Shown: one piece after another, positions 1 to 64,000 of the stretch
How the letters are laid out: every line of letters starts with the position of its first letter
Position numbering within the stretch: position 1 is the first letter of the stretch
Source of the DNA: an uncultured Candidatus Saccharibacteria bacterium
GTDB taxonomy: Bacteria; Patescibacteriota; Minisyncoccia; Phycocordibacterales; Zambryskibacteraceae
Direction: 5' to 3'
NCBI GenBank assembly: GCA_964618905.1
Contig: CAZUDK010000002.1
Coordinates: forward strand, 482 to 64,481
Length of the DNA stretch: 64,000 nucleotides
Translations under genes and position numbers: made by a program
Notes under the pieces: model-generated
What the model was told of the DNA's origin: nothing
The model's database searches: none
The model's input: the letters and a program-made list of their open reading frames with translations, nothing else

Positions 1-17
1 ACTTTGGGCGCTTAAGC

Positions 18-743
18 TTAAGTAGTAGTAGTAGCTTTAAGCTTTCTTCTAACTACAAGTTCTTGACCGACTGTAAAGAGATTGGTGGTAAGCCAGTATA
101 GAGCAATAACACCGGAAATTTTATAAGAAATAAAAAACACAATAATAGGGAAGAAGTATTTCATTTGCGTCTGCATGCTTCGTGTTAGATTGTCGGTAAA
201 TGAATCTCCTTTTGGAACAGGTTGTTTCTTAAGAGAAACCTGGAATTGCAAGAAAGAGGTTGCGGCAGCCAAGAGGGCTAGGAGGGCGCTTTGCTTGCTT
301 ATATCTATAAAACCAAGAAATGTCGTGTTTATATACTCTGGAACACTGACAAATGAATACAAGATGCTGGGATCTATTACAGGAAAGCCTGCGTGAAGAA
401 AGATCTGATACAGAGCGATTATTATTGGAAGCTGGATTAATACAACAAGTATTCCAGAAAATGGGTTTACTCCTTTTTCTTTATAAAGAGCCATCGTATG
501 ACGAGCCTGTTCTTCCGGTTTGTCTTTATACTTAGCTTTGATTTCTTCTAATTCCGGAGCTATTTCCTGCATTTTCACCTGAGTATGAACAGATTTCCTG
601 GAGAGGGGATACAGGAGCAGGCGCACAAGAACCGTAAGCACTATAACCACTATACCGGCATCCGCCCACGGTAGAATTTGAAATAAAATAACTAAGGCGT
701 TATATAGAGGGTTGAAGAAAAACAAATGGTAAAAAGCTGACAT
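18..743 (-). CDS. yidC: Membrane protein insertase YidC/Oxa1 (short form)
   Basis: 241 aa, multi-TM, typical YidC core; conserved rpmH-rnpA-yidC order. Confidence 0.85.
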   Translation of the reverse strand: MSAFYHLFFFNPLYNALVILFQILPWADAGIVVIVLTVLVRLLLYPLSRKSVHTQVKMQEIAPELEEIKAKYKDKPEEQARHTMALYKEKGVNPFSGILVVLIQLPIIIALYQIFLHAGFPVIDPSILYSFVSVPEYINTTFLGFIDISKQSALLALLAAATSFLQFQVSLKKQPVPKGDSFTDNLTRSMQTQMKYFFPIIVFFISYKISGVIALYWLTTNLFTVGQELVVRRKLKATTTT

Positions 744-752
744 TGGTCGATT

Positions 753-1103
753 TTATCCTTTTTTATCTGAACTAACAAATCCATTCTTTAAAAGCATTTT
801 TTGAAGCTCAGCCTTTATATCTTCTAATTTTAAAGATTCCGCACCGGCTTTTACAGATATAAAGTATAAGCCGTTTTTAAGGCTGGGTAAGAGAGAGGCT
901 GCGGCAGAATAGACCCTGCGTCTAGTTTTATTGCGGATTACTGCGGATTTAGAGACTTTCTTTGATACAGAAACAGCAAATCTTACTTCAGTATTATCAG
1001 GCTCACTATACCGGATGGAAAAATACTTGGAGTAGCCGCCTAATTTACTGCTTATAATTTTTTTGAAGAGGATTCTAGGTATTCTCTTCTTTTTTGGGAG
1101 CAT
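753..1103 (-). CDS. rnpA: Ribonuclease P protein component
   Basis: 116 aa basic protein immediately downstream of rpmH; KTRRRV-type motif. Confidence 0.85.
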   Translation of the reverse strand: MLPKKKRIPRILFKKIISSKLGGYSKYFSIRYSEPDNTEVRFAVSVSKKVSKSAVIRNKTRRRVYSAAASLLPSLKNGLYFISVKAGAESLKLEDIKAELQKMLLKNGFVSSDKKG

Positions 1104-1243
1104 TATTTAGAAGCTGAGAGTTTGGCTCTGCCTTTACGTCTACGACTTTTTATTGTTCTTCGGCCGCCGGAAGTCTTCTGGCGGCTTAAAAAGCCGTGGG
1201 TTTTAGCTCTTTTTCGCTTTTTTGGTTGATATGTCGTAGACAT
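1103..1243 (-). CDS. rpmH: 50S ribosomal protein L34
   Basis: Not in ORF track (<60 aa). Reverse strand translates to [46 protein letters not shown]; stop overlaps rnpA start (TAATG). Confidence 0.9.
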
Positions 1244-1339
1244 TTTTTAACAGGTTATGAACAAATTATAAACACTTTTCGCTTAATTTACAAGTTTTTT
1301 TAAGGGTTCCAAAAAAGATATACTATGTAAAACACAAGT
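1244..1339. promoter_or_regulatory. rpmH-dnaA intergenic region with DnaA-box-like 9-mers (TTATGAACA, TTATAAACA); dnaA promoter and possible oriC part
   Basis: AT-rich, near-consensus TTATNCACA boxes about 1254-1274. Confidence 0.45.
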
Positions 1340-2686
1340 ATGAACTACAAGGAATTATGGAAGGGGGTTTTGGTGGAAATCGAGCTTGGTGTTTCTAAAG
1401 CAAACTTCACCACCTGGTTTAAGGATACTCATATAGTTAAAGAAGAAGGAGGGGTGGTAGTGCTCTCAGTGCCTAATGCCTTTGTTAAAGAATGGCTGCT
1501 GACAAAGTACCACAACACCATCCTTAAATCTTTAAGAAATATAAACAGTTCTATAAGTGCGGTTGAGTATGTAGTTAATAAAGAAGAGTCTCGCCGGCGT
1601 GAAGATAGGGGAATGATGGAGGTTGGAGGCACCAGGGAGCTGCCACTTGAATCATCTCAAATAAACAAGAATGACAACTTAAATCCAAGATACACATTCG
1701 AGACTTTCGTAGTTGGACCATTCAACGAGCTAGCTCATGCCGCTGCCCAAGCCATCATTAAAAAGCCTGGGATTATGTACAACCCACTCTTTATATACGG
1801 CTCCACTGGACATGGTAAGACACACCTCATTCAAGCTATAGGCAACCATGTAAAGACTACCAATCCAAACAAGAAGGTTTACTACATGACTTCCGAACAG
1901 TTCGGCCAAGACTGCATGAACGCTCTCCAAAACCAAAAAATGAGTGTTTTCAAGGAAAAATACCGCCAATATGATGTTCTTATCGTAGATGATATCCAAT
2001 TTTTCTCTGAAAAACAGAAATTCCAAGAAGAACTGTTCCATTTGTTTAATACCCTCTATGACAACAATAAACAGATTATTTTCTCTTCTGATAAACACCC
2101 TCATTTCATAACAGGCCTTGAAGACAGACTTAAATCCAGAATGGCTGCAGGTATGACCGTAGACATACCAACACCAGACCAGGAATCCAGGATGGCTATT
2201 CTTTCTAAGAAAGCAGCCCAGCAAGGACTTCCTTTATCAACTGAGGTCCTAGACTTCCTGGCCAGCACCATCAATGGCAACATTAGAGAGCTTGAAGGTG
2301 TTATAAACACCTTAGCCGTACACTCACAGCTCAAAGGGAAGGAGATAAACATCTCGGATGTTAAAAATTACATAAAGAACAATGCTAAACCTAAAAAAAT
2401 AGCTGCTGTTAAGGATGTGGTTAAGATTATCTCTGATTTCTACAATATTGAAGAAGAAAGTATTTACGAGAAGACTCGGCGAAAGGAAGTTATAAAACCC
2501 AGGCAAGTCATAATGTATATCCTTAGAGAGGATTTCAATATTTCCTATCCATCTATCGGTCAAAAACTTGGAGGAAGAGACCACACTACTGTTATTCATT
2601 CTTGTGAAAAAATTAAAGGAGATATAAAAGAAGATCACACACTGCTGCAAGAAATAGGTCAGATAAGGAATCTTTTAGCTGTCTAA
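1340..2686 (+). CDS. dnaA: Chromosomal replication initiator DnaA
   Basis: 448 aa; Walker A GSTGHGKTHL, Walker B IVDDIQF, C-terminal DNA-binding domain. Confidence 0.95.
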   Translation: MNYKELWKGVLVEIELGVSKANFTTWFKDTHIVKEEGGVVVLSVPNAFVKEWLLTKYHNTILKSLRNINSSISAVEYVVNKEESRRREDRGMMEVGGTRELPLESSQINKNDNLNPRYTFETFVVGPFNELAHAAAQAIIKKPGIMYNPLFIYGSTGHGKTHLIQAIGNHVKTTNPNKKVYYMTSEQFGQDCMNALQNQKMSVFKEKYRQYDVLIVDDIQFFSEKQKFQEELFHLFNTLYDNNKQIIFSSDKHPHFITGLEDRLKSRMAAGMTVDIPTPDQESRMAILSKKAAQQGLPLSTEVLDFLASTINGNIRELEGVINTLAVHSQLKGKEINISDVKNYIKNNAKPKKIAAVKDVVKIISDFYNIEEESIYEKTRRKEVIKPRQVIMYILREDFNISYPSIGQKLGGRDHTTVIHSCEKIKGDIKEDHTLLQEIGQIRNLLAV

Positions 2687-2888
2687 TATCATGTTAAAAA
2701 CTCTGTTAAAAAATGTTGATAACTCAGCATTAAAAAATAACCAAAACAGAAACTTGGAAAAATTATCCATAGTAAAAATTTATTATCCCCAATTAAGCAT
2801 TTATCTCAGCCTTAAAAAGAGGCTAAAAACAAAGCTTTTAAAAGTTTTACACATATCAACACCCCTAATACTAGTAACAAATTAATTT
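2687..2888. promoter_or_regulatory. dnaA-dnaN intergenic AT-rich region with clustered DnaA-box-like motifs; candidate oriC
   Basis: TGTTGATAA (~2714), TTATCCATA (~2764), TTATCCCCA (~2784), TTATCTCAG (~2801) within about 200 bp that is >75% AT. Confidence 0.5.
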
Positions 2889-3995
2889 ATGAAAATAGAA
2901 TGCATTAAAGAAAGACTTGGGGAAGCTGTGGTTAAGGCTGAAAAAATTGCTGGTAAGAATACAACTCTGCCTGCTCTTACTGGATTGTATTTAAATGTTA
3001 AAAATAATTCTTTAAACATTAAAGCTACTAATTTAGATATAGGCATTTCAATAAACATTCCCGTCAAAGTTATAGAGCCCGGAGAAATTGTTGTTCCGGC
3101 AAGTGTCTTGTCGTCTCTTATAAACTCTCTTCCTGATGATAAAAACATAACCATCTCGACTTCTTCAGACAATCAAGTTCTTGATATAAAAACCCAATCG
3201 ACAAAAACCGAGATAAAAGTTCTTCCAAGTGATGATTTTCCAATTATCTCTGAGATTAGTGATGATAAAGCTTTCTCCTTGCCAGCCAGAGACCTTGTAT
3301 TTGGCCTGAAATCAGTCATATACGCAGCTGCAGCAGGGAGTATAAAGCCAGAGCTATCTTCCATATCAATAACCTACGGAGACGGCGTTTTAACATTTGC
3401 TGCCACAGACTCATTCCGTCTTGCTGAAAAGAAAATCAGGACGAAGAAAGTACCTCATTTCAAGCAAATCCTTCTACCTTATAGAAATGCAGTCGAAATA
3501 ATAAAAATCCTTGATAAGGGAGAAACAGAAATATCAATATCCATAGAAGAGCACCAATTAGCTCTGCATTCAGAAAATATTTATATAACTTCCAGAATAA
3601 TAGAGGGAACATTTCCTGACTACAGGCAAATTATTCCGAAAGGTATCAAATCAAAAGCAGTTGTACTAAAGCAAGACCTGATAAATTCTCTTAAAACCAG
3701 CCTTATATTCTCTGATGCGTCTAATCAGATGACGCTGCATATCAGCCCAGCTAAAAATGTTTTCGAAATAGAATCAAAAAACAGCAATGTGGGTGAAAAC
3801 AAATATTCACTCGAAGCAACTCTTGAAGGGGAAGAAATAACTATTAGCGTAAACCATAGATATTTCACCGATTGTTTCTCTTCTATAAATGCAGACAGTA
3901 TCTCTTTGGAATTTGCCGGTGAATCAAGGCCAATACTTATAACACCAATAGGAGATACCAGTTTCTTGTATCTTGTGATGCCAATGAATAGGTAG
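2889..3995 (+). CDS. dnaN: DNA polymerase III beta sliding clamp
   Basis: 368 aa, three-domain clamp architecture, directly after dnaA. Confidence 0.9.
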   Translation: MKIECIKERLGEAVVKAEKIAGKNTTLPALTGLYLNVKNNSLNIKATNLDIGISINIPVKVIEPGEIVVPASVLSSLINSLPDDKNITISTSSDNQVLDIKTQSTKTEIKVLPSDDFPIISEISDDKAFSLPARDLVFGLKSVIYAAAAGSIKPELSSISITYGDGVLTFAATDSFRLAEKKIRTKKVPHFKQILLPYRNAVEIIKILDKGETEISISIEEHQLALHSENIYITSRIIEGTFPDYRQIIPKGIKSKAVVLKQDLINSLKTSLIFSDASNQMTLHISPAKNVFEIESKNSNVGENKYSLEATLEGEEITISVNHRYFTDCFSSINADSISLEFAGESRPILITPIGDTSFLYLVMPMNR

Positions 3996-4002
3996 TTTTT
4001 AA

Positions 4003-4281
4003 TTGCAAAACTCTAATAAGATGAAAAATCTCTCAAATCTTATTCAAAGATTTTCAACTCTTCTTGATAAAAAAACTTTAGTTAAGGAGAGTGTTGCTGC
4101 TGCGATAAAAGAGGCGACAGACCTAACTGTTTCTATAGATAAGATTTCTATAAACGACTCAGTGCTGGAGATAAATACCTCTCCTGCAGTTAAAAGTGAA
4201 ATAATGCTGAAGGCCAATTCAATTCTCTCAGAACTTAAAAATTCCAAAGGAATACACCTATCAAGAATCTTGTATAAGTAA
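4003..4281 (+). CDS. DUF721/DciA-like small protein (possible helicase-loader-family protein)
   Basis: 92 aa immediately after dnaN; C-terminal pattern VLEINTSPAVKSEIMLKANSILSEL resembles the DUF721 'L.V..S.AWA.EL' signature. Confidence 0.4.
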   Translation: MQNSNKMKNLSNLIQRFSTLLDKKTLVKESVAAAIKEATDLTVSIDKISINDSVLEINTSPAVKSEIMLKANSILSELKNSKGIHLSRILYK

Positions 4282-4282
4282 T

Positions 4283-6466
4283 TTAGTTCCCTTCAGTCGA
4301 GGGAACTGATGGAATGATAGGTAGTGTTTGGATCTGTTGGTAAGGATAGTACGGGTTAGCTTGGTTTTGGTTGTTTGGAACAAGACCGTTTCCATAACCA
4401 TTAGCTATTGCCCAATTACGCACAGAATACTCCCAATTCGAGAACTGAGGATCTGCAGAAGGGTTTGCCGGCAGCGGTCCTCTAGGGTTGTCTTTGTATA
4501 CTTTGTAGAGAATGCTGTGTACACCACCGCTTAACCAGTCGCCTCGCAAGACGGGTTTTATGTCTTGATCTACCGGCTCTGGATCAGGGAAGGATTCTGC
4601 TGGCAGGTCTGGCAAAATAGCATCCATAAATTCTCTCCACATAGGAGCTACAACAAGCCCGGAAACCTTTCTAGCCATGGATGTGTTGTCGTTGTTTCCA
4701 GCCCATGTTGCCACAGATATATTTGGCGTATAACCAACTATCCACGCATCTCTGTAGTCGTTAGTGGTACCGGTCTTTACGGCCACATCTCTGTCAGGGA
4801 AGTATAGAGGTGAGTTTGCTCCATATAAAGGTATGCGTGCCACATTATCAGAGAGAATGTCTGAAATCTGTCGAGAAGTTTGTTCAGAAAGAACTCGTCT
4901 TGGAAATGGAGTGTGACTTTCAATAATATCTCCATCTGCCGATTCAATTCTTAAAATAGGATTGTATGGATTGCGGACACCATCATTAGCAAATACAGAA
5001 TAAGCAGAAGCCATATCAAGAGGAGAGACTTCACCACCTCCAAGAACCAAAGAAAGGCCAAATCTTCCTTTGTCTTGAAGGCTCTCTATGCCCATGTTTT
5101 TAGCAAGCTCTACAGAATCATCAAAACCTGCCAAGTACAGAGCTTTTACTGCCGGCACGTTCATAGACTGAGCTAGAGCATTTCTGACTGTTACAGGCCC
5201 CACAAAGCTATTGGTGTAGTTGTCTGGTGCGTAGCATTTATCATCGCTAACTCTGCTTGTAGGGCTGCAGGTTGCTCCAAACTGGGTAGGAACATCAAAT
5301 AAGATAGTGTCGGGAGTATAGCCCTTGTTGAAAAGCTCTGCGTACACGAATGGTTTGAAAGATGAACCCGGTTGCCTGTGAGCAGTAGCGACGTTAAAGT
5401 TGCCTTGCACTTCATCATCGAAATAATCTCTTGAGCCGACCATCACCAAAATATCTCCAGTCTTTGGATCAACAGCTACGAAAGCATCGTTTTTACCATT
5501 GAATTTTTCTTCGTTTATTTTGCCGTATTTCTTTGCTATCTCCTGAGCCTTCAATTGCATATCGTAATCTAGGGTGGTAATAACCCTAAAACCACTGTTT
5601 TGCAGAACATCCTCGCCATATTTATCCACCAGGTAATCTATAACAAAGAAAACAAAGTGCGGAGCTTTGATGCTGTTCGTGTTTTCTCTTGGTTTGAATT
5701 CCACCTTTTCTGTTAAGGCGCTGTTGTATTCTTCTTCGTTTATAAAACCAAGGTCAAACATGTTCTTCAGAACCAGATTCTTTCTGTATTCCAATTCATC
5801 CGTATGTTGCCCGTAAGGGGAGTAATAAGTTGGGGCCTTAGGAATGGCAGCAAGGTATGCCGCTTCTGCAAGGCTTATATCATCCGCACTTTTACCGAAG
5901 AAGCCTTGGGCAGCTTCTTCTATGCCGTAAATATTTCCTCCATAAGGAATTTCATTTAGATATATGTTGAGAATTTCATCCTTAGGCAAAGCTTTGTCCA
6001 GCTTTAAGGCAAGAATAAGCTCTTTAAGTTTTCTAGTCGGAGTCTTGGCTTTGGTTAAGATGGAGTTTTTTACAACCTGTTGGGTTATGGTTGAACCACC
6101 TTGGCTAAATGAGAAGGAGGTGAGGTTTGCGATGACAGCTCGCAAGAAAGAGCTTGGCTTGAAGCCGTGGTGCTCGTAAAAGTCCTGGTCCTCTATGGCA
6201 ATAGTTGCCTGCTTGGCATAGGGAGAAATTTCATCAAAATCGACCGCAACCCGCCTTACATCCTGAGACAAATCATAGAGAAGCACTTTTCCGGTTCGGT
6301 CATATATTTTTGTCGACTGGGATTCTCGTCTTTCAGACAAGTCATCAAGAGCGGGGATGCGCAAAGAAGCCACCCATAGGAAAAAGAATCCAGACAATAT
6401 AAGAGCCGCCGTCGCGGCCATCAAAAGTATGTTGCGCTGCTTGTTTTTCTTCCTTCTCTCCTTCAT
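4283..6466 (-). CDS. Class A penicillin-binding protein (transglycosylase + transpeptidase)
   Basis: 727 aa; GT51 motifs (EDQDFYEHHG, GGSTITQQ), transpeptidase SGSSFKP (SxxK); N-terminal signal anchor; Pro/Tyr/Asn-rich C-terminal tail. Confidence 0.9.
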   Translation of the reverse strand: MKERRKKNKQRNILLMAATAALILSGFFFLWVASLRIPALDDLSERRESQSTKIYDRTGKVLLYDLSQDVRRVAVDFDEISPYAKQATIAIEDQDFYEHHGFKPSSFLRAVIANLTSFSFSQGGSTITQQVVKNSILTKAKTPTRKLKELILALKLDKALPKDEILNIYLNEIPYGGNIYGIEEAAQGFFGKSADDISLAEAAYLAAIPKAPTYYSPYGQHTDELEYRKNLVLKNMFDLGFINEEEYNSALTEKVEFKPRENTNSIKAPHFVFFVIDYLVDKYGEDVLQNSGFRVITTLDYDMQLKAQEIAKKYGKINEEKFNGKNDAFVAVDPKTGDILVMVGSRDYFDDEVQGNFNVATAHRQPGSSFKPFVYAELFNKGYTPDTILFDVPTQFGATCSPTSRVSDDKCYAPDNYTNSFVGPVTVRNALAQSMNVPAVKALYLAGFDDSVELAKNMGIESLQDKGRFGLSLVLGGGEVSPLDMASAYSVFANDGVRNPYNPILRIESADGDIIESHTPFPRRVLSEQTSRQISDILSDNVARIPLYGANSPLYFPDRDVAVKTGTTNDYRDAWIVGYTPNISVATWAGNNDNTSMARKVSGLVVAPMWREFMDAILPDLPAESFPDPEPVDQDIKPVLRGDWLSGGVHSILYKVYKDNPRGPLPANPSADPQFSNWEYSVRNWAIANGYGNGLVPNNQNQANPYYPYQQIQTLPIIPSVPSTEGN

Positions 6467-6522
6467 AAAAATACTATTTTAACACAAATGCATAAAACCT
6501 TCCTCTGTGATAAATTACTCTT

Positions 6523-7926
6523 ATGAATGTAAACGATCTAGAAGAGCTTTTCACCCGCGGGGTTGGAGAATTTATCGATCCTGAAGATTCTTTCAAGAAC
6601 AAAGTTATAAAGAAAGCTGCTGGAGAGTACGATAAAGATATTGTTATAAAGCTTGGAGTAGATCCTACTAAGCCGGATATACATTTAGGTCATGCGGTCA
6701 TTCTCCGCCGCCTAAGGCAATTTCAAGATGTTGGATGTAAAGTAGTTTTTCTTATAGGAGACTTTACCGCCCAGATCGGCGACCCTACAGGCAAGAATAA
6801 AACTCGGCCGGAATTAGAACAATCAAAAGTTGCTGAAAACGCTGAGACTTATATAAATCAAGTTAGCAAGATACTGCGAACGGACAAAGAAGTTTTTTCT
6901 TGGATAAGAAATTCTGACTGGTTTACCAACATCACAGATCTGAATCTGCCTGAAGACTACAAGATAAGTCTGGATATAACTTCCGGCGGCAATACAATCA
7001 AGGCGCCCATTTCCCCGAAGTCGTTTGTAGGGAAGGCTATTGCCTATGAGCGTTCACGCATGCAGATACAAGACCTTGGACTTAAAGATAAAGTGTCGGT
7101 TATAACCCTCTCTGGTTTTCTTTGGACGCTTAAACACATTACTTACAGCAAGATTATAAACAGAGACATGTTTCAAGAGAGAATAAAGTCCGGAGAAGAG
7201 CTTTATATGCACGAGATGATGTACCCAGTTCTTCAAGGCATAGACTCTTCGGTTCTTTCTGAAGTATACGGCTCATGCGACCTGGAAATCGGCGGTACCG
7301 ATCAAACCTACAACATGCTTATGGGCCGAGACATCATGAAGTTTAATTCTCAGGAGCCTCAGTCTGTGATGGCTTTAAAAATAATTCCTGGACTGGACGG
7401 GGTAGAGAAGATGTCCAAATCTTTGAACAACTACATTTCCATAACCGATGAGTCTGGTGATATGTTTGGCAAAGTTATGTCTATTCCCGACAGCTCTATT
7501 GTGGATTATTTCACCTTGGCTACTTATACACCTATGACAGAAGTAAAGGATCTTCAAAGCAGGCTGGATAGCGGCAAGGAGAATCCTAGAGACATAAAAC
7601 TAAGATTAGCTAAAGAAATAGTTTCTATTTACCACGGAGAAAAAGAGGCTGAAAAAGCAGAAAATAATTTTATTGAAACTTTTTCCAAAGGAAGTGTACC
7701 TAAAGACATAAAGGTGGTTAAAACAGTTTCAGGCTCTAAACTCGGCGATCTACTTGTTTCAGAAGGGGTGGTGCCGTCCAAGACTGAATGGAGAAGGCTG
7801 GTTGAAGATGGAGCTGTCAGCAATATGGATTTAAAGGAAAAGATTTCTTCTCCAGATGCTAAGGTTTCCGAAAATACTACATATAAAATAGGCAAGCATC
7901 GGTTTATAAGAATAGAAATACTTTAG
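6523..7926 (+). CDS. tyrS: Tyrosine--tRNA ligase
   Basis: 467 aa; HIGH-type motif (PDIHLGHA), GDFTAQIGDPTGK, KMSKS, C-terminal S4-like domain. Confidence 0.75.
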   Translation: MNVNDLEELFTRGVGEFIDPEDSFKNKVIKKAAGEYDKDIVIKLGVDPTKPDIHLGHAVILRRLRQFQDVGCKVVFLIGDFTAQIGDPTGKNKTRPELEQSKVAENAETYINQVSKILRTDKEVFSWIRNSDWFTNITDLNLPEDYKISLDITSGGNTIKAPISPKSFVGKAIAYERSRMQIQDLGLKDKVSVITLSGFLWTLKHITYSKIINRDMFQERIKSGEELYMHEMMYPVLQGIDSSVLSEVYGSCDLEIGGTDQTYNMLMGRDIMKFNSQEPQSVMALKIIPGLDGVEKMSKSLNNYISITDESGDMFGKVMSIPDSSIVDYFTLATYTPMTEVKDLQSRLDSGKENPRDIKLRLAKEIVSIYHGEKEAEKAENNFIETFSKGSVPKDIKVVKTVSGSKLGDLLVSEGVVPSKTEWRRLVEDGAVSNMDLKEKISSPDAKVSENTTYKIGKHRFIRIEIL

Positions 7927-7940
7927 CTTTGTAAGCAATA

Positions 7941-7985
7941 AAAAACAGCCCCCACATACATGTATGTGGGGGCTGTTTTTAAAAC
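7941..7985. terminator. Bidirectional rho-independent terminator (perfect palindrome cagcccccacatacatgtatgtgggggctg flanked by A5/T5)
   Basis: Between convergent tyrS (+) and the ruvC operon (-). Confidence 0.8.
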
Positions 7986-7988
7986 TGT

Positions 7989-8156
7989 TTAAAACTCGTC
8001 TCTGTCTTCATATGGATCATCATCTTCATCAAGCTCATCATCTTCGAGCTGATCGAGACTTTCGTGATCCTCCTCCTCATCCTCTTCTTCGTCTTCAAAA
8101 TCATCCTCACTAGAAGAGTCTAATTCGTCATTATCTTTATATTCTTCGCTATCCAT
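7989..8156 (-). CDS. Very acidic micro-protein (about 55 aa, D/E-rich) at the end of the ruvB-yebC-ruvC operon
   Basis: Not in ORF track; reverse strand translates to MDSEEYKDNDELDSSSEDDFEDEEEDEEEDHESLDQLEDDELDEDDDPYEDRDEF; lies between ruvC stop and the terminator. Confidence 0.3.
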   Translation of the reverse strand: MDSEEYKDNDELDSSSEDDFEDEEEDEEEDHESLDQLEDDELDEDDDPYEDRDEF

Positions 8157-8225
8157 TTTTTATTATTATTTTTTAATAAAAAACACCATAAATTATTACG
8201 GCATTTTTTGAATGCATTATTTTTA

Positions 8226-8720
8226 TCAGATACTTTTATGGCTGGCAAGATGGGTTATACCCACCGCTATGGCATCTATCTCATCGTCGAGCACTTTATC
8301 CTTATTTGGCAGGCTTATTAGGCGCTCAACCATAGATTTTATCTGCAACTTATTTGCCTTGCCGTAGCCGGTCACGGCTATTTTTATGGCTTGAGGACTG
8401 TATTCGAAAAGCGGCAATCCGGCGCTCGCTGCTTCGAAAATTACCACTCCTCTTGCTTCAGCTACACCTATAGCACTTGTAACATTTTGGTTGAAGAACA
8501 AAGTTTCCACGGCAAAGCTGGATGGTTTATGTTCCTTAACAATTTCCTTGAAGCGCTTACCTATGTTAAGCAGTCGAATTTCTCGGCCATCTTTTGGATT
8601 TGTAACAATACATTCAGAGTGGATTAATTTCTCCTTGCCTTTGTTTTTTTCAAGGACAGCTATACCCAGCCTGTCGAAGCCGGGATCTACAGACACGACT
8701 CTTTGAGAATTAAGCGGCAT
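8226..8720 (-). CDS. ruvC: Holliday junction resolvase RuvC
   Basis: 164 aa; VVSVDPG...GIAVL catalytic N-terminus. Confidence 0.9.
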   Translation of the reverse strand: MPLNSQRVVSVDPGFDRLGIAVLEKNKGKEKLIHSECIVTNPKDGREIRLLNIGKRFKEIVKEHKPSSFAVETLFFNQNVTSAIGVAEARGVVIFEAASAGLPLFEYSPQAIKIAVTGYGKANKLQIKSMVERLISLPNKDKVLDDEIDAIAVGITHLASHKSI

Positions 8721-9243
8721 TAGTATAAACCGACTGGACTTCGTCGTTATCTTCGAGCTCTTCTAAAAGATTCTCCAAAGTTTTTTCTTCTTCTGGAGAA
8801 AGAGGAACTTCCATGTTCGCTGTCCACTCCATTTCTCCTGTTTTGGTGAAAGCCCAAGAAGCTGAACCGGGGCGAGCAAGTTCAAAACCATATTTAGAAA
8901 GGATGTGCTTAACCTCTTGAGCGGCTTTGTTCCTGTTGCTTGTCAGAGCTTCAATCAGCAGGGCTGAGCCTCCCGGACCATAAGATTCATAAGTGATTTG
9001 CTCAAGGTCTTCAGAATCAGCGCCGAGACCCTTTTTCACCGCTCGGTTAATGTTGTCGTTTGGCATGTTGTATTCTTTCGCCTTGTCTATAGCAGCGCGC
9101 AGTATAGGAGAAGAAGTATCTCCTCCTACTTGCTTTGAGGCGGTGGCAATAAGCTTCGCCATTTTTGAAAATATTTTAGATTTAGCCGCATCTGTGCCGG
9201 CTTTCTTATGTTTGATTTTTGACCACTTGTTATGTCCTGACAT
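8710..9243 (-). CDS. yebC: YebC/PmpR family DNA-binding regulator (short, 177 aa)
   Basis: MSGHNKWSKIKHKK N-terminus typical of YebC/DUF28; shorter than the canonical ~240 aa. Confidence 0.8.
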   Translation of the reverse strand: MSGHNKWSKIKHKKAGTDAAKSKIFSKMAKLIATASKQVGGDTSSPILRAAIDKAKEYNMPNDNINRAVKKGLGADSEDLEQITYESYGPGGSALLIEALTSNRNKAAQEVKHILSKYGFELARPGSASWAFTKTGEMEWTANMEVPLSPEEEKTLENLLEELEDNDEVQSVYTNAA

Positions 9244-9312
9244 GTTCCTGGCTTATATTTTTTTAATTTTGGCTACCAGTTTAAAATTTATACCAGTATT
9301 GGCATAAAATAC

Positions 9313-10350
9313 CTATAAAAGTTTTTTCTGTAAATTTTTTGGCAGAGATTTATTCATGTGCTCATATGCTCGGGCTGTTGCCATGCGGCCGCGCGGAGTG
9401 CGCTCGATAAAGCCCAGCTGCAGAAGATAAGGTTCGCTAAACTCTTCGATTGTCGTTGCTTCTTCCGAGAGCGCGGCCGCCAGCGTCCCAAGTCCGACTG
9501 GTCCGCCGCCAAATTTATCAATTATAGTTTCAAGCAGCTTCCTGTCGGAAGGGGATAGCCCTTCTTTATCTATACCAAGAAGCTCTAAGGCCTCTTGCAC
9601 AACTTTTCCATCAAGTATGTTTCTGCCTGCCACCTGAGCGAAGTCTCTAGCTCTTTTGAGAAGATAATTTGCTGTGCGAGGTGTAAATCTGCTTCTTTTA
9701 GCAATTTCTCTCTCAGCTCCATCTTCCATCTTTACACCCAGGATTCCGGCCGATCTGTTTAGAATTTTTTCTATCTCTTCGTTGCTATAGAATTCAAGCC
9801 TGAAAACACCTCCTGAAAAGCGGGAGCGTAGAGGTGAGGAGACTGCCGCTACCCGCGTGGTGGCTGCTATTAAAGTGAACGGTGGAAGCTCGAGCTGGAT
9901 TGTCCTGGCTGACGGCCCTTTACCTATAATGATGTCTAGTACGCCGGATTCCATGGCGGGGTAGAGCACCTCTTCAATGGATTTATTAAGGCGATGGATT
10001 TCGTCTATAAAAAGTATTTCTCCAGAGACTAGGTTGGTTAAAATCGATGCAAGGTCACCGACTTTTTCTATAGCTGGCCCTGATGTCACTTTCAGGTTTC
10101 TATTGGATTCTTTGGCTATAAGATGGGCTAAGGTAGTTTTGCCAAGTCCGGGCGGACCGTAAAAAAGAATGTGTTCGGTAGGGGTGCCTCTCATCGAAGC
10201 CGCATCTAAAAGAATTCGCAGGTTCTTTTTAACCCCTTCTTGGCCTATATATCCGTCCCAATTGGACGGCCTTAGTTCATAATCGAGAAATCCCGCTAGG
10301 CTCTCGTCTACCTGAGTATTCTCCTGTACCTTCTTTGATTTACTTGACAT
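9313..10350 (-). CDS. ruvB: Holliday junction branch-migration ATPase RuvB
   Basis: 345 aa; GPPGLGKTTLA Walker A, AAA+ fold, RuvB C-terminal winged helix. Confidence 0.95.
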   Translation of the reverse strand: MSSKSKKVQENTQVDESLAGFLDYELRPSNWDGYIGQEGVKKNLRILLDAASMRGTPTEHILFYGPPGLGKTTLAHLIAKESNRNLKVTSGPAIEKVGDLASILTNLVSGEILFIDEIHRLNKSIEEVLYPAMESGVLDIIIGKGPSARTIQLELPPFTLIAATTRVAAVSSPLRSRFSGGVFRLEFYSNEEIEKILNRSAGILGVKMEDGAEREIAKRSRFTPRTANYLLKRARDFAQVAGRNILDGKVVQEALELLGIDKEGLSPSDRKLLETIIDKFGGGPVGLGTLAAALSEEATTIEEFSEPYLLQLGFIERTPRGRMATARAYEHMNKSLPKNLQKKLL

Positions 10351-10665
10351 GAAAGATGATATGTGCTAGTTTACATCGTGCACAGTTTAGTTCTGTCCAG
10401 ATCATAAATCTCTAAGCAACGATGCCGCAAGGCGTGCGGACTTTCTTTGAGGACGCTTTTGGTATTCATTTTTAATGAATTGCTGATGCCATCCTTAAAA
10501 GTTTGTTTGGCTTTGGGTTCCGTACCGAAAGTGTTGCTTAGAGATTCATGCGCTGGACTCCCTTCTCTACAATCTTGTTTCATTATTCATGAAAATCTCT
10601 TTGTAACAAGAGGTTTTTTTCTTAAAACATTTTCTTGTAAAGATTTCAAACCTGTGTCCTTTTCT

Positions 10666-12342
10666 TTACTGTATATCAGAAAGATCAACCACTCTTCCAA
10701 GCTCGTCTAAGGATGTATTTCCGGCCAGAACTTTAAGGATTCCAGCCTGTTCTAGAGTAAGAAGTTTTTGGCCTGAAGCAGCTTGGCGGATATCTCTTTC
10801 TGACGGGTTGGTAAGGGCGGCTTTCTCTATTTCAGAGTCCACCAAGATGGCCTCAAAGATACCTATCCTTCCTTTATATCCGATTCCGCCGCACTTATCG
10901 CAACCAACCGGCTCCCAAACCTTCTCTCTTTGTACACCTTCAAGATAAGCCGGATTCAATACTTCAGAAAGAGCTTTATCTATCAGTGCTTTTTTATCGC
11001 CTTCAAGCAGGACTTCTTTTTTGCAGTCTTGGCAGAGCTTTCTGGCTAAACGCTGAGCAATGGAAATATTTATAGCGGAACTTATGACCTTAGGATTAAC
11101 TCCAAGATCCAAGAGCCTTGGGAATGAGCCTGCAGCATTGTTGGTGTGGAGAGTAGAGAGTACCAAGTGTCCGGTAAGGGCTGCGTTTATGGCTACTTCC
11201 GCTGTTTCATCATCTCGGATTTCTCCAACCATTATGACATCTGGGTCTTGCCTCAATGCACTGCGCAGACCCTCAGCAAAAGTGTAATGTTCTTCGGTCT
11301 GAGTTTGAACAATGCCTTCTATGTGGTACTCGATAGGGTTTTCTATGGTTATAACTTTGATCTCCGGATTGTAAATCTTTTTTAAGAAAGCATAGAGAGT
11401 TGTGGTTTTACCTGAGCCGGTAGGGCCGGTAGTAAGAATAAGACCGTTCGGCTTCTGTATTTCTTTTTTGATTATTTCAAGCAGCAGCGGATGGATGCCG
11501 AGCTTTTCAAGCTCTACGGCAATAGAGTTTGGGTTAAGGACTCTAAGTACGAGCGATTCGCCATTTGGCCCCGGCAGGATAGATGTTCTGATTTCTATTT
11601 CAGAGCTGCCTATTTTAATGGAGAATCTTCCGTCTTGAGCGGCATCTTTTATGTTTAGCTTCAGCTCGGATAAAAGTTTGATTCTCGAGAGCAGCAGGTC
11701 GTAGGTATTTTTATCGAAATTAAGAATATCGACCAAGACGCCGTCCAAGCGATACCTGAGACGAACTTTGCTTTCCTCTGGCTCAAGATGTATGTCTGAT
11801 GCCTTAAGGGAGAGGGCGCCGGCGAGCATGATTTCCAAGATATGAGATATGCGGTAGGCCTTTTTCAATCCCATAACTTCATCTATAAGCCCTTTAATGT
11901 CTTTGAGAGAATGAACTTTTTCCGATGTCTCTACTATCTTTTCATTAGAAATATCCAAGGCTCCGGCTCTGGTTTCAGAAGAATAAGACATCTCTTTGTA
12001 TCTGTCCCACACTTTATTTAGGCTGGCATGAGAGGCCATGTAGATTCTCGGTCTGTAACCTCTTTCTTTCAGTGCTTCTATAGCCGCTTGGGCCTTGTCG
12101 CTTTCAGGGGAGAGAACAGCGACATCTATGTCTTTATCAACTGCATTAAAAATGGCAATTTCAGCCGCTCGAGCATCTTCTTCTTTTATTATTCTTAGAG
12201 CATCAGTATCTATAGGATGTACAGAAAGATCGATGTAGGGAACACCGTACTTTTTTGATAGAATTTCGGCCAAACGTTCTTCTTCCTTGGCCCGCATGTT
12301 AGCGAGCTTCTCTTTTTGTTTCTCTTCATTGAACTGAACCAT
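10666..12342 (-). CDS. Type IV pilus / type II secretion assembly ATPase (PilB/GspE family)
   Basis: 558 aa; Walker A GPTGSGKTTT, Asp box, His box, tetracysteine CQDC...CDKCGG. Confidence 0.85.
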   Translation of the reverse strand: MVQFNEEKQKEKLANMRAKEEERLAEILSKKYGVPYIDLSVHPIDTDALRIIKEEDARAAEIAIFNAVDKDIDVAVLSPESDKAQAAIEALKERGYRPRIYMASHASLNKVWDRYKEMSYSSETRAGALDISNEKIVETSEKVHSLKDIKGLIDEVMGLKKAYRISHILEIMLAGALSLKASDIHLEPEESKVRLRYRLDGVLVDILNFDKNTYDLLLSRIKLLSELKLNIKDAAQDGRFSIKIGSSEIEIRTSILPGPNGESLVLRVLNPNSIAVELEKLGIHPLLLEIIKKEIQKPNGLILTTGPTGSGKTTTLYAFLKKIYNPEIKVITIENPIEYHIEGIVQTQTEEHYTFAEGLRSALRQDPDVIMVGEIRDDETAEVAINAALTGHLVLSTLHTNNAAGSFPRLLDLGVNPKVISSAINISIAQRLARKLCQDCKKEVLLEGDKKALIDKALSEVLNPAYLEGVQREKVWEPVGCDKCGGIGYKGRIGIFEAILVDSEIEKAALTNPSERDIRQAASGQKLLTLEQAGILKVLAGNTSLDELGRVVDLSDIQ

Positions 12343-12505
12343 TTAATAATTGTAACAGCTTTTAGCTTTTAACTGGTAGTTTCTGGGGTAAAATAGCCTC
12401 ATTTAAGCTATTGACTTTTACATACAAAGTGTGATATAATTAAAGTATAAGTTCCTTGGAATAAACAGCCGATAGCCGATCCGCTCACTTTTTCTGGAGG
12501 TTGTT

Positions 12506-12874
12506 ATGAAAAGATTGATGCTTGCGCTCGGGCTTGTCATGACGCTCGTGGTGAGCGGCTGTGGTGCTAATATGTACATGACAGCCATAAACCAGTGCGC
12601 CGGTTCATGGCTTCAGATCGAGGATGGCCGCGGGGAAGTCGTGGTTCCCAAACTCAAATACAACGAGTCGGAACCAATCCCATTGTACCTTCTCGACGAC
12701 CAGGAAAAGATCCTGGTCGCGAAAGGTTTTGCCATAGGGACTAACTATCCCCTAGGCACAAAGGTAAGGCGTGTCTATGACTCAAACTCTTCCGCACTCG
12801 GGCCTTCGGAGGAAGTCTGGGAGATTGATGATCTGGAAACGTCGGATTATCAGTCCGGCGGGTGTCGGAGATGA
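12506..12874 (+). CDS. Putative lipoprotein (lipobox VSGC), hypothetical
   Basis: Signal peptide MKRLMLALGLVMTLVVSGC; local GC about 50%, above the surrounding DNA. Confidence 0.55.
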   Translation: MKRLMLALGLVMTLVVSGCGANMYMTAINQCAGSWLQIEDGRGEVVVPKLKYNESEPIPLYLLDDQEKILVAKGFAIGTNYPLGTKVRRVYDSNSSALGPSEEVWEIDDLETSDYQSGGCRR

Positions 12875-13380
12875 GTCCGGTTCAATCAAAGGGCAGGAGC
12901 AAACCGCTCCTGCCCTTTTTTGCGCCCAAAATGCTAGAATGCCTCTGTATGAGACACCTCTCTAAGAGCGCTGAAGATACTAAAGAAATTGCCAGAAACT
13001 TTCTGAATTCCATAGAAGCAAGGAACTCTGCCACGGTTGTCGCCCTTAAAGGAGACCTTGGAGCGGGTAAAACCAATTTCACTCAAGCGGTTGGAGATAT
13101 AATAGGAGTGAAAGAGAATATGCACAGCCCGACATTTGTTATCCAAAAAGTTTATTCTATAGATTGGAAGGGATTTAAAAATCTGGTGCATATAGATGCT
13201 TATAGGATAGAAGAAGAATCCGAGCTTCTGCACCTCGGTTGGGAGGAAATCATCAATGAGTCTGAGAATCTGATATTTATAGAATGGCCTGAGAATGTTG
13301 CGGGTATTATCCCGCAGAGTGCAATAGAAGTATCACTTAAATTTATAGACGAAAACACGAGAGAAATATCCTATGCCTAA
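12862..13380 (+). CDS. tsaE: tRNA t6A37 biosynthesis ATPase TsaE (YjeE)
   Basis: P-loop GDLGAGKTNF, HSPTF motif; the true start may be an internal Met at about 12934. Confidence 0.75.
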   Translation: MSEMSPVQSKGRSKPLLPFFAPKMLECLCMRHLSKSAEDTKEIARNFLNSIEARNSATVVALKGDLGAGKTNFTQAVGDIIGVKENMHSPTFVIQKVYSIDWKGFKNLVHIDAYRIEEESELLHLGWEEIINESENLIFIEWPENVAGIIPQSAIEVSLKFIDENTREISYA

Positions 13381-15769
13381 GAAAACAGAGCACAAAAAAT
13401 TAGTTCTTCTCGACTCGCATGCAATAATTCATCGCGCTTACCATGCCTTGCCTGAGTTCGCTACTTCGCAAGGTGAGCCTACCGGAGCTCTCTACGGTCT
13501 CTCAACCATGCTCATCAAGATGCTTGGAGATTTGAAGCCTGATTATGTCGTTGCTTGCTTCGATCTGCCTGGACCGACTCATAGACACGAAGCTTATGAT
13601 GCTTATAAATCCGGTCGAGCTAAAACCGATGATGCTCTGCATACTCAGCTCGAGAAAGCCAAAGAAGTTTTTAAGGCTTGGGGCATACCAATATACTCGC
13701 ATCCCGGATTTGAAGCCGACGACATTATCGGCACCATAGCAAGCGACCTAAAGAAAGATAAAAGTATAGAAGTGGTTATCGCCTCCGGCGACATGGATAC
13801 TCTTCAGCTCATAGACGGCAGTAGGGTTAAAGTTTATACGCTGAAGAAAGGCATTCAAGACACTATTCTTTACGACGAACAAGCAGTGAAAGACAGGTTC
13901 GGATTTCCACCCAAGCTCTTGCCCGACTTCAAAGGCCTGCGAGGCGATCCTTCAGACAACATCATCGGCATTGCCGGCATTGGAGAGAAGACTGCCACCA
14001 TGCTCATATCCGAGTTCGGTTCCATTGAAAATATTTATAAGGTTTTAAAAAAGAATCCTGAAAAGCTTAAAGAAGCAGGAATTAAGGATAGAATCATCGG
14101 ACTTTTAAATGAAGGGGAAGAGGAGGCTGTTTTCTCCAAGACTCTTGCGACTATCCGCACGGATGCGCCGATAAATTTCTCTCTGCCTAGGCAATGGAAA
14201 GAGTGCGTTGATATGGAAAAAGTTAGCGAGCTTTATACACAGCTTGAGTTCCGTACGATGACAGAAAAAGTAAGAAAGCTTTTAGGTGGTGGCAGCAGTG
14301 AAGAAAATGCAGGAGCAGTTGTTGAGGAGCCGGAAAATCTTGCTGCTTCTGTGGAGCCTGGTGATAAAGATGCAAAAGAGCTTCCTCTGATGCTGTGGGT
14401 TATAGATTCAAATTACACAAATCCGGATATAGAAGACGTGTTTAGGTTTACTAAATCAAAAACTGTTGAGGAAGCGCGTAAAGTTCTGGAGAAAGAGCTT
14501 GATGCGAGAAATGTCAGGAAAGTTTATGAAGATATAGAGAAGCCTCTCATACCTGTAGTCGACAGAATGCATGAAGTTGGCATCAAAATAGATAAAGAGC
14601 TGCTTGAAAAATTATCTAAAAAATACCACAAAGAACTTAACCGGCTGGAGGCAGAGATATGGAAACATGCCGGAGAAGAGTTTAATGTTAATTCGCCTAA
14701 AGTTCTCTCCAAAATTCTTTTTGAAAAGTTGGGCCTTGGAGGCACAAGGCAGAAGAAGACCCCGACAGGAGCACTCTCTACCAAGGAATCAGAGCTAATT
14801 AAACTCAAGGACAGCCATCCTATCATTCAGTGCATCCTAGACTATCGAGAGCTCTCCAAACTTCTCTCTACTTATATAGACGCCATTCCGCCACTACTTG
14901 ATGATGAAGACCGCCTCCACTCGACCTTTATCTTGGCTGGAGCAGCTACCGGCCGCATGGCATCTCAGAATCCTGGCTTGCAGAATATTCCGGTAAAAAC
15001 AGAGCTCGGCAGAGTTATAAGGAATGCCTTTGTCGCAGAGAAAGGTTACAAGCTTATTACTTTGGATTATTCACAGATAGAGCTTCGTATTGCAGCCATT
15101 CTCTCCGGCGATGAGAAGCTGATAGAAATTTTTAAAAATGGCGAAGACGTGCATACGGGAGTTGCTTCAAGAGTCTTCAATGTACCTCCGGAAGATGTGG
15201 ATAAGAGAATGCGCATTAAAGCCAAGACTATAAACTTTGGCATCCTGTTCGGCATGGGAGTCAATGCTTTAAAGACTAATCTTGGCACAGACAGAAAAGA
15301 GGCTCAGGAATTTTATAATGAATATTTTAAAACTTTTACCGGCCTTACGAAGTATCTGGATGAAATAAAAGCCGAGGCCGAAAAGAAGGGATATACGGAA
15401 ACAATGTTTGGCAGAAGAAGATATTTTTCCGGATTCAAATCACCTCTGCCTTATGTGCGAGCTCAAGCCGAGCGCATGGCTATCAACGCTCCTATACAGG
15501 GTACCGAGGCGGACTTGCTCAAAATAGCAATGCGGGAAATTGATGAATATTTAAAGAAAGACAAACTCCAAGACAGCGCCCGCCTTCTTTTGCAAGTGCA
15601 TGACGAACTTGTTTATGAAGTGAAAGAGGGGAAGGTCGAGAGTCTTGCGAAGAAGTTTAAATCGGTAATGGAGAATGTGGTTCCGAAAGATAAATCACTC
15701 GGAGTGCCGGTGATTGTCGAAGCAAGCGAGGGTTATAACTGGGGAGAGACAGAGTCTATTTCCAAATAG
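13373..15769 (+). CDS. polA: DNA polymerase I (5'-3' exonuclease + polymerase; reduced 3'-5' exo region)
   Basis: 798 aa; N-terminal FEN-like domain; pol motifs DYSQIELR, KTINFG, QVHDELVYE. Confidence 0.9.
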   Translation: MPKKTEHKKLVLLDSHAIIHRAYHALPEFATSQGEPTGALYGLSTMLIKMLGDLKPDYVVACFDLPGPTHRHEAYDAYKSGRAKTDDALHTQLEKAKEVFKAWGIPIYSHPGFEADDIIGTIASDLKKDKSIEVVIASGDMDTLQLIDGSRVKVYTLKKGIQDTILYDEQAVKDRFGFPPKLLPDFKGLRGDPSDNIIGIAGIGEKTATMLISEFGSIENIYKVLKKNPEKLKEAGIKDRIIGLLNEGEEEAVFSKTLATIRTDAPINFSLPRQWKECVDMEKVSELYTQLEFRTMTEKVRKLLGGGSSEENAGAVVEEPENLAASVEPGDKDAKELPLMLWVIDSNYTNPDIEDVFRFTKSKTVEEARKVLEKELDARNVRKVYEDIEKPLIPVVDRMHEVGIKIDKELLEKLSKKYHKELNRLEAEIWKHAGEEFNVNSPKVLSKILFEKLGLGGTRQKKTPTGALSTKESELIKLKDSHPIIQCILDYRELSKLLSTYIDAIPPLLDDEDRLHSTFILAGAATGRMASQNPGLQNIPVKTELGRVIRNAFVAEKGYKLITLDYSQIELRIAAILSGDEKLIEIFKNGEDVHTGVASRVFNVPPEDVDKRMRIKAKTINFGILFGMGVNALKTNLGTDRKEAQEFYNEYFKTFTGLTKYLDEIKAEAEKKGYTETMFGRRRYFSGFKSPLPYVRAQAERMAINAPIQGTEADLLKIAMREIDEYLKKDKLQDSARLLLQVHDELVYEVKEGKVESLAKKFKSVMENVVPKDKSLGVPVIVEASEGYNWGETESISK

Positions 15770-15771
15770 TT

Positions 15772-16215
15772 ATGGAAGAGTTCTATCATAAAAATATTTT
15801 TGACGAAGTAGTGGATGTTGATCTTGCGGCCGTCGAAGAAGAGACAGACCTTGTGGGTTCAAAAGGGAAAACTGATTTCAATATCTTCGCTCTAACAGAC
15901 GCCTTTGGAGCCAGAGACAAAAGGAGTGCCTGGGTTCTCTACAGGAAGGCTCTGGCTGCCGGCATGGCTCCAGAAGAAGTTTTTTACAAAATCGTCTGGC
16001 AGATCAAGTCGCTCCTTTTAGCAAAGAAAACTGGCACTGCTGACGAAGCTGGCATGAAAGCCTATCCATACAGCAAAGCCAAAGGTTACTTAAAGAATTT
16101 TCAAGGAAACGAACTGGAGGATTTATCAGAGGAGCTAGTTATCGGCTACCACAATGCCCGAAGAGGAAAAGAGGAGATTGAAACTTTGTTGGAGAAAATG
16201 TTATTGGGGTTGTAA
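15772..16215 (+). CDS. DNA polymerase III delta-subunit (HolA) C-terminal-domain-like protein (truncated)
   Basis: 147 aa; resembles the HolA C-terminal helical domain (LTDAFGARDKRSAWVLYRKALAAG...). Confidence 0.4.
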   Translation: MEEFYHKNIFDEVVDVDLAAVEEETDLVGSKGKTDFNIFALTDAFGARDKRSAWVLYRKALAAGMAPEEVFYKIVWQIKSLLLAKKTGTADEAGMKAYPYSKAKGYLKNFQGNELEDLSEELVIGYHNARRGKEEIETLLEKMLLGL

Positions 16216-16241
16216 AAAATAAATAGCCCAACAGGGTTGGA

Positions 16242-16421
16242 CTATTTAAGGTCATCAAGAATAACGAGTGGAAGATTTGCTGTCTGAACTTCAGCTACAG
16301 TTACCTGTTTACCTTCTGCACGCAGGATCTCTGCGTATTGTCTTGCTGCCATAATAACTTCATCTTCGGCGTAGTCCCTACGCAGCTCGTCTACGTAATC
16401 GCTCAAGCTCATGCGTTCCAT
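16242..16421 (-). CDS. Small hypothetical protein (about 59 aa)
   Basis: The track ORF 16242..16583 runs into the tRNA-Lys gene; trimmed to the internal Met (MERMSLSDYVDEL...). Confidence 0.3.
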   Translation of the reverse strand: MERMSLSDYVDELRRDYAEDEVIMAARQYAEILRAEGKQVTVAEVQTANLPLVILDDLK

Positions 16422-16574
16422 GACTACCTCGGCTCTCGGTGGATGTTTGTGCGTGTTTCCTGTTAGGAAAATAGCATATCCACTGCCAAAATCATAGTAA
16501 GTAATGGTGGTCAGATAATACGCTCGTCGTTCCGCCTGCCAGCAGGCGGGGCTCGCAAAATTTCTCGGGCTTTG

Positions 16575-16647
16575 TGCCCCCACTAGGGATCGAACCTAGG
16601 ACCTTCTCCTTAAAAGGGAGCTGCTCTACCGGCTGAGCTATAGGGGC
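16575..16647 (-). tRNA. tRNA-Lys (anticodon TTT)
   Basis: Cloverleaf read by hand: acceptor GCCCCTA/TGGGGGC, D-arm GCTC-AGCCGGTA-GAGC, anticodon loop CTTTTAA, T-loop TTCGATC; coordinates ±2. Confidence 0.8.
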
Positions 16648-16708
16648 TTAATGCCAGAAACTATACAAAAAAATTAAATATTTGTCGAAATAGAAACACC
16701 TCCTGCTG

Positions 16709-16894
16709 CTATTCAGATTTAACCTTATGATAATTTTTCCATCCGAAAGTATAGAAAAGAGTTCCAAACAGCAGTGTTATTGAGAGGGCATCAAGAATAT
16801 CGTTGTAAGTGCCATTGGCATAAAATGCGAAGAATATAGCAAAGGCCCAGAGAGTTATAAGTTGTTCTTTAGTTATGTTGTAAAAATTTTTCAT
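16709..16894 (-). CDS. Small hypothetical membrane protein (61 aa, 2 TM)
   Basis: Hydrophobic helices; no recognisable family. Confidence 0.4.
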   Translation of the reverse strand: MKNFYNITKEQLITLWAFAIFFAFYANGTYNDILDALSITLLFGTLFYTFGWKNYHKVKSE

Positions 16895-16895
16895 T

Positions 16896-17300
16896 TTAAA
16901 GTGGCATGTCTATGGCAAAGGCGCCGGCGCCAGTCAACAGGAGAGAGAGTGATATTGTGAAGAGGAGAATGTAAAAGACCATGTCACGCTTGAGTATCGA
17001 ACCCTCTGTCCATTCGATGTAGCCTTCGATAGCCATGAAGATAGCAAAGCCGAGAGCCGCTATCTGAGTCCATGCTCCGAAAAGGAGAAGAGCACCGCCT
17101 ACTAGTTGAATGAGTCCGTATATTGAAACCAATCCTTCGGCAGGTTTTAATCTGAGAGTATTAAAAGTTTTGACCCAGCGCTTATTCTCTCCTTTAAATT
17201 TAAGAAGACCAAGGTCTATGAATATGAGACCTATTACAACTCGCAATAAGAACGGTCCTAAAGTTGAGTAAGTTAGAAGTTCTGGGAATGTGTTTAACAT
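16896..17300 (-). CDS. DoxX family membrane protein
   Basis: 134 aa, 4 TM, LLRVVIGLIF...GLIQLVGGALLL pattern. Confidence 0.7.
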   Translation of the reverse strand: MLNTFPELLTYSTLGPFLLRVVIGLIFIDLGLLKFKGENKRWVKTFNTLRLKPAEGLVSIYGLIQLVGGALLLFGAWTQIAALGFAIFMAIEGYIEWTEGSILKRDMVFYILLFTISLSLLLTGAGAFAIDMPL

Positions 17301-17304
17301 ACTT

Positions 17305-17769
17305 TTATATTAGCATGAATAAAGCTATTCCAGTCGCCACTGAAACATTAAGAGATTCTTTCTTTCCCTGCATTGGTATATGCACGTGTGCGTCAGAGAG
17401 TTTCAATAGTTCTGTCGAAACTCCTTCTACTTCATTGCCTACTATAAGGGCAAAGTTGTGTTCTGACTCAAATTCTTTCATGTTCAAAGCGTTTCTTGTT
17501 TGCTCAAGAGAAATTATCTGAAAGCCTTGATGCTTCAGGTCTTCTATAAGATCTTTCGCATCTTTAAAGTATTCCCAGTCGACCATTTTCTCTGCGCCCA
17601 GAGAGACTTTGGCAAAATCTTTTCTTTCTCTGCCGAATCTATCTAAAGGGGCCGGTGTTATGCCAACCAGATAAATTTTCGAAACCCCAAGCCCTTCTGC
17701 GGTGCGGAAAATGGAGCCGGTATTTTCGACGCTTCGAATGTTATCAAGGATTAATATGCAGGTTTTCAT
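17305..17769 (-). CDS. SpoU/TrmH-family RNA 2'-O-methyltransferase (SPOUT)
   Basis: Trimmed to the internal Met (MKTCILILDNIRSVENTGSIFRTAEGLG...); 4-nt overlap with the fpg stop. Confidence 0.7.
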   Translation of the reverse strand: MKTCILILDNIRSVENTGSIFRTAEGLGVSKIYLVGITPAPLDRFGRERKDFAKVSLGAEKMVDWEYFKDAKDLIEDLKHQGFQIISLEQTRNALNMKEFESEHNFALIVGNEVEGVSTELLKLSDAHVHIPMQGKKESLNVSVATGIALFMLI

Positions 17770-18677
17770 TTGTATAATTTTTGGTGCACGGGGCAGAAGT
17801 GGGCCGAACGGCCTCCAACTACTTTGCGTTCTATAACGCCGGAGCATCCGCGCTTAGAACACTTAGTTCCGGTCTTTCTGTATGCGCGATGTCGCTCTTG
17901 GAATTTGCCTCTCTCTCCTTTGATATTTCTGTAGTCGGACATGGAGTCTCCGCCGAAGTCGATGCCTTCTTTCAAAACTGATTTCATTACTTTAAACATC
18001 TCCCGCTTTTTCTTCTCCGGAATTTTTTCTTCTATTGACTCGGGGTGCACGCCTGCTCTCCAAAGGATCTCATCGGAGTATATATTGCCAATGCCTGAAA
18101 TAAGAGATTGATCCAGGAGAACCTGCTTTATTTTTCCTTTCGATCTTTTATTTAATTGGAAATCAAAATCTGAAAATTTAAAATCTTTCTCAAGAGGCTC
18201 CGGGCCTAGGTGCTGCAAGTGCAGACACTGGTCAAGCTCGCTTTCTTTAACCAGCGTAACTTTGGCAAACTTGCGCATGTCTGAGAGTGCCAAGTGCTTG
18301 CCGTTCTCTAGCATCAAAACAAATCGAATGAAAGCATTGAAGGGATCTGAGAGAGGACCTTTCTCGATAGGAGACCATATTCGGCCGCGCTTCTGGTATT
18401 TGCCATACATTATATGGCCGGTCATCTTCATGTGGATAATGATGACCTTGCCGCCAGAGAGATGAATGAGAATATTCTTTGCCCTCCGTTCTGCTTTTAA
18501 TATTTTTTCACCGACTACTGATTTTTTAAAAATTTTGAAGAACTTAGGATCTTTAATATTGTCCTTACCTGCATGATAGGAGCTGTTGTAGCTAGTCCAC
18601 ACATCGAGAATCTTAAGGTCTTTTGCGGTCTGGTTGATGCCGTTGACGGTGGTTTGTACTTCCGGTAGTTCTGGCAT
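17766..18677 (-). CDS. fpg: Formamidopyrimidine-DNA glycosylase / Nei family (Fpg/MutM)
   Basis: N-terminal MPELPEV, H2TH domain, C-terminal zinc finger C..C..C..C. Confidence 0.85.
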   Translation of the reverse strand: MPELPEVQTTVNGINQTAKDLKILDVWTSYNSSYHAGKDNIKDPKFFKIFKKSVVGEKILKAERRAKNILIHLSGGKVIIIHMKMTGHIMYGKYQKRGRIWSPIEKGPLSDPFNAFIRFVLMLENGKHLALSDMRKFAKVTLVKESELDQCLHLQHLGPEPLEKDFKFSDFDFQLNKRSKGKIKQVLLDQSLISGIGNIYSDEILWRAGVHPESIEEKIPEKKKREMFKVMKSVLKEGIDFGGDSMSDYRNIKGERGKFQERHRAYRKTGTKCSKRGCSGVIERKVVGGRSAHFCPVHQKLYK

Positions 18678-18743
18678 GGGCCTAGCTTACAGCTTCTTGC
18701 TGTTAGAGGCCAGTTTTAATTCGAATTTTAGATTTAGCCCTCA

Positions 18744-19319
18744 TTAACCTTTAGAAGCCAAAACTTTAAGAGCATGCTTAACTCTCTCTGAAGCGCCTTC
18801 GATTTCTTGAGAAATTTCTTTAAGTGCATCACGGGCATCTTTCTCTGTGTATCCAAGAGATACCAAGGCTTCGAGAGCATCACTCTCTGCACGCAAATCT
18901 CCAACGGATTCGTTTTCTTTCAAGGCAAGCTTGTCTCGGAGCTCGATAACTATTTTTTCTGCATTCTTTTTACCTATGCCTGAAACTCGGGTCAGATATG
19001 AAGTATCTCCGCTTGAGACTGCTTGTCGTAGCATGACAGGGGTAGCGACATTTAATATGCCAAGAGCTGTGCGCGGGCCAATGCCTGAAATGGTTATCAA
19101 AAGTTCAAATACATCTAAATGCTCTTTGTCTGAAAAGCCGAAAAGATCGAGTGAATTTTCTCTCACCACCTGATGTGTCCATAGGAATATGGAGTTGCCT
19201 ATGTCAGCATCTAAAGTTAAGTCTGTAGGTGTATGCACTTTGTAGCCAACTCCCCCCACATCCACTATAAGAGAATGCATGTCTTTGTATCTAACTGTAC
19301 CTGAAAGGCTTGATATCAT
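18744..19319 (-). CDS. ruvA: Holliday junction DNA helicase RuvA
   Basis: Trimmed to the internal Met (MISSLSGTV...); OB fold and HhH (ISGIGPRTA), C-terminal domain III. Confidence 0.85.
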   Translation of the reverse strand: MISSLSGTVRYKDMHSLIVDVGGVGYKVHTPTDLTLDADIGNSIFLWTHQVVRENSLDLFGFSDKEHLDVFELLITISGIGPRTALGILNVATPVMLRQAVSSGDTSYLTRVSGIGKKNAEKIVIELRDKLALKENESVGDLRAESDALEALVSLGYTEKDARDALKEISQEIEGASERVKHALKVLASKG

Positions 19320-19345
19320 GTTGTAATTAGTGTAGCATTCTCCGC

Positions 19346-19609
19346 ATGCCAATAACACGAGGAGCTAAGAAGGCCTACAGAGCGTCTCTGACAAAGCGCT
19401 CTTTCAATCTTGCCAGAAAGGCCAATGTCTCCAAAGAAGTTAAATCTCTAAAGAAGCTGGTAGCTGCCGGCGATAAGAAAGGTGCTGAGGAACAGATGAG
19501 GTCTGTACAGAAGGCACTCGACAAGGCAGCCAAGGCAAACACATTAGACAAGAATACTGCCTCTCGCAGGAAGTCTCGCTTGGTCAAAATTATTAAGAAA
19601 ATCTCCTAG
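19346..19609 (+). CDS. rpsT: 30S ribosomal protein S20
   Basis: 87 aa basic, AKKAYRASLTKRSFN... Confidence 0.9.
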   Translation: MPITRGAKKAYRASLTKRSFNLARKANVSKEVKSLKKLVAAGDKKGAEEQMRSVQKALDKAAKANTLDKNTASRRKSRLVKIIKKIS

Positions 19610-19681
19610 TGCTCCCGGCAGGAATCGAACCTGCATCGTATCTTCCGCAAAGATATATCCTATCCATTGAACGACGGGAGC
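19610..19681 (-). tRNA. tRNA-Arg (anticodon read as GCG)
   Basis: Acceptor GCTCCCG/CGGGAGC, D-loop AATGGATAG (Arg-like), anticodon stem TATCT/AGATA, loop TTGCGGA, T-loop TTCGATT; abuts the rpsT stop. Confidence 0.7.
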
Positions 19682-19764
19682 GTTTAACGCCGTTTAGATT
19701 ACCACATAGCAATTATAACCCCAAGCACCGCCACAGCCGATGAGTTTCTTGCTAGAATATTTTA

Positions 19765-21555
19765 ATGCAACAAAAATCTTCTACCAGTATCCCTAGCACG
19801 CCATTTTCATTTATATGGTTTTCAGTAAAACCTTATTGGAAGTGGCTTTTTGCTGCGATAGTGCTGGCCTTCTTGAACCAGTTATTCAGCGACCTGACTC
19901 AATATGCTCTCAAAGGTTTTGTAGATTCTGCGTATTTGTACGAGCAAGGCTCCAGTTCTCTACAAACGGTATTCTTGTGGATTTTTGCCGGTCCAGCACT
20001 TCTTCTGCTAACAGTGATCGTGATAAGAACAAACGGCTTCATGATGAACTATCTAACTGTTCACGCTCGCACCAGTGCGATAAAAAGGCTTTTTGAATAT
20101 CTGTCTCTCCACAGCTTGTCATATTTCAACAATAGATTTTCCGGAACTCTTTCAAGCAAGGTTAATATTATCTCAGGAAATATTTCTCGCCTTATAGGCC
20201 ATTTTGTTCATAGCATTTTAGGAACTTTGTTTTCACTAGGCATAACTCTACTGCTTATAGGTTCTGCTTCCAATACCTTGGCGATAATGTTCGCTTCAGG
20301 TTTTGCGATGCTTATACCCATTAACTTCTTCCTTACTAGAAAACAAATAAGGCTTTCCGAGAAAATGGCAGAAACCAAAGCAAGGTTGCAGGGGCAGGTT
20401 GTAGATGCCGTGATGAATATCGCTGCCGTTCAGCAGTATGCAAGGCGCAACCATGAACTGGATAGGTTGGAGCAGGCTATAGATGAACATCGAGAAGCAG
20501 ACGTTGAGGGCAACAATTTCCGGGAGAAGGTGCTTGCCTTTAATAATGTAATCGTTTGGGTATTTATTTCTGTGATTGTTGTCTGGGCATTTGTGCTTTG
20601 GTCCAGAACTGAGATAAGCGCCGGCGAGCTGGTGATGATAACAACTCTTACTATGGGATTCATGAGGATTCTGACTCATATTGGCCAGCATCTAAACAAC
20701 ATTATGGAATTTTACGGTGAGGTGAAAAACGGCTTGAATGAAATTGTTCAGCCGCACAGTATTATCGACAAGACTGGTGCCAAAAAGTTGGAGATAAGTG
20801 GGGGTTCTGTCAGCTTCCAGAATGTCGCATTTACTTACGACCGAGACAGCAGGGGAATATTCGGGGACCTATCTCTTGAGGTAAAAGGAGGAGAAAAGGT
20901 TGGCATAGTAGGTACGAGTGGAGCAGGTAAAACCACTCTCATGAAGCTCCTTCTGCGCCAGCATGATGTAAGCGGCGGAAGCATTGCCATAGATGGCCAG
21001 GATATAAGAGATGTTACGCAGAATAGTTTACGCGGCAATATCTCGGTCGTACCGCAAGAGCCGATGCTGTTCCATCGCACTATTCGTGAGAATATTCTCT
21101 ACGGCAAGCTTGATGCTACTGAAGAAGAAATGATAGAAGTGGCCAAGAAAGCTCAAGCACATGATTTCATAGAATCCTTACCTGACAAATATGATTCGTT
21201 GGTGGGTGAGCGCGGGGTTAAACTCTCTGTCGGTCAGAGGCAGCGCATAGCTATTGCTCGAGCTTTTCTTAAAAATGCCCCTATTCTTATTCTTGATGAG
21301 GCGACAAGCGCTCTGGACAGCGAGAGCGAAGTAGCTGTACAGGAGTCATTACATGCTCTGATGGAAGGTAAAACTGTCTTCGCTATTGCTCATCGCCTTT
21401 CAACACTCCGTGAAATGGATAGAATACTCGTGTTTAAAGAAGGAGAGATAGTTGAAGATGGTACGCATCAAGAGCTTTTGAAAAATAAGAAAGGAGTCTA
21501 CACTTCGCTCTGGGAACATCAGGCGGGGGGATTTATAAAAGAGGATGAAAATTAA
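19765..21555 (+). CDS. ABC exporter, fused permease/ATPase (MsbA/multidrug type)
   Basis: 596 aa; 6 TM then NBD with Walker A GTSGAGKTT, signature LSVGQRQR, Walker B ILDEATSALD. Confidence 0.9.
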   Translation: MQQKSSTSIPSTPFSFIWFSVKPYWKWLFAAIVLAFLNQLFSDLTQYALKGFVDSAYLYEQGSSSLQTVFLWIFAGPALLLLTVIVIRTNGFMMNYLTVHARTSAIKRLFEYLSLHSLSYFNNRFSGTLSSKVNIISGNISRLIGHFVHSILGTLFSLGITLLLIGSASNTLAIMFASGFAMLIPINFFLTRKQIRLSEKMAETKARLQGQVVDAVMNIAAVQQYARRNHELDRLEQAIDEHREADVEGNNFREKVLAFNNVIVWVFISVIVVWAFVLWSRTEISAGELVMITTLTMGFMRILTHIGQHLNNIMEFYGEVKNGLNEIVQPHSIIDKTGAKKLEISGGSVSFQNVAFTYDRDSRGIFGDLSLEVKGGEKVGIVGTSGAGKTTLMKLLLRQHDVSGGSIAIDGQDIRDVTQNSLRGNISVVPQEPMLFHRTIRENILYGKLDATEEEMIEVAKKAQAHDFIESLPDKYDSLVGERGVKLSVGQRQRIAIARAFLKNAPILILDEATSALDSESEVAVQESLHALMEGKTVFAIAHRLSTLREMDRILVFKEGEIVEDGTHQELLKNKKGVYTSLWEHQAGGFIKEDEN

Positions 21556-22022
21556 AACCCCAAATATTCCAAGAATTTTTCTACCCAAGGAAGCTCGTGA
21601 TATTCCTCTTCAAGAAATTTTGATAAGTTCGAGTGCAGCTTATCTACATCTGTTTTGTCTCCCAAAGGAACTACTATAAGAGGCATAAAAAATTTTTTTG
21701 ATTTCAAAAGTATTTTTGGATGTGAGTGCTCTTCATCTATCCAGAAGGATTGCAGGGTCGAATATGGGTAGAATATGTTTTCTCTAGTAATACCTTTTTC
21801 TGTAACTGAGACATCTATGATCTCGGGCTCGTGATTAAGAAAGAGGGTCAGAGAAAAAACGCTTATCAATATTAAGATGGCAAGTATGATGTTGCCAAAA
21901 ATGATAAGGGTGATGGCTATGGCTGTGACGATTATGCCCATGGCCCAGAACCAGTCGGCGCTGCGCTCCTTGTGTTCATATTCCGGCGCACCCCATTCCA
22001 TTTTGAAGGATTCTCTGCGCAT
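21552..22022 (-). CDS. Hypothetical membrane protein (2 TM + soluble domain; possibly a bacterial PH-like DUF304 type)
   Basis: 156 aa; two N-terminal hydrophobic helices. Confidence 0.35.
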   Translation of the reverse strand: MRRESFKMEWGAPEYEHKERSADWFWAMGIIVTAIAITLIIFGNIILAILILISVFSLTLFLNHEPEIIDVSVTEKGITRENIFYPYSTLQSFWIDEEHSHPKILLKSKKFFMPLIVVPLGDKTDVDKLHSNLSKFLEEEYHELPWVEKFLEYLGF

Positions 22023-22044
22023 GTTTGTAAAATAATTTTAGCAC

Positions 22045-22090
22045 ATAAAAAACAACACCCTGCCAGATTGCACAGGCTGGCAGGGTGTTT
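22045..22090 (-). terminator. Rho-independent terminator (caccctgccag...ctggcagggtg, then T-run on the minus strand)
   Basis: 11-bp stem; the minus-strand reading ends in TTGTTTTTT. Confidence 0.7.
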
Positions 22091-22104
22091 GACGGGAGCT
22101 GCCG

Positions 22105-22536
22105 TCAGGCCGCAGGAGGCAGGGGATGAAGCTCGGCAGTGAGCTGATCTTCGAATTTCTCAATGGCGGACAGCATCGATTCGATTCTCTTCATGGTTGT
22201 GAGTGGGGGTGAATTGCGGTGCATGCCGTCGATATAGAACTTGAGATCCTTGAGAGCAACTATGGCAGTGCCATTTCCTGGAGAAGTGTCTGTGAAGGAC
22301 TGGATAATTCCATCGAGCTGCCCGTCATACATCTTGGCAGTCTCGTCTTCGAGCCAGTGCCGGGTTTGCCGTTCGTATTGAGGATAAGCAACAAGCTCCT
22401 CGCGAACCTTCACCAATGCTTTCTTCAGAGCAGCGATGTCATTCCCGATTTGTCGCAGAATCTTCACCTGCCTGTTCCTTTTGGCGCGCTCGAAGGAGAT
22501 AGGCACAGAATTGCTGACGCGCATAGCTGCCTCCAA
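22105..22536 (-). CDS. Hypothetical protein, GC-rich orphan gene
   Basis: 143 aa (likely start MRVSN...); about 50-57% GC against about 40% nearby; sits next to tRNA-Ser. Confidence 0.4.
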   Translation of the reverse strand: MEAAMRVSNSVPISFERAKRNRQVKILRQIGNDIAALKKALVKVREELVAYPQYERQTRHWLEDETAKMYDGQLDGIIQSFTDTSPGNGTAIVALKDLKFYIDGMHRNSPPLTTMKRIESMLSAIEKFEDQLTAELHPLPPAA

Positions 22537-22605
22537 TTCAAGGATTTAAGAAGAACGCGATGACTAATAAAATCATGCCACAACTCATCAGTAAAGGCTA
22601 ATGTT

Positions 22606-22693
22606 TGGCGGAGGGGGTGGGATTCGAACCCACGGTGCCTTGCGACACTCTTGTTTTCAAGACAAGTGCGATAGACCACTCTGCCACCCCTCC
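22606..22693 (-). tRNA. tRNA-Ser (anticodon TGA), CCA encoded
   Basis: GGAGGGG acceptor, anticodon loop CTTGAAA, long variable arm, T-loop TTCGAAT, 3' GCCA. Confidence 0.85.
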
Positions 22694-22733
22694 TGGTTTG
22701 AATATCAAAACACAAGAAATTTCTTAAAGCAAT

Positions 22734-22973
22734 CTATCTCTCATCTACCACTTCCACTTCGTATTTTCTAGCAACGAAGAAGTAATAAATTATTTCCAGT
22801 ATTCCAAGTGTGTTAAGTACCAAGATTGCAACAAACCAGTATCTTTGTCTCAAGCTGGCAGCTTTCCATAAAGCTAAACCTTTCCAGAAAAGTATCCATA
22901 ATACTAATCCAACAAGGACAATTGGGTGCATCCCAAACCAGTCAGCGGCGCTGTTTATAGATTCTGTAGTCAT
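22734..22973 (-). CDS. Small hypothetical membrane protein (79 aa, 2 TM)
   Basis: Hydrophobic; W/Y-rich. Confidence 0.4.
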   Translation of the reverse strand: MTTESINSAADWFGMHPIVLVGLVLWILFWKGLALWKAASLRQRYWFVAILVLNTLGILEIIYYFFVARKYEVEVVDER

Positions 22974-23032
22974 GTATTAATAATACATCAGAAAAGAAGC
23001 AGTTTCTAATAAAAACTGCTATATTCAAACAG

Positions 23033-23410
23033 ATGAGATTGATAGGAATAGATTACGGAGAGAAGCGGGTCGGCATAGCTTCTACGGATGAATCCGGAGA
23101 ATTTGCTTTGCCTAGGGAAGTTTTACCCAATGATGAAAATCTCTTTAAGAAAGTCTTGGATTTGATAGAGAAGGAAGGGGTTGAAGCTGCTGTCTTAGGT
23201 GAATCAAGGAATTTGGACGGCACGCCCAATCCCATAATGAAAAAAATTCTTGATTTCAAATCCGAGCTTGAAGAAGCTGGTGTAAAAGTTTTCTTGCATC
23301 CGGAAGTTTTCACAACCATGGAAGCACGCCAGCTTCAAGGGCAGACTGGTATGACAGATGCTTCTGCAGCGGCGCTAATACTTAAAAGTTTTATTGATTC
23401 AAACAAATGA
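23033..23410 (+). CDS. yqgF: Putative pre-16S rRNA nuclease YqgF/RuvX (RuvC-like)
   Basis: MRLIGIDYGEKRVGIA N-terminus. Confidence 0.8.
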   Translation: MRLIGIDYGEKRVGIASTDESGEFALPREVLPNDENLFKKVLDLIEKEGVEAAVLGESRNLDGTPNPIMKKILDFKSELEEAGVKVFLHPEVFTTMEARQLQGQTGMTDASAAALILKSFIDSNK

Positions 23411-23739
23411 CAATCTCTATAGATGATTTCAAAAAAGTTGAGATAAAAATCGGCAAGATACTTTTTGTCGAACCGATAGAAAAGAGCGACAAGCTCCTCA
23501 AACTCTCAGTAGATTTTGCAGAAGGGGAGCCTCGCCAAGTACTCTCCGGTATTAAAAAATATTTTTCGCATCCTGAAGATCTTGCCGGTGTGAAATGCGC
23601 TTTCGCTACAAACCTCGAGCCAAGGCAGATGATGGGTATGGAAAGTCAGGCAATGCTCCTTGCTGCCTCTTCAGAAGATGGCGCTTTTTCTGTTTTGAGA
23701 GTTTCAGATGAGATTCCTGCCGGTACTAAGATAAACTAA
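23407..23739 (+). CDS. Standalone tRNA-binding domain protein (CsaA/Trbp111/MetRS C-terminal-like OB fold)
   Basis: 110 aa; FKKVEIKIGKIL...KLLKLSVDFAEGEPRQVLSGI pattern. Confidence 0.7.
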   Translation: MTISIDDFKKVEIKIGKILFVEPIEKSDKLLKLSVDFAEGEPRQVLSGIKKYFSHPEDLAGVKCAFATNLEPRQMMGMESQAMLLAASSEDGAFSVLRVSDEIPAGTKIN

Positions 23740-23745
23740 ATGTAG

Positions 23746-23829
23746 TGGGCACGAGAGGATTTGAACCTCCACCCCCTTGCGAGGACTGCGACCTGAACGC
23801 AGCGCGTCTACCAATTCCGCCACGTGCCC
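23746..23829 (-). tRNA. tRNA-Leu (anticodon CAG)
   Basis: GGGCACGTGGCGGAATTGGTAGACGCGCTGCGTTCAGGTCGCAG...; near-identical in its 5' half to E. coli tRNA-Leu(CAG); long variable arm. Confidence 0.85.
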
Positions 23830-23870
23830 GTGCAAAAAGAATACAATATGTGGTAATATCGTGCCATTCA

Positions 23871-23943
23871 GGGCGATTAGCTCAGTTGGTAGAGCAATCC
23901 GTTTACACCGGAAAGGTCGGGGGTTCAAGTCCCTCATCGCCCA
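23871..23943 (+). tRNA. tRNA-Val (anticodon TAC)
   Basis: GGGCGATTAGCTCAGTTGGTAGAGC...anticodon loop TTTACAC...GGTTCAAGTCCCTCATCGCCCA. Confidence 0.85.
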
Positions 23944-24172
23944 CAACGACTCGCGAGAAGAGCGAGCAAGCTCTTCGAGTGAAATGTCGTTTTGTAGCGA
24001 AGAGGTACTTGAAAGCCGGAGCGCGTCGGCGCGAGGCGGGGTCGAGCAAATTTTCAGCAGAAAATTATGCGTGACCAAGTCCCTCATCGCCCACCATGCT
24101 CCCTGTCGCTAAGGCGGCGTGAGCTGCACTCGGATATAATGAACGAGCCAGCTCCTTCATTAATCTTCGTTT
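23944..24172. repeat. Structured GC-rich spacer holding a 19-nt copy of the tRNA-Val 3' end (24076-24094) and repeat copy A (gcgtcggcg...aattttcagcagaaaattatgcgtg...gctccct)
   Basis: Exact 19-nt duplicate caagtccctcatcgcccac; hairpins gaagagc/gctcttc and aattttc-agca-gaaaatt; homologous to 55855-55950. Confidence 0.6.
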
Positions 24173-24244
24173 GCTCCCGTAGTTAAATGGATATAACGAC
24201 TCCCTTCTAAGGAGTAGTTCTAGGTTCGATTCCTGGCGGGAGCA
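24173..24244 (+). tRNA. tRNA-Arg (anticodon TCT)
   Basis: GCTCCCGTAGTTAAATGGATATAAC...anticodon loop CTTCTAA...GGTTCGATTCCTGGCGGGAGCA. Confidence 0.85.
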
Positions 24245-24245
24245 C

Positions 24246-24989
24246 ATGACTAATTTGGACTCCTACATTCTATACGAAGACGAACACATCCTTGTAATCA
24301 ACAAACCTGCTGGACTTGTAGTGCATCCGGATGGCGGGACAGAAGAGCCGAGCGTATCCGAGTGGTTTGCTCTAAAGTATCCGCAGTCCAAGAATGTAGG
24401 TGAGCCAATGAATGTCGGAAATGGAAAGATAATTGAGAGGCCGGGTGTAGTGCATCGGATAGATAGAGAAACCAGCGGAGTGCTTCTTCTTGCTAAAACT
24501 AATCAAGGTTTTGATGTACTAAAGAAGCAATTTCAAAACAGAGAGATAGAAAAGATTTATCATTTTTTTGTATATGGATTGGTAAAGGATGATTTCGGTA
24601 CAATCCGGCTCTCTATTGGCAGAAGTGCATCGAACTTCAAAAAGAAGTCTGCTGAAAAAGGCGCCAGAGGAGAAAAGAGGGAAGCGCTGACATATTTCAA
24701 GACTCTTAAAAGACTGCCTGAGGAAAAAGCTACGTTTGTTGAAGCAAAACCCAAGACCGGCAGGACGCATCAGATACGAGTGCATTTCAAAGCCATTCAT
24801 CACCCGCTTGTTGGAGACAAGTTATATGCTCCGAAGAAGCCTCTACTCCTTGGTTTTGACCGTTTGGCTCTGCATGCTCGTTCAGTATCTTTTATAAATG
24901 TCTCCGGCCAAGAAATTAAAGTGGAAGCCCCATATCCTGAGGATTTTCAGAATGCTCTCGACAAGGTTGAATATATTGTGTTAGATTAA
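24246..24989 (+). CDS. RluA-family pseudouridine synthase
   Basis: 247 aa; [16 protein letters not shown] catalytic Asp motif. Confidence 0.8.
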
Positions 24990-25435
24990 TGTCCACTATG
25001 AATAGAGTATTATCACCAGTAAAGATAGAAGACAGACAGAAAATCGACTTCCGAGCCGGAGACACAGTTCGCGTCTGGCAGAAAATCCAAGAAAAAGGAA
25101 AGACTCGCCTGCAGGCTTTTGAGGGTTTAGTGCTCGCTCGCAAGCATGGCAAGGAAGCAGGAGCTACCTTTACCGTGCGCAGAGTAAGTTCCGGCGTTGG
25201 AGTAGAAAAAGTTTTCCCGCTCTATTCTCCTATGATAGATAAAATAGAAGTTCTCAAGCGTTCAAAGGTTCGCCGATCCAAGCTTTATCACATCAGAGAA
25301 AAGGCTGCCAAGGATATCCGAAGACAAATGAGAAATATTCGATTGGCTAAAGACGAGCCGGAAGATGATGTCCTGGAGGCAGAAATTTCCGAAGCTCCAG
25401 AAGAGGCAGTTGAAGAAACTTCGGAGGAAAAGTAA
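24989..25435 (+). CDS. rplS: 50S ribosomal protein L19 with acidic C-terminal extension
   Basis: FRAGDTVRV...[12 protein letters not shown] core. Confidence 0.85.
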
Positions 25436-25472
25436 TATAAACTTGTCCTCTTTGGTAAATATATAAGGCTTT

Positions 25473-25555
25473 GCGCGGGTGTTGAAATTGGTAGACAAGC
25501 ATCCTTGAGGTGGATGTGCCCTTAGGGCGTGGAGGTTCAAGTCCTCTCCCGCGCA
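25473..25555 (+). tRNA. tRNA-Leu (anticodon GAG)
   Basis: GCGCGGG acceptor, D-loop AATTGGTAGAC, anticodon loop TTGAGGT, long variable arm. Confidence 0.8.
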
Positions 25556-25658
25556 CAAAAAACCGAGGGTTTTCGAGAAGTTCTAGTCCTCTACGTGACC
25601 AAGTCTTCTGATAATGATATAAAAGAATTCCCGCTAGGCTATAATTAGCTGGCAAGAT

Positions 25659-25731
25659 GGTGCCTATGGTGTAACGGTTAACACTCAAGTTTGTGGAACT
25701 TGCAATTCGGGTTCGATTCCCGGTAGGCACC
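25659..25731 (+). tRNA. tRNA-His (anticodon GTG) with encoded G-1
   Basis: G-1 pairs with discriminator C73; U8; D-stem GTGT/ACAC; anticodon loop TTGTGGA. Confidence 0.8.
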
Positions 25732-25735
25732 CAAG

Positions 25736-25924
25736 ATACAAAATTGATTGTCCTTTCTAATGAAGGGCAATTTTGTTATCTTAAGAAAAGCTAAACGGGA
25801 ATCGAACAGGAAGGGGGTCGGGGAAACTCTAGTTTCCCCGTGGAGGAAGGCAGGGCGAAGCCCGTCGGAAAACCGAGGGTTTCCGAGGAGTGAGATAGCG
25901 TAGCGTCCCGGTAGGCACCCAAAA
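25736..25924. repeat. Spacer downstream of tRNA-His: hairpin (ggggaaac/gtttcccc), module aaaaccgagggtt(t/c)ccga(g)gag (also at ~25557), and a 17-nt duplicate of the tRNA-His 3' end at 25906-25922
   Basis: Direct repeat tcccggtaggcacccaa at 25718-25734 and 25906-25922. Confidence 0.55.
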
Positions 25925-26509
25925 ATGAAAATAATTGGAATAGATTTGGATGATACTCTTCTTAACTTGAATGGAACATTCATCAAATTCCTTAACTTAA
26001 ATTATGATACGGCTTATGCAAGAGAGAATTTAACTTCTCCATTTTTTGAGGAATCTTTTGATATTACTAAAGAAGATGTATTGAAAAGGCTGCATGAATT
26101 CTATAACTCCGAACACCATGCAGAAGCAGAGCCTATCGAAGGCGCTCCAGAAGCTCTGGCAAGATTAGCTGAGGCAAATGAACTTCACATTGTTACAGCT
26201 TCGCCGGAAGAGATGAAAGATAGGATTGAGGCATGGTTAGGGAAGAATTTTACAAACAGGTTTAAGGGAATTCACTTCACCAGGAAAAGCATTTTTGATA
26301 ACTCAGTGAGAAATAAGAAGGACATTTGTGCAGAACTGGGGATTGAAGTGTTTATAGATGATGCTTTGCATAATGCTGAGGATATATCTTCAGCTGGTAT
26401 ACCTGTTTTTCTTCTGGATTCACCTTGGAACCAGAAATCAATAAATTCTCCTCTTGTAACTAGGGTTCATTCTTGGGATGATATAATTAATAAACTAGCA
26501 ATAAACTAG
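25925..26509 (+). CDS. HAD-superfamily 5'(3')-deoxyribonucleotidase-like hydrolase
   Basis: N-terminal IGIDLDDTL (DxD motif), FIDDALHNAE. Confidence 0.6.
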   Translation: MKIIGIDLDDTLLNLNGTFIKFLNLNYDTAYARENLTSPFFEESFDITKEDVLKRLHEFYNSEHHAEAEPIEGAPEALARLAEANELHIVTASPEEMKDRIEAWLGKNFTNRFKGIHFTRKSIFDNSVRNKKDICAELGIEVFIDDALHNAEDISSAGIPVFLLDSPWNQKSINSPLVTRVHSWDDIINKLAIN

Positions 26510-26555
26510 ATAGTAACGAAAGACTTATCATCTCGTCCTAATAAATACATAAAAC

Positions 26556-26930
26556 ATGGCAATTTACAGAACCACAGATCATGATGAGATCCGCAAATGG
26601 GTAGAAGAGAAAGGCGGAGAGCCTGCCGTTATCAAAGGTGTCAGCGGGTCAGAAGGTGAGGGAATATTAACATTGGTTTTTGGTCAGCCGGGGCCGGATG
26701 TGCAGGTCATCAGTTGGCAGGAGTTTTTCAACACTTTTGAAGACAACGAGTTGCGCTTTAGGTATGAGGATCCTGTACCTGCAGATGAAGCAGGTTGGGA
26801 TTTTGGATTCGAAGGCAGGGATGAACCTATGGATGAAAATGATGAGACGGAACTTCCGGAGGAAATGGATGATGTGGATGAAAATATGTTTCCTAGTGCT
26901 CCGGCCGATGAAGATGGCAGGATTCTATAG
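26556..26930 (+). CDS. Hypothetical protein with acidic C-terminal tail
   Basis: 124 aa; MAIYRTTDHDEIRKWVEEKGGEPA...; no confident family. Confidence 0.4.
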   Translation: MAIYRTTDHDEIRKWVEEKGGEPAVIKGVSGSEGEGILTLVFGQPGPDVQVISWQEFFNTFEDNELRFRYEDPVPADEAGWDFGFEGRDEPMDENDETELPEEMDDVDENMFPSAPADEDGRIL

Positions 26931-26986
26931 GTGCCAGACTAACTTTCTCAGCTAGATGCCTCAGCTTCAGCAAGCTATAATGAGAC

Positions 26987-27547
26987 ATGGCTCGAGTTAG
27001 GTATCTTCATCATATTTTGCGCGATACTCTTATCGTTCTTGCTAGCATAGTTCTTGCATACCTTCTTTTAAAAGAAGGCGCTATAGAAAGTTTCTTAGCT
27101 TCTACAGGAGACTCGCTTATAATCTCAAGCTTCCTGGCGGGAGCATTTTTTACTTCAATCTTCACCATAGCGCCTGCGGGGGTGGCGCTTGTAGCCATCG
27201 GCCAGTCTTATCATCCGCTAGCTGTCGCTCTCTTTGGTGCATTGGGAGCTATGTGTGTTGATCTCGGTTTGCTTCTGCTCGTTAGAAAAGATTTAACGAG
27301 TGCTGAGATGATAGCTGGCAAGGTATTTCGTTTCCGCAGGCTTATTATCAAAGGTTTTCACTTTGGTTTGCTTAAATGGTTTGCATTTATTGCAGGCATA
27401 TTTCTTATAGCTTCTCCTGCCCCTGACGAGGTAGGGCTGTTTCTCTTAGGTGCTTCCAAGATTAATTCTAAATTGCTGCCTGCTGTTTTCTTTACAGCTA
27501 ACTTTTTAGGTATTTGGGCGATTCTGTCTATTGCAGCCGCTCTGTAA
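26987..27547 (+). CDS. Hypothetical integral membrane protein (about 5 TM)
   Basis: 186 aa hydrophobic. Confidence 0.45.
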   Translation: MARVRYLHHILRDTLIVLASIVLAYLLLKEGAIESFLASTGDSLIISSFLAGAFFTSIFTIAPAGVALVAIGQSYHPLAVALFGALGAMCVDLGLLLLVRKDLTSAEMIAGKVFRFRRLIIKGFHFGLLKWFAFIAGIFLIASPAPDEVGLFLLGASKINSKLLPAVFFTANFLGIWAILSIAAAL

Positions 27548-28142
27548 AATTGCAGGGTGGTATACTGCTTCTATGGAAGAACTTTTAAGGTTTATTGAAC
27601 TCACTCAGAAATTTAAAGCAGTAAGGCGCCAGGTAATTCTTGCCAGAGAAGACAGAAATGAAAATGATGCTGAACACAGTTTCCAGCTTGCGATTGTAGG
27701 TTGGTATATCATTTTCTCGAAAGGATTAGATCTTGATATGAGCAAAGTTTTTAAATATTCTTTGGCTCATGATTTGGTGGAAGTTTATGCTGGCGATGTT
27801 CCGTTCAATCATGCCGATCATTCGCATAAGCACACAAAGGAAGAAGAAGCTCTAAAGCAAATAGAGAGCGAGTTTCCTGAATTCAAAGATTTTCAGGAAG
27901 CAGTATCTGCGTATGAAAAGAGGGAAGACAAGGAAAGCAGATTTGTATATGCCTTGGATAAAATTTTACCAGTTCTTAATATTTATTTGGACAAAGGACA
28001 TTCGTGGAAAGTCCATGATATTTCTATGGAAGAAATAATTAAACATAAGAAAGATAAAGTTTCTCTTTCACCAGAGATTGCAAAGTATTTTGAAATTCTT
28101 TTGAATATTTTGGATAAAGAACAGAAGCTTCTTTTTAATTAA
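27531..28142 (+). CDS. HD-domain phosphohydrolase (YfbR-like 5'-deoxynucleotidase family)
   Basis: H...HD metal motif (AEHSF...LAHDLVEVYAGD); TTG start in track, probable ATG start at about 27573. Confidence 0.65.
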   Translation: MQPLCKIAGWYTASMEELLRFIELTQKFKAVRRQVILAREDRNENDAEHSFQLAIVGWYIIFSKGLDLDMSKVFKYSLAHDLVEVYAGDVPFNHADHSHKHTKEEEALKQIESEFPEFKDFQEAVSAYEKREDKESRFVYALDKILPVLNIYLDKGHSWKVHDISMEEIIKHKKDKVSLSPEIAKYFEILLNILDKEQKLLFN

Positions 28143-28651
28143 TTTTTTAGTGTGAAGCGGTAAGGTTTTTCTGCCCACTTGCCGGCATAGGCTACTCCGA
28201 TGCGCGGAGAGCGAAGAATGTTTTTCTTCGGCACAGGTTCTCCTTCTTCTATCCAGAGGCCGGAAGCTGGCGCCAGCTTCCGGCCGTTTAATCCTTTATC
28301 TATTTTAAGCTCTCGGCACAAGATACCCGGCCCTTTTAAATTTTCCGTGCCGCGAATAAGAATCGCTGCGGGAAAATCTTTTTCTTCCGTAACAATATTA
28401 AGCATCCAGTACATGCCATAAATGAAATATACGTAAATGCTGCCGCCTGATTCATACATTACTTCAGTGCGCCGAGTCTTAGCTTTGGAAGAGTGGCTGG
28501 CAAGGTCGTGTGGTCCGATATAAGCTTCAACTTCTGTTATCTTCTCTCTTATTATTTTTCCATTAATTTTCCTAACCAGAATCTTGCCTAAAAGTTCCGG
28601 CGCTACTTCAAGAGTTTTTCTGTTAAAAAATGCATGAGGCAAATTTTTCAT
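28139..28651 (-). CDS. mpg: DNA-3-methyladenine glycosylase (Mpg/AAG family)
   Basis: 170 aa; LEVAPELLGKIL...EVEAYIG...GGSIYVYFIYGMYWMLN. Confidence 0.8.
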   Translation of the reverse strand: MKNLPHAFFNRKTLEVAPELLGKILVRKINGKIIREKITEVEAYIGPHDLASHSSKAKTRRTEVMYESGGSIYVYFIYGMYWMLNIVTEEKDFPAAILIRGTENLKGPGILCRELKIDKGLNGRKLAPASGLWIEEGEPVPKKNILRSPRIGVAYAGKWAEKPYRFTLKN

Positions 28652-28766
28652 CTCATACGAAATTTATGTTTGATAAAATTGCCGTAAGGAATATAACATT
28701 TATTTCGTACCGGATTCATGGCAAAGAGTATAACGCGCAAGATAGAATTATGATACGCTTATAAGC

Positions 28767-29426
28767 ATGAATTTATCCCCGAATTGGGCCAAGACCATTC
28801 TGTTTCTCTTGGTGTACATGCTGTCGGGTCTTGTCCTTATAGTCATCATAGAAGGTCTGTTGTCTGGAACAGATCTTACTCCTCTCAATGTTGCTATCGA
28901 ACAAGCAATGACTCATATCCGCACGCCTTTTCTGACCAACTTGATGATAGCCGTTACGCATATAGGCAGCCCATTTGCACTGTTTTTCATATCCTGCTTT
29001 CTTTCTCTGGTGTTATTTCTCAGGAAAGATATCCGCAATGGACTTATCTTTTTAACTTCAATGATTCTTTCCGTAGTGTCATTCGTGGTTCTCAAGGAAG
29101 TGTTCCAAGTTTCTCGCCCAGGCTCTGAATTCTTGGATTTCACCAGCTGGAGTTTCCCAAGCGGCCACGCTACGGTAGCCACAGCTTTCTTCTTTGCCTT
29201 GGCGCATGCTTTCTTTGGTTGGTCTAAAGGAACCTTACATAAAATGTTTTTAGTGGCAGGATCAATTTTAGGAGCAGCTCTAGTATCTTTCTCTCGTCTT
29301 TATTTAGGAGCGCATTGGACCCTTGATATATTGGCCGGCATAGCTCTCGGCCTTCTTTCTGTAAGTTTTACTGTTTTAGCTTTCAGTGCTCTCACCAGAG
29401 GCGATTATCGTTTCAAACCTCGATAG
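28767..29426 (+). CDS. PAP2-family membrane phosphatase (undecaprenyl-diphosphatase-like)
   Basis: KDIRNG...SFPSGHA...SRLYLGAHW motifs. Confidence 0.75.
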   Translation: MNLSPNWAKTILFLLVYMLSGLVLIVIIEGLLSGTDLTPLNVAIEQAMTHIRTPFLTNLMIAVTHIGSPFALFFISCFLSLVLFLRKDIRNGLIFLTSMILSVVSFVVLKEVFQVSRPGSEFLDFTSWSFPSGHATVATAFFFALAHAFFGWSKGTLHKMFLVAGSILGAALVSFSRLYLGAHWTLDILAGIALGLLSVSFTVLAFSALTRGDYRFKPR

Positions 29427-29481
29427 GACTTAATTCTAAGTATGGTAAAATGCTGAGACTTATTAGTTAAGTTTTATATTC

Positions 29482-30273
29482 ATGAATGAATTTATAAAAG
29501 GGGAGGAAGGTAAAAGATTTATACGGATAGGTTTTATGGCCTTGGTGCTTCTAACAGTATTTTTAGCTATGGAAGTGATAGGAGCTGTTAAAAGCTTGGG
29601 AGAGCCGGCTGTGGCCGAGCACACTATTTCTGTGACAGGTTCAGGCGAAGCAATCGCTGTGCCGGACTTGGCAACTTTCTCTTTCAGTGTATCTGCCGAT
29701 GCTGATACTGTATCTGCCGCTCAAGAGCAGGTAACAAAAAATGTTGATACCGTGCTTGCTGCGCTCAAGAATCTCGGCATTGAAGAAAGAGATATCAAAA
29801 CTACAAACTATTCTCTTTATCCAAAGTACATTTATCAGCAGTCAGTATGTACTCCAGTATCTTGTCCTCCAGGAAGGCAGGTTGCTGACGGATTCACAGC
29901 TACTCACTCTATCTCTGTAAAGCTGCGTGATACAGAGCTTGCAGGAGAAGCGCTTGCAGCAGTAGGAGAAGCTGGCGCTACAAACATTTCCGGCATTAAC
30001 TTCACAACTGAGAACCCGGAAGAGGTCATCCAAGAAGCTCGAGAGATGGCAATAGAGAAAGCACAGGAGAGTGCCAAAGAGCTTGCTCACAACTTGGGAG
30101 TACGCTTGGGCGAAGTAGTAACTTACTATGACAGTTCAGCTGGTCAGCCTGTGCCTTATGTTTATGGTTCAGGTAATGATGTAGCAGTCTTCAAAGAAAG
30201 TGCAGTTCCTACAATTCCTCAAGGAGAGAATAAGGTTAATGTGAATGTGACAGTGGTGTACGAGATTCACTAA
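29482..30273 (+). CDS. SIMPL/DUF541 domain secreted protein
   Basis: Signal anchor; ISVTGSGEAIAVPDLATFSFSV... Confidence 0.7.
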   Translation: MNEFIKGEEGKRFIRIGFMALVLLTVFLAMEVIGAVKSLGEPAVAEHTISVTGSGEAIAVPDLATFSFSVSADADTVSAAQEQVTKNVDTVLAALKNLGIEERDIKTTNYSLYPKYIYQQSVCTPVSCPPGRQVADGFTATHSISVKLRDTELAGEALAAVGEAGATNISGINFTTENPEEVIQEAREMAIEKAQESAKELAHNLGVRLGEVVTYYDSSAGQPVPYVYGSGNDVAVFKESAVPTIPQGENKVNVNVTVVYEIH

Positions 30274-30294
30274 TTTCATCAGAAGATTGATTTT

Positions 30295-30326
30295 GAAAAG
30301 CCCTGCAGAAGAGGGGCTTTTCTAAT
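30295..30326 (+). terminator. Rho-independent terminator (gaaaagccc-tgcagaaga-gggcttttc + T)
   Basis: After the SIMPL gene. Confidence 0.65.
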
Positions 30327-30355
30327 GTTTGACATACTCGTCTATTGTGATATAA

Positions 30356-30922
30356 TTGAAAAAGATTAAATCACGTACTCAGTGCTCAGGAGGAGTCATG
30401 AATAGCTTGCCAGAACGAGGATGGGTTGTCGCTTTCGACATTTCGGAGAAATTCGGAATGTTTGATACCGGACTATTGAGCATCCCTTTCCATTTGGATT
30501 TCCATGGAAGAGTGATGGTCTCTTACGGCAGTATGGATATAGTCCAAGGGTCAGTGCCAAGATTGCCTCTCATAGGAAAAGAAGTAATCTTCTGTGTGAA
30601 GGAAGGCATGGCAAACCCTTGGGTCTACGAGGAGGAGTGGCGAATAGCAGCGGCGATGTACCAGAAGACGATGAAATTGTATATTGATGCATTGTCGTCT
30701 TCGGTTTCTTTTTCTCCTCTCAACCCGCAGAGCCTCGAATCTCATCAATGGTGGCGCCGGGTGCTCGATATACCAGATGAGGAAGTCCTCACGGAGAAAG
30801 CGCTCAAGAAGTATTACAGGAGGGCTGCCAAGAAGGTTCATCCGGACAAAGATGGCGCCCATGCCGCGATGGTTGCAGTCAATCAGGCTTATGCGGCAGC
30901 CAAGGAGTTCATTCGTAATTAA
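30356..30922 (+). CDS. J-domain protein (C-terminal DnaJ domain with HPD) and a novel N-terminal domain
   Basis: KKYYRRAAKKVHPDKDGAHAAMVAVNQAY; likely start at MNSLPERG; GC up to 57%. Confidence 0.65.
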   Translation: MKKIKSRTQCSGGVMNSLPERGWVVAFDISEKFGMFDTGLLSIPFHLDFHGRVMVSYGSMDIVQGSVPRLPLIGKEVIFCVKEGMANPWVYEEEWRIAAAMYQKTMKLYIDALSSSVSFSPLNPQSLESHQWWRRVLDIPDEEVLTEKALKKYYRRAAKKVHPDKDGAHAAMVAVNQAYAAAKEFIRN

Positions 30923-30925
30923 CAA

Positions 30926-30965
30926 GGGCGCGCACAAATATCATGGTGCGCGCCCTTTCTGTTTG
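30926..30965 (+). terminator. Rho-independent terminator (gggcgcgcac...gtgcgcgccc + TTTCTGTTT)
   Basis: 10-bp GC stem. Confidence 0.8.
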
Positions 30966-31040
30966 CATTCATTATTTTCTTATAGTATAGTAATTTCGCG
31001 CCCGAGGAGGGGCGTTTTTTAGACCTTAAAACTAGATTGT

Positions 31041-31223
31041 ATGTCGAAAATCTCTAACTACATCAAAGATTCCAGAGGAGAGCTGAAGCACGTGGCTTGG
31101 CCTACTCGCAAGCAGTCGATAGTTCTTACTATCCTGGTTATTGCCGTGTCCATACTCTCTTCTCTTTATTTAGGATTTTTCGATTATCTCTTCTCCCTTA
31201 TACTCCAGAAATTTGTCCTCTAA
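31041..31223 (+). CDS. secE: Preprotein translocase subunit SecE
   Basis: 60 aa, single TM, immediately upstream of nusG. Confidence 0.8.
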   Translation: MSKISNYIKDSRGELKHVAWPTRKQSIVLTILVIAVSILSSLYLGFFDYLFSLILQKFVL

Positions 31224-31238
31224 TTTATTTAATCAAAC

Positions 31239-31784
31239 ATGGCTAAGCAAAAAATAGAAGAAGGAAGAAACTGGTACGTCATCCACACTTATGCAGGATA
31301 TGAAAATGCGGTGATGAGGAATCTCAAGCAGCGCATCGAGTCTCTTGGTATGGAAGACAAGATATTTAATGTCATAGTGCCTACGGAAAAGAAGATAAAG
31401 ATAAAGGGAGGCAAGAGGGTAGAGGAGGAAGAAAAGATTTACCCGGGCTACATCTTGGTAGATATGATAGTAACTGACGACTCGTGGTATGTGGTGCGAA
31501 ACACTCCTCGCGTAACCGGCTTCGTCGGCTCTGGTGTGTATCCGGTGCCTATAGACAAGAAGGAGGTAGATGCGCTCTTTGTTCGCATGAATGCAGACAA
31601 GCCGGCACACACTATCAATCTCCAGCAAGACGATGCGGTGCTTATTGTGGACGGGCCGTTTAAGGACCTTGAAGGCAAAGTTTCCGAGATAGACAACGAG
31701 CGCGGCAAGGTCAAAGTTCTGGTCAATATGTTCGGTCGCGAGACCCCAGTGGAGCTCGACCCGTTGCAGGTCAAGAAGATTTAA
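31239..31784 (+). CDS. nusG: Transcription termination/antitermination factor NusG
   Basis: NGN and KOW domains; WYVIHTYAGYENAV... Confidence 0.9.
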   Translation: MAKQKIEEGRNWYVIHTYAGYENAVMRNLKQRIESLGMEDKIFNVIVPTEKKIKIKGGKRVEEEEKIYPGYILVDMIVTDDSWYVVRNTPRVTGFVGSGVYPVPIDKKEVDALFVRMNADKPAHTINLQQDDAVLIVDGPFKDLEGKVSEIDNERGKVKVLVNMFGRETPVELDPLQVKKI

Positions 31785-31806
31785 GGTAATCTAGCACTCT
31801 AAAGTT

Positions 31807-32229
31807 ATGGCAAAAAAAGTAGTAAAAATTCTAAAGCTTCAGATTCCGGGAGGACAGGCAGTACCCGGCCAACAGCTTGGTCCGGTGCTCGGAGGTGCCG
31901 GCATTCAGATAGGTGAATTCGTAAAGAGATTTAACGACGAGACCAGGGATCGCATGGGCGAAACTGTGCCTGTGGTTGTAGAGGTTTATGATGACAGAAG
32001 CTATGGCATGACCTACAAGGTTGAGCCAGCTTCCGCGCTGATCCTCAAGGCAGTCGGCAAGCCAAAAGGTTCCGGCAAGAATGTAACTTCCAAAGTAGGC
32101 TCTATCTCCAAGTCTCAGCTCAAGGAAATTGCCGAGAAGAAGATGCCCGATCTCAATGCTAATGATGTAGAGGGTGCCATGCAGATTATCGCTGGCACTG
32201 CCCGAAGCATGGGTGTCGAGGTAAAATAA
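31807..32229 (+). CDS. rplK: 50S ribosomal protein L11
   Basis: KLQIPGGQA...PPVGPALG-like core. Confidence 0.9.
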   Translation: MAKKVVKILKLQIPGGQAVPGQQLGPVLGGAGIQIGEFVKRFNDETRDRMGETVPVVVEVYDDRSYGMTYKVEPASALILKAVGKPKGSGKNVTSKVGSISKSQLKEIAEKKMPDLNANDVEGAMQIIAGTARSMGVEVK

Positions 32230-32249
32230 ATTTTTAAAATTTTGTGCCC

Positions 32250-32285
32250 ACAAAGCCCCGCTGTCGCGGGGCTTTGCTTTTAAAT
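32250..32285 (+). terminator. Rho-independent terminator (caaagccccgc-tgtc-gcggggctttg + CTTTT)
   Basis: Directly after rplK; no rplA follows. Confidence 0.8.
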
Positions 32286-32393
32286 TAGACCATAGAATTT
32301 ACGGTATGTCGTTTTATTTTTTGTCTATTAATAAGTAAACTGACGACAGACCATAGGGTATAAAGCCATCAAACTCACTCTGAGGAGGAAAAA

Positions 32394-33020
32394 ATGGAAG
32401 CCGAACTGGTGAGAAGGATCATTCAGGAGGCATCTCAGTCCACCTTCCTGACACCTCGAGAGAGGTATACGGATGATGTGAGACAGGCTGTGGACTTCGC
32501 CGAGAGGGCAAGGCAGGTTGGGTGTCGAGTAGTTTTGACTCAAGGTACGTTCGACCTCACACATATAGGCCACGCAAGGTATGTAAGGGAAGCCAAAAAT
32601 CAAGGTCATGTCTTGATAGTTGGAGTGGACGATGATGCAAAAGCACGCAAGCGCAAGGGTGAAAATCGCCCTGTTGTTCCTCTAGAGGAACGCGCTGAGA
32701 TGCTTACGCACTTGAGGTATGTCGATCTTGTTGTGCTGAAACGCGCTGAGGACGAAAAGTGGTATCTTATCAAGAGCATTCATCCGGATGTTCTAATAGC
32801 TGTTGAGGGAACGTACGACGAGGAGGAAGTCATTGCTCTCTCCAAATTATGTGGAGATATTGTTGTCCTTCCTCGGCAAGCCGAAACGAGTACAAGCGCG
32901 AAAGTTCGCAAGCTGGTGCTCGATGGAGCTGAGAATCTTACGCAGGAACTCGTCTCCAAGATACCGATTTTCGTGCATGAGATTTACGAGGGTCTCAAGA
33001 AGAATGGAACGGCATCATGA
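32394..33020 (+). CDS. Cytidylyltransferase-like nucleotidyltransferase (TagD/RfaE-II family, HxGH motif)
   Basis: GTFDLTHIGHARYVREAK...VGVDDD...LRYVD; first gene of the GC-rich island. Confidence 0.65.
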   Translation: MEAELVRRIIQEASQSTFLTPRERYTDDVRQAVDFAERARQVGCRVVLTQGTFDLTHIGHARYVREAKNQGHVLIVGVDDDAKARKRKGENRPVVPLEERAEMLTHLRYVDLVVLKRAEDEKWYLIKSIHPDVLIAVEGTYDEEEVIALSKLCGDIVVLPRQAETSTSAKVRKLVLDGAENLTQELVSKIPIFVHEIYEGLKKNGTAS

Positions 33021-33862
33021 AAGCGCTTATATGCTATATGCCGGTCCTGCATCAAGGATATCTTGACTTCATTGATAGACATCCTGATGCTGACGCCCTG
33101 CTTATCTTCGGACAAGACATCATTAATCGATTTGATTGGCTGAAGAGAAAGGAAATTAGAGCAGTCGATCCTCGCATAATGTCTTTATCTGTCTGCGCCG
33201 CAGTCCGCCCCGGGCTGAATGTGTATGTGATGGATGAGGCATATGCGCGTCTTCTTAAGGAGTCTGAGTCGAAGCTTGTCTTCGCAGATGAGGAAGAATC
33301 CCGTGAAGTTGCCCGGCAGATGTTTGCCGGATGCGATGTAAGCTTTGATAAAGTTTTTCTTCGATGGGATAGGACCAAAATTGCCGAAAGCGAAGTTGTT
33401 AACGGTTTTCCTATCGCTTCGGAAAGGGTCCACCAACTGTTCATGCAAGAAGCCTCGGAAGTCAGCCAGCAGAGTTCTGATTGGTGGCGGCAAGTGGGGG
33501 CAGTGCTTGTTTCCGGAGATAAGAAGATTGTCGCCTGCAACAGGCATATTCCTTCTGACCATACTCCTTATGTTGTGGGCGATCCTCGGAATCTGCTCAA
33601 GAGGGGGGTGGGGATAGAGATAACAAGCGTCCTCCATTCCGAAGCTGCAGTAATTGCTCAAGCAGCAAGAGAGGGTGTCTCCACGGTTGGAGCGCGCCTT
33701 TATGTGACCACCTTCCCTTGTCCTTACTGTGCCAATGTTCTCGCACACACAGGAATATCTGAGCTGTACTTCAGCTCTGGTTATTCTGTTCTGGACGGGG
33801 CTGGCCTGTTGGAACGTGCAGGCATCAAGATCTTTCAGGTCGTAGACCAACAGACCTCCTGA
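33017..33862 (+). CDS. dCMP/CMP deaminase-family protein with ~130-aa N-terminal extension
   Basis: HSEAAVI (HAE zinc motif) ...TFPCPYCAN (PCxxC); N-terminal domain unassigned. Confidence 0.7.
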   Translation: MKALICYMPVLHQGYLDFIDRHPDADALLIFGQDIINRFDWLKRKEIRAVDPRIMSLSVCAAVRPGLNVYVMDEAYARLLKESESKLVFADEEESREVARQMFAGCDVSFDKVFLRWDRTKIAESEVVNGFPIASERVHQLFMQEASEVSQQSSDWWRQVGAVLVSGDKKIVACNRHIPSDHTPYVVGDPRNLLKRGVGIEITSVLHSEAAVIAQAAREGVSTVGARLYVTTFPCPYCANVLAHTGISELYFSSGYSVLDGAGLLERAGIKIFQVVDQQTS

Positions 33863-33869
33863 AAATAAT

Positions 33870-34331
33870 TCAGGGGGTCTGTTTCTTTTTTTGAAATCCA
33901 ATACTTGTCTTTAGTTTTTCCCTTCCTTTACCTTCTTTTTCGCCAACTACAACATGAGCATGAAGGTGAGTGATGGTCGCCCCCGTATATTCTGGCTTGC
34001 CGAATCTCATAAGTAATATGCCGCCTTTCATTTTGAATTCTTTCTCAGCCCATTTGGTTAGATGTATCAATTCTTGTGCCGCTTTAGGACTAAGTTCGCT
34101 GACATTTTCTATGTGCTTTTTATGGACAAGCAATAAGTGCAATTTAGATCCTTCATACGGGTAGTCATTTTTAGTTATAAGCCATTTGTCTGTTTCTTTA
34201 ATAATAGGAGCGTCGTGATATTTTTTGAAGTATTTTGGACAGAATGGACATACGCCTTCCTTTTGTATTTCTACCATTTGTTTTCTTTGTGCTGGAACGC
34301 GAGCGTTGGATATATTCATCAATTTCTTCAT
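33870..34331 (-). CDS. HIT-family nucleotide hydrolase/transferase
   Basis: CPFCP and the histidine triad HLHAHVV; trimmed to the Met at MKKLMNIS. Confidence 0.7.
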   Translation of the reverse strand: MKKLMNISNARVPAQRKQMVEIQKEGVCPFCPKYFKKYHDAPIIKETDKWLITKNDYPYEGSKLHLLLVHKKHIENVSELSPKAAQELIHLTKWAEKEFKMKGGILLMRFGKPEYTGATITHLHAHVVVGEKEGKGREKLKTSIGFQKKKQTP

Positions 34332-34357
34332 GTACGAGATATTATCAGGTTCTCGAA

Positions 34358-34388
34358 ATAAAAAAAGCCGGCACGAAAGTGCCGGCTC
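34358..34388 (-). terminator. Rho-independent terminator after folA (gccggcac-gaaa-gtgccggc + T7 on the minus strand)
   Basis: A-run on the plus strand precedes the hairpin. Confidence 0.7.
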
Positions 34389-34400
34389 CCAACACAAAGC

Positions 34401-34895
34401 TCATCGAATTCGCCTGTGTATCTCCCGTGTGAAGTCGAACTCGTTGCGTTTATCTGCTTGATGATTCATTGACCAGACAAGCCTCCACGTATCTTTATTC
34501 CATTCAGGAAAGAAAGTGTCTCCTTCGACTTCCGCATGAACGCGAGTCAGATAAAGCTCCTCAGCATGTGGTAGGGCAAGTGCGTAAACTTGTGCTCCGC
34601 CAATAATGAAAATATCTTCACGCTGAGACATTTTCAAAATCGGCTCCCACTCATGTACATAGGTTACGTTAGGCCGCTCATACGGAATGCACCTAGTCAA
34701 GACGATATTGTCCCTTTCGGGAAGAGGTTGGCCTAATTCGTACACTATACTGCGGAAGGTGTTGCTTCCCATCACTACTGGATGACCTTTAGTAATCCTC
34801 TTAAACCAGTGCAGGTCATCGCGGAGTCGCCATGGGGTGGTATTGTTCCTCCCGATAACTCCATTCTCTGCGACAGCAGCGATAATCTTGAGCAT
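34401..34895 (-). CDS. folA: Dihydrofolate reductase
   Basis: 164 aa; IAAVAENGVIG...PW...GHPVVMGSNTF...IIGGAQVY. Confidence 0.85.
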   Translation of the reverse strand: MLKIIAAVAENGVIGRNNTTPWRLRDDLHWFKRITKGHPVVMGSNTFRSIVYELGQPLPERDNIVLTRCIPYERPNVTYVHEWEPILKMSQREDIFIIGGAQVYALALPHAEELYLTRVHAEVEGDTFFPEWNKDTWRLVWSMNHQADKRNEFDFTREIHRRIR

Positions 34896-34906
34896 AAGTC
34901 CTCCTG

Positions 34907-35806
34907 CTAGATGGCCACTGGGATACCCTTGATTCCCGGATGAGGCTTATAATCGGAAAGCTCGAAGTCATCCGGACGCATCTCGAAGATGTTTGTACTG
35001 TAGGTATTCAGCGTGAGTGTAGGAAGCTTGCGCGGCTCCCGCTTGAGCATCTCTTCCACGTACGGAATCTGGTCCACATAAATGTGGGCATCAGAGAAGC
35101 TGTGGATATACTTGTAGGGAATTGTTCCCGTGGCCCGAGCAAGTCCTAATAGAGCACCACCACCATACTGAATCATGTTCGCCGGTACTCCTACCGGAAA
35201 GTCAGCTGAACGCTGGAACATATGTAGCACGAGACGCATGCCAGGTAGGACACGGGCATGCATCCAGCCATGGCACGGAGCTACCACTGTCTTTTGCTGT
35301 TTGCCTCGTCCTCGCCCGATGTACTGGGGAATCCAGGGGGTCACGAAGTGGGTGCGAAGCTGGGGTTCATCGGTGATCTGCTCCACCAGATGTTGTATCT
35401 GGTTGAAAGGAGGACCTTCTCTGGTAGGGAAATTGTGGAAGGCTTCTCCATAAGCACCTAAGCCTCCGGTTCCCGTAGGAACACCGCGCTTCTGGCACTT
35501 TTTCTCAGTCCACCAATCTTTCCACCAGTTGCAGCCGAACTCCTCGAGTCCATCGAGAGAATTGACCCCATTAAAGAAAGCAAAAATCTCGCCCACTGCG
35601 GCTTTCCAAAACGGGATATTCCTCTCCGTGATGAGAGGAATGCCGTTCTCAAGAAGGAAGTGCATAGGCGGCGGAGCCATGTACGTTAGAGCAGGAACAC
35701 CTTGTTGGCTCTCTACTTCTTCTCCTTCTTCGAGAATGAGTCGGAGACAATCGCGATACTGCGTATCCGGCGTTCTCTCCTCGTACGGCTTGTAAGTGGG
35801 ATGCAT
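34907..35806 (-). CDS. Divergent thymidylate synthase-family enzyme (ThyA, or a ThyA-like pyrimidine hydroxymethylase)
   Basis: VAPCH nucleophile, QRSADFPVGVPANMIQY, C-terminal DYKPHPGIKGIPVAI match ThyA; regions equivalent to Arg21 and Arg126/127 diverge. Confidence 0.7.
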   Translation of the reverse strand: MHPTYKPYEERTPDTQYRDCLRLILEEGEEVESQQGVPALTYMAPPPMHFLLENGIPLITERNIPFWKAAVGEIFAFFNGVNSLDGLEEFGCNWWKDWWTEKKCQKRGVPTGTGGLGAYGEAFHNFPTREGPPFNQIQHLVEQITDEPQLRTHFVTPWIPQYIGRGRGKQQKTVVAPCHGWMHARVLPGMRLVLHMFQRSADFPVGVPANMIQYGGGALLGLARATGTIPYKYIHSFSDAHIYVDQIPYVEEMLKREPRKLPTLTLNTYSTNIFEMRPDDFELSDYKPHPGIKGIPVAI

Positions 35807-35917
35807 CTGTCATCCTTTCGTTGTCTGTTAGTTGTAAAGATCGTTGCCTGGCGCAATACTACGTATTTTGAGGCTTTTCTGCAATCAGGTATCATTAAGA
35901 TTAAGGAATATACAGTT

Positions 35918-36340
35918 ATGATTCTAAAGGTTAAAAAACTACATCCAGAAGCTAAGCTGCCAATTTTCGCCCATCCCGGAGATGCCGGCATGGACCTCTT
36001 CGCATTTGAGGATGTGGAGGTCCCAAGCGGCCGGTCAGCAAAGATCAGAGTCGGAATATCTCTTGAAATACCAGAAGGATATGTTGGCTTATGCTGGGAT
36101 AAGAGCGGACTATCAATGAACCACGGCATAAAAGTTCTTGGTGGGGTGATTGACTCTGGCTTTAGGGGCGAACTCGTTGTGGCAGTATTCAATCTTGGGC
36201 CAGAAAACTATACTTTTCATAAAGGCGACAAGGTTATGCAAATACTGATTCAAAAGGTGGAAAATCCGGAAATTGTTGAAGCAGAGGAACTTTCTGATTC
36301 AGCACGCGGAGAAAATGGCTTTGGCAGCACAGGAAAATGA
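35918..36340 (+). CDS. dut: dUTP diphosphatase
   Basis: Trimmed to the Met at MILKVKK (RBS aaggaata); GDAGMDL, GVIDSGFRGEL motifs. Confidence 0.85.
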   Translation: MILKVKKLHPEAKLPIFAHPGDAGMDLFAFEDVEVPSGRSAKIRVGISLEIPEGYVGLCWDKSGLSMNHGIKVLGGVIDSGFRGELVVAVFNLGPENYTFHKGDKVMQILIQKVENPEIVEAEELSDSARGENGFGSTGK

Positions 36341-37911
36341 TTAAGCAGCAAATCGAAAATTCAGTTAAGAACGCACTCTCCGAACTTGGACTAGGGGATA
36401 TGAATTTTGTGGTGGAACATCCGGCTCGCATAGAGTTTGGAGACTACTCTACGAATGCGGGTATTATTACAGGCAAGGGTGAGGAGATTGCAGAATATTT
36501 GAAATCGAATCTTCCAAAGGAAGTTGAAAGAGTGGAACTAAAGGGCGGCTTCATCAATTTCTTTCTGTCTAAAGAATTTTTCAAAAAGAGCATTGGAGAA
36601 ATTATTAAAAATGGAGAAAGTTTTGGGAAGAATGACAATCTAGAAGGCCAGAAAACAATCATTGAGTACACAGACCCGAATCCATTCAAGGAATTCCATA
36701 TCGGGCATTTGATGTCTAATGCTGTCGGCGAAGCTGTTTCAAGAATCATTGAGTGGAATGGAGCAGAGGTTAAGAGAGCCTGCTACCAGGGTGATGTGGG
36801 TATGCATGTAGCCAAAGCTGTGTGGGGAATGATGAAAGGGGAGAAAGATCCGTATGCCGCAGGCAACAGGGCATATGAAGATGATGAAGATGCGAAGAAA
36901 GAAATACAGCGAATAAACAAAGAAATATATGAAGGCGGAGGAGATGTAAAAGACCTTTGGGAGAGAGGGCGTCAGGAAAGTTTAGATGCTTTTGAAAAAA
37001 TATATAAAAAACTTGGAACAAAGTTTGATTACTTTTTCTTTGAATCAGAGACAGGAAAGGTTGGCCAGAAAATCGTCGAGGAGAATATTGGCAAGGTGTT
37101 TGAAGAATCTGACGGAGCAGTTGTTTTCAAGGCGGAGAAATATGACCCAAAACTTCATACCCGCGTTTTCATAAATTCAGAAGGCTTGCCGACATACGAA
37201 GCTAAAGAGCTTGGACTTGCACAGGTTAAGCACGAAAAATATCCGTACGATAAATCCATTGTAGTAACTGGCAATGAAGTAGATGGTTACTTTAAGGTTT
37301 TGCTTGAAGCGATGAAGCAAGTTCTGCCGAAGCTTGCAGAGAAGACAGAACATATCTCTCACGGCATGCTGCGTTTGCCGACAGGTAAGATGTCCTCGCG
37401 CACTGGAGATGTCATTACTGCTGAAGAACTCTTAGAGCAGGTTAAGGAGAAGACAGAAGGCAATGAGGAGGTTGCTATAGGAGCTATCAAGTATATGATC
37501 CTGCGTCAGGAAATTGGCGGAAATATAATTTTCGATATGGAAAAGTCTGTTTCGACAGAAGGAGACTCCGGAGTATATTTGCAATATGCATATGCAAGGT
37601 CTTGTTCGATTCTGGAGAAGGCAAACGGGCAGGCAGACCCAGAAGGTGTGAGAGAGAATGTGCAGAAGGTGGAAAAACTTTTATACAGATTTCCGGAAGT
37701 GGTCGAGAGGGCTATGCACGGCTTCTCGCCGAATTTAGTTACAACATATCTGACAGAGCTTGCAGGTGCTTTTAATAATTTTTATGCGCATGAGCAGGTC
37801 ATCGGCGATTCGCCGGAGGCGCTTTACCGCTTGGCGGTGGTGGAGGCTTTCAATAAGGTGATGAAGAACGGATTAGAGGTCCTGGGTATTCCAGCTCCTG
37901 AGAGAATATAA
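36337..37911 (+). CDS. argS: Arginine--tRNA ligase
   Basis: 524 aa; HIGH (FHIGHLMSNA), YLQYAYARSCSIL signature, DALR anticodon-binding domain. Confidence 0.9.
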   Translation: MIKQQIENSVKNALSELGLGDMNFVVEHPARIEFGDYSTNAGIITGKGEEIAEYLKSNLPKEVERVELKGGFINFFLSKEFFKKSIGEIIKNGESFGKNDNLEGQKTIIEYTDPNPFKEFHIGHLMSNAVGEAVSRIIEWNGAEVKRACYQGDVGMHVAKAVWGMMKGEKDPYAAGNRAYEDDEDAKKEIQRINKEIYEGGGDVKDLWERGRQESLDAFEKIYKKLGTKFDYFFFESETGKVGQKIVEENIGKVFEESDGAVVFKAEKYDPKLHTRVFINSEGLPTYEAKELGLAQVKHEKYPYDKSIVVTGNEVDGYFKVLLEAMKQVLPKLAEKTEHISHGMLRLPTGKMSSRTGDVITAEELLEQVKEKTEGNEEVAIGAIKYMILRQEIGGNIIFDMEKSVSTEGDSGVYLQYAYARSCSILEKANGQADPEGVRENVQKVEKLLYRFPEVVERAMHGFSPNLVTTYLTELAGAFNNFYAHEQVIGDSPEALYRLAVVEAFNKVMKNGLEVLGIPAPERI

Positions 37912-37989
37912 AGCTCAGCATTTACAATTAACTTTTATTATTGTAAAGTTCTGACAGAAATTGAACCCTTTCCCAACCTTGGAGGCATT

Positions 37990-38607
37990 ATGATCCTTAC
38001 CTTTAGTGGTCCATCCTGCGCAGGCAAGAGCACTATAATCAAGGCAGTATGCTGGCAGGACAAAAGCTTCCGAGTGCCGGTCTCATTCACCACTCGCCTC
38101 CTGATGGAAGGAGAGATAGAGGGGGATGACTACAATCATCGAACACGCGAGAGATTCGCTGATTTGGTAGGCGAGCGACATTTTGCAGAATGGGCAGAGC
38201 ATTTAGGGTATTTCTACGGTACCCCCAAGGATGCTATTGAAGAGATAATCAGTGCAGGGTATAACATTCTCATGGATCTCAACTGCAGTGGCGCCCGGCA
38301 AATCAAAATATTGTATCCGGATGCCGTGAGCTGCTTTATTCGTCCGCCGGACCTCGAAACGCTCGAGAGGCGCATAAGGAAAAGGCGGCGGGGAGAGAGT
38401 GAGGAAGACATCTGGAGAAGGCTGGCGATCGCCCGTAGCGAGATAGATCAGAGAGGGTGGTTCGATTACTGCATTACCAACGAAAAGTTGGAGGATGCGG
38501 TTGATGAAGTTCTTGCGGTCATCCAGAAGGTGCGGATTCGAGATGAACACGATGACATGGATGACTCTAGCAGAACGTCCCTGCCACGGATTCCTGGGTT
38601 CGTTTGA
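37990..38607 (+). CDS. Guanylate kinase-like nucleoside-monophosphate kinase
   Basis: P-loop GPSCAGKST, TTR...GE..G.DY; GC-rich (48-58%); acidic C-terminal tail. Confidence 0.65.
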   Translation: MILTFSGPSCAGKSTIIKAVCWQDKSFRVPVSFTTRLLMEGEIEGDDYNHRTRERFADLVGERHFAEWAEHLGYFYGTPKDAIEEIISAGYNILMDLNCSGARQIKILYPDAVSCFIRPPDLETLERRIRKRRRGESEEDIWRRLAIARSEIDQRGWFDYCITNEKLEDAVDEVLAVIQKVRIRDEHDDMDDSSRTSLPRIPGFV

Positions 38608-38609
38608 AT

Positions 38610-38650
38610 TAGCAGCCGGAGCGCATACGCGCTCCGGCTTTATGTTTCAG
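38610..38650 (+). terminator. Rho-independent terminator (agccggagcgc-atac-gcgctccggct + TTTATGTTT)
   Basis: Perfect 11-bp GC stem. Confidence 0.8.
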
Positions 38651-38700
38651 GTATACTCATAAGGTTTTGTAAAGAGGGTCTTAGTGCTAGGATATTCACC

Positions 38701-41700
38701 ATGAATGAAAAGTCTGACAGAGCCAAGAGGGAAGAGAAGATACTCTCTTTCTGGCAGGAAAAAAATATTTTCAAAAAAACTCTGGAGAAGGATGCTCCTA
38801 AGGGGGAATTTGTATTTTACGAAGGTCCGCCGACCGCAAACGGCCGGCCGGGCATTCACCACCTTGAAGCCCGTGCTTTCAAGGATGCTATCCCGCGATA
38901 CAAGACCATGCGCGGATATCATGTGCGCCGAAAGGCTGGCTGGGACACACATGGCTTGCCGGTAGAGCTTGAGGTTGAGAAACAGCTTGGCATAAGCTCA
39001 AAAAAACAAATTGAAGAGTATGGCATAGCCAAGTTCAATGAGGAGTGCAAGAAAAATGTCTGGAAGTATGTGGACGAATGGATAGACTTTACTAAGAGGA
39101 TAGGTTACTGGGTGGACTTTGACGATGCATACATTACTTACAAAAATCCGTACATAGAATCTGTCTGGAATGTGATCGCTCGTGCGGATGAAAGAGGTCT
39201 TCTATACAAGGATTATAAGGTGGTTCCGTGGTGTCCAAGGTGCGGTACTGCTCTTTCTTCACACGAGCTGGCGCAAGGATATGCAGATGTTAAAGATTTG
39301 TCTGTGTATGCAAAATTTAAAATTGTCGGATTCGATAACGCCTATTTCCTAGCATGGACTACTACACCATGGACTCTGCCGGGCAATGTCGCTCTGGCAG
39401 TCGGTGCAGACATCACATACGTTGAAGCTAAGGTTGGGGAAGATATCTTTGTCTTAGCTAAAGACAGGCTTTCAGTACTCGAAGAGTCATATGAGATAAT
39501 CGCTGAGCACAAGGGTTCGGAGATGGTCGGCATGGAGTACGAGCCTCTGTATCCTTTCCTTAAAGAAAATTATAAAGGCGAAGGCTTGGAGAAAGCATAT
39601 AAAGTTTACACAGCAGATTTTGTGAACACAGAAGATGGTACAGGCATTGTTCATACGGCTGTGATGTACGGCCAAGATGACTTTGCTCTTGGTACGAAAA
39701 TTGGCTTGCCAAAGTACCATTTAGTAGATGAATCCGGGCATTTTCTGCCAGAAGCAGGCTTCCTTGCAGGCAAGTTTGTAAAAGATGAAGAAACTGCCGT
39801 CGAGATCATTAAAGACTTGGCTCATAGAGGACTCTTCTTTAAGAAAGAGAAATATGAGCACTCGTATCCTCACTGTTGGAGGTGTAAGACGCCTCTTATC
39901 TACTATGCCCGAGATTCCTGGTATATCAGGATGTCTGAGCTCCGCGACAAGCTGGTAAGCGAAAACGAGAAAATAAATTGGGAGCCGAATTATATAAAAG
40001 AAGGCCGCTTCGGCGAGTGGCTTCGAGAGGTTAAAGATTGGGCGCTATCCCGTGAGCGCTACTGGGGCACGCCTTTGCCAGTATGGGAGTCCGAGACCAG
40101 TAAGAAAATCGTTGCCGGTTCCATAGAGACTCTTAAAAAGTATACAAAGAGATCTGACAACAAGTATTTTATGATGCGGCACGCTGAGGCCATGAGCAAC
40201 GCCAAGAATGTGCTCGATCCTCAAGGCGATCCGAACAATCATCTTACAGATAAGGGCAGAGCAGAGGCAGTCAGGACTTCAGAAGAACTGAAAGGCAAAG
40301 AAATAGAATTGATACTGACTTCTCCATTTATTCGCACTAAAGAGACAGCAGAGATAGTAAGGAAGGAACTAGGTTTGCCGAAAGAGAGTGTTGTGGTGGA
40401 TGATCGCTTGCACGAAGCCAATGAAAAAGACTTTAAGCTGGTGCGCAAGCGCCTGGGCGAATTCATTTACTGGCTAGACAAAAAATATTTGGGCAGAAAT
40501 ATTCTTATAGTGTCGCACGGAAATCCTCTCTGGGTTTTGGAGAGAATTTCAGACTGGAAAGACAGCGACAATTTCGAGGGGGATAAGATGCTTGCCACTG
40601 CTGAAGTTCGAGAGCTGAATTTTGCTCCCATGCCGCACAATGAAGATTATGAGCTTGATCTTCATAAGCCTTACATAGATGAAGTAGTGCTTGAGAAAGA
40701 CGGCGAAGAGTACAGGCGAACCAAGGAAGTCATGGATGTCTGGCTCGACTCAGGTTCAATGCCTTTCGCTCAGGACCATTATCCTTTCTCAGGCAAACTA
40801 ATGTATCCAGCAGACTTCATATCTGAAGCTATCGACCAGACACGCGGCTGGTTTTACACTCTGCATGCCGTTGGAATGATTATGGAGAGAGGTCATGCAT
40901 ACAACAATGTTATTTGCCTCGGCCACATACTTGATGCAGAAGGCAAGAAGATGTCTAAGTCTATCGGCAATGTGGTAAATCCGTGGGAGGCCATGGACAA
41001 ATACGGAGTGGATGTACTTCGCATGTGGATGTATTCGGTTAATCAGCCCGGAGAATCCAAGAACTTTGATGAACGCACTGTCGATGAGCTGAGCAAGCGA
41101 GTCTTTAATCTCTTAGACAACGTGTATGCGTTTTATGAAATGTACAAATTGCCGAATGATTCAAGCGAAGGAGATGGAGAAAAAGTTCATATTCTTGACA
41201 GGTGGATATTGGCTCGACTCAGCGAGTTGGTAGATTTCTCTTCTGAGATGCTGGATCAATATAAATTGCTTGAGCCAACGCGCGCCATGCGAGAGTTTAT
41301 TGATGATCTTTCTACGTGGTACTTGCGCCGCTCGAGAGATAGATTAAAAGAAGGGGATGCTGGCGCTAAGGAGACATTGCATCAAGTCCTTATTACTCTG
41401 TCTAAAATTTTAGCTCCTTTCGCTCCGTTTACGGCGGAAGAGTTGTATCGGAATCTTCGTGAGGAGGATGAACCAGAGAGTGTTCATCTTTGTGCCTGGC
41501 CTGAAGTGAAGCGTTCGCTCTTTTCTATGTTCAGAAAGGATGATTCTTCTAAAATTATTGAAGATATGAAGGAGGTGAGGAGGATTACAACCCTTGCCCT
41601 CAGTGAAAGGCAGAATGCGGGTATAAAAGTGCGTCAGCCGCTCGCTAAACTCGAAATTAAAAATTGGAAGCTTGGCAAAGAATATGAGGAAATCATCAAG

Positions 41701-41955
41701 GATGAGGTAAACGTCAAAGAAGTTTTAGAGAATCCTCAACTTGATACAGAGGTAAGACTCGATACCAGTATCACCCCCGAGCTTGAAGAAGAAGGAAAAA
41801 TGCGCGAAGTAATAAGGCGTATTCAGGATCTGCGCAAAGAAAAGAATCTGAATCCGGGCGAGACAATGGAGTATGATCTGCCGGAAGAAGAGAGAGAACT
41901 TTTTGCAAAATACAGAGAAGAAATAAAGAAAGCTACAAATATAGAATTAAAGTGA
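38701..41955 (+). CDS. ileS: Isoleucine--tRNA ligase with an inserted histidine-phosphatase (PGAM-like) domain
   Basis: 1084 aa; editing-domain TTTPWTLPGN, WCPRCGT, KMSKS, DVWLDSGS; inserted block YFMMRHAE...LTDKGRAEA...ILTSPFIRTKETAEIV...IVSHGN at about aa 490-620. Confidence 0.85.
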   Translation: MNEKSDRAKREEKILSFWQEKNIFKKTLEKDAPKGEFVFYEGPPTANGRPGIHHLEARAFKDAIPRYKTMRGYHVRRKAGWDTHGLPVELEVEKQLGISSKKQIEEYGIAKFNEECKKNVWKYVDEWIDFTKRIGYWVDFDDAYITYKNPYIESVWNVIARADERGLLYKDYKVVPWCPRCGTALSSHELAQGYADVKDLSVYAKFKIVGFDNAYFLAWTTTPWTLPGNVALAVGADITYVEAKVGEDIFVLAKDRLSVLEESYEIIAEHKGSEMVGMEYEPLYPFLKENYKGEGLEKAYKVYTADFVNTEDGTGIVHTAVMYGQDDFALGTKIGLPKYHLVDESGHFLPEAGFLAGKFVKDEETAVEIIKDLAHRGLFFKKEKYEHSYPHCWRCKTPLIYYARDSWYIRMSELRDKLVSENEKINWEPNYIKEGRFGEWLREVKDWALSRERYWGTPLPVWESETSKKIVAGSIETLKKYTKRSDNKYFMMRHAEAMSNAKNVLDPQGDPNNHLTDKGRAEAVRTSEELKGKEIELILTSPFIRTKETAEIVRKELGLPKESVVVDDRLHEANEKDFKLVRKRLGEFIYWLDKKYLGRNILIVSHGNPLWVLERISDWKDSDNFEGDKMLATAEVRELNFAPMPHNEDYELDLHKPYIDEVVLEKDGEEYRRTKEVMDVWLDSGSMPFAQDHYPFSGKLMYPADFISEAIDQTRGWFYTLHAVGMIMERGHAYNNVICLGHILDAEGKKMSKSIGNVVNPWEAMDKYGVDVLRMWMYSVNQPGESKNFDERTVDELSKRVFNLLDNVYAFYEMYKLPNDSSEGDGEKVHILDRWILARLSELVDFSSEMLDQYKLLEPTRAMREFIDDLSTWYLRRSRDRLKEGDAGAKETLHQVLITLSKILAPFAPFTAEELYRNLREEDEPESVHLCAWPEVKRSLFSMFRKDDSSKIIEDMKEVRRITTLALSERQNAGIKVRQPLAKLEIKNWKLGKEYEEIIKDEVNVKEVLENPQLDTEVRLDTSITPELEEEGKMREVIRRIQDLRKEKNLNPGETMEYDLPEEERELFAKYREEIKKATNIELK
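40160..40565 (+). other. In-frame histidine-phosphatase (phosphoglycerate-mutase/SixA-like) domain inside ileS
   Basis: RHAE (RHG), LTDKG..QA-type, SHG motifs in order; continuous reading frame. Confidence 0.7.
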
Positions 41956-41988
41956 GGTTGCCAATTACAAGATTGAAAATTAATTCCC

Positions 41989-42501
41989 GTGTCTTATCAC
42001 ATATACACTACGGATGCCTTGGTGCTGTCGCATAGACCATTGCGAGAAGCCGACAGGATATATTCGATACTTACAAGAGACTTTGGACTCATTCAAGCTT
42101 CAGCGTCAGGTGTGCGTAAGGAGCAGTCAAAATTGAGAGGTTCTCTTGAGCCTTTTTCATTTTCCAAAATGTCGCTTGTGAAGGGTAAAGAATATTGGCG
42201 CATTACGAACGCTGTTTTTGAAAGATATGCAGATAAACATTTTGCCGCTCCTTTTGCACTTCTAGAGAAGCTTATGGCAGGGGAGAGTGAACATTCCGAG
42301 CTTTTTGGCGATATTGAGGAAGAGATACGTCATTATAGTGTGTCAGATGAATTGGCTGAAGCTCGCATGGTTTCAAAAATGCTTTTCCATCTTGGTTATA
42401 TGGAATATGAGGATCTTAACCTAGATAAAAAAGACTTAGTTAAGGCAATAAATAAAGGCATAAAGGCGAGCGGATTGGCAGATCAGAGGGTTTATAACTG
42501 A
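41989..42501 (+). CDS. recO: RecO-like recombination mediator (N-terminal OB domain only, truncated)
   Basis: 170 aa; DALVLSHRPLREADRIYSILTRDFGLIQASASGVRKEQSKLRGSLEPFS aligns with the RecO N-terminus; no zinc-finger C-terminus. Confidence 0.5.
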   Translation: MSYHIYTTDALVLSHRPLREADRIYSILTRDFGLIQASASGVRKEQSKLRGSLEPFSFSKMSLVKGKEYWRITNAVFERYADKHFAAPFALLEKLMAGESEHSELFGDIEEEIRHYSVSDELAEARMVSKMLFHLGYMEYEDLNLDKKDLVKAINKGIKASGLADQRVYN

Positions 42502-42564
42502 CGCTAAAATCAGCTCAGCCAATAAATTATTTAAAGAAATTTTACTAAATGTTACAATGATGCG

Positions 42565-44019
42565 ATGAACGGTGAAGAAAAGAGCAGTGTAGAAAAATTA
42601 AAGGAGAAGCTTTATTCTCGCACGAGATACAAGAAGCCGACCGATCAGCGTTCAAATATTGAACAGCCTGAAGACAGGCCTCAAGTAGCAGAAAAGTGGG
42701 ATACGCCGGAACTTGATGAGATGCTTCAGCATGACAGGCGCCTGCCTGAACCTTATCCAATCATGAAAAAAATTTTTGTATTTGCTCTATTGTTCTTCAT
42801 AGGAACTTTAGCTATAACAGCCTTTATCTTTCTGGGCGGTTCAAACTTTATCTCTTCCAAGAATGTGGATATAAGCGTATCCGGGCCAGCATCTATCAGC
42901 GCAGGAGATGTGCTGGAGCTCGGCATTACGATATCGAACAAAAATAATGCCGATCTGCAGGTAGCAAATTTGTCTATTCAGTATCCTCAAGGCAGTCATG
43001 AGGCCGATAATCCAGAACATGCCATTACTTATGTAAGGGAAGAGCTTGGAGCTATAGGTTCCGGAGATGAGTTGAATAAAATCGAGAGAGTTATCCTCTT
43101 CGGCGAAGAAGGTGAGGTCAAGCAGATTAAAATATCAGTAGAGTATAGAATAAGCGGCTCGAACGCTACTTTCTATAAAGATAAGATATACGAAATAACC
43201 ATTGGCGAACCTCCGTTAACCATGATTATTGATCAGCCTGACTCAGTGAATTCCGGAGACGCTTTTAATACCAATGTTACAGTTTCTTCTGCTTCAACCG
43301 AAGTGCTTAGGAACGTGGTTGTGAAGGCTGATTATCCTCCTGGCTATTCTCTGATATCTTCGCAGCCGCAACCCCTGACCGGCGAAAATTTCTGGTCTCT
43401 TGGAGACATGCCGCCGGGCAGTGAAAAGACTTTGACTCTCAAAGGCCACTTGCTCGGAGAAAATCAGGAGAAAAGAACTTTTCACTTCACTGTCGGTGTA
43501 GGAGATCCGGGCCTAAGCGGCATCATACTTGGTGCAGACCTTGTTTCTTTATCCGATACGGTCAGCATAGCAAGGCCGTCCGTCAGTTTGTCTTTGGCGC
43601 TGGATGGCGATGAGAGTTTTGAACACAATTTAAAGGCAGGTGATTTTGTTTCTGCGGATATTCGTGTACGTAACAATCTTTCAGACAAAATAGTCGGACC
43701 GAAGCTTGTAGTGCATCTTTCGGGAACAGCACTTGATGAAAATTCTGTTTCTTCATCAGGCGGTGTATATGATAGACAAAACAATACTATTACTTGGAAT
43801 CTTGTGAATTTGTTTGGACAGCCGGAGATTCTGCCCGGTGCTGACGGAGAAGTTAATCTCAGATTCAGGTCGCTTGAAGACGCCGGTGAGCCGGCAGGAG
43901 AAATTAATATAGAAGTTTCCTTCAGCGGTCGGTCCGTGGGTGAAATTTCAAGGGAGATCGGCTCTGAACTGGAAAGACTCATAAAAGTCTCAGCCGAAAC
44001 AGGTTTCCAGCCTGAGTAA
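42565..44019 (+). CDS. Membrane-anchored surface protein with repeated β-sandwich (CARDB/DUF11-like) domains
   Basis: Cytoplasmic N-terminus, one TM (FVFALLFFIGTLAITAFIFLGG), then repeated Ig-like segments. Confidence 0.45.
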   Translation: MNGEEKSSVEKLKEKLYSRTRYKKPTDQRSNIEQPEDRPQVAEKWDTPELDEMLQHDRRLPEPYPIMKKIFVFALLFFIGTLAITAFIFLGGSNFISSKNVDISVSGPASISAGDVLELGITISNKNNADLQVANLSIQYPQGSHEADNPEHAITYVREELGAIGSGDELNKIERVILFGEEGEVKQIKISVEYRISGSNATFYKDKIYEITIGEPPLTMIIDQPDSVNSGDAFNTNVTVSSASTEVLRNVVVKADYPPGYSLISSQPQPLTGENFWSLGDMPPGSEKTLTLKGHLLGENQEKRTFHFTVGVGDPGLSGIILGADLVSLSDTVSIARPSVSLSLALDGDESFEHNLKAGDFVSADIRVRNNLSDKIVGPKLVVHLSGTALDENSVSSSGGVYDRQNNTITWNLVNLFGQPEILPGADGEVNLRFRSLEDAGEPAGEINIEVSFSGRSVGEISREIGSELERLIKVSAETGFQPE

Positions 44020-44054
44020 AGAACTTTGTTCGGAAAGCTGCTACAATACTGGCA

Positions 44055-45227
44055 ATGTCGGAAAAAGACCCTGAATTAATGGAAAAAATCGTCTCTCTCG
44101 CCAAGAGGCGGGGATTCGTGTATCAAAACTCAGAGATATATGGAGGCTTCGCTGGTTTTTGGAATTATGGGCACTACGGCTCGATTCTCAAGGAAAATAT
44201 AAAAAACTTATGGAAACGTAGATTTGTCTTTGATCGGGATGATGTATTCATCATTGATACTTCCATTATTTCCAATCCTAAAGTTCTTGAAGCTTCCGGC
44301 CATGTTTCCACTTTTGGCAATGAAATCTTCAAAACAGAAGTTGGTACTGGTGAAGATGCGGCAGTTTCTCATCTGCGTCCTGAGACAGCGCAAGGTATCT
44401 TCGTAGATTTTAAGAATGTGGTTGATGTGCATCATCCCCAGCTGCCTTTTGGTGTGGCGCAGATAGGAAAATCTTTCCGTAATGAAATTGCACCAAGAGA
44501 TTTTATTTTCCGTTCACGTGAGTTTGAACAGATGGAGGTTGAATACTTTGTACGACCGGAGAATTGGGGGGCATCCTTTGAAGAATGGCACGGCGTAATT
44601 CATGCTTTTGCGAAAGAGATCGGTATTCCTAAGGAACATTTGTATGATCTGGAAGTACCTGATGATGAAAGAGCTCACTATTCTAAGCGCACCATAGATT
44701 TTGAATTTGATTATCCATTCGGCAGAAAAGAGCTATGGGGTCTTGCTTATCGAACTGATTTTGACCTAAAGAATCATAATCTGGATTATTTTGATGAAAA
44801 GACAGGGGAGAGAATCGTGCCTCATGTCATAGAACCATCGCTCGGCGTGGACCGAACGTTTCTTGCGGTTTTGGTATCTGCATATACAGAAGATGAAATG
44901 GCTGGCGAGAAAAGAAGCTATTTGAAGCTTCCTAAAAATATTGCTCCTGTAAGAGCAGCAGTATTTCCTCTTCTTAAAAATAAGCCTGAGCTCGTATCAA
45001 AGGCCAGGGAAGTATACGAAATGCTGAAAAAGGATATTCCGAATGTCGTTTGGGATGACAACGGCAACATAGGCAAGCGCTACAGAAGGCAGGATGAGAT
45101 CGGCACTCCTCACTGCATAACTATAGATTTCGATACTCTTGAAGATGGCACAGTAACAGTCCGCGACAGAGATACTGGCGACCAGAAAAGAATCAAAATA
45201 GAAGATTTGAAAGAAGTGCTTTCCTGA
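44055..45227 (+). CDS. glyS: Glycine--tRNA ligase (alpha2 type), short
   Basis: EIYGGFAGFWNYGHYG, motif 2 FRNEIAPRDFIFRSREFEQME. Confidence 0.7.
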   Translation: MSEKDPELMEKIVSLAKRRGFVYQNSEIYGGFAGFWNYGHYGSILKENIKNLWKRRFVFDRDDVFIIDTSIISNPKVLEASGHVSTFGNEIFKTEVGTGEDAAVSHLRPETAQGIFVDFKNVVDVHHPQLPFGVAQIGKSFRNEIAPRDFIFRSREFEQMEVEYFVRPENWGASFEEWHGVIHAFAKEIGIPKEHLYDLEVPDDERAHYSKRTIDFEFDYPFGRKELWGLAYRTDFDLKNHNLDYFDEKTGERIVPHVIEPSLGVDRTFLAVLVSAYTEDEMAGEKRSYLKLPKNIAPVRAAVFPLLKNKPELVSKAREVYEMLKKDIPNVVWDDNGNIGKRYRRQDEIGTPHCITIDFDTLEDGTVTVRDRDTGDQKRIKIEDLKEVLS

Positions 45228-45243
45228 TGTATTCTAAGCCTTC

Positions 45244-46512
45244 ATGAAATACAAGAAAACAACTCTGCCAAACGGCCTTAGGATAATTACTGTTCCTACA
45301 AATGATAATCCGTCTGTAACAGTGATGGTGCTTGCAGAAACCGGATCAAATTATGAGTCCAAATCACAAAACGGACTCTCTCATTTCCTCGAACACATGC
45401 TGTTTAAAGGCACAGCCAAACGCCCGACATTTATGGATATAGCCCTCGACCTTGAAAATATAGGTGCAGAGAGCAACGCTTTCACTTCCAACGAATATAC
45501 TGGATATTATGCTAAGGCGGAGAAAAGGCATTTCGACAAGCTTTTGGATGTCGTGTCGGATATGTATTTAAATCCATCTTTTCCGGAAGCCACTTTGGAG
45601 AAAGAGCGCGGAGTTATCCTGCAAGAAATCAGCATGTATGAAGACTTGCCTAAGCAAAAGGTTTGGAGTGTGCTTCAAGAGCTTTTGTACGGAGACTCTC
45701 CAGCCGGCCGAACAATTTTAGGTCCAAAGGAAAATATAAAGAATTTTTCCAGAAAAGATTTTGTGAAATATAGGGACTCACATTACATTGCCGAGAAGAC
45801 TATTGTTGTTATATCGGGTGATGTTGAAAACAGGGAAGCTGTTAAGAGTGTAAAGAATTATTTCAAAAACATTCCTTCCGGCAAGAAGCTTTCAAAAGCA
45901 AAGGTTGTCGAGAAGCAGAAGGCTCCGGCTCTCAGTATTTTAAAGAAGAAGACTGACCAAACGCATCTTGTTCTTGCATTCAGGGGATACAAGGCAAGCG
46001 ACAAGAGATCTACTACCTTGCTCTTGCTCGCCTATATTATGGGTAAGGGATTTTCTTCGAGATTGTTCCAGAAAATGAGGGAAGAGATGGGAGCTTGCTA
46101 TTATGTCAGCTCAGAAGTAGATGAGTACACTGATCATGGAACATTTGTCATTCCGGCCGGCATTGAATCTAAAAGAATTGGAGAAGTGATCAAGGCTCTA
46201 TTAGGAGAATGTCAAAAATTTATAGATAAAGAAGTGCCTGAAGAAGAATTGGATAAGGCTAAGGAGTATTGCATCGGCAGGCTGTACATGAATCTTGAGA
46301 CAAGCGATGCTCTGGCGAGCTTCTATGCAGATCAAGAAGTTGCCGCCTCTGTCCTCAAGACTCCAAAGGAAATAGAAAAAGAGATCCGTTCTATAACAGC
46401 CAAGGATATAAAAAAGGTTGCCAAGGACGTCTTTAAGAATGAGAATCTTAATCTGGCTATTATTGGAGATATAAAAGATCAGTCAAGGATCAAGAAGATT
46501 CTTCATTTCTAG
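45244..46512 (+). CDS. M16-family (pitrilysin/insulinase-like) zinc peptidase
   Basis: HFLEHMLFKGT (HxxEH). Confidence 0.8.
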   Translation: MKYKKTTLPNGLRIITVPTNDNPSVTVMVLAETGSNYESKSQNGLSHFLEHMLFKGTAKRPTFMDIALDLENIGAESNAFTSNEYTGYYAKAEKRHFDKLLDVVSDMYLNPSFPEATLEKERGVILQEISMYEDLPKQKVWSVLQELLYGDSPAGRTILGPKENIKNFSRKDFVKYRDSHYIAEKTIVVISGDVENREAVKSVKNYFKNIPSGKKLSKAKVVEKQKAPALSILKKKTDQTHLVLAFRGYKASDKRSTTLLLLAYIMGKGFSSRLFQKMREEMGACYYVSSEVDEYTDHGTFVIPAGIESKRIGEVIKALLGECQKFIDKEVPEEELDKAKEYCIGRLYMNLETSDALASFYADQEVAASVLKTPKEIEKEIRSITAKDIKKVAKDVFKNENLNLAIIGDIKDQSRIKKILHF

Positions 46513-46607
46513 CGCTCTTATCTCTAGAGTGCTATCATGGGGCTAATGAATCCTTAAGCCATATTATGCTTGGGGAAGCAGGCATTTAATTTAATGTCTA
46601 TTGTCTA

Positions 46608-47672
46608 ATGAATGAAGGAAAACAACTGGATATATCCTTTGTCAGCTGGTTTCGAGCAGCTTTGGTTGTGCTTTTGATAGTAGCCCTTTTTGTCCTCAGA
46701 GATTTATTGCTGGTCATTTTAACTTCAGTTGTTATAGCTTCTGCTATTGAACCTGCTTCAGCATGGGCCAAGAAACGAAAAATTCCGCGTCTTCCAACTG
46801 TAATATTTGTTTATGCATTTTCCAGCTTAATGCTGGCAGGCATATTTTACTTCCTGCTACTGCCGCTGCTTGGTGAAGTTTCCAGCTTCATCAGAGAATT
46901 ACCCGGTCTTTCCGCAGTTCCAAATGCTACCTCTACTTTTTCTGCACCTTCTGCCTCCGGAATTTTCTCGAATTTTAAGGCGCCGGTTTCTATAAGCGAA
47001 GCAACCAGCTATCTCAATTCATTTGCTGATTCGATATCTCAAGGTGTCTTCTCCAGCGTCTCATTGGTTTTCGGTGGAGTTTTGTCACTGGTTCTTATAG
47101 TCGTTCTCTCGTTTTATCTTGCGGTTCAAGAAGACGGTGTCAGCAAGTTCTTAAAAATAATTTCTCCATTCAAACATGAGAAATACATCATTGATGTATG
47201 GAAGCGATCTCAGAGAAAAATAGGTCTTTGGATGCAAGGTCAGATACTTCTCGGCGTGCTTGTGGCTGTTATAACCTACTTAGGTCTTGTGCTTATCGGC
47301 GTAGATAATGCTCTTCTTCTGGCTGTTCTCTCAGGTATATTCGAACTTATTCCGCTTTTCGGTCCGGTACTTGCTGCTATTCCGGCTATGTTCGTAGCTT
47401 TTGCCGGCGGCGGCATGTCCGAGCTCCTGTTGGTTGCCGGCTTGTATCTGATCATTCAGCAATTTGAAAATCATTTGTTATATCCTTTGGTAGTGAAGAA
47501 AGTTGTCGGCGTGCCGCCGCTGGTTTCTATAATCGCTCTTATTGTAGGCGGGCAGCTTGCCGGCTTCTTGGGCATACTAATTTCGGTACCTGTCGCTACA
47601 GCTATCATGGAGCTTTTGTCTGATTTTGAGAAGCAGAAAAGCGCTAAATCCTCTCTGTCTGAATCTGCCTAA
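46608..47672 (+). CDS. AI-2E family transporter (PerM/UPF0118)
   Basis: 354 aa, about 8 TM, typical AI-2E topology. Confidence 0.7.
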   Translation: MNEGKQLDISFVSWFRAALVVLLIVALFVLRDLLLVILTSVVIASAIEPASAWAKKRKIPRLPTVIFVYAFSSLMLAGIFYFLLLPLLGEVSSFIRELPGLSAVPNATSTFSAPSASGIFSNFKAPVSISEATSYLNSFADSISQGVFSSVSLVFGGVLSLVLIVVLSFYLAVQEDGVSKFLKIISPFKHEKYIIDVWKRSQRKIGLWMQGQILLGVLVAVITYLGLVLIGVDNALLLAVLSGIFELIPLFGPVLAAIPAMFVAFAGGGMSELLLVAGLYLIIQQFENHLLYPLVVKKVVGVPPLVSIIALIVGGQLAGFLGILISVPVATAIMELLSDFEKQKSAKSSLSESA

Positions 47673-47674
47673 AT

Positions 47675-49096
47675 ATGCCAAAGGATAAAAGTTTTTACAT
47701 CACAACTACTCTTCCGTATGTTAATGCCGATCCGCACATCGGCTTCGCCATGGAGATAATCCGCGCGGACGTTATTGCCCGCTGGAAAAAGCTGCAAGGG
47801 TATGAAGTGTTTTTCAACACTGGCACTGATGAACACGGACAGAAAGTTTGGCAGAAAGCCGAGGAGAGAGGAGTAGACCCTCAGGCCTATGTCGACGAAT
47901 ATGCGGAGAAGTTCAAAGAGCTCATACCGCTTCTAGGCATAAGCCAGAATATTTACTTTAGCCGCACAACAGATGCTAATCATGTGGCCGCTGCTCAAGA
48001 ATTCTGGCGAAGATGTTTTGATGCCGGTGACATATATAAGAGGGAATATACGATCAAGTACTGCGTTGGATGCGAGCTTGAGAAAACGGATTCTGAAATA
48101 GAAAATGGCAGGTGTATTTTGCATCCAAACTTGGAACTTGAAATAAGGGAAGAAGAAAATTACTTTTTCCGTTTTTCTAAATACCAAGAAGCTCTGCTTA
48201 AGATGTATGAAGACAATCCTGATTTTGTCATTCCGGATTTCAGGTTTAATGAAATAAAATCTTTTGTATCAAGGGGTTTGGAAGATTTCTCCATATCAAG
48301 GCTCAAGGAAAAAATGCCGTGGGGAGTGCCAGTGCCGGATGATGATGAACATGTCATGTACGTCTGGTTTGATGCTTTGGTGAATTATATTTCTGCTCTT
48401 GGTTGGCCGGAGAATAAAGATAATTTTGAGAAGTTTTGGGTCGGAGGCTGCCCGACTCAATACGCAGGCAAGGATAATCTGCGTCAACAATCCGCCATGT
48501 GGCAGGCAATGCTCATGTCTGCAGGGCTTTCAAATTCTCACCAGATAGTGATAGACGGCTTCATCACTTCCGGCGGCCAGAAGATGTCTAAGTCTCTTGG
48601 CAATACAATAAACCCCGTGGAATTGGTAGATAAATACAGTGCGGAGGCACTGCGCTATTTTGTCTGCCGAGAGCTTTCTACTTTTGAAGATTCGGATTTT
48701 ACTTGGCAGCGATTTAGCGAAACGTATAACGCAAACTTGGCAAACGGCTTAGGCAACCTGACTGCGCGAATCATGAAGCTTGCAGAGTCTAATCTTGATG
48801 TTCCTGTCGAAATTTCTGAAGACTTGCATCAAACCCTGACCGAACTTCTGGACAATTTTGAGATTCAAAAGGCAATGAATCACATATGGGGAGAGATAGG
48901 AGAACTTGATGCCGAGATACAAGAAAAGAAGCCTTGGGAGACGAAAGACGGGGATGTTATCGCGGACTTTGTGCGCAAGCTCTCGCACATCGGATACTCT
49001 CTGCAGCCATTCATGCCGGAGACAAGTGGAAAGATCCTCTCTGCTATAAAGGCAAATAAAATGCCGGAAACACTTTTCCCGAGGAAAGATGCCTAA
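47675..49096 (+). CDS. metG: Methionine--tRNA ligase (core only; no C-terminal tRNA-binding domain)
   Basis: PYVNADPHIGFAME, zinc-knuckle CVGC...C, KMSKSLGN. Confidence 0.85.
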   Translation: MPKDKSFYITTTLPYVNADPHIGFAMEIIRADVIARWKKLQGYEVFFNTGTDEHGQKVWQKAEERGVDPQAYVDEYAEKFKELIPLLGISQNIYFSRTTDANHVAAAQEFWRRCFDAGDIYKREYTIKYCVGCELEKTDSEIENGRCILHPNLELEIREEENYFFRFSKYQEALLKMYEDNPDFVIPDFRFNEIKSFVSRGLEDFSISRLKEKMPWGVPVPDDDEHVMYVWFDALVNYISALGWPENKDNFEKFWVGGCPTQYAGKDNLRQQSAMWQAMLMSAGLSNSHQIVIDGFITSGGQKMSKSLGNTINPVELVDKYSAEALRYFVCRELSTFEDSDFTWQRFSETYNANLANGLGNLTARIMKLAESNLDVPVEISEDLHQTLTELLDNFEIQKAMNHIWGEIGELDAEIQEKKPWETKDGDVIADFVRKLSHIGYSLQPFMPETSGKILSAIKANKMPETLFPRKDA

Positions 49097-49865
49097 ATAT
49101 TTTGACATACATTCACACCTCAACTTCTCTGATTATGAGAAAGACTGGGACGAGGTAATCGGCAGGCTTAGAGAGACAGAGACTAGCACCATAGTTGTCG
49201 GCACGGATTACGAGTCTTCCAAGAAGGTGGTGGAACTGGCGGACAGATACGAAGAAATCTATGCTTGCATTGGCCAGCACCCTGTCGACAAGCAGGAGCA
49301 CTTTGATATATCAAAGTATTCTGAGTTGGTTAATCATCCTAAAGTAGTTGCAATAGGGGAATGCGGCATGGATTTTTTTCATGCAAAGAAAGAGGAAGAT
49401 TTCGAGAGGCAAAAGAAGCTGTTCCTCGACCAGGTAGAATTTGCAGTCGAGCATGACAAGCCCATTATGATACATGCTAGAGATGCATATGCGGACTTGT
49501 TGGATATACTTGAGCCTTTGAAGAAAGAATATGGAGAGAAGCTGCGCGGCGATGTGCACTTCTTTGCTGGAGATGTTGAAACTGCCAAAAGATTTTTAGA
49601 TATTGGATTCACAATGTCTTTCACGGGGGTAATTACGTTTGCCAGAGACTACGACGAGGTAATAAAGTTTCTGCCGCTTGATTCTATAATGTCCGAGACT
49701 GATGCGCCTTTCGTCGCACCGGTGCCATACAGAGGCAAGCGCAATGAGCCGAGTTATGTGAGCGAAGTGGTGAAGAAAATAGCCCAGATAAGAGGGGAGG
49801 ATGAAGGTTTGGTTCAAAAAGCCTTAGTTTCCAATGCATTTCGGGTATTCAAAATAACTATTTGA
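49089..49865 (+). CDS. tatD: TatD-family metal-dependent DNase
   Basis: YFDIHSHL...GECGMDF... Confidence 0.8.
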   Translation: MPKYFDIHSHLNFSDYEKDWDEVIGRLRETETSTIVVGTDYESSKKVVELADRYEEIYACIGQHPVDKQEHFDISKYSELVNHPKVVAIGECGMDFFHAKKEEDFERQKKLFLDQVEFAVEHDKPIMIHARDAYADLLDILEPLKKEYGEKLRGDVHFFAGDVETAKRFLDIGFTMSFTGVITFARDYDEVIKFLPLDSIMSETDAPFVAPVPYRGKRNEPSYVSEVVKKIAQIRGEDEGLVQKALVSNAFRVFKITI

Positions 49866-50081
49866 CAATTTTTGTAAATTATGTATACTTAAAAAGTGCA
49901 GACGTTTCTCGGTTTGTGCTGAGTCCGTTCGTCGGACAAGATAGTGGAACAGGGACCGCTCAACATCTCCCCAATTTTGAGTGAGTAACTGCCTTAATGG
50001 CGGGGTTTATTATGAGTAATACACCACTTACTCATAATAAAGTTCTTTCCGTGGCTTCTGGCCACTGCAGTACATATATGC

Positions 50082-50115
50082 GCCCGGCTTCGGCTGGGCG
50101 CTTTTTCTTTGTATG
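50082..50115 (+). terminator. Rho-independent terminator (gcgcccggc-ttcg-gctgggcgc + TTTTTCTTT)
   Basis: Within the 350-bp metG/tatD-rpsF intergenic region. Confidence 0.7.
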
Positions 50116-50216
50116 TTGCGGTTTTTTAATGCAAGTGTTAATGTACTTGAGTCTTTCTGTAAGTTCCGCTTAAGGTGGAATTCATAGGAGGTTTAATAGC
50201 TAAAAGGATTAAATCC

Positions 50217-50699
50217 ATGGCCAATACAGAAGACCGCGGCGAGACAGTTGTGTATGAAATAGGATACTTGGTGCTGCCAAGCATCCCTGAAGAAAATGTC
50301 TCAAATGTGGTCGATTCTATCAAGAAAATAGTTGAGAAAAATAGCGGTAAGGAAATTGACTCCGAAGCTCCGCACAAGAGAAATCTTGCTTATCCGATGT
50401 CTAAGGTGGTCGGTGCATCAAAGTATGTTGCGACTGATGCTTATGTCGGTTGGATTAAGTTTGAAGTCGAGCCAGAGAAGATAGGGGATATAAAATCAGA
50501 AGTTGAAGCTTTGAATGAAATTCTCCGCTTCCTGCTTATCAAGGCTCCACGAGAGACCATGTTTACTTTCGCCAGTGTTAAGAATCTTAATGAGGCTTCT
50601 GATCAGACAGAAGAATCCGCAGAAGAATCAGATGAAGGTGAAGAATCTTTAGATGAGGATTCCGATTCTGAAATTGATGAGGATGACGTGGTAGAATAG
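50217..50699 (+). CDS. rpsF: 30S ribosomal protein S6 with acidic C-terminal tail
   Basis: Trimmed to MANTEDRGETVVYEIGYLV (RBS aaaaggatt); rpsF-ssb-rpsR operon. Confidence 0.85.
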   Translation: MANTEDRGETVVYEIGYLVLPSIPEENVSNVVDSIKKIVEKNSGKEIDSEAPHKRNLAYPMSKVVGASKYVATDAYVGWIKFEVEPEKIGDIKSEVEALNEILRFLLIKAPRETMFTFASVKNLNEASDQTEESAEESDEGEESLDEDSDSEIDEDDVVE

Positions 50700-50723
50700 A
50701 AACATAGAATTAACTTCATCAAA

Positions 50724-51164
50724 ATGTATCTAAACAAAGCCATAATAATAGGCAATCTAACCCGAGATCCAGAGCTGCGCTCACTTCCTTCCGGCATTCA
50801 GGTTTGTTCATTCTCACTCGCTACAAATAGAGTTTGGAAAGACAAGAACGGAGCTAGGCAGGAATCGACTGATTATCACAATATAGTGGTTTTCGGCAGA
50901 CAGGCGGAAACTGCCGCACAATTCCTCAAGAAAGGCTCAAGCGCCCTAGTTGAAGGCAGGATGCAGACGAGAAGCTGGGATGCTTCGGATGGCTCTAAGA
51001 AGTACAGAACAGAAGTTGTGGCTGATAGAGTGCAGTTTGGTCCCAAGAGGGACGGAGCTTCCTCCGGCAGCTATTCTTCTGAATCAAAAGAAGATAATTC
51101 TGCACCTATCGACACCATAGAATATCCGACCGAAGAGATTAATGCGGATGATATACCCTTCTAG
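50724..51164 (+). CDS. ssb: Single-stranded DNA-binding protein
   Basis: OB fold, C-terminal DDIPF tip. Confidence 0.9.
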   Translation: MYLNKAIIIGNLTRDPELRSLPSGIQVCSFSLATNRVWKDKNGARQESTDYHNIVVFGRQAETAAQFLKKGSSALVEGRMQTRSWDASDGSKKYRTEVVADRVQFGPKRDGASSGSYSSESKEDNSAPIDTIEYPTEEINADDIPF

Positions 51165-51272
51165 CTAAATTAACGAACGGAGTGAGTATAATTTACTTAC
51201 CCTCCAAAATTTTGCGAAGCAAAACTTAGGAGGGTCATTATTTTCAAACTCGCTTCGCTCATAAGAAAATAA

Positions 51273-51473
51273 ATGAAACAAGACTACTTCAAAGAAAATA
51301 ATATAGGACACATCGACTACAAGGATGTTGATACACTTAGGAAGTTTTTGACTACGCACGCGCGCATTCAGTCTCGCAAGAGAACAGGCATTTCTTCAAA
51401 GCATCAGAGAGAGCTTTCGGTTGCAATAAAGCGCGCTCGCTTCCTTGGCCTGCTTCCTTACGTCTCAAGATAG
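51273..51473 (+). CDS. rpsR: 30S ribosomal protein S18
   Basis: 66 aa; [14 protein letters not shown]...GLLPY. Confidence 0.9.
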
Positions 51474-51563
51474 GCGTCATAGAGTAGACTAGAGCAAAAT
51501 AGTACGAAAAACTTTGCAAAGTTTTTCGTACTATTTTGTTTGTGTAGGCCTGTTACTCTGATT

Positions 51564-52127
51564 TTAGGAAACGCGGTCAGTGTACTGGCCGGTGTCTGTG
51601 TTAACTCGGATTATGTCTCCTTCTTTTATGAACATAGGTACTTGGATTTCTGCTCCTGTTTCGAGCTTCACTACTTTAGTTGCGTTCTGAGCAGTATTTC
51701 CTTTAACCGCGGGATGAGCTTCTGTAACTTTCAATTCCACTTTGATAGGGGGCTTGAGGCCGATAATCTTTTCATCAAAGACGAGCGCCTCTACCAAGCT
51801 ATTTTCTTTTATGAATTTGGAAGCATTGCCAACCATAGATTCAGGCAAACTGAATCGTTTGGAAGGATCATTCGGCTCAGAGAACCAGAATTCACCTCGG
51901 TTGTTATAAAGATACTTGATTTCTTTTTTGCTGAGATCAGCTTCTTCAGCTTTCTCAGAAGCATGGAACGAGTTTTCTACGATGCGGCCGGAAATAATAT
52001 TTCGCAGCTTAGTGGCGTTTACCGGCTTTCTCTGCTGTTTTCTAAAGACGTGTGAAGAGAGCACCTCGTAGGGTTCGTCATTATAGATGATAAATTTTCC
52101 TTCTTTGATTTCGTTATATTCCAACAT
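51564..52127 (-). CDS. efp: Elongation factor P
   Basis: 187 aa; three β-barrel domains. Confidence 0.85.
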   Translation of the reverse strand: MLEYNEIKEGKFIIYNDEPYEVLSSHVFRKQQRKPVNATKLRNIISGRIVENSFHASEKAEEADLSKKEIKYLYNNRGEFWFSEPNDPSKRFSLPESMVGNASKFIKENSLVEALVFDEKIIGLKPPIKVELKVTEAHPAVKGNTAQNATKVVKLETGAEIQVPMFIKEGDIIRVNTDTGQYTDRVS

Positions 52128-52157
52128 AGAAAGCTATTTTACACATAAATCCGGCAA

Positions 52158-52196
52158 ACACAAAAGCCCCGCGCGTCGCGGGGCTTTTGTGTTTAA
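52158..52196. terminator. Rho-independent terminator for recA (aaaagccccgcg-cgtc-gcggggctttt)
   Basis: Between the recA stop and the efp start on the minus strand. Confidence 0.8.
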
Positions 52197-53230
52197 GCTT
52201 CCTGCATTTTCTTCCTGATCTCTTTCAGAATTTCTCCTGCTATTTTTTTGTTCTCTTTAAGGAATTGGCGGGTAGAGTCATAGCCTCGGCCGAGCTTTTC
52301 TTCACCATACGAGTAGCTTGAACCTGATTTCTGGATGACTCCAAACTTCTCTCCAAGCGCGATGATTTCACCTTCGCGTGAGATACCCTCGTTGTACATC
52401 AGGTCGAACTCGGTTTGCTTGAAAGGGGAGGCGACTTTGTTCTTGACCACCTTCACTCTTATGCGACCGCCCATAATTTCATCACCTTTCTTTATCTGTG
52501 CGATTCTTCTGATGTCTAGCCGCACCGAAGAATAAAACTTCAAAGCTTTGCCGCCGGGAGTGGTTTCCGGATTGCCAAACATCACGCCTATCTGCATGCG
52601 GATTTGGTTTATGAATATTACGACAGTCTTGGACTTGGCAGTTATGGCGGTTAGTTTTCTAAGAGCTTGGCTCATCAGTCTGGCTTGCTTGCCGACGTGG
52701 TGCGCGCCCATATCTCCCTCTATTTCATCCTTTGGAGTAAGAGCGGCTACTGAGTCTATGACAATGACATCCATTTTGCCGGAGCGGACTAGGGAGTCCA
52801 CTATCTCAAGGGCCTGCTCACCAGTGTCTGGCTGCGAGATAAGCAGCTCTTCGATTTTTACTCCCAATCGCTTGGCGTATTCCGGATCCATGGCATGTTC
52901 GGCATCTATAAAGGCGCAGATACCTCCAAGCTTCTGAGCTTCTGCCACCACATGCAGAGAGAGGGTAGTCTTGCCTGAAGATTCAGGACCGAATATTTCT
53001 ATTATTCTTCCTCTTGGCAGACCTCCGACACCAAGGGCAATATCGAGACCTATTGAGCCGGTAGGGATGGCATCCACCCCGACTCTTGGCTTGTCTCCAA
53101 GCTTCATAATAGCTTCCTCGCCGAATTTTACTCTTATTGCATCGAGGGTTGAATCAATATTGTTATCCTTGGCCGCTGCTTTCAGTTCAGGTTTCGGACT
53201 AGCCTGCTTTGTTTTCTTGTTTGTTGCCAT
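52193..53230 (-). CDS. recA: Recombinase RecA
   Basis: [10 protein letters not shown] Walker A, L1/L2 loops. Confidence 0.95.
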
Positions 53231-53232
53231 AA

Positions 53233-53580
53233 TTAGTTGACCATCACTTGCACGGATTTCTCAGCTTCTCGGCCGTATCTGTCTCGTGTTTTAACTGTTA
53301 ATATGCTGGTGCCAGGGGATATAGTCAGCTCTTCGCTCCAGAAACCATTTTTGTCTGTGAATATCTGTCTGCCGTTGAGAGTTATCCAAGCGGCATTTTT
53401 AGCTATACCTTCGATGTTTACCAATGATGATACGGAAGAACCGTTTTCTGGAGTTAAGATTTTCAACTGTGGTCCAAGTACTAAGAATCGGGCTTGGAAG
53501 CCAGCGTAAGCGGCGAATACTATAAATAATATTACGAATGCTGCATGCCTTATAGAAATGTTTTTTATTCTATTCATCAT
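53233..53580 (-). CDS. Hypothetical signal-anchored small protein (Ig-like soluble domain)
   Basis: 115 aa; one N-terminal TM; overlaps the ftsK start by 4 nt. Confidence 0.4.
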
Positions 53581-55760
53581 AAATCTGCTTCGTTGTTAAA
53601 TTCCTCGCTACCAACACCTTCTGGTTTTATGAGAACATCTCTCGGCTTGGCGCCTTCTCCCGGCCCTATAACACCTCTCTCTTCCAGTATATCCATTAAT
53701 CTGGCGGCTCGTGCATATCCTACCCTCAGTTTCCTTTGGAGGAATGATGTTGATGCTTTTCCGGCTTCAATCACTGTTTGTCTTGCATCCTCATAAAGAT
53801 CATCTTCGTCCTGACCGTCTTCAAATGAAGAGGAGAATATAGCATTTGGCTGGCCAGTATCTCCCGACAAATTGATTTCATCCATCAGTTCGTCCGCATA
53901 GTTATCCTTGAGATATTTTACTACAGATTTTACTTCTCCTTCAGAAATATAAGCAGATTGGATGCGTGTAGGTTTAGACATTTCGCCGTCGAGGCAAAGC
54001 ATATCTCCGGCACCTAGAAGTTTCTCGGCACCGGCTGAATCGAGGATGGTGCGAGAGTCTATCTGTGATGAGACTTGCAGAGCTATGCGGGCAGGGACAT
54101 TTGCTTTGATCAGACCGGTGATGACATTTACAGAAGGTCTTTGGGTAGAAAGGATCAGATGGATACCAACTGCGCGGCTCATCTGCGCCAGCCGAACTAT
54201 GGCTGCTTCAAGCTCCCTTGGGTATGCCTGCATCAGGTCGGCTAGCTCGTCTATTATAACCACAATGTATGGCATCGGTTCAGGGCCTTCTTTGTCATCC
54301 TCAGATTTATCTTTAAGAGAGGGGAGGAATACGTTCTTATGATAAGAGTTTATGTCTCGAACAGCTTCTTTTTCCAAGACTCCATATCGTCTGTCCATTT
54401 CCTTGGCCACCCATTTGAGTGAAAGGATAGCCTTTTTAGCATCGGTAATAACCGGAGTTAAGAGGTGAGGGATCTGGTTATACAGCGTCAATTCCACTCT
54501 CTTAGGGTCTATCATGATGAACTTCAGGTTTTCCGGAGGATTTCTGAATAGAAGGGAATTGATAATGGCATGTATAGTTACAGATTTACCTGATCCGGTA
54601 GCTCCTGCTATGAGAAGGTGAGGCATCTTTGCCAAATTTGCAAAATGCGACTTGCCTGAAATATCACGGCCAAGAGAGACGAGTAGGGGCTTTTCAGACT
54701 GGGAGTATTCATCTTCAGATAGGAGACTGCCTAATCCTATGGTTGCTTTCTGAGTATTTGGAACTTCTATACCAACCAGAGATTTGCCTGGAATTGGCGC
54801 CTCTATGCGCACAGGGTGGGCAGCTAGGGCAAGCTCCAAGTTGGTCTGAAGTCCGAGGATTTTAGATAGCTTCACTCCTTCGGCCGGCTTGAGGGCGTAT
54901 CTGGTTACAGAAGGGCCGATGGAGATTTCATCCATCTCTACCACGATACCAAAGTTTAGTAAGGTTCGTTTTATAAGGTTTGCATTAGCCTTGATATCTC
55001 CAACACCCGGCTTACCCTTGTCTTTATCCAGAAGCGACAAAGGAGGAGGACTCCATTTCTTGCCGCTTTTGCGTCCAAGAAATGGAGTGAATCCTTCAGA
55101 CTCTTTCTTGCTCTTGGCATTGCTGGTGAAAGTTTTGACCTTGGCTTCCTTACTCTCCTCTTCTGCTTCTTCAGGCAGATTGTCTATAGCTCGGCTTACA
55201 GCTATGGATTCTTCTTCATCAAGATCATCAGCAACCTCTTTCTCTCCGAAGAACCTGTCGATAAGTGCACTGAAGCTGTCTTTGAGCGAGGTGTCAAAGA
55301 TAATAAGCAAAGATACGAGAACAAGGGCGATTAAAATGATTGAACTTGCATATACATCAAACAAAGACATCATTGGGTCTGAAATCAGAGCACCTGCTAC
55401 TCCGCCTTGGTTATTGAACCAGAGATTGGTTAATCCAAGTGAAGAAATGAAGAAAAGCAAAGAGCCAAAAACTTGTGGTATGGCAAAACTTCTTTCGCGG
55501 GCTTGAAAGAAAGCAATAGAGAGTATCAGAAGAGCTATAGCTAAGAGGTAGTATCCGATGCCGAACAATAGAGACAAGAATCCGTACACGCTCTCCCCTG
55601 CTCTTCCTGCTATTCCGAATGCTCCCAAGAGAAGGAAGATAGCCAAGACAGTAGTGAGGATGCCGAATATAGCATTAAGAGTCTCCTCAGAAACATGTTC
55701 TAAGAAATTTGATTTTATTGTTTCGGAATTCTTGGATTTCTTTTTACCTTTCTTCGCCAT
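53577..55760 (-). CDS. ftsK: DNA translocase FtsK/SpoIIIE
   Basis: N-terminal TM segments, Walker A AGATGSGKS, C-terminal gamma winged helix. Confidence 0.9.
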   Translation of the reverse strand: MAKKGKKKSKNSETIKSNFLEHVSEETLNAIFGILTTVLAIFLLLGAFGIAGRAGESVYGFLSLLFGIGYYLLAIALLILSIAFFQARERSFAIPQVFGSLLFFISSLGLTNLWFNNQGGVAGALISDPMMSLFDVYASSIILIALVLVSLLIIFDTSLKDSFSALIDRFFGEKEVADDLDEEESIAVSRAIDNLPEEAEEESKEAKVKTFTSNAKSKKESEGFTPFLGRKSGKKWSPPPLSLLDKDKGKPGVGDIKANANLIKRTLLNFGIVVEMDEISIGPSVTRYALKPAEGVKLSKILGLQTNLELALAAHPVRIEAPIPGKSLVGIEVPNTQKATIGLGSLLSEDEYSQSEKPLLVSLGRDISGKSHFANLAKMPHLLIAGATGSGKSVTIHAIINSLLFRNPPENLKFIMIDPKRVELTLYNQIPHLLTPVITDAKKAILSLKWVAKEMDRRYGVLEKEAVRDINSYHKNVFLPSLKDKSEDDKEGPEPMPYIVVIIDELADLMQAYPRELEAAIVRLAQMSRAVGIHLILSTQRPSVNVITGLIKANVPARIALQVSSQIDSRTILDSAGAEKLLGAGDMLCLDGEMSKPTRIQSAYISEGEVKSVVKYLKDNYADELMDEINLSGDTGQPNAIFSSSFEDGQDEDDLYEDARQTVIEAGKASTSFLQRKLRVGYARAARLMDILEERGVIGPGEGAKPRDVLIKPEGVGSEEFNNEADL

Positions 55761-55854
55761 CTGTAAATAATTTGTGTATTCATCATATCACAGGCTTGAA
55801 GACAGAAAGAGTATTTAAAACAAAAAGGAATAATGATTTTCGTGCCTTGCGCAG

Positions 55855-55950
55855 CCGCGTCGGCGGCGAGCAGAGCAGAATTTTCAGCAGAAAATTACGC
55901 GTGCAAAGAAAGTCTAATATTGCTCCCTAGATAGCTAGGTAGTGTCTTTG
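55855..55950. repeat. Repeat copy B (gcgtcggcg...aattttcagcagaaaattacgcgtg...gctccct), homologous to 23944-24172
   Basis: About 55-100 nt of shared sequence, including an identical 18-nt hairpin aattttc-agca-gaaaatt. Confidence 0.55.
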
Positions 55951-56069
55951 AAAGGGTTGCAAATCTTGTCCATTAAGATGATAATGGACTTACTTGCAAT
56001 AAGAGACAAAATGTGCTCAAATAAAGGACAAGTAAAGAGACAATAAAGGACTCTTAAAAGACAATAAAA

Positions 56070-56867
56070 ATGTCCAATATAAGCCACAGATCCCAAAGAC
56101 TCGCTTCTGCCGTGTATTTGCTGACGAACTTTTTTGGTGACCAAGAGCCTTTAAAGTGGAAGCTTCGTTCTCTCGCTTCAGAACTTGTCTCTTATTCAAA
56201 TTCTATTAAAGACAATTATTCCGCAATCACCGATTGCAAGCTGAAAGCAGCTTCTGTCACTGAAGAGATAAAAAGTTTTCTAAATGTCTCTAAGACGGCA
56301 GGTCTTGTATCTGAAACAAATCATTCACTGATAATTCCTGAGCTGAATAAATACATTGAATTAGTTGCTGTACCTGAGGGTATTTCGGATGTTCTCAATA
56401 TTGGAGAGGAAACTCATCCAGAAGAAAAGTCTAATCTTAACCTGACTGAAAAAGAAAGCTTAAAAATAAAGGACAGAATTTCTCAATCTGCAGATCATGT
56501 AGAGGAAAAAAGGCAGTATCTGCCTGAAGTTTCTGAACACACTCAGAGTGAAAGGGTATCTTTAGAAGGTAATTACAAACCTGGATCAAGTCGCTTTATA
56601 AGCAAAAACAACGAAAAGGCTAGCTTGGATTCAAACAAAAACGCTCAACTCAAAGACTTCGGCGCAGTGTCCGTTAAAAGAAATAGCCGTCAGAGCGCTA
56701 TAGTAAGCCTTCTTAAGCGCAAGAAAGAAATAATGATAAAGGACGTCTCCCCTCTTATAAGTAATTGCAGCGAGAAGACTATCCAGCGCGAACTTCTGGC
56801 TATGGTTAAGGCCGGCATTCTTGTTAAACATGGAGAAAAGCGCTGGAGTAGGTACTCTTTGGCTTAA
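56070..56867 (+). CDS. Hypothetical protein with C-terminal winged-helix DNA-binding domain (putative regulator)
   Basis: C-terminus SRQSAIVSLLKRKKEIMIKDVSPLISNCSEKTIQRELLAMVKAGILVKHGEKRWSRYSL is wHTH-like. Confidence 0.45.
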   Translation: MSNISHRSQRLASAVYLLTNFFGDQEPLKWKLRSLASELVSYSNSIKDNYSAITDCKLKAASVTEEIKSFLNVSKTAGLVSETNHSLIIPELNKYIELVAVPEGISDVLNIGEETHPEEKSNLNLTEKESLKIKDRISQSADHVEEKRQYLPEVSEHTQSERVSLEGNYKPGSSRFISKNNEKASLDSNKNAQLKDFGAVSVKRNSRQSAIVSLLKRKKEIMIKDVSPLISNCSEKTIQRELLAMVKAGILVKHGEKRWSRYSLA

Positions 56868-57261
56868 GCGTGCCTATAGAGTATCAACATAGATTCTTCT
56901 TGCTTAAATGGCTTAAATAGATTACTATTGATGAGCAGATAGCCCTGCTAGGCTGCCTCATTTGAGGGTAAGTCATTGCATAATGACCACAGGCTCTAAC
57001 ATGGTTATCCACAAGTAATTTAACGTTTATTTCATACTCATCCTATAATGGATGAGTGCGAATTGATTATTATTGGGCTTACTTGCACACCTATTAAACT
57101 GACGCGCATTAGCGCAGGCCTTAGGCCAACGGTTTGATAGGTGTGCAGGCTTGCCGGCAAAGGCTTATCCGTTGTCGGCAATTAATACCCGCTTTGCAAC
57201 CTCTACGAATTATTAGAAATCATTGAGGAAGCAACAGCGCATTAAAAAAATAGAATTACAA
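56868..57261 (+). promoter_or_regulatory. Long structured 5' leader / candidate cis-regulatory RNA upstream of the surface-protein gene
   Basis: Hairpin actcatcc-TATAAT-ggatgagt; 11-bp long-range helix tgcacacctat/ataggtgtgca enclosing gcgc/gcgc and ggcc/ggcc hairpins; gccggc palindrome. Confidence 0.4.
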
Positions 57262-59172
57262 ATGATTAGAACAAAAATCGCAACGATCGGCCTCAGCATG
57301 GCACTCGTTCTTGGCGTTGCTGTTACACCAGCATCCGCTCAGAGCATTGCAGAGCTTCAGGCTCAGATCAATGCGCTTATGGCACAGCTTGCCGCACTGC
57401 AGGGAGGAACCACAGTTTCAACTGGAGTTACCTTTACTCAGGATTTGACCATCGGCAGCACTGGTGCAGAAGTAACTGCTCTTCAGCAGATGCTTGTTTC
57501 TCAGGGTTACCTTGTTATGCCGCAGGGCGTAGCATTTGGTTACTTCGGTTCTCTTACTCAGGCAGCTGTGGCTAAGTGGCAGGCAGCAAACGGAGTTTCT
57601 CCTGCAGCTGGCTACTGGGGTCCTGTTTCTAGGGCTCGCGCAGCAGCTCTTGGTGTTACCGGCGGTACAACAACTGGCGGTACAGTTACCGGCGGTACAA
57701 CAACTGGCGGTACTATCAGCACTCCTGGTGTAGAGGGTACTCTTTCTGCAGTTCTCTCATCTGAGGGTTCTGGAGCAGAGCTTAGCGAAGGTGAAAACAA
57801 GGAGGTTGTCATGGGCATTGAGCTCGAGGCAGACCAGTCTGACATCCGCGTTGAAAGAATTCAGGTAAACCTTGATACTACTGAGGATGAAGACTTCTAC
57901 AGAGACTTCGCAGACAAGATCTACATTATGAGCGGAGACACCGTTCTCGCTTCTCGCGACATTGATGACGATACCGTAGTAGAGGATTCAAGTGGAAACC
58001 TATCCATTACCCTCTCTGGTATGAACTTCGTTGTTGCTGAGGGTGAAGAAGAGGTTATCACTATTGCTCTTGACGCTCTGTCGAACATCGACTCAGCAGA
58101 TGAGGGTAAGACATTGTCTCTTACAATCCCAGTTAACGGTATCCGAGGTGTTGACGGAGCAGGTATCAACGAATACGCTCCTGACACTGCTATCACTCAG
58201 TCCTTTGACACTGAGGGTGTAACAGCAGGTGATCTTGACCTTTCTGAAGGTGACACTAATCCTGATGTAAACTCAGTTGTCTTCATAGACGAAGATGAGG
58301 AAACAGAAGGAGTTCTGATGCTCGCTTTCGATCTTGAGGCAAATGATCAGGATGTAACTGTTGATGACATTCCAGTTGGATTCACATCTGCTGGTGATGA
58401 AGTTGACGGTGCAGCAAACCGCATCATCCTTAAGAGAGATGGTAAGACCATTGACAGCATTAGCGTTCCTGCTTCTGCAGGCATGTTCTACCTAGCAACC
58501 TTCGATAACCTCGATGAGGATATTGATGAGGGTGATACAGCAGAATTCGAGGTTTATGTTGACCTCAACGATGCTGATCTCACAACATTTGCTTCTGGTA
58601 CAACCATGTACGCTACTACAACAGCTAGCGACTCTGGTTGGGATGTCGAGGATTCAAACGGCGACGATGTAACACCGGATGGTGGTACAGTTACTGGCGG
58701 AACTATGACCTTCCGCACAGGTGGACTCTCAGTTGAGTCTAGAAGCACCAGTGCACAGTCATTCCCTCAGGAGACTGTAGCTAACAGCTACGCTACCTAC
58801 ACTATCTCCTTTGACGTAACAGCATTCGACGACGATGCATACATCTACAACGGTGCAGCATCATCTACTGCAGCAAGCACTGCAAGCCAGGGTGTTGGTT
58901 ATGACATCGAAGGTGGATGGACAGGTGGTACAGAATCCCCTGTACTCAGCTCTACAGCTGATACAAGCGGCAGCTACTTCGTAGTTGAAGAGGGCCAGAC
59001 AGAGACATTCACTCTCACTGTAACCCTTAACGCAACTACAACTGGTACTTACGCAGTTGAACTCACTGACGTTGCTTCTGCAACATCAGCAACTGAAACA
59101 GGCAGCGTAAGCACTGTAGTTGACCAGGACGATCAGGCATTCCAGACTGACTTCGTCTACATCCCTTCCTAA
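57262..59172 (+). CDS. Secreted surface protein: signal peptide, coiled coil, peptidoglycan-binding domain, Gly/Thr linker, acidic Ca-binding-like β-rich C-terminus
   Basis: The track start at 57223 is TTG; ATG at 57262 gives MIRTKIATIGLSMALVLGVAVTPASA. PG_binding_1-like block at about aa 80-140; D-rich DxDxD segments. Confidence 0.6.
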   Translation: MIRTKIATIGLSMALVLGVAVTPASAQSIAELQAQINALMAQLAALQGGTTVSTGVTFTQDLTIGSTGAEVTALQQMLVSQGYLVMPQGVAFGYFGSLTQAAVAKWQAANGVSPAAGYWGPVSRARAAALGVTGGTTTGGTVTGGTTTGGTISTPGVEGTLSAVLSSEGSGAELSEGENKEVVMGIELEADQSDIRVERIQVNLDTTEDEDFYRDFADKIYIMSGDTVLASRDIDDDTVVEDSSGNLSITLSGMNFVVAEGEEEVITIALDALSNIDSADEGKTLSLTIPVNGIRGVDGAGINEYAPDTAITQSFDTEGVTAGDLDLSEGDTNPDVNSVVFIDEDEETEGVLMLAFDLEANDQDVTVDDIPVGFTSAGDEVDGAANRIILKRDGKTIDSISVPASAGMFYLATFDNLDEDIDEGDTAEFEVYVDLNDADLTTFASGTTMYATTTASDSGWDVEDSNGDDVTPDGGTVTGGTMTFRTGGLSVESRSTSAQSFPQETVANSYATYTISFDVTAFDDDAYIYNGAASSTAASTASQGVGYDIEGGWTGGTESPVLSSTADTSGSYFVVEEGQTETFTLTVTLNATTTGTYAVELTDVASATSATETGSVSTVVDQDDQAFQTDFVYIPS

Positions 59173-59211
59173 TCTAGGATAGGATCTCGATCAGAGTAAT
59201 ATCTGATTGAC

Positions 59212-59248
59212 AACAAAAAACCGCCTTCGGGTGGTTTTTTGTTGTCTG
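59212..59248 (+). terminator. Rho-independent terminator (aaaaaaccgcc-ttcg-ggtggtttttt)
   Basis: Classic hairpin plus T7. Confidence 0.85.
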
Positions 59249-59409
59249 AATGATGAGAAGGATGATTTGAGCTTATTCACATGATATGAACACGTTATAC
59301 ACATTATGTCTACTTGACATGAAATGTAGCGGGTCTAAGGTTGAGCTATTACATAGTGCCTGTTTTCAGCGTTCCCTAGCGGAAATCGCCCATTAATCCA
59401 TAAAAATCC

Positions 59410-62400
59410 ATGAAAAAATCAATTATCGGCTCAGCAGTAATTGCCCTGTTCCTGCTCGCAGGCCAAGTTCATGCGGCAAATGATAGTGTGGCTAGTCTAA
59501 AGATAGACACTGCCCCTACTGCTGGAATAGAAGCTTCTGTAACAGCCGGAGAATCTCTATCCCTTACTGTAATATCATTAGATAGCAATGATGTTGCCAC
59601 TACTACAGAGGGCACTCTTTCTGTAAGTCTTAGTGATGATAATAGTGGAGGAATCTTTACTACCGGGCATGCAACTACTGGTGCTTGTGATTCTGATATT
59701 TGGAACAACGATACTGATGGTATCGGAACAGGAACTCAAAGAGGTTTCTGCTACTCCAACACAACTACTGGTACCTACACTATAACTGCAACAGCAGGTG
59801 AACTCAGCACTACATTTGAAGTAACCGTTAATGCAGCTCCGCAAGTAACCATAGTAAGCAGTGAACATGCTCCATACAGCACAATTCAAGAGGCTATATA
59901 TGACGCTGTCGCAGGAGACACTATTTTGGTACATGAAGCTACTTACAATGTATCTTCCGCTATAAATGTTGATAAAGCTGTAACTATAAAATCAGCCGAA
60001 GGAGAATCTCCTGTAATCATCAGCACAGTAGACGGTTATCAAGGAGTCTTTCAGTTGGATGCAGACGGAGCGGTGCTAGATGGATTGGAAATCCACACTG
60101 CCTCAAGTCTTACAAATCCTGTTGCAGTTCTAGTTAGGGCAGATAATGTTATCGTCCGCAATCTGGTTATTGTTCAAGAGGCAGACAGCTTTAATGCAGC
60201 TCTACAGGTAGTAGATGCAAGGTCTGGTGTGCAAATACTCAATAACAATGTCACAGGCGGTGCAATAGGTTTAGGCAAGGCAACCAACTCTACTGTTACC
60301 GGCAACTCTGTTAGTGATGTTAAGACAGAAGGTATCTTCAGTGCTTTTGGTTCAGGACAGGTTCTTACTCTCTCAGATAATGATATAAGCAACTATGGTT
60401 CAGGTATGACCGCTATAAAGTTTGTCGATGAGCCTGCTTCGATAAATGCTATTACTGACAGTCAAGCAGCCAAGGCTACTGAACTTATCGAATCAAACAA
60501 TGTTAGTGATGTAGAAATTGCAGGTAATGATTATGGCAGCATACAAATAGCTGATGGTCTTTACTACTCAACACTTCAGGATGCAGTAAATGCAACTAAT
60601 CCTATAGGGGGTGATGTTATAGAGTTGAACAAGGATGTTACCATCTCAGAAGAGGTGATTATTAATAAGCCTCTAACAATAAATGGAAATGATCACACAT
60701 TGTTTGCTCAAATCGATAATTCTGCAAATGACAATTCTAACAATGCGGGACTTGGAATTGTAGGGGTTACGGGTGGTGATGTAACAATCAATGACCTTAC
60801 AATTGATGGCACAGGAAGTACGGAAATACACGACATTAATATATTTGATGCCGGTGTTGTAACTCTTAATGGAGTAACTGTAAAGAACGCTACTAAGGCG
60901 GGTATAACTATAAACGGTTCTGATGTGACTGTGAATAATATCACAACTAAAGATAATGCATGGGGCGGCATCAATATTGACCTTGCTGCGGATGTGGTTA
61001 ATCCAGCAACAGCTCTTACTGTGACTGGTACAAGCATTCATGATGAAACTGGTCCTGATATATGGCGTGATGACAATACGAAAGCTGTTACATTTAGTGA
61101 CACAGAGAATCAGTATTCAAGCAGTTCTTATACCCATGACACAGATATAGAAGGTACAGTCTGGGGCATAAAATCAGTAACAGTTAATAATGAGAATGAA
61201 TTGACTGACGCACTATCAGATCCACTTATTGAAACAATCATGTTTGGGTCAGACATTACAATGAGCACTCAGCTTAATATCACACGTTCAGTAACAATTA
61301 ACGGTGCAGGACACACTCTCAGCACTACTGCAGATAACGGATCAGTAATTGAGATCAAGGCGAATGATGTTGTGATTAAAAACCTCATAGAAGATGCAGA
61401 TGGTACTACTGGAAATCGTGGAATCAACATATATAAGGTGACAGGAATATTGTTGGACAACGTAACTGCTGAGAATAATGCTAAGAACGGAATAGTAGTT
61501 AATGGCTCAACTGTAACTGTAAACAACATATCAACTGCTAATAACGGTTGGGAGGGAATAGATGTTGATATGGGAGGACTCGTAACCACACTCGCTAGTC
61601 TTACAGTGAATGGTACAAGCGTGCACAACGAAGCCAAAGCTGCTATCCGCATTGATGATGCTTCAAAGGTACCAACTCCTGTTGTATTAGATACTAATAA
61701 CCAGTACACAGCTTCAACTACCGCAACACTTACTGATTACTTCTTGAATACAAAGAACATTAAAACATCTTCTGATACAACGGAAACGAGCACGGTAGGT
61801 GATATTAAAGTAACTGTAGAGATTCCTGCTGGCATGATAATAAAAGGTAATACATCATGGGATGGAACAATTGAACCCCCAACTGCAACAACAGCAACAG
61901 TGACCTTAGCAGGATTCGACACTGAAGTTACATCTGCGATTGCAATAGGCTCAAGTGATTCAGATTTGACCTTTGATAAGGCGGTCAGATTAACCTTTGA
62001 AGGTCAGGCAGGCAAAAGGGCGGGTTGGTACAATCACGCTGGTAATTTTGAGGAGATAATTGATACTTGCTCATCTGACTCTCAGACTGTAGGTGATGCA
62101 TTAACAGATGGCGGTAACTGCAAGATTGACGTAGGTTCTGACTTGGTGGTTTGGACAAGACACTTCACAACCTTTGTTACTTACACACAGACTTCTGCTC
62201 AGGCGCCAGCATCTTCCGGTGGAGGAGGCGGCGGAACAGTATTCTGCTCAGACACCAGAACAAGTTTCTGCCAGTCTGCTGAAGAAGTAGAAGGAGAGGT
62301 CTTGGGTGCCTTCACTGAAGCTGAAAGGCAAGCCCAGATTGCAGATATTCGCAATCAGCTTATCTCTCTGATCGGTCAGCTCATAAATATGCTGCAAGCT

Positions 62401-62433
62401 GAACTTGAAGCAGCTCAGGCCCAGCAGAGTTAA
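59410..62433 (+). CDS. Large secreted right-handed β-helix (pectate-lyase-fold-like) repeat protein, 1007 aa
   Basis: Signal peptide MKKSIIGSAVIALFLLAGQVHA; repeated NxxGxxV β-helix rungs; internal ~200-aa duplication; C-terminal GGGGGG + CxxxxxxxC + coiled coil. Confidence 0.6.
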   Translation: MKKSIIGSAVIALFLLAGQVHAANDSVASLKIDTAPTAGIEASVTAGESLSLTVISLDSNDVATTTEGTLSVSLSDDNSGGIFTTGHATTGACDSDIWNNDTDGIGTGTQRGFCYSNTTTGTYTITATAGELSTTFEVTVNAAPQVTIVSSEHAPYSTIQEAIYDAVAGDTILVHEATYNVSSAINVDKAVTIKSAEGESPVIISTVDGYQGVFQLDADGAVLDGLEIHTASSLTNPVAVLVRADNVIVRNLVIVQEADSFNAALQVVDARSGVQILNNNVTGGAIGLGKATNSTVTGNSVSDVKTEGIFSAFGSGQVLTLSDNDISNYGSGMTAIKFVDEPASINAITDSQAAKATELIESNNVSDVEIAGNDYGSIQIADGLYYSTLQDAVNATNPIGGDVIELNKDVTISEEVIINKPLTINGNDHTLFAQIDNSANDNSNNAGLGIVGVTGGDVTINDLTIDGTGSTEIHDINIFDAGVVTLNGVTVKNATKAGITINGSDVTVNNITTKDNAWGGINIDLAADVVNPATALTVTGTSIHDETGPDIWRDDNTKAVTFSDTENQYSSSSYTHDTDIEGTVWGIKSVTVNNENELTDALSDPLIETIMFGSDITMSTQLNITRSVTINGAGHTLSTTADNGSVIEIKANDVVIKNLIEDADGTTGNRGINIYKVTGILLDNVTAENNAKNGIVVNGSTVTVNNISTANNGWEGIDVDMGGLVTTLASLTVNGTSVHNEAKAAIRIDDASKVPTPVVLDTNNQYTASTTATLTDYFLNTKNIKTSSDTTETSTVGDIKVTVEIPAGMIIKGNTSWDGTIEPPTATTATVTLAGFDTEVTSAIAIGSSDSDLTFDKAVRLTFEGQAGKRAGWYNHAGNFEEIIDTCSSDSQTVGDALTDGGNCKIDVGSDLVVWTRHFTTFVTYTQTSAQAPASSGGGGGGTVFCSDTRTSFCQSAEEVEGEVLGAFTEAERQAQIADIRNQLISLIGQLINMLQAELEAAQAQQS

Positions 62434-62465
62434 TTCAGAAATCTTCTTAGAAACTTAGAAAAGTC

Positions 62466-62504
62466 AAAACCGTCCCCTGCAGATATCTGTGGGGGACGGT
62501 TTTC
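62466..62504 (+). terminator. Rho-independent terminator (aaaaccgtcccc-...-gggggacggtttt)
   Basis: Stem of about 11 bp plus T-run. Confidence 0.8.
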
Positions 62505-62527
62505 GGTGTATGGGGTAGAATATTATC

Positions 62528-63496
62528 ATGAGACGTAAAATTTCTAATCTCTTTATTCCGAGCAAGCGCAATAAAGGTATCCCTTCTCTCCTGTCTTCTA
62601 AATCTTTCTGGGCAGCGCTTTCTTTGATTGCGTTTATAGAAGTATATGTGCTGGTTGCTCCGGTATTTTTGCCAATATTTGGCATAAATACAGCTTCTGT
62701 TCTGCCTAAGGTCATAGCTACTTTGACCAATGAAGCTCGTGTGGAAAATGGTCTTAGCAAGCTGAATATAAATGAAACTCTCACATATGCCGCTCAAGCG
62801 AAAGCTGATGACATGGCCGAAAAAGGTTACTTCGCTCATCAGTCTCCGGACGGCTCGCAGCCTTGGGACTGGATATCCAGAGAAGGATACAAGTACAGCT
62901 ATGCCGGAGAAAACTTGGCTGTGAACTTCTCTGACTCTGAAAAGGTGGTAGAGGCGTGGATAGATTCACCCACACACAAACTCAATTTAATGGGACCAAG
63001 ATATACGGAAGTCGGTATTGCTGTTTCGAGAGGAATGTACAAAGGCAGGGAGGCGGATTTCGTGGTGCAGATGTTTGCTACCCCTGCTCAAATTTCCGAG
63101 CCTTCGATTTCTTCTGGAATTGAAGATAGAGAAGAAAAGAATCATTCAGAGATTGCTAATTTAGATAACAATTCAAACTCAGGTTCAAACCAAAAGGTGC
63201 TTGCCGCTCAAACTCAAACATCAGCATTGCCGGCAAGCGCAGAATCAAGAATAGTATCCGCGCCTCGAACTTACTCCAAGTATGCATATCTCATGGTAGC
63301 TATCTTTTTCTTGGTGATACTTGCCAGCGGAGCACTTCTTTCAAAGTATAGGCACAGCAAGGCGGCTACCATAAGAGCTTTGCTGATAATACTTACAATA
63401 CTGGGAATACTATTTTTCAACAGTCGGATAGCTTTCAGCCCTATCGAATTACCCGTGGACAATCAGAATGCGGCAGTAGTGCTTTCTGCCATATAA
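62528..63496 (+). CDS. Membrane-anchored CAP/SCP/PR-1 (YkwD-like) domain protein
   Basis: N-terminal TM, CAP domain (GYFAHQSPDG...GENLA...W..SP.H..N), C-terminal TM. Confidence 0.7.
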   Translation: MRRKISNLFIPSKRNKGIPSLLSSKSFWAALSLIAFIEVYVLVAPVFLPIFGINTASVLPKVIATLTNEARVENGLSKLNINETLTYAAQAKADDMAEKGYFAHQSPDGSQPWDWISREGYKYSYAGENLAVNFSDSEKVVEAWIDSPTHKLNLMGPRYTEVGIAVSRGMYKGREADFVVQMFATPAQISEPSISSGIEDREEKNHSEIANLDNNSNSGSNQKVLAAQTQTSALPASAESRIVSAPRTYSKYAYLMVAIFFLVILASGALLSKYRHSKAATIRALLIILTILGILFFNSRIAFSPIELPVDNQNAAVVLSAI

Positions 63497-63585
63497 TCTA
63501 AACATGCGTTACTTCGACAAAGACTTTTTTAAATTCTTTTTTGCCTTTTTATTGCTGCTGTCGCTGGGTATAAGGATAGTTGTTT

Positions 63586-64000
63586 ATGCTCGTTCGTATC
63601 TGTAGAAAAAGTCTCTTACTTGCTCTCTTCTCTCTTGCTCTGGCAAGGCCTGCATACTCGGCACTTATAAATATAAATACTGCCCCACCAGCTGAACTTG
63701 AAACTCTCGAAGGCATCGGCCCTTCATACGCAGATAGGATAGTAGATTATCGAGAGACTGTGGGACCGTTTGATTCCAAGATTGAAATCATGAATGTCAG
63801 CGGAATCGGCGAAGCCACCTATTTAAAAATCAAAGACTTCATAACCGTTGGTTCCTCTGACTCTTCGGCTGCTGCGAAAGAAATAGAAGATTCAGAAATT
63901 TCAAAAGCAGAGCATTCAGATTCGCAAGAAGAAGATCCGGATTTTTATTCTTTTAATGATTTAAGCATAGGACGGGATAGGATAGGTTCGACCGGCAGCC
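63586..64000 (+). CDS. comEA: ComEA-like competence protein (helix-hairpin-helix DNA-binding), 3'-truncated by the window end
   Basis: Signal peptide, then ININTAPPAELETLEGIGPSYADRIVDYRETVGPFDSKIEIMNVSGIGEATYLKIKDFI; no stop before position 64000. Confidence 0.7.
   Translation, partial: MLVRICRKSLLLALFSLALARPAYSALININTAPPAELETLEGIGPSYADRIVDYRETVGPFDSKIEIMNVSGIGEATYLKIKDFITVGSSDSSAAAKEIEDSEISKAEHSDSQEEDPDFYSFNDLSIGRDRIGSTGS

Follow-up and report, generated by a model that had tools for sequence, protein, structure and literature searches.

The spacer between tRNA-Val(tac) and tRNA-Arg(tct) contains a second, exact copy of the 3′ end of the tRNA-Val gene, and a short stretch of non-coding DNA lies between the two copies. 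Is this insert the scar of a larger element that once integrated into the tRNA gene, a structured RNA, or a small element in its own right? We analyzed the locus within the window (the whole stretch of 64,000 nucleotides under study) and compared it with related loci from other genomes.

Anatomy of the tRNA-Val insert and of related sequences in the window

The repeat CAAGTCCCTCATCGCCCAC is a 19-mer present in exactly two copies in the window, for a chance expectation of 0.01; two matches were obtained in none of 100 shuffled sequences. It spans the tRNA from C56 of the T-loop to the discriminator A73 and includes one base of the trailer. The exact duplication had been noticed in a first, sequence-only reading of this DNA, together with its placement in the Val-Arg spacer, and both were verified, the placement by ARAGORN and Rfam (Table 1). 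The upstream copy S1 completes an intact tRNA-Val. The downstream copy S2 pairs with the antisense arm A, so that a long stem closes the core; the next bases in the genome are CA, giving the reading ...CCCACCA.

According to the predicted fold, the 5′ module h of the insert has a tandem GA/GA internal loop and an apical stem GAAGAGC/GCTCTTC. The first 15 bases of arm A are an imperfect reverse complement of the repeat start (C56, the T stem, and into the 3′ strand of the acceptor), and its last two bases (AA) complement T54-T55 of the T-loop. This arm, GCGAAGAGGTACTTGAA, had been missed by the sequence-only reading, as had a duplicated 3′ end at tRNA-His described below. In the core, the hairpin hp2, AATTTTC-AGCA-GAAAATT, is followed by A(T/C)GCGTG. 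The two perfect hairpins reported earlier, this one and the apical stem of h, are thus both present. The insert together with S2 folds far more stably than shuffled sequences (z = -6.5) because arm A is antisense to the tRNA end. A G+C content of 60 to 75% had also been given for the insert; we measured 53% for the 131 bp, against 43% for the window, and only the sub-block 24012-24048 rises as high as 76%. The junction between core, S2 and flank was reproduced in an independent Logan assembly of SRR11843827. That assembly ends within hp2, which is the expected behaviour at a repeat.

Additional copies were searched for in the window. The 25-mer AATTTTCAGCAGAAAATTAYGCGTG occurs at 24049 and 55879 only (chance expectation 0). 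R1, a covariance model built from the core plus short arms, matched 24004-24083 with 98 bits and 55837-55907 with 41 bits (E about 1e-8), and found nothing else convincing. This confirms the earlier observation that the module recurs about 32 kb away. The second copy shares hp1, hp2 and the ACGCGTG end with the Val copy. It lies within an imperfect palindrome between divergent genes and has no linkage to a tRNA. The palindrome 51462-51542 and the hairpin 38621-38645, both weak matches to the model or the repeat, were rejected as plain hairpins.

A comparable layout around an unrelated core was found 1.8 kb from the tRNA-Val insert, at a tRNA-His(gtg) gene whose 3′ end is duplicated over 17 nt. 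No further copies of this core were detected in the fetched loci. The same layout around a different core indicates that the layout belongs to the insertion process and not to one sequence family. Furthermore, the trailer of tRNA-Leu(gag) harbors a 5′-truncated remnant, in which a 23-nt module common to the His insert precedes ACGTGAC/CAAGTCTTCT. Judged by its sequence, this junction is the end of an element followed by a decayed copy of the T-loop and T stem of tRNA-Leu.

Table 1. Positions of the tRNA genes, repeats, arms and structural modules in the window
Feature	Position	Strand	Evidence or remark
tRNA-Val(tac), intact, source of the upstream repeat copy	23871-23943/44	+	ARAGORN; Rfam tRNA model, 68.9 bits
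S1, direct repeat copy 1	23926-23944	+	exact 19-mer, two occurrences in the window
Insert between S1 and S2, 131 nt, non-coding	23945-24075	+	
h, 5′ hairpin module AACGAC...GTCGTT	23945-23991	+	fold; homologous to modules behind Trp and Ser tRNAs
A, antisense arm GCGAAGAGGTACTTGAA	23997-24013	+	13/15 positions pair with S2
Three-way-junction core, 3′ end GCGTGAC	24014-24075	+	covariance model R1, 98.4 bits; covariation counts
hp1 hairpin of the core	24021-24032	+	
P3 stem of the core	24040-24048 paired with 24068-24076	+	
hp2 hairpin AATTTTC AGCA GAAAATT	24049-24066	+	
S2, direct repeat copy 2, displaced tRNA-Val 3′ end	24076-24094	+	3′ strand of stem P1 with A
tRNA-Arg(tct), downstream neighbour, outside the element	24173-24245	+	ARAGORN, Rfam
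5′-truncated remnant in the tRNA-Leu(gag) trailer	25559-25609	+	
tRNA-His(gtg) insert, comparable layout, unrelated core	25718-25922	+	
S1′, 17-nt 3′-end repeat of tRNA-His	25718-25734	+	
Hairpin of the tRNA-His insert	25733-25782	+	
Antisense arm ACGGGAATCGAAC of the tRNA-His insert	25795-25807	+	
G+C-rich core of the tRNA-His insert	25808-25905	+	
S2′, 17-nt 3′-end repeat of tRNA-His	25906-25922	+	
Second family member, type B	55837-55907	+	R1, 40.7 bits, E about 1e-8; sequence; fold

A tRNA-linked family with a covarying core

With one genome per species as target, a scan for the exact 23-mer of the core, TTTTCAGCAGAAAATTAYGCGTG, matched at least 114 loci, far beyond the two copies of the window. 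The matches listed included 80 loci from 71 assemblies, and several genomes were multi-copy. Their labels were Kaiser-, Nomura-, Taylor-, Wildermuth-, Zambryskii- and Moranii-bacteria, Paceibacterota, Minisyncoccia and Saccharibacteria, or only "bacterium". A single non-Patescibacteria label was seen among the matches listed, that of a Segetibacter-labelled MAG, which may be a binning error. The family was gathered by an exact 23-mer, so that its true diversity and range are underestimated. In 100 fetched loci, R1 gave 181 matches (E <= 0.05), the weaker of which are in part opposite-strand echoes of the same copies. Among the matches are diverged copies with compensatory substitutions even in the A/U-rich stem of the hairpin, its AGCA loop being kept. 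All copies have a core of about 62 nt in common; their flanks differ, and the flanks of each copy pair with each other. The element boundaries are alike throughout the family, with a length of about 130 nt at more than 100 loci. The Val-Arg insert is a complete member of this large conserved non-coding family of the Patescibacteria (CPR). A miniature element, one of the options raised by the sequence-only reading, was the right one.

The core folds into a three-way junction, of which P1 is made by the two arms A and S2. P2 consists of G-X-C/G-Y-C; beyond it come an internal loop, GGA/GA with tandem G.A, and a hairpin whose loop reads G-N-C-G. P3 (GGUCGCGCA/UGCGUGACC) is extended by the hairpin AAUUUUC-AGCA-GAAAAUU. 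In 40 hand-picked copies, the pair X:Y of P2 was CG in 25, AU in 9, GC in 4 and UA in 1, with one non-pair, and the hp1 stem showed swaps between GC and CG. We then counted pairs over 115 model-aligned copies. Paired cells amounted to 90.7%, compared to 69.4% in shuffled alignments, and double-sided (compensatory) changes were found in 28 of the 30 pairs. The covariation score was 0.448, against 0.124 for the shuffles and 0.03-0.07 for slid registers; a model-fitted alignment of this kind leans towards the structure, and a MAFFT alignment agrees with it. These data give strong support, at the level of structure, to the earlier suggestion of a structured family, for which covariance modelling had been proposed as a check.

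One pair of P3 is G.U in 82 copies and A-U in 14. Since a G.U pair becomes an A.C mismatch on the opposite strand, the strand that folds is the tRNA-sense strand. The unpaired nucleotides of the core are highly conserved, namely AAAG in J1/2, the GGA/GA loop, and the GACG and AGCA loops. The h modules found at Val, Trp and Ser tRNAs are homologous as well, with compensatory changes in the apical stem. This places a target-specific arm A between two conserved modules.

How tightly are the copies linked to tRNA genes? Elements of type A, at 37 loci, lie behind a tRNA gene of the same strand, with hp2 starting mostly 80-130 nt past the tRNA end. The preceding tRNAs are Leu, Ser, Trp, Ile, Val, Lys, Arg, Asp, Tyr and Gly. 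The order is constant: the tRNA, h, arm A antisense to the T-loop, T stem and acceptor 3′ strand of the local tRNA, the core (...GCGTGAC), and S2. Direct repeats of a tRNA 3′ segment, 15-22 nt in length, flank the insert at no fewer than 12 loci besides tRNA-Val. The start of the repeat is C56 in nearly all cases, with a length of 19-22 nt, and most loci share the 55/56 junction of the T-loop; at a few elements behind tRNA-Ile(tat), the junction is at the extreme 3′ end of the tRNA and not in the T-loop.

The arms are specific for the tRNA that they follow. When S2 was compared with the end of its own tRNA, 14 of 32 loci scored at least 14; of 846 comparisons with the ends of other tRNAs, 3 did. 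For arm A, the corresponding counts were 9 of 32 for the local tRNA and 3 of 846 for the others. At locus L101, the antisense arm is a perfect 21-mer. The repeats run into genomic trailer bases and not into CCA, which indicates that they were copied from DNA or from a precursor. On this ground, we rejected the idea that S2 and A derive from mature tRNA with a CCA tail, the situation at a retroviral primer-binding site. Copies of type B have no tRNA link, reside in long palindromes, and show no orientation preference with respect to the neighbouring genes. The latter argues against a cis-acting mRNA element or a riboswitch.

Signs of insertion at tRNA genes and a possible mechanism

Several observations bear on insertion. 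At loci L088 and L092, two elements follow each other in series behind one tRNA, each with its own copy of the tRNA end after it, and locus L096 carries an array of four units. Arms are truncated or diverged in some copies, with S2 truncated in L101, L106 and L065. In several loci S2 is followed by a terminator resembling the original one of the tRNA. By sequence, the element seems to have displaced the original end and terminator of the tRNA in the downstream direction. In sister genomes, identified through the neighbouring RluD (about 70% protein identity), the tRNA neighbourhood is kept; between tRNA-Val(tac) and the next gene there are 0-27 nt and no element, and nothing like the insert of the window was seen at tRNA-His in the sequence read. 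Insertion is indicated jointly by the tandem copies, the truncated remnants and the element-free sister genomes. A different outcome had been considered in the sequence-only reading, namely an ancient conserved spacer, present only twice and shared by sister genomes. It is contradicted by the copy number, the covariation and the sister genomes.

An empty site at tRNA-Val would read ...GGGGGTT/CAAGTCCCTCATCGCCCAC/CATGCTCC (slashes mark the junctions). In one metagenome scan, the predicted junction matched only unrelated tRNA-Ile(gat) genes that encode their CCA, and such matches carry no information. That scan thus gave no case of filled and empty sites within a single species, and the sister genomes are at only about 70% RluD identity.

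On balance, and with moderate confidence, we interpret 23945-24075 as an intact non-autonomous, non-coding insertion element that integrates at tRNA T-loops via a folded single strand. The element would integrate site-specifically at the T-loop of the tRNA gene through a folded single-stranded intermediate, in which the stem A:S may copy the target duplex by analogy with CTX attP and integron attC. An enzyme encoded elsewhere would catalyze the reaction in trans. Of the known processes, folded-strand integration best predicts the succession S1, body, inverted site, structured spacer and S2, which is the order observed. It would also regenerate the target and so allow tandem accretion.

Several findings count against integration of this type, the missing filled/empty polymorphism among them. 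No candidate enzyme was present among the ORFs examined near the elements, and with GC skew as a weak proxy for replication we saw no strand bias, such as a mechanism acting on lagging-strand single-stranded DNA might give. A circular or excised form was not observed either. The search for an enzyme covered several levels. All-against-all clustering of 2363 ORFs from 114 loci yielded only housekeeping clusters. A Pfam scan of the 140 ORFs nearest to the elements likewise showed housekeeping families only, and revealed no enriched family of integrases, transposases (Y1 transposases included), reverse transcriptases or Nop-domain proteins. No integrase was found in or beside the element in the loci examined, and the ten window ORFs of integrase size (263-390 aa) were all housekeeping. 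An autonomous IS related to this small, non-coding, multi-copy element was likewise not found among the neighbouring ORFs. At locus L113 two inverted copies flank ftsK and adjoin recA, which was not taken as a link to a mobility gene.

Could the element instead be primarily a structured RNA with a function of its own, derived from the 3′ trailer of the tRNA? We regard this as possible though not probable, and a mobile origin would be compatible with it. Arm A, core and S2 would together form a tRNA-like minihelix (acceptor/T) with the three-way junction as its cap. It could be released by RNase P and RNase Z, perhaps with CCA added, and act as a small RNA, as a protein-binding RNA, or as a cis regulator of tRNA maturation through A:S1 versus A:S2 pairing. 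The strong covariation and the high conservation of unpaired nucleotides argue for such an RNA, as does the strand polarity set by the G.U pairs, which is always that of the tRNA. Conserved unpaired nucleotides in the core and conserved tandem G.A motifs are expected of a functional RNA more than of a recombination site, and so also count against the integration reading. Furthermore, a recurrent UC-to-GA change in A yields tandem G.A and not a random mismatch, and S2 of the window ends in ...A-CCA. In the predicted co-fold of tRNA and element, a very stable alternative structure (-104 kcal/mol, z = -6.8), A sequesters S1 and S2 completes the acceptor stem.

Set against these points is the decay of the copies, which have mismatched arms, truncated S2 and, at tRNA-Leu, only a remnant. 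The arm mismatches comprise 62 G.U and 45 A.C, i.e. no clear excess of G.U, a count that is not decisive for selection at the RNA level. The indifferent orientation of the type B copies, a terminator-like hairpin that is often found between tRNA and element, and the absence of the element from sister genomes also speak against a functional RNA. Rfam does not help it either. At the gathering thresholds of Rfam 15 only the tRNAs were recognized in the window, and no other described RNA family, self-cleaving ribozymes and riboswitches included, was matched. With permissive settings, 23940-24110 matched four C/D-box snoRNA models and the sRNA h2cR, all below threshold and all on the opposite strand; the snoRNA matches rest on GAUGAG, which is tRNA-derived, and on CUGA.

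A fixed attP-type element is not easily squared with arms that match more than nine tRNA species. Combined with the constant h and core, this points to target-templated arms or to a guide-like A. We therefore considered a programmable, guide-bearing parasite of tRNA genes, in which A would guide an enzyme acting in trans to a matching T-loop/acceptor and the arms would be rewritten by target copying. Here A would act as a guide in RNA or in single-stranded DNA. The mobile form may be a single-stranded circle of about 150 nt, rod-shaped, with an S:A stem closed at one end by h and at the other by the core. As a whole, this scheme is unlikely in our view.

The sequence-only reading had taken the repeat for the scar of an integration into the tRNA gene. 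That it marks an insertion is upheld by the same layout behind dozens of tRNAs, by the tandems and by the sister genomes devoid of the element. Its derivation from a decayed larger element is not: the insert is a full-length, non-coding family member of about 130 nt with constant boundaries at more than 100 loci, and no integrase lies inside or beside the copies examined. An integrase-bearing island or prophage once resident in tRNA-Val, of which attL and attR are left, is accordingly quite improbable. It would fit a direct repeat of the tRNA 3′ end that starts in the T-loop, which is said to be one classical sublocation of tyrosine-integrase att sites (as reportedly set out by Williams in 2002 in Nucleic Acids Res). 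It would also fit tandem accretion at one tRNA, a behaviour known for integrative elements and their cis-mobilizable derivatives. The GCGTGAC to the left of S2 is, however, unlike the T-stem half-site expected of a duplex attP core. A phage or plasmid origin was discarded as well, since neither the IMG/VR viral contigs (three patterns) nor BLAST of phage and plasmid records returned a match.

Finally, a local replication error, in which template switching at the tRNA terminator hairpin produced an inverted and then a direct duplication and no mobile DNA was involved, can hardly be entertained: S1, h and A do form one long quasi-palindrome including the trailer (AACGAC...GTCGTT, perfect in L101) and the sense-antisense-sense order resembles fold-back template-switch products, but local errors cannot yield h and core modules that are homologous across loci, tRNA types and phylum-level lineages, nor do they suit a T-loop 55/56 junction that is constant in most loci.

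Comparison with known systems and significance

The insertion element favoured here recalls folded recombination sites. The attP(+) of the CTX phage is reportedly a folded single-strand site used by XerC/D (work attributed to Val and colleagues, 2005, Mol Cell), and the integron attC is a folded single-strand site used by IntI, whose structure is conserved more than its sequence. As in these sites, an imperfect hairpin has a stem that rebuilds the duplex target, A and S2 being paired here at 13 of 15 positions. The succession of hybrid site, body, inverted site, structured spacer and hybrid site corresponds to S1, h, A, core and S2, the target is regenerated so that tandem accretion is possible, and one defined strand folds. 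The differences concern the target, which is here a T-loop/acceptor segment of a tRNA, and the stem, which varies by locus to match that tRNA. The "spacer" is here the most conserved part and forms a three-way junction, and the body of about 50 nt has no gene. Neither GTTRRRY nor dif-like boxes were seen in the sequence; the GTTCRAN of the T-loop comes close to GTTRRRY without matching it exactly. The recombinase is known for attC and CTX, whereas none was identified for the element.

Small palindromic repeats of bacteria were compared next. REP/REPIN palindromes measure 20-40 bp, carry a GTAG or CGTC tag, and occur in genomes that also encode a RAYT. In the element, GACG (CGTC on the opposite strand) is present only as the hp1 loop and not as a terminal tag. 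The REP/REPIN-RAYT system, MITEs, Correia, RUP and ERIC (PMC10969869, PMC3184786, PMC3733652) share with it a small size, multiple non-coding, intergenic, hairpin-forming and non-autonomous copies, and the coexistence of intact and decayed copies. They are usually restricted to a genus or family, whereas the 23-mer of the element is invariant across many Patescibacteria lineages. They also have conserved terminal inverted repeats, a short target duplication or none, and no targeting of tRNA ends. In the element, the "terminal repeats" are copies of the target and the duplication is about 19 bp. Its inverted repeat (A and S2) is target-derived and varies by locus. A MITE would have conserved terminal inverted repeats and a target duplication of 2-10 bp, whereas the ends AACGAC... 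and ...GCGTGAC are not inverted repeats of each other.

Integrative elements that target tRNA genes, among them genomic islands, and their integrase-less derivatives such as cis-mobilizable elements resemble the element in the direct repeat of the tRNA 3′ end that flanks the insert, in the intact tRNA upstream, and in the accumulation of partial-tRNA arrays and decayed remnants. Such elements measure kilobases and encode, or descend from encoders of, a tyrosine or serine recombinase directed at one tRNA. The element described here has about 130 nt, is non-coding with an RNA-like fold, carries an antisense copy of its target and is found at many tRNA species. The tycheposons of Prochlorococcus (bioRxiv 10.1101/2020.12.28.424599) belong to the same group of tRNA-targeting elements.

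Guide systems offer another likeness. In IS110 bridge RNAs and TIGR-Tas arrays, the latter reported in CPR-type bacteria, a target-complementary segment also lies between conserved structured modules and both target strands are represented (PMC12045711). Their guides are 8-14 nt long, sit in internal loops and are not mutually complementary (PMC12045711), whereas the arms of the element have 15-21 nt and pair with each other, and no recombinase or Nop-domain gene is enriched nearby. The features being unlike those described in that paper (PMC12045711), a TIGR-Tas or box C/D guide array was rejected.

The element is a variant on tRNA-targeting integrative elements, small palindromic repeats and folded recombination sites, with an unusual target-matched design. 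No published description of it was found in the literature, in a search that included its literal sequence, and it appears to be undescribed so far.

The genomes of Patescibacteria measure about 1 Mb, and mobile DNA is generally regarded as scarce in them. Despite these small genomes, a module of about 130 nt with a lineage-spanning invariant 23-mer stands behind many of their tRNA genes. It is possibly among the smallest site-specific insertion elements known, and its design hints at recognition based on structure or on a guide. Its core, with covariation and no Rfam entry, is a candidate for a new family of RNA or single-stranded-DNA motifs, with a putative CPR-wide protein partner. In CPR MAGs, the repeats would account for breaks in assemblies and for "pseudogenes" made of partial tRNAs, and they may serve as markers of lineage and strain history. 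If the guide-bearing parasite were the true form of the element, it would represent a viroid-like or attC-like replicon of the CPR and a new class of targetable integration system.

A probable truncated element and a similarly arranged insert behind two other tRNA genes

Behind tRNA-Leu(gag), the trailer contains a 23-nt module, AAAACCGAGGGTTTYCGAGRAGT, which is also present in the insert behind tRNA-His(gtg). In the trailer this module is followed by ACGTGAC|CAAGTCTTCT, where an element end is joined to a copy of the Leu T-loop that has decayed. The tRNA-Leu(gag) trailer looks like a truncated element.

The tRNA-His(gtg) locus carries a 17-nt duplication of the 3′ end of the tRNA, and the two copies enclose an insert of 171 nt. 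Within this insert, a hairpin resembling a terminator is accompanied by an arm antisense to the T-arm; the core of the insert is rich in G+C and bears no relation to the Val element (the insert behind tRNA-Val). The second copy of the tRNA end abuts the start codon (ATG, 25925) of the following gene.

Coordinates of features in the window and in the fetched loci (L-numbers)
Feature	Location	Position
tRNA-Leu(gag) trailer	window	25557-25660
tRNA-His(gtg) locus with insert	window	25660-25925
tRNA-His(gtg) 3′ end, two copies	window	25718-25734; 25906-25922
448-aa ORF preceding dnaN	window	1340-2686
dnaN (DNA polymerase III beta)	window	2889-3995
649-aa ORF	window	57223-59172
15-nt tandem repeats in the 649-aa ORF	window	57655-57713; 58680-58703
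Palindrome, 40 nt	window	7941-7980
Palindrome, 44 nt	window	51495-51538
G+C-rich hairpin	window	38621-38645
Array of four units	L096, minus strand	1830-2560
20-nt palindrome in displaced tRNA copy	L081	about 4620-4650
20-nt palindrome in an element	L014	about 7620-7650
bAvd and reverse transcriptase genes	L121	3308-4724

Arrays, minimal forms and possible nested insertions

Four units are arranged in tandem in L096, each composed of a hairpin, an antisense arm, a core and a tRNA-end copy, and together they contain three differing core variants; neither a recognisable tRNA nor an Rfam RNA was found upstream of this array. A minimal form, reduced to the P3/hp2 hairpin of the core and preceded by a GAUUC-UGUAA-GAAUC hairpin, occurs in eight loci (including L019 and L094) at about 70-200 nt from rplK, the gene of ribosomal protein L11.

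In at least six loci (L003, L038, L054, L055, L090, L092), a second, tiny hairpin interrupts the duplicated T-loop of the element 3′ arm. Its stem covaries and its loop is UAMU, as in AAAG-GCG-UACU-CGC-GG, which suggests a nested insertion into sequence that resembles a T-loop. In L081, a perfect palindrome of 20 nt with the form CCTGCCTGCCGGCAGGCAGG splits the displaced copy of the tRNA; it is also present within an element in L014 and may represent another small insertion sequence.

Other hairpins and genes of the window

Two perfect palindromes, whose arms are not separated by any spacer, are both located at the ends of genes and are probably bidirectional terminators; the 44-nt one matched the element model (covariance model R1) only weakly and was rejected as a family member. 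A perfect G+C-rich hairpin, AGCCGGAGCGC-ATAC-GCGCTCCGGCT, is followed by a T-rich run and flanked by two genes on the same strand. It has in common with the element core the 12-mer AGCCGGAGCGCG, a match that may be due to chance or may be a clue to a terminator origin of the core hairpins.

The start of the window, with dnaN, may lie near the replication origin. The 649-aa ORF contains internal tandem repeats, GGCGGTACAnnnACy, encoding a short peptide repeat rich in Gly and Thr.

Independent assembly and sister genome

The exact RluD protein of the window was found on only one other contig (L001, a Logan contig from SRR11843827). This contig begins part-way through the element's hairpin hp2, which fits a break of the assembly at a repeat. 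In a sister Zambryskibacteria genome (L121), RluD and rplS flank a diversity-generating-retroelement pair, bAvd and a reverse transcriptase; this lineage therefore has reverse transcriptases.

Follow-up and report, generated by a model that had tools for sequence, protein, structure and literature searches.

Integrative elements that target tRNA genes, such as the P4-type integrase islands, the actinomycete integrative and conjugative elements and the tycheposons, insert in the 3' part of the gene, from the T-loop onward. They carry a replacement 3' end, the tRNA staying intact, and leave the displaced partial tRNA behind as a direct repeat; repeated hits stack their relics. The locus described here resembles them on all of these points. 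However, these elements span kilobases and encode their own tyrosine recombinase, whereas the family to which this locus belongs, here called R1, consists of units of 90-230 nt without any ORF. The R1 family further differs by an arm complementary to the target, by a conserved structured core and by its use of protein-gene ends as well.

The genomes of CPR bacteria are tiny, and few mobile elements have been recognised in them. Within the 64-kb stretch of DNA analysed (the window), we favour, with a probability of roughly 55%, the interpretation of positions 25718-25905 as one copy of a miniature, protein-less element of Patescibacteria that would move as a folded single strand. Rfam returned tRNAs only (E up to 5 over positions 22000-27500, and E up to 1 for the L026 variant introduced below), IMG/VR, INPHARED and PLSDB gave 0 matches, and the literature searched, including searches with the sequence itself, held no description of such an element. 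Within these collections the family is thus not previously described; conservatively, it is a variant of the insertion elements that restore gene ends.

Duplicated tRNA ends in the window

The window has a G+C content of ~43%, starts with dnaA- and dnaN-like genes and otherwise contains housekeeping genes only, along with eight tRNA genes (ARAGORN and Rfam). The initial annotation had pointed out a duplicated tRNA-His tail, a 22-nt module present after tRNA-Leu(GAG) and again before the second His end, an 8-bp GC hairpin between the two His copies and a second tRNA gene with a duplicated 3' end, all of which hold. The 17-nt TCCCGGTAGGCACCCAA occurs exactly at 25718-25734 and 25906-25922 (shuffle expectation 0.06 in 64 kb), and no other such pair is found in 64 kb even when up to 3 mismatches are allowed. 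The 22-nt module has two exact copies in 64 kb, at 25559-25580 and 25869-25890 (shuffle expectation 0.00). The GC hairpin consists of 8-9 bp (cggggaaac / gtttccccg) at 25819-25840, and the 3' 19 nt of tRNA-Val, CAAGTCCCTCATCGCCCAC (23926-23944), are repeated at 24076-24094. Two additional copies had been missed: at 25796-25807, the T-loop and T-stem of tRNA-His recur in inverted form (CGGGAATCGAAC), and a T-arm-like copy lies 3' of tRNA-Leu at 25577-25592. A 15-nt match to the tail of tRNA-Arg(TCT) at 27131-27145, considered as a third duplication, was judged near chance.

The tRNA-His locus is built as follows:

25660-25732 (+): tRNA-His(GTG), intact (ARAGORN; Rfam tRNA, 59.6 bits)
25718-25734 (+): direct-repeat copy 1 (X1), TCCCGGTAGGCACCCAA; functional tRNA-His 3' end plus 2 nt, left edge of the inserted block
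25735-25795 (+): spacer; terminator-like hairpin, then a T-rich tail, then a decayed antisense copy of the acceptor strand
25796-25807 (+): arm, CGGGAATCGAAC; exact reverse complement (12/12) of tRNA-His from -7 to +5 around the repeat boundary
25810-25887 (+): conserved core of type R1; covariance model R1, 89.2 bits, E = 3e-21; covariation
within 25810-25887 (+): core segment J1, GAAGGGGGT
25819-25840 (+): core hairpin Pa
within 25810-25887 (+): core segment J2, TGGAGGAAGGCA
25853-25863 (+): core mini-hairpin Pb, GGGC-GAA-GCCC
25865-25886 (+): core hairpin Pc, TCGGAAA / ACCGAGGG / TTTCCGA
25888-25905 (+): linker, GAGTGAGATAGCGTAGCG; conserved among elements at different tRNAs
25906-25922 (+): direct-repeat copy 2 (X2); displaced original tRNA-His 3' end on its native flank, with the ATG of the HAD gene at 25925

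Copies of the gene end occur in direct, inverted and again direct orientation, namely X1, anti-X (the arm) and X2, with the spacer and the three-hairpin core in between. The last 15 nt of tRNA-His (from T60) fall within copy 1, and the insertion point lies at the T-loop/T-stem boundary, position 59/60. The arm covers the T-loop and the 3' strand of the T-stem and stops 2 nt short of the core. In the spacer hairpin, an outer stem joins 25735-25746 with 25768-25780 around an inner stem at 25746-25772 (terminator scan and fold), and the homologous spacer of L016 shows compensated changes. The 22-nt module corresponds to the 3' two-thirds of Pc followed by GGAG. In the linker, what reads as a T-loop copy with mutations (GTGAGAT versus GTTCGAT) precedes a GCGTAGC mini-hairpin. 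No credible ORF was found in the 171 nt between the tRNA-His repeats.

A single empty site is available, in the distant relative L093, whose HAD protein is 55% identical to that of the window. There, tRNA-His is followed by 2 nt and then by ATGAAAATAA, and it abuts the HAD start codon. This junction matches that of copy 2, which is therefore the original 3' end; the inserted block is 25718-25905 (188 nt). The duplications are insertion scars, and neither the conserved spacer nor the local tandem duplication that the initial annotation kept as alternatives is supported. The block supplies tRNA-His with a new 3' end and its own terminator, the old end having moved 188 nt downstream together with the HAD gene. 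The two genes, separated here, are probably co-transcribed in L093. Transcription of the core itself is only putative: the terminator separates it from the tRNA promoter, and none of its own is predicted. Folded as a single sequence, the R1 copy of the window does not stand above shuffles (z = -0.26 with RNA parameters and -1.95 with DNA parameters; a further z = -0.98).

An assembly artefact, a local tandem duplication or a chance similarity of T-arms was also considered, given that tRNA T-arms share GGTTCGA-type sequence and that, in other samples, contigs built from short reads break off or switch within the element. Yet shuffles yield no chance matches, the intervening 171 nt are not copied from the flanks, and the multi-part architecture is found in independent assemblies from many projects. 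Shuffles, the shared anatomy and covariance-model matches confined to Patescibacteria refute these explanations, whose probability we regard as negligible. An intron in the tRNA was also rejected as unnecessary, the tRNA upstream of the core being intact and having its own terminator. Retroviral primer-binding sites start at tRNA position 59/60, like the repeat here; a retroviral-type use of the tRNA as primer was discarded since the repeats have no CCA, continue into the trailer and are found at protein genes too.

Two more places in the window carry elements or their remains:

23871-23944 (+): tRNA-Val(TAC), intact (ARAGORN and Rfam); direct-repeat copy 1 at 23926-23944
23945-24075 (+): type-2 element, laid out as the R1 element; homologous core at tRNA-Cys in L113
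23945-23991 (+): structured spacer of the type-2 element
23997-24013 (+): type-2 arm, GCGAAGAGGTACTTGAA; 15/18 complementary to the tRNA-Val 3' part
24014-24075 (+): type-2 core, ending in GTGAC
24076-24094 (+): copy 2, displaced tRNA-Val 3' end, CAAGTCCCTCATCGCCCAC
25473-25556: tRNA-Leu(GAG) (ARAGORN and Rfam)
25556-25592 (+): R1 relic directly 3' of tRNA-Leu(GAG); R1 model match at 25556-25575, 13.5 bits
25593-25609 (+): older type-2 relic, 3' end ACGTGAC joined to CAAGTCTTCT

The type-2 element folds with a z-score of -5.25, its closing helix being formed by the arm and copy 2, and it has CGCGAGSCGGGGTCG...AATTATNNGTGAC in common with the tRNA-Cys element of L113. Of the R1 relic at tRNA-Leu(GAG), only the 3' part of Pc is left, which is the first copy of the 22-nt module (25559-25580), followed by a mutated T-loop/T-stem copy, GTTCTAGTCCTCT; in L139, the same tRNA bears a full R1 element. 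In the older relic, CAAGTCTTCT repeats, in decayed form, the T-loop/T-stem sequence of tRNA-Leu, CAAGTCCTCT. The tRNA-Leu(GAG) trailer is therefore a stack, with the R1 relic near the tRNA and the older type-2 relic beyond it, which points to successive insertions at one site. The motif gtgaccaagtc had been noted both here and in the tRNA-Val spacer. This recurrence is exact, CGTGACCAAGTC being present twice in 64 kb (24070-24081 and 25594-25605; shuffle expectation 0.16), but the motif is no independent module: it is the type-2 3' end GTGAC fused to CAAGTC, the T-loop remainder common to tRNA-Val and tRNA-Leu(GAG).

The R1 family and other core types

An exact search with AACCGAGGGTTTYCGAG in one genome per species returned 90 matches, about the number expected by chance. 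Nineteen of them were in Patescibacteria, and all 19 share ~80 further conserved bases upstream, with the consensus GGAAGGGGTCGGG, hairpin Pa, CGTGNAGGAAGG, variable hairpin Pb and TCGGAAA-ACCGAGGG-TTTCCGA. The covariance model R1, built from 18 copies, recovers 19/19 Patescibacteria loci and 0 of ~70 non-CPR chance matches to the 17-mer. In the window it finds one full match at 25807-25890 (89 bits) and otherwise just the Pc fragment after tRNA-Leu. Full cores scoring 47-97 bits were detected at 19 Patescibacteria genome loci and 46 metagenome loci (~65 in total), next to many different tRNAs. The suspected dispersed, tRNA-associated repeat family with repeated integration is thereby essentially borne out, by these loci as by the stacked relics at tRNA-Leu(GAG). 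Collecting members by exact 17- or 21-mer inflates the conservation of Pc, and the family itself probably extends further.

The core structure was evaluated on 43 distinct sequences. Pairing holds for 98.5% of cells, with compensatory changes at 8 pairs; 0/500 shuffles reach these pairing and covariation values, and slid controls collapse. The sequence of Pb differs wholly between copies and forms a hairpin in most of them, as seen by eye, often the mini-hairpin GCGAAGC; Pb was excluded from the counted pairs.

Elements measure 90-230 nt across the ~65 copies, none of which has an ORF or cargo, and copy 1 starts 87-167 nt before the module in every copy (searched to 13 kb upstream of the core). 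On the strand of the window, the parts follow in the order gene end copy 1, spacer, arm, core, linker, copy 2 and native flank, and the window copy has every one of them in this order. Counting from the start of the repeat, the arm and the resident target are exact reverse complements between about -8 and +5...+12; the arm thus spans the junction, and it stops 1-3 nt before the core. The linker is conserved within sub-lineages and is usually the target T-loop with 1-2 central changes (GTTCGAT to GTGAGAT, GTTCAAT to GTTCTAT, GTTCAAAT to GTTCATAT). Copy 2 is 14-44 nt long, and the repeats always reach the gene end, usually stopping 0-3 nt past the end of the tRNA. More than 12 tRNA species are targeted, among them those for His, Arg (three anticodons), Trp, Ser (two), Tyr, Lys, Gly, Val and Leu (two), in addition to the 3' end of a tmRNA-like gene. 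Protein genes are also used, with the N-termini of MurI and a glycosyltransferase (opposite strand) and one C-terminus (same strand), so that the family is not restricted to tRNA genes as first assumed.

These repeats, which cover the tRNA 3' end from the T-loop like classical att sites, would fit tRNA-targeting islands or prophages with a tyrosine integrase that collapsed by interior deletion, leaving attL and attR with the core as attP-proximal region. Relics stacked after tRNA-Leu and spacers that resemble flanks captured from a previous host are also in keeping with such an origin, as are the solely synonymous differences between the two L079 copies. The uniform size of the ~65 copies, with copy 1 always close to the module, argues against it, since independent deletions would give varied endpoints. 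Neither was an integrase seen in the window or recurring in neighbouring DNA, nor do the phage, plasmid and IMG/VR collections contain a match, and an arm flush with a covarying structured core is foreign to attP arms. Repeats of the tRNA 3' part are thus found at tRNA-His as in integrase islands, whereas recombinase and cargo between them are not. We consider collapsed islands quite unlikely. Of the att-like integration activity proposed initially, the insertion scars are real, but an integrase island is not what lies between them, the block being 188 nt long without an ORF and the ~65 copies without cargo. Likewise, an integrase or recombinase, which the initial annotation suggested looking for elsewhere in the genome, is not evident among the ORFs of the window or among the clustered neighbours of the 65 loci. 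No recombinase was recognised in the window from the N-termini of all 64 ORFs or from Pfam searches of the 10 unclear ones. Clustering of neighbouring ORFs across the 65 loci revealed housekeeping genes only (e.g., MurI, RuvA, ClpB), hence no partner enzyme in the window nor any recurring beside the copies.

A screen for duplicated tails among 125 tRNAs of the collected loci yielded further elements having the same layout and different cores. Besides type 2, at tRNA-Val in the window and at tRNA-Cys in L113, these include a type 3 core at a tmRNA-like gene in L006, an enlarged variant at tRNA-Tyr in L026, and a circularly permuted R1 core at tRNA-Ile in L096, in which Pa is an open helix and Pc runs into J1. 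At least three unrelated core types sharing one architecture point to a mobility mechanism rather than to a single regulatory function.

This bears on the proposal of a cis-acting module maintained by the host rather than selfish DNA. It would act as a terminator/insulator, or as an RNA switch whose arm pairs in turn with copy 1 and with a decoy copy 2, and so would control tRNA or mRNA maturation or how strongly the gene downstream is expressed. In its favour, conservation of the core is high across CPR classes, the two possible hairpins share the arm and are hence mutually exclusive, and the arm co-varies with the gene at apparently identical loci (L097 versus L116, and the tRNA-His elements). 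Moreover, the element parts tRNA-His from HAD, which appear co-transcribed in L093, as inferred from their abutting. Yet the block occurs in some relatives and is missing from another with the same synteny, the targets are unrelated genes hit at their 5' as well as 3' ends, there are decayed and truncated relics, and several unrelated cores share the architecture, which makes such a module very unlikely in our opinion.

Arm, target and rebuilt gene ends

In the tRNA-His elements of the window, L016 and L099, the arm matches its own tRNA at 12/12, 16/16 and 16/16 positions, though the tRNAs differ. Between L097 and L116, apparently the same locus in related genomes, the gene differs by C/A and the arm shows the matching change; the arm likewise follows the host sequence in L079 versus L089 and in L134. 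Either arm-target pairing is under selection or the arm is re-templated at each insertion. An arm that crosses the insertion point and changes along with the host sequence suggests recognition by base pairing.

The spacers suit their targets. Those following tRNAs provide a terminator (terminator scan), while in L089, where a 5' end is targeted, the spacer gives an in-frame start codon and the translated protein begins with MNNTR..., the original MAK... being displaced. Local transcription is probably rewired by the placement of a terminator, or of the new start codon in L089, next to conserved genes. TATAAT-like boxes facing the gene were also seen, by eye only, in several spacers at 5'-end targets. 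The two copies of L079 differ at 5/46 nt, and 5/5 changes are synonymous. Such terminator and start-codon spacers, together with the synonymous changes of L079, favour copy 1 plus spacer being a gene end carried by the element in an attP-like manner. A templated duplication is weakly disfavoured by L079 (our own estimate, p about 0.1).

Templating is central to another proposal, that of a SINE-like retroelement. Here, a reverse transcriptase with its gene elsewhere would copy a core RNA into a target that has been nicked (target-primed reverse transcription). Staggered nicks would account for the direct repeat, a long target-site duplication of variable length, and snap-back synthesis for the inverted arm. 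Repeats of 14-44 nt that always extend to the gene end are compatible with it, and the identity of arm, copy 1 and copy 2 to resident host sequence is explained most simply if all three are templated at insertion. Prime-editing guide RNAs are laid out as guide, scaffold and 3' target-sense tail, and the element may be likened to them by analogy; diversity-generating-type reverse transcriptases do occur in a related genome. By contrast, the repeats usually end 0-3 nt past the tRNA end instead of at scattered distances, spacers suited to the target (tRNA terminators, the L089 start codon) look more like native flanks that were captured than like a fixed end of the element, and no reverse transcriptase is linked to the element. 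With the L079 differences also weighing slightly against it, a SINE-like origin seems unlikely.

Candidate mechanism and related systems

In the favoured reading, a miniature protein-less element, mobility would proceed through a folded single strand (ssDNA, or RNA/cDNA). The arm would pair with the gene end that the element bears, so that a copy of the target duplex is presented and the core forms the loop; it can pair with copy 1, the spacer forming the tip, or with linker and copy 2, the core forming the tip. The folded strand would thus present the target sequence in the stem of a hairpin, mismatched at its centre, which an enzyme encoded elsewhere may recombine or prime into a matching gene end, and only insertions that rebuild the gene end would survive. 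The predicted empty-site junction is GGGTTCGAT-TCCCGGTAGGCACCCAA-AAATGAAAATAA, and the predicted junction of an excised circle or tandem GATAGCGTAGCG-TCCCGGTAGGCACCCAA-GATACAAAATTG. Exact look-ups of the HAD and L19 proteins for a strain-level empty site yielded nothing but short contigs, which break off or switch within the repeats; neither a mobility intermediate nor an empty site in a near-identical strain was found. GCGNAGC mini-hairpins are very stable in DNA, and their recurrence in the family suits single-stranded DNA; the few G-T/G-U pairs in the core favour the strand shown.

A tentative and rather doubtful extension of this reading takes the arm for a genuine guide and the core for a fold of RNA or ssDNA that is catalytic or recruits an enzyme, with at least three core types serving one direct-inverted-direct insertion logic. 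If correct, these units of ~190 nt would be the smallest known guided homing elements, finding a 20-nt site in a conserved gene end by pairing, inserting and rebuilding the gene, either without any element-encoded protein being needed or with a CPR enzyme not yet recognised. If recognition is by base pairing, they would represent a very small, naturally retargeted guide-plus-scaffold system and offer a route to the partner enzyme.

Several described systems share part of this anatomy. The attC sites of integrons and the attP(+) hairpin of CTX phage (XerCD) likewise present a hairpin stem that reproduces the recombination site around a variable centre, with structure conserved over sequence; this is a structural likeness only. 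The mismatches and extra-helical bases of attC stems may find their counterpart in the imperfect pairing of the arm with the mutated T-loop of the linker. Integron attC sites have R''/R' boxes (RYYYAAC / GTTRRRY), cassette arrays and intI nearby. The R1 family, on the other hand, has no GTTRRRY R-box, cassette array, intI or dif-like site, and its stem differs per target; the repeat boundary falls after GTTCGAT and not at G|TT, copies are single, and no intI is found in the window.

MITEs, PATEs derived from IS200/IS605 and the guide RNAs of TnpB/IscB are likewise small, non-autonomous and hairpin-rich, and in TnpB guide RNAs the scaffold is also directly followed by flanking target sequence. 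MITEs have element-specific terminal inverted repeats and a short target-site duplication of fixed length. The R1 family has no such inverted repeats and has direct repeats of 14-44 nt, its inverted repeat (arm versus copy 2) being target sequence that is different at each target. The non-tRNA targets have no common motif at -8 to -1 as would be expected with IS200/IS605-TnpB/IscB, and no R1 copy has room for, or lies beside, tnpB, iscB or tnpA. Casposons are recognised by a target-site duplication of 14-15 bp, terminal inverted repeats and cas1. The R1 elements have repeats of 14-44 nt and contain neither cas1 nor any protein gene.

The internal guide of group I introns (P10-P1) also runs anti-downstream and then anti-upstream, like the arm across the insertion point, and the R1 arm similarly lies immediately 5' of a conserved core. 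However, at 60-100 nt the core is too small for a group I or II intron and has no Rfam match, and the intact tRNA that precedes it needs no splicing. Hammerhead and twister ribozymes exist in circularly permuted forms, as does the R1 core; by comparison with self-cleaving ribozymes, catalysis by the core is at most putative.

Among eukaryotic elements, the Dada transposons likewise target small-RNA genes including those of tRNA, carry a piece of the target and rebuild the gene (PMC8869645). They differ from the R1 family in being eukaryotic, protein-coding, several kb long and flanked by target-site duplications of 6-7 bp.

A protein-less family striking the ends of tRNA, tmRNA-like and housekeeping genes would be an unrecognised force on CPR genomes, and would also cause errors of annotation and assembly, such as partial tRNAs, contig breaks and chimeras.

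As a minor observation, the candidate core shows some ribozyme-like hints, namely the guide-like arm, the circular permutation and conserved purines at its junctions.

Variants of the R1 core

The core of the R1 element, a protein-less insertion at gene ends, is built from J1, hairpin Pa, J2 and hairpins Pb and Pc. In the 3' flank of the L096 tRNA-Ile gene this core is circularly permuted (model hit 2344-2426, minus strand): the Pa 3' strand comes first, followed by J2, Pb, Pc, J1 and the Pa 5' strand. Both the usual arm and the duplicated tRNA-Ile tail are kept. A sub-lineage comprising L033, L097, L116 and L119 has an additional conserved segment, AGGAGGATAGGAGCGCCAGCGACG, in the interval between arm and core, together with a second GGGGGTCGGGG motif directly 3' of Pc that pairs back to the arm region. 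A related element, diverged and enlarged to 229 nt, scores 27.5 bits and lies 3' of tRNA-Tyr at L026 1620-1864; it contains additional hairpins and a different Pc, and its copy 2, the displaced original gene end, differs from tRNA-Tyr at two adjacent acceptor-stem positions.

In the contig L140 (Logan SRR11843829; feature at 1-60), the HAD gene, copy 2 and core are identical to those of the window locus, while the spacer hairpin differs. The L140 arm, CTGTAGAAATCGAAC, is unlike the window arm and matches some other tRNA. L140 may hold a second copy of the element that underwent recombination via the core; otherwise it is a k-mer chimera caused by the repeat.

A third core type, and tail duplications lacking the R1 and type-2 cores

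A third core type, GGGTATTCC...GGAAACCCC...GAAGGAGGAGCGAGC..., was found at a tmRNA-like 3' end (L006 3517-3676). The element that carries it is laid out as in R1, with copy 1, terminator, arm, core and copy 2; the L138 homologue of this tmRNA-like gene carries an R1 element. Short tRNA-tail duplications with gaps of 28-70 nt were also observed in the 3' flanks of L095 tRNA-Lys, L120 tRNA-Trp and L006 tRNA-Met; neither the R1 core nor the type-2 core, found at the window tRNA-Val, is present at these three. Tail duplication seems to be common at the tRNA genes of these CPR contigs.

tRNA genes of the window and of the empty-site relative

The end of tRNA-Arg(TCT) is separated by 1 nt from the ATG of an RluA-like gene (window 24245-24246), and in L093, a distant relative with an empty site, the HAD ATG lies 2 nt past the tRNA-His end (L093 3999-4001; window counterpart 25922-25925). 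Such abutment of tRNA genes and start codons suggests tRNA-mRNA co-transcripts, and the one from tRNA-His would now be interrupted in the window by the inserted terminator. L093 also has two pairs of bAvd and reverse-transcriptase genes, both of the diversity-generating-retroelement type (199-1595 and 7414-8573), and two HNH-motif ORFs (3030-3915) are inserted between its tRNA-Leu(GAG) and tRNA-His.

The last 15 nt of the window tRNA-Arg(TCT), TTCCTGGCGGGAGCA, recur at 27131-27145, 2.9 kb downstream of the gene, within the following feature:

26987-27547, membrane-protein ORF holding the tRNA-Arg(TCT) tail match

Because a rough estimate gives ~0.06 matches expected by chance, this match is probably a coincidence. 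A 3' CCA is encoded in the tRNA-Ser(TGA) gene (window 22606-22693, ending CCGCCA); the window tRNA-His, Val, Leu, Arg and Lys genes have no encoded 3' CCA.

Follow-up and report, generated by a model that had tools for sequence, protein, structure and literature searches.

A lineage-typical thymidylate-synthesis cluster, probably inherited vertically beside secE-nusG-rplK in a Patescibacteria genome

Introduction

Directly behind a ribosomal-protein gene, rplK, the window (the whole stretch of DNA analysed here, 64,000 nucleotides) carries a compact block of genes for dTMP synthesis, accompanied by a nucleotidyltransferase gene and a HIT hydrolase gene. Is this block a recent arrival, of the kind carried by large phages, or an old resident of the lineage, and what might the two additional enzymes contribute? 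A sequence-only reading of the locus had favoured the first answer.

Results

Profile matches in Pfam and NCBIfam confirm the proposed dTMP-synthesis content of positions 32394-36340: the six genes encode a nucleotidyltransferase (CTP_transf), a deaminase, a HIT hydrolase, DHFR, ThyA and dUTPase (Table 1). The ThyA score lies above the TIGR03284 cutoff of 108.35. CPR folA genes have been functionally tested and verified by heterologous expression in a folA-deficient E. coli strain (PMC11974145). The dut stop codon and the argS start overlap by 4 nt, and the junction is built likewise in the closest relative (L089) and in L001, a distant genome of the Parcubacteria. Neither an integrase nor a tRNA or transposase gene was found at the block borders.

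Table 1. Positions of genes, protein domains and hairpins at the locus.
Feature	Coordinates	Strand	Remarks
secE	31041-31223	+	upstream flank
nusG	31239-31784	+	upstream flank
rplK	31807-32229	+	upstream flank; Pfam L11; 47% identity with E. coli rplK in tblastn
Terminator-like hairpin after rplK	32251-32276	+	-22 kcal/mol, z -4.57
HldC/TagD-like nucleotidyltransferase (CTP_transf_like)	32394-33020	+	PF01467, 64.5 bits
Complete fused deaminase gene	33017-33862	+	extension plus dCMP deaminase domain
N-terminal domain of deaminase protein	33017-33391	+	about 125 aa; fold comparison
dCMP deaminase domain	33428-33862	+	PF00383, 59.1 bits, aa 138-253
Hairpin at convergent deaminase/HIT junction	33849-33883	+	-24.3 kcal/mol, z -4.61
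Hint-like HIT hydrolase	33870-34331	-	Pfam HIT and DcpS_C; 153 aa
Terminator-like hairpin with T-run, folA stop to HIT start	34390-34363	-	-20.3 kcal/mol, z -4.27
DHFR (folA)	34401-34895	-	PF00186, 180 bits; NF008037, 143.7 bits
ThyA	34907-35806	-	PF00303, 187 bits; TIGR03284, 142.6 bits; 31% identity with E. coli ThyA
dUTPase (dut)	35918-36340	+	TIGR00576, 139.5 bits (cutoff 102.55)
argS, gmk, ileS	36337-41955	+	downstream flank; order matches closest relative

The strong terminator proposed after rplK and the internal one after folA are both borne out. In the former, CTTTT follows a stem of 11 bp, 8 of them GC pairs. A further hairpin of 15 bp, with a T-run behind it, lies at the convergent deaminase/HIT junction, overlapping the stop codons of the two genes. 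The z scores of all three hairpins (about -4.3 to -4.6) were computed against shuffles. It is also correct that no rplA follows rplK, and neither rplA, rplJ nor rplL was found within the whole 64-kb window. Reading this absence as an insertion scar was rejected, since OD1-L1 Parcubacteria are without rpL1 (rplA) as a lineage trait (PMC5220378, PMC7304191); the window lineage is one of the rplA-less Parcubacteria.

Gene order in relatives bears directly on the origin of the block. The closest relative shows the identical order secE-nusG-rplK…CTP_transf-deaminase-HIT-DHFR-ThyA-dUTPase-argS-gmk-ileS, and the locus recurs at the same place in the distant genome L001, where DHFR is relocated and SHMT gained. 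The genes secE-nusG-rplK stand upstream of the module in relatives too and are its conserved anchor in Patescibacteria. Behind nusG-rplK(-rplA), the module occurs in 41 of 85 related loci across Patescibacteria; in 7 of these it lies between rplA and rplJ, that is, inside the rplKAJL cluster, an arrangement that appears to be undescribed. In a census of 84 loci around the fused deaminase, the nucleotidyltransferase gene adjoins it in 82, HIT lies within 6 kb in 81 (mostly directly downstream of ThyA or DHFR), and ThyA (78), DHFR (71), dUTPase/DCD (42) and SHMT (24) are found nearby. The fused deaminase is present in 459 species-level genomes, and nearly all of the 80 listed bear Patescibacteria titles or have the look of Patescibacteria; many MAG titles are unreliable (for example 'uncultured Pseudomonadales'), so the taxonomic range is based in part on gene context.

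Divergence tells the same story. Identity with the closest relative is 87% for nusG, 79% for rplK, 74% for CTP_transf, 72% for ThyA, 66% for dUTPase, 60% for the deaminase, 59% for DHFR, 55% for argS and 52% for HIT, with a similar pattern against L001; the divergence of the block proteins keeps pace with that of nusG, rplK, argS and ileS. The GC content of the block follows that of the host in relatives, from about 44% to about 70%. More than 100 ThyA homologues are 59-76% identical to the window protein, and the minority with a named source are all from Parcubacteria, Paceibacterota, Kaiserbacteria, Patescibacteria or unclassified metagenome; the window ThyA belongs to a Patescibacteria-wide ThyA subclade. 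We consider it probable, with good confidence, that the block is a dTMP cluster typical of this lineage, inherited vertically at an ancestral position downstream of secE-nusG-rplK.

Base composition had been one argument for a foreign block, put at about 50-58% GC and clearly above both flanks. GC content is in fact 47.7% in the block, 43.3% in the window and 43.0% in the remainder of the window, with a maximum of 56%, not 58%, in any 300-bp window. By gene it is 49.4% for CTP_transf, 49.6% for the deaminase, 37.7% for HIT, 47.3% for DHFR, 52.6% for ThyA and 45.4% for dUTPase; thyA is the only block gene above 50% and the GC-richest ORF of the window (z 2.8). The excess holds against argS (43.0%) and the rest of the window, but it was overstated for rplK (49.6%), which, like nusG (47.8%) and gmk (51.3%), is on a par with the block. 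The GC-richest 3.9-kb stretch begins at 31601, and thus includes rplK and the last part of nusG. When tetranucleotide z-scores are correlated with those of the whole window, the block comes out lowish (0.36-0.46; window mean 0.573, sd 0.093), but the values at 16-17 kb and 58-59 kb are just as low, and simple distances between tetranucleotide frequencies single out 56-60 kb rather than the block. We attribute the modest GC excess not to foreign origin but, as for nusG, rplK and gmk, to strong conservation of the genes in a genome that leans towards AT. An ancient transfer into the Patescibacteria ancestor is possible, in view of the thyA z score and the lowish correlation.

The nucleotidyltransferase gene is preceded by a ribosome binding site (GAGGAGG), and its stop codon overlaps the deaminase start (ATGA); the two genes are translationally coupled. 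With intact HxGH ('THIGH') and C-terminal 'ETSTSAKVRK' motifs, the enzyme is apparently active. Its best NCBIfam match is rfaE_dom_II (109.8 bits, below the cutoff of 181.5), and its PDB matches are ECT 3elb and HldC 5x9q. The deaminase domain carries the zinc motifs HxE and PCxxC, with H207, E209, C235 and C238 invariant, and its fold matches T4 Cd 1vq2, S-TIM5 4p9c and human DCTD. The extension of about 125 aa in front of it, which is almost exclusively found fused to the deaminase, has no Pfam match. Its AF2 model (pLDDT 91.7) is five-stranded and Rossmann-like and may represent a degenerate cytidylyltransferase: the best Foldseek PDB matches are HldC, TagD and PPAT (E 6e-3 to 8e-3, TM 0.55-0.58) and BFVD matches are TagD and ECT, fold matches being weak overall (E about 3e-3 to 1e-2). 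Profile-profile comparison with the neighbouring nucleotidyltransferase family was not significant (E 0.13). Conserved motifs are YxPVxHxGY, K(D/E)IRAL, PDEDxSR and FLRWDR, and the invariant polar residues H12, K45, R48, E92 and R116 suggest ligand binding. The HIT protein, aligned to PDB 5uvm and 2eo4, has an N-terminal CPFC and the histidine triad HLHAHVV, and its gene is usually co-transcribed with thyA.

The window ThyA is 31-38% identical to E. coli ThyA, relative to which it retains E58, W80, W83, Y94, R126, C146, H147, D169, N177, H207 and Y209, and a C-terminal PVA(I/V). Two of the four canonical phosphate-binding arginines are gone (R21 to Q, R127 to T), and a basic, clade-specific 7-aa insertion ('IPQYIxRGxGKQQK') lies shortly upstream of the catalytic Cys. 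Together, these changes make a non-canonical substrate or product possible. Canonical dTMP synthesis is nevertheless most likely, because the catalytic, dUMP-specific and folate-binding residues tested are kept and ThyA is coupled to DHFR and, in relatives, SHMT. Judging from conserved catalytic residues and from what is known of these families, the zinc-dependent deaminase domain would convert dCMP to dUMP, dUTPase would convert dUTP to dUMP and PPi, ThyA would turn dUMP and 5,10-methylene-THF into dTMP and dihydrofolate, and DHFR would regenerate THF; SHMT, the next-door gene in many relatives, would close the cycle.

Discussion

The unusual partners that the sequence-only reading had pointed out are indeed there; together with the N-terminal domain, nucleotidyltransferase and HIT belong integrally to the module. 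This obligatory trio, which appears to be undescribed, consists of an HldC/TagD-like nucleotidyltransferase, a deaminase-borne domain that resembles a degenerate nucleotidyltransferase, and a Hint-like HIT. The first two may form a nucleotide-sensing or nucleotide-delivering complex, which could either regulate the deaminase through ligands of the (d)CTP/dTTP type or, with HIT, produce dCMP from a nucleotidyl conjugate derived from (d)CTP.

A bolder scheme, which we hold to be unlikely, would have the nucleotidyltransferase place (d)CMP on a phosphorylated acceptor (as NDP-X or a dinucleoside diphosphate), the deaminase and ThyA work on this conjugate, and HIT free dTMP or dTDP; if true, it would be a thymidylate-making pathway previously unknown. 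The four genes occur together in 78-82 of the 84 loci, steadier than DHFR or dUTPase, and moved jointly into actinomycetes, but a regulatory or dCTP-to-dCMP supply role accounts for the same co-occurrence more economically. The apparently intact catalytic motifs of nucleotidyltransferase and HIT and the invariant polar residues of the N-terminal domain would suit such a carrier. So would a ThyA with a conserved basic loop and without two phosphate-binding arginines; however, R21 and R127' are the two such arginines of TS at which substitution is tolerated, the actinobacterial copies retain R21, and the first ThyA insertion is of a kind also present in eukaryote-type TS.

Instead, ThyA could hydroxymethylate dUMP or modify C5 in another way, with nucleotidyltransferase and HIT processing the modified nucleotide for DNA. 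The low identity to E. coli ThyA, the R21Q and R127T changes, the insertion close to the catalytic Cys and the obligatory yet unexplained partners would agree with this, and dUMP hydroxymethylases and thymidylate synthases are not cleanly separated by sequence alone. Yet the residues tested for reductive methylation and folate binding (those listed above, R126 aside) are invariant, the TS-type C-terminus PVAI is conserved, and the TIGR03284 score exceeds its cutoff. Coupling to DHFR (71/84 loci) and often SHMT (24/84) is sensible only if dihydrofolate is produced, which argues against hydroxymethylation. The module contains no identified dNMP kinase, glycosyltransferase or 5-hmdU kinase, the annotated genes of the window (a set leaving out eight ORFs of at least 150 aa) include only one of the ThyA family, and the module holds a housekeeping position in hundreds of species. 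The hydroxymethyl-pyrimidine pathway once suggested here thus seems decidedly improbable.

The two partners might also be unrelated housekeeping genes, for example one that serves to make a cofactor or envelope precursor and one for a general Hint, hitch-hiking in a compact genome next to a deaminase with an N-terminal extension. Patescibacteria genomes have many mixed-function operons, dut itself being coupled to argS, and the best families of the nucleotidyltransferase are ADP-heptose, CDP-glycerol and CDP-ethanolamine enzymes. Although a terminator separates folA from HIT in the window, adjacency (82/84 and 81/84) persists in very divergent genomes in which other genes were rearranged. The overlap of the CTP_transf and deaminase genes, the fold class that the N-terminal domain seems to share with the nucleotidyltransferase, the transfer of all of them to Thermomonosporaceae and the presence of the CTP_transf-deaminase pair on a viral contig likewise make mere hitch-hiking very improbable.

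That a cassette like T4 td/frd/cd was recently inserted after rplK, truncating the ribosomal-protein operon, is hardly credible: the gene set is reminiscent of auxiliary nucleotide genes of phages (PHROG matches), GC is modestly raised with lowish tetranucleotide correlation, strong terminators bracket the units of the block, the same cassette adjoins a phage-type integrase in Thermomonospora and the CTP_transf-deaminase pair lies on one 158-kb IMG/VR contig, but synteny already largely refutes such an import, and co-divergence with the flanks, host-tracking GC, the GC of rplK, the dut-argS overlap, the lineage-wide loss of rplA and borders free of mobility genes also contradict it. Among 50,697 phage records, ThyA had no close homologue (best 34% identity) and the N-terminal domain had no match, so neither supports a phage-like origin. 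Where the cassette did move horizontally, Patescibacteria seem to have been the donors: Thermomonosporaceae actinomycetes apparently received it from Saccharimonadia, a transfer that appears to be undescribed.

For the vertically inherited, canonical dTMP module that we favour, the nucleotidyltransferase would partner the pseudo-paralogous domain of the deaminase, much as the two CT domains arranged in tandem in ethanolamine-phosphate cytidylyltransferase pair with each other.

Gene content and setting of the module

The window, with a GC content of 43.3%, consists of unremarkable chromosomal DNA from a Parcubacteria/Paceibacteria-type Patescibacterium. The dnaA and dnaN genes at its left end are followed by PBP1, ruvB, a pilB-like ATPase gene, polA and tRNA genes. 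In mid-window the gene order is secE-nusG-rplK, the six-gene block and argS-gmk-ileS, after which come recO, metS, recA and ftsK. Cumulative GC skew climbs almost monotonically over the 64 kb which, with the position of dnaA and dnaN, suggests that the left end of the window is close to the replication origin and that the stretch belongs to one replichore.

Family-model searches confirmed that all six genes named in the sequence-only reading are real, and its functional label, a dTMP-synthesis module, is correct. The three hairpins that it had inferred are present and strong (-20 to -24 kcal/mol, z about -4.3 to -4.6). The absence of rplA was also borne out, since neither rplA nor rplJ nor rplL was found within the 64-kb window. 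The dUTPase gene overlaps argS by 4 nt in the window and abuts it in relatives.

Several observations concern genes around the block. Two more genes of deoxynucleotide metabolism lie 4-6 kb upstream, one for an NT5C-type 5'(3')-deoxyribonucleotidase and the other for an HD-domain YfbR-like 5'-deoxynucleotidase; a YfbR-like HD gene also adjoins the module in one locus fetched from another genome (L006). Between SIMPL and secE lies a gene with a TTG start and 48% GC, whose 188-aa product has a C-terminal DnaJ (J-domain) match as its sole match; at this position the closest relative's contig has no gene and the distant Parcubacteria locus L001 has a 77-aa ORF. IleRS (1084 aa) has a His_Phos_1 'RHAE' domain inserted at residues 490-574, midway through its catalytic region (Pfam 71 bits), and a histidine-phosphatase insertion in IleRS was also recorded for L001. 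The guanylate kinase and the protein at the same position in the nearest relative, L089, share only 38% identity, against 55-87% for the neighbours; a strong hairpin follows the gene.

Coordinates of features in the window and in homologous loci fetched from other genomes
Feature	Sequence	Position	Strand
dnaA-dnaN	window	1340-3995 (1.3-4 kb)	
NT5C-type 5'(3')-deoxyribonucleotidase	window	25925-26509	+
HD-domain YfbR-like 5'-deoxynucleotidase	window	27531-28142	+
J-domain protein	window	30356-30922	+
CTP_transf_like nucleotidyltransferase	window	32394-33020	+
281-aa protein, dCMP deaminase as C-terminal half	window	33017-33862	+
HIT protein	window	33870-34331	-
DHFR	window	34401-34895	-
ThyA-family enzyme	window	34907-35806	-
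dUTPase	window	35918-36340	+
Guanylate kinase	window	37990-38639	
Hairpin	window	38614-38639	
IleRS	window	38701-41955	+
Strongest tetranucleotide-frequency deviation	window	56000-62433	
PG_binding_1 protein	window	57223-59172	
Beta-helix/pectate-lyase-like adhesin	window	59410-62433	
IleRS with histidine-phosphatase insertion, Parcubacteria relative	L001	901-4368	
Module between rplA and rplJ, Ca. Saccharimonadia MAG	L046	4681-11365	
Actinomycete locus	L005	1-6870	
Actinomycete locus	L058	5410-8813	
Actinomycete locus	L061		
CTP_transf-fused deaminase pair, predicted viral contig	L090	6562-8813	

Conserved synteny and probable vertical descent

The block had been described as a GC-rich cassette of phage type, consistent with horizontal acquisition. 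At 47.7% GC it is indeed richer than the rest of the window (43.0%), but this statement was exaggerated, the deviation being mild and common to conserved neighbours. Only thyA among the block genes exceeds 50% GC (52.6%), and the HIT gene stands at 37.7%. Nor is the rplK flank AT-richer as claimed: rplK has 49.6% GC, nusG 47.8% and gmk, the second GC-richest ORF of the window, 51.3%. The tetranucleotide signature of the block ranks rather low among those of the window but is not unique. We thus rejected a GC island, since per-gene GC, GC3 and tetranucleotides deviate only mildly, as they do in the conserved neighbours. Across genomes, the GC content of the block tracks that of the host (44% in L003, 46% in L089, 54% in L001 and about 70% in actinomycetes).

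The true tetranucleotide-frequency outlier of the window is at 56-60 kb. The strongly deviant stretch to which it belongs (L1 distance 0.29-0.40 versus a mean of 0.18) includes a 649-aa PG_binding_1 protein (48.7% GC) and a 1007-aa adhesin, both of which are probably repetitive surface proteins.

Genomic context was taken from homologous loci, the window ThyA having no exact match in the contig index. In the nearest relative found, represented by L089 and a 31-kb JGI contig, the gene order is exactly that of the window: SIMPL-secE-nusG-rplK-(two hypothetical genes)-CTP_transf-deaminase-HIT-DHFR-ThyA-dUTPase-argS-gmk-ileS in L089. A Parcubacteria genome at far greater distance (L001) has the same locus on a 544-kb contig, apart from a displaced DHFR and an additional SHMT. 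In both L089 and L001 the block thus occupies the place from which a recent insertion would be missing. Identities between block proteins of the window and those of relatives lie within the range of nusG, rplK, argS and ileS. More than 100 ThyA homologues were listed, with 59-76% identity; those with a named source, MAG titles being unreliable, all belong to Parcubacteria, Paceibacterota, Kaiserbacteria, Patescibacteria or unclassified metagenome, and homologues of the deaminase and the nucleotidyltransferase follow the same Patescibacteria-type pattern.

A tblastn search of 50,697 phage records returned ThyA sequences of at most 34% identity and no match to the N-terminal domain of the deaminase, and a phage origin was rejected on both grounds. 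In IMG/VR, the sole full-length fused deaminase is that of L090, a predicted viral contig. A horizontally acquired island or prophage cassette was likewise rejected: the block is present at the same locus in L089 and L001, its flanks (rplK and argS) carry no integrase or tRNA, and homologues and composition do not set it apart. Same-locus synteny, co-divergence, host-tracking GC and the distance of phage homologues thus argue for vertical descent and against a recent phage or other foreign origin in this genome. Recording the phage-island reading as not real prevents a false HGT call.

Distribution and association with the ribosomal protein cluster

Patescibacteria are generally regarded as reliant on nucleotide salvage. 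Despite this presumed dependence, hundreds of species retain a complete dTMP-synthesis module. The fused deaminase was present in 459 genomes in a scan with one genome per species. We recorded its partners within 6 kb in 84 fetched loci. CTP_transf lies directly upstream on the same strand in 82 of the 84, HIT is found in 81, ThyA in 78 and DHFR in 71; dUTPase/DCD (42/84) and SHMT (24/84) are less constant.

The module lies directly 3' of nusG-rplK in 41 of 85 loci, 27 without rplA and 14 with it. In seven of these 41 it is followed by rplJ, and rplL was detected in five of the seven. All seven are titled or placed as Saccharibacteria/Saccharimonadia-type (L046, L060, L063, L070, L073, L074 and L084). 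In such loci the module sits inside the normally contiguous, otherwise universal rplKAJL cluster; in L046, a Ca. Saccharimonadia MAG, a CTP_transf-deaminase-HIT-ThyA module separates rplA from rplJ. The sequence-only reading had described a strong terminator that cuts the ribosomal operon after rplK. Since the nusG-rplK position recurs in 41 of 85 loci, this 'cut' operon dates far back in Patescibacteria. In lacking rplA the window matches the published OD1-L1 group of Parcubacteria, which lacks L1 altogether (PMC5220378, PMC7304191). The module is linked to the ribosomal-protein and transcription cluster that is conserved most, in the arrangement nusG-rplK-rplA / module / rplJ-rplL.

Predicted thymidylate synthesis

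ThyA passes PF00303 (187.1 bits, cutoff 24.3) and TIGR03284 (142.6 bits, cutoff 108.35) and scores under the cutoffs of the narrower NF0024xx equivalogs. Its residues were checked in a 21-sequence alignment including E. coli ThyA, whose numbering is used here. The PCH-motif cysteine C146 is invariant, as are E58, Y94, H147, H207 and Y209, the folate-binding residues W80, W83 and D169, and the C-terminal P261, V262 and A263. Q165 and D205 are kept, S167 is nearly invariant, and the C-terminus, which closes over the cofactor, is of the TS type, PVA(I/V). The four phosphate-binding arginines (R21, R126', R127' and R166) are not all retained. R126 is invariant and R166 nearly so; R21 is replaced by Q in the window and in the aligned Patescibacteria copies, actinobacterial copies keeping R, and R127 by T in at least 90% of the alignment, window included. 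A basic 7-aa insertion shortly before the catalytic Cys is specific to the clade, and a second insertion, after W83, is of a type also found in eukaryote-like TS.

Asn177 specifies dUMP, and Asp occupies this position in dCMP hydroxymethylase or methylase. N177 is invariant in the module ThyA, within 'VPANM' or 'VPSNM', which indicates dUMP rather than dCMP as the substrate. DHFR (PF00186, 180 bits, above the curated cutoff) and dUTPase (TIGR00576, 139.5 bits, cutoff 102.55) are also recognized by their family models. folA genes from CPR genomes have been verified experimentally by heterologous expression in a folA-deficient E. coli strain (PMC11974145), and the adjacency and co-occurrence of thyA and folA are well known (cited in PMC11974145).

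Judging from sequence, the module most likely performs canonical dTMP synthesis, because the tested ThyA residues are kept, TIGR03284 is passed, ThyA is coupled to DHFR and SHMT, and the deaminase has the motifs and fold of its class. Conversion of dCMP and of dUTP to dUMP would supply ThyA, which would turn dUMP into dTMP, the resulting DHF then being recycled to THF. The coupling of ThyA to DHFR, and to SHMT in relatives, fits the need of a dihydrofolate-producing thymidylate synthase; the predicted products, dTMP and dihydrofolate, are supported indirectly by the presence of DHFR in 71 and of SHMT in 24 of the 84 loci.

The sequence-only reading had also proposed a modified-pyrimidine pathway, and as far as sequence goes dUMP-hydroxymethylase activity of ThyA is an improbable alternative. 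ThyA does not fit a dUMP/dCMP hydroxymethylase of the T4 gp42 or SPO1 gp29 type, position 177 being Asn and not Asp and ThyA being coupled to DHFR and SHMT. No dNMP kinase or base-modifying transferase gene was identified in the module.

A fused deaminase and two accessory proteins

The deaminase domain (PF00383, 59.1 bits, cutoff 25) carries the zinc motifs HxE and PCxxC, with H207, E209, C235 and C238 invariant. Its best Foldseek matches are the dCMP deaminases of T4 (Cd) and S-TIM5 and human DCTD (E 1e-10 to 1e-8), and it scores 51 bits against the ComEB equivalog (cutoff 219). The protein is not a single-domain deaminase of about 130-190 aa; its 281 residues include a conserved N-terminal domain of about 125 aa without any Pfam match.

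This domain is highly conserved, with the motifs YxPVxHxGY, K(D/E)IRAL, PDEDxSR and FLRWDR. K45, R48, L115 and R116 are invariant in a 40-sequence alignment, and HxGY stands in place of the catalytic HxGH (H12, G14 and Y15 at 90% or more). The AF2 model (pLDDT 91.7) shows a five-stranded Rossmann-like fold. Its top PDB matches are HldC, TagD and PPAT (probability 0.99-1.0, E 6e-3 to 8e-3, TM 0.55-0.58) and its top BFVD matches TagD and ECT; over both libraries the best matches, HldC, TagD, PPAT, ECT and NMNAT, are weak (E 3e-3 to 1e-2, TM about 0.55). The model therefore points to a cytidylyltransferase-like fold, with weak structural matches. The hhalign comparison with the upstream nucleotidyltransferase family was not significant (E 0.13, probability below 1%), with colinear pairing of HQGY with HIGH and of KRKEIRAVDP with RKGENRPVVP. 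In a search of 1.84 billion representatives the domain turned up almost exclusively within deaminase fusions some 275-300 aa long; the unusual or shorter matches inspected, a set that leaves out the 1007-aa multi-stretch match P0372, resemble fragments or frameshifted calls.

The nucleotidyltransferase (PF01467, 64.5 bits, cutoff 21) looks catalytically intact, its 'THIGH' and 'ETSTSAKVRK' aligning with the corresponding motifs of HldC 5x9q. It is nearest to HldC and ECT, yet falls under every equivalog cutoff (rfaE_dom_II 109.8 versus 181.5; TagD 59.5 versus 165.4). The third accessory protein (PF01230, 35.6 bits, cutoff 21.5) is classed by its motifs as a Hint-type HIT protein; its 'HLHAHVV' triad (HxHxHxx) and N-terminal 'CPFC' (CxxC) align to the bacterial and archaeal HIT structures 5uvm and 2eo4.

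These three elements are more constant than DHFR or dUTPase and travel with ThyA, and are therefore probably tied mechanistically to the pathway. On the pattern of ECT, with its CT domains in tandem, the nucleotidyltransferase could heterodimerise with the pseudo-paralogue domain on the deaminase; the complex would sense or deliver a cytidine or deoxycytidine nucleotide, and HIT would set free a nucleoside monophosphate. A thymidylate pathway with carrier-linked intermediates is a low-probability alternative to the canonical one. A defence system was rejected for the housekeeping locus, PADLOC giving only weak generic matches (the deaminase part to 'dCTPase', HIT to ThsC at 5e-6). Establishing what the trio does would complete the picture of core metabolism in a very large branch of bacteria, most of it uncultured.

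Copies in actinomycetes and in a predicted viral contig

The cassette was found in three actinomycete records, namely Thermomonospora echinospora and Actinocorallia libanotica, both Thermomonosporaceae, and one Actinomycetes MAG. They agree with the window in the order and orientation of the genes, with CTP_transf and deaminase running forward and the set of HIT, DHFR and ThyA in reverse, and the proteins are 36-56% identical to the window proteins. In T. echinospora and A. libanotica the cassette occupies a variable region, beside a phage-type integrase or AbiEii toxin gene and the same Fer4/CCG gene. One actinomycete locus (L005) encodes, in place of dUTPase, a DCD-like protein of 324 aa that ends in a hydrophobic tail, and has an inserted HTH_31 regulator gene.

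When ThyA, the deaminase and the nucleotidyltransferase are placed in neighbour-joining trees, the actinomycete copies form one clade nested within Patescibacteria, sister to the Saccharimonadia MAG L046. With the concatenated alignment this pairing has a bootstrap of 100, and the clade falls within the Saccharibacteria-type group that has the module between rplA and rplJ (bootstrap 74); this placement comes from neighbour-joining trees only, L046 itself has 56% GC, and the titles given to MAGs are unreliable. Saccharibacteria in culture live as epibionts of Actinobacteria (PMC10633639). Given this association and the nested clade, the simplest reading is that the epibiont exported the cassette to its host, and the cassette seems to have passed from Saccharimonadia to Thermomonosporaceae. 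If true, this would be an instance of epibiont-to-host gene flow.

L090 is a predicted viral contig of 158 kb (IMG/VR UViG_3300037483_001116) with 61.7% GC in the fetched stretch. Of the module it has just the CTP_transf-fused deaminase pair, with no ThyA, HIT or DHFR within 8 kb of it. Its CTP_transf is 70% identical to that of Thermomonospora. The pair lies directly 3' of a Tad3-like gene (type I Thoeris inhibitor, anti-Thoeris) and near a sugar C-methyltransferase gene.

A broader reading, which we consider quite improbable, takes four genes as the invariant core of an unrecognised form of thymidylate synthesis or control. These are the nucleotidyltransferase, the pseudo-nucleotidyltransferase-deaminase fusion, HIT and the ThyA subclade with R21Q, R127T and the basic insertion. 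A complex of nucleotidyltransferase and deaminase would handle the pyrimidine as a nucleotidyl conjugate or deliver it from (d)CTP, with release by HIT; the genes would have been exported as a self-contained cassette from Saccharimonadia epibionts to actinomycete hosts.

A full-text literature search found no description of this gene association; an article on thymidylate evolution (PMC9931769) does not mention CPR, and PMC10633639 contains nothing on the association. The interest lies in three features that appear undescribed, namely the trio of accessory components, the module's place within the ribosomal cluster and its apparent transfer from epibiont to host.

Comparison with known systems

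The module is built from the same families as the bacterial thyA-folA cycle (ThyA, EC 2.1.1.45, DHFR and SHMT, with ComEB/Cd deaminase and dUTPase), with the tested catalytic residues kept and SHMT likewise adjacent in relatives of the window. It differs in having all steps in one cluster beside or inside rplKAJL, in the extra N-terminal domain of its deaminase and in the obligatory nucleotidyltransferase and HIT. Compared with E. coli ThyA, the module enzyme forms a distinct subclade (31-38% identity) marked by its two arginine replacements and its basic insertion.

Phage T4 encodes the same four enzyme activities (td, frd, cd and gp56/dut), and the dCMP deaminases of T4 and cyanophage S-TIM5 are the best structural matches of the deaminase domain. 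In contrast to T4-type genes, with which there is no close sequence kinship (best phage ThyA 34% identical, N-terminal domain absent from phage records), the module is chromosomal, syntenic and clade-wide, and its ThyA lacks the hydroxymethylase-type Asp at N177.

The anti-phage dCTP deaminase (NF041025, PADLOC 'dCTPase') likewise joins an N-terminal domain to a domain of the dCMP-deaminase class. The fused deaminase scores only 64.5 against a cutoff of 400, with weak model matches confined to the deaminase part. Furthermore, the N-terminal domain of the anti-phage enzyme is kinase-like, whereas that of the module is predicted to adopt a cytidylyltransferase-like Rossmann fold, and the context here is housekeeping dTMP synthesis and not a defence island.

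With ECT (PDB 3elb), TagD and HldC the first gene of the module shares the HxGH and RxxxTSTS-type motifs, ECT and HldC being its best PDB matches, and the fold class is common to the N-terminal domain of the deaminase; the profile homology of that domain is nevertheless not significant, and the first gene scores under the HldC and TagD equivalog cutoffs. In ECT two CT domains stand in tandem, one active and one degenerate, a possible precedent for an active/pseudo pair. Unlike in ECT, the putative pseudo-partner here belongs to a different polypeptide, as a fusion with a dCMP deaminase, and has HxGY in place of HxGH.
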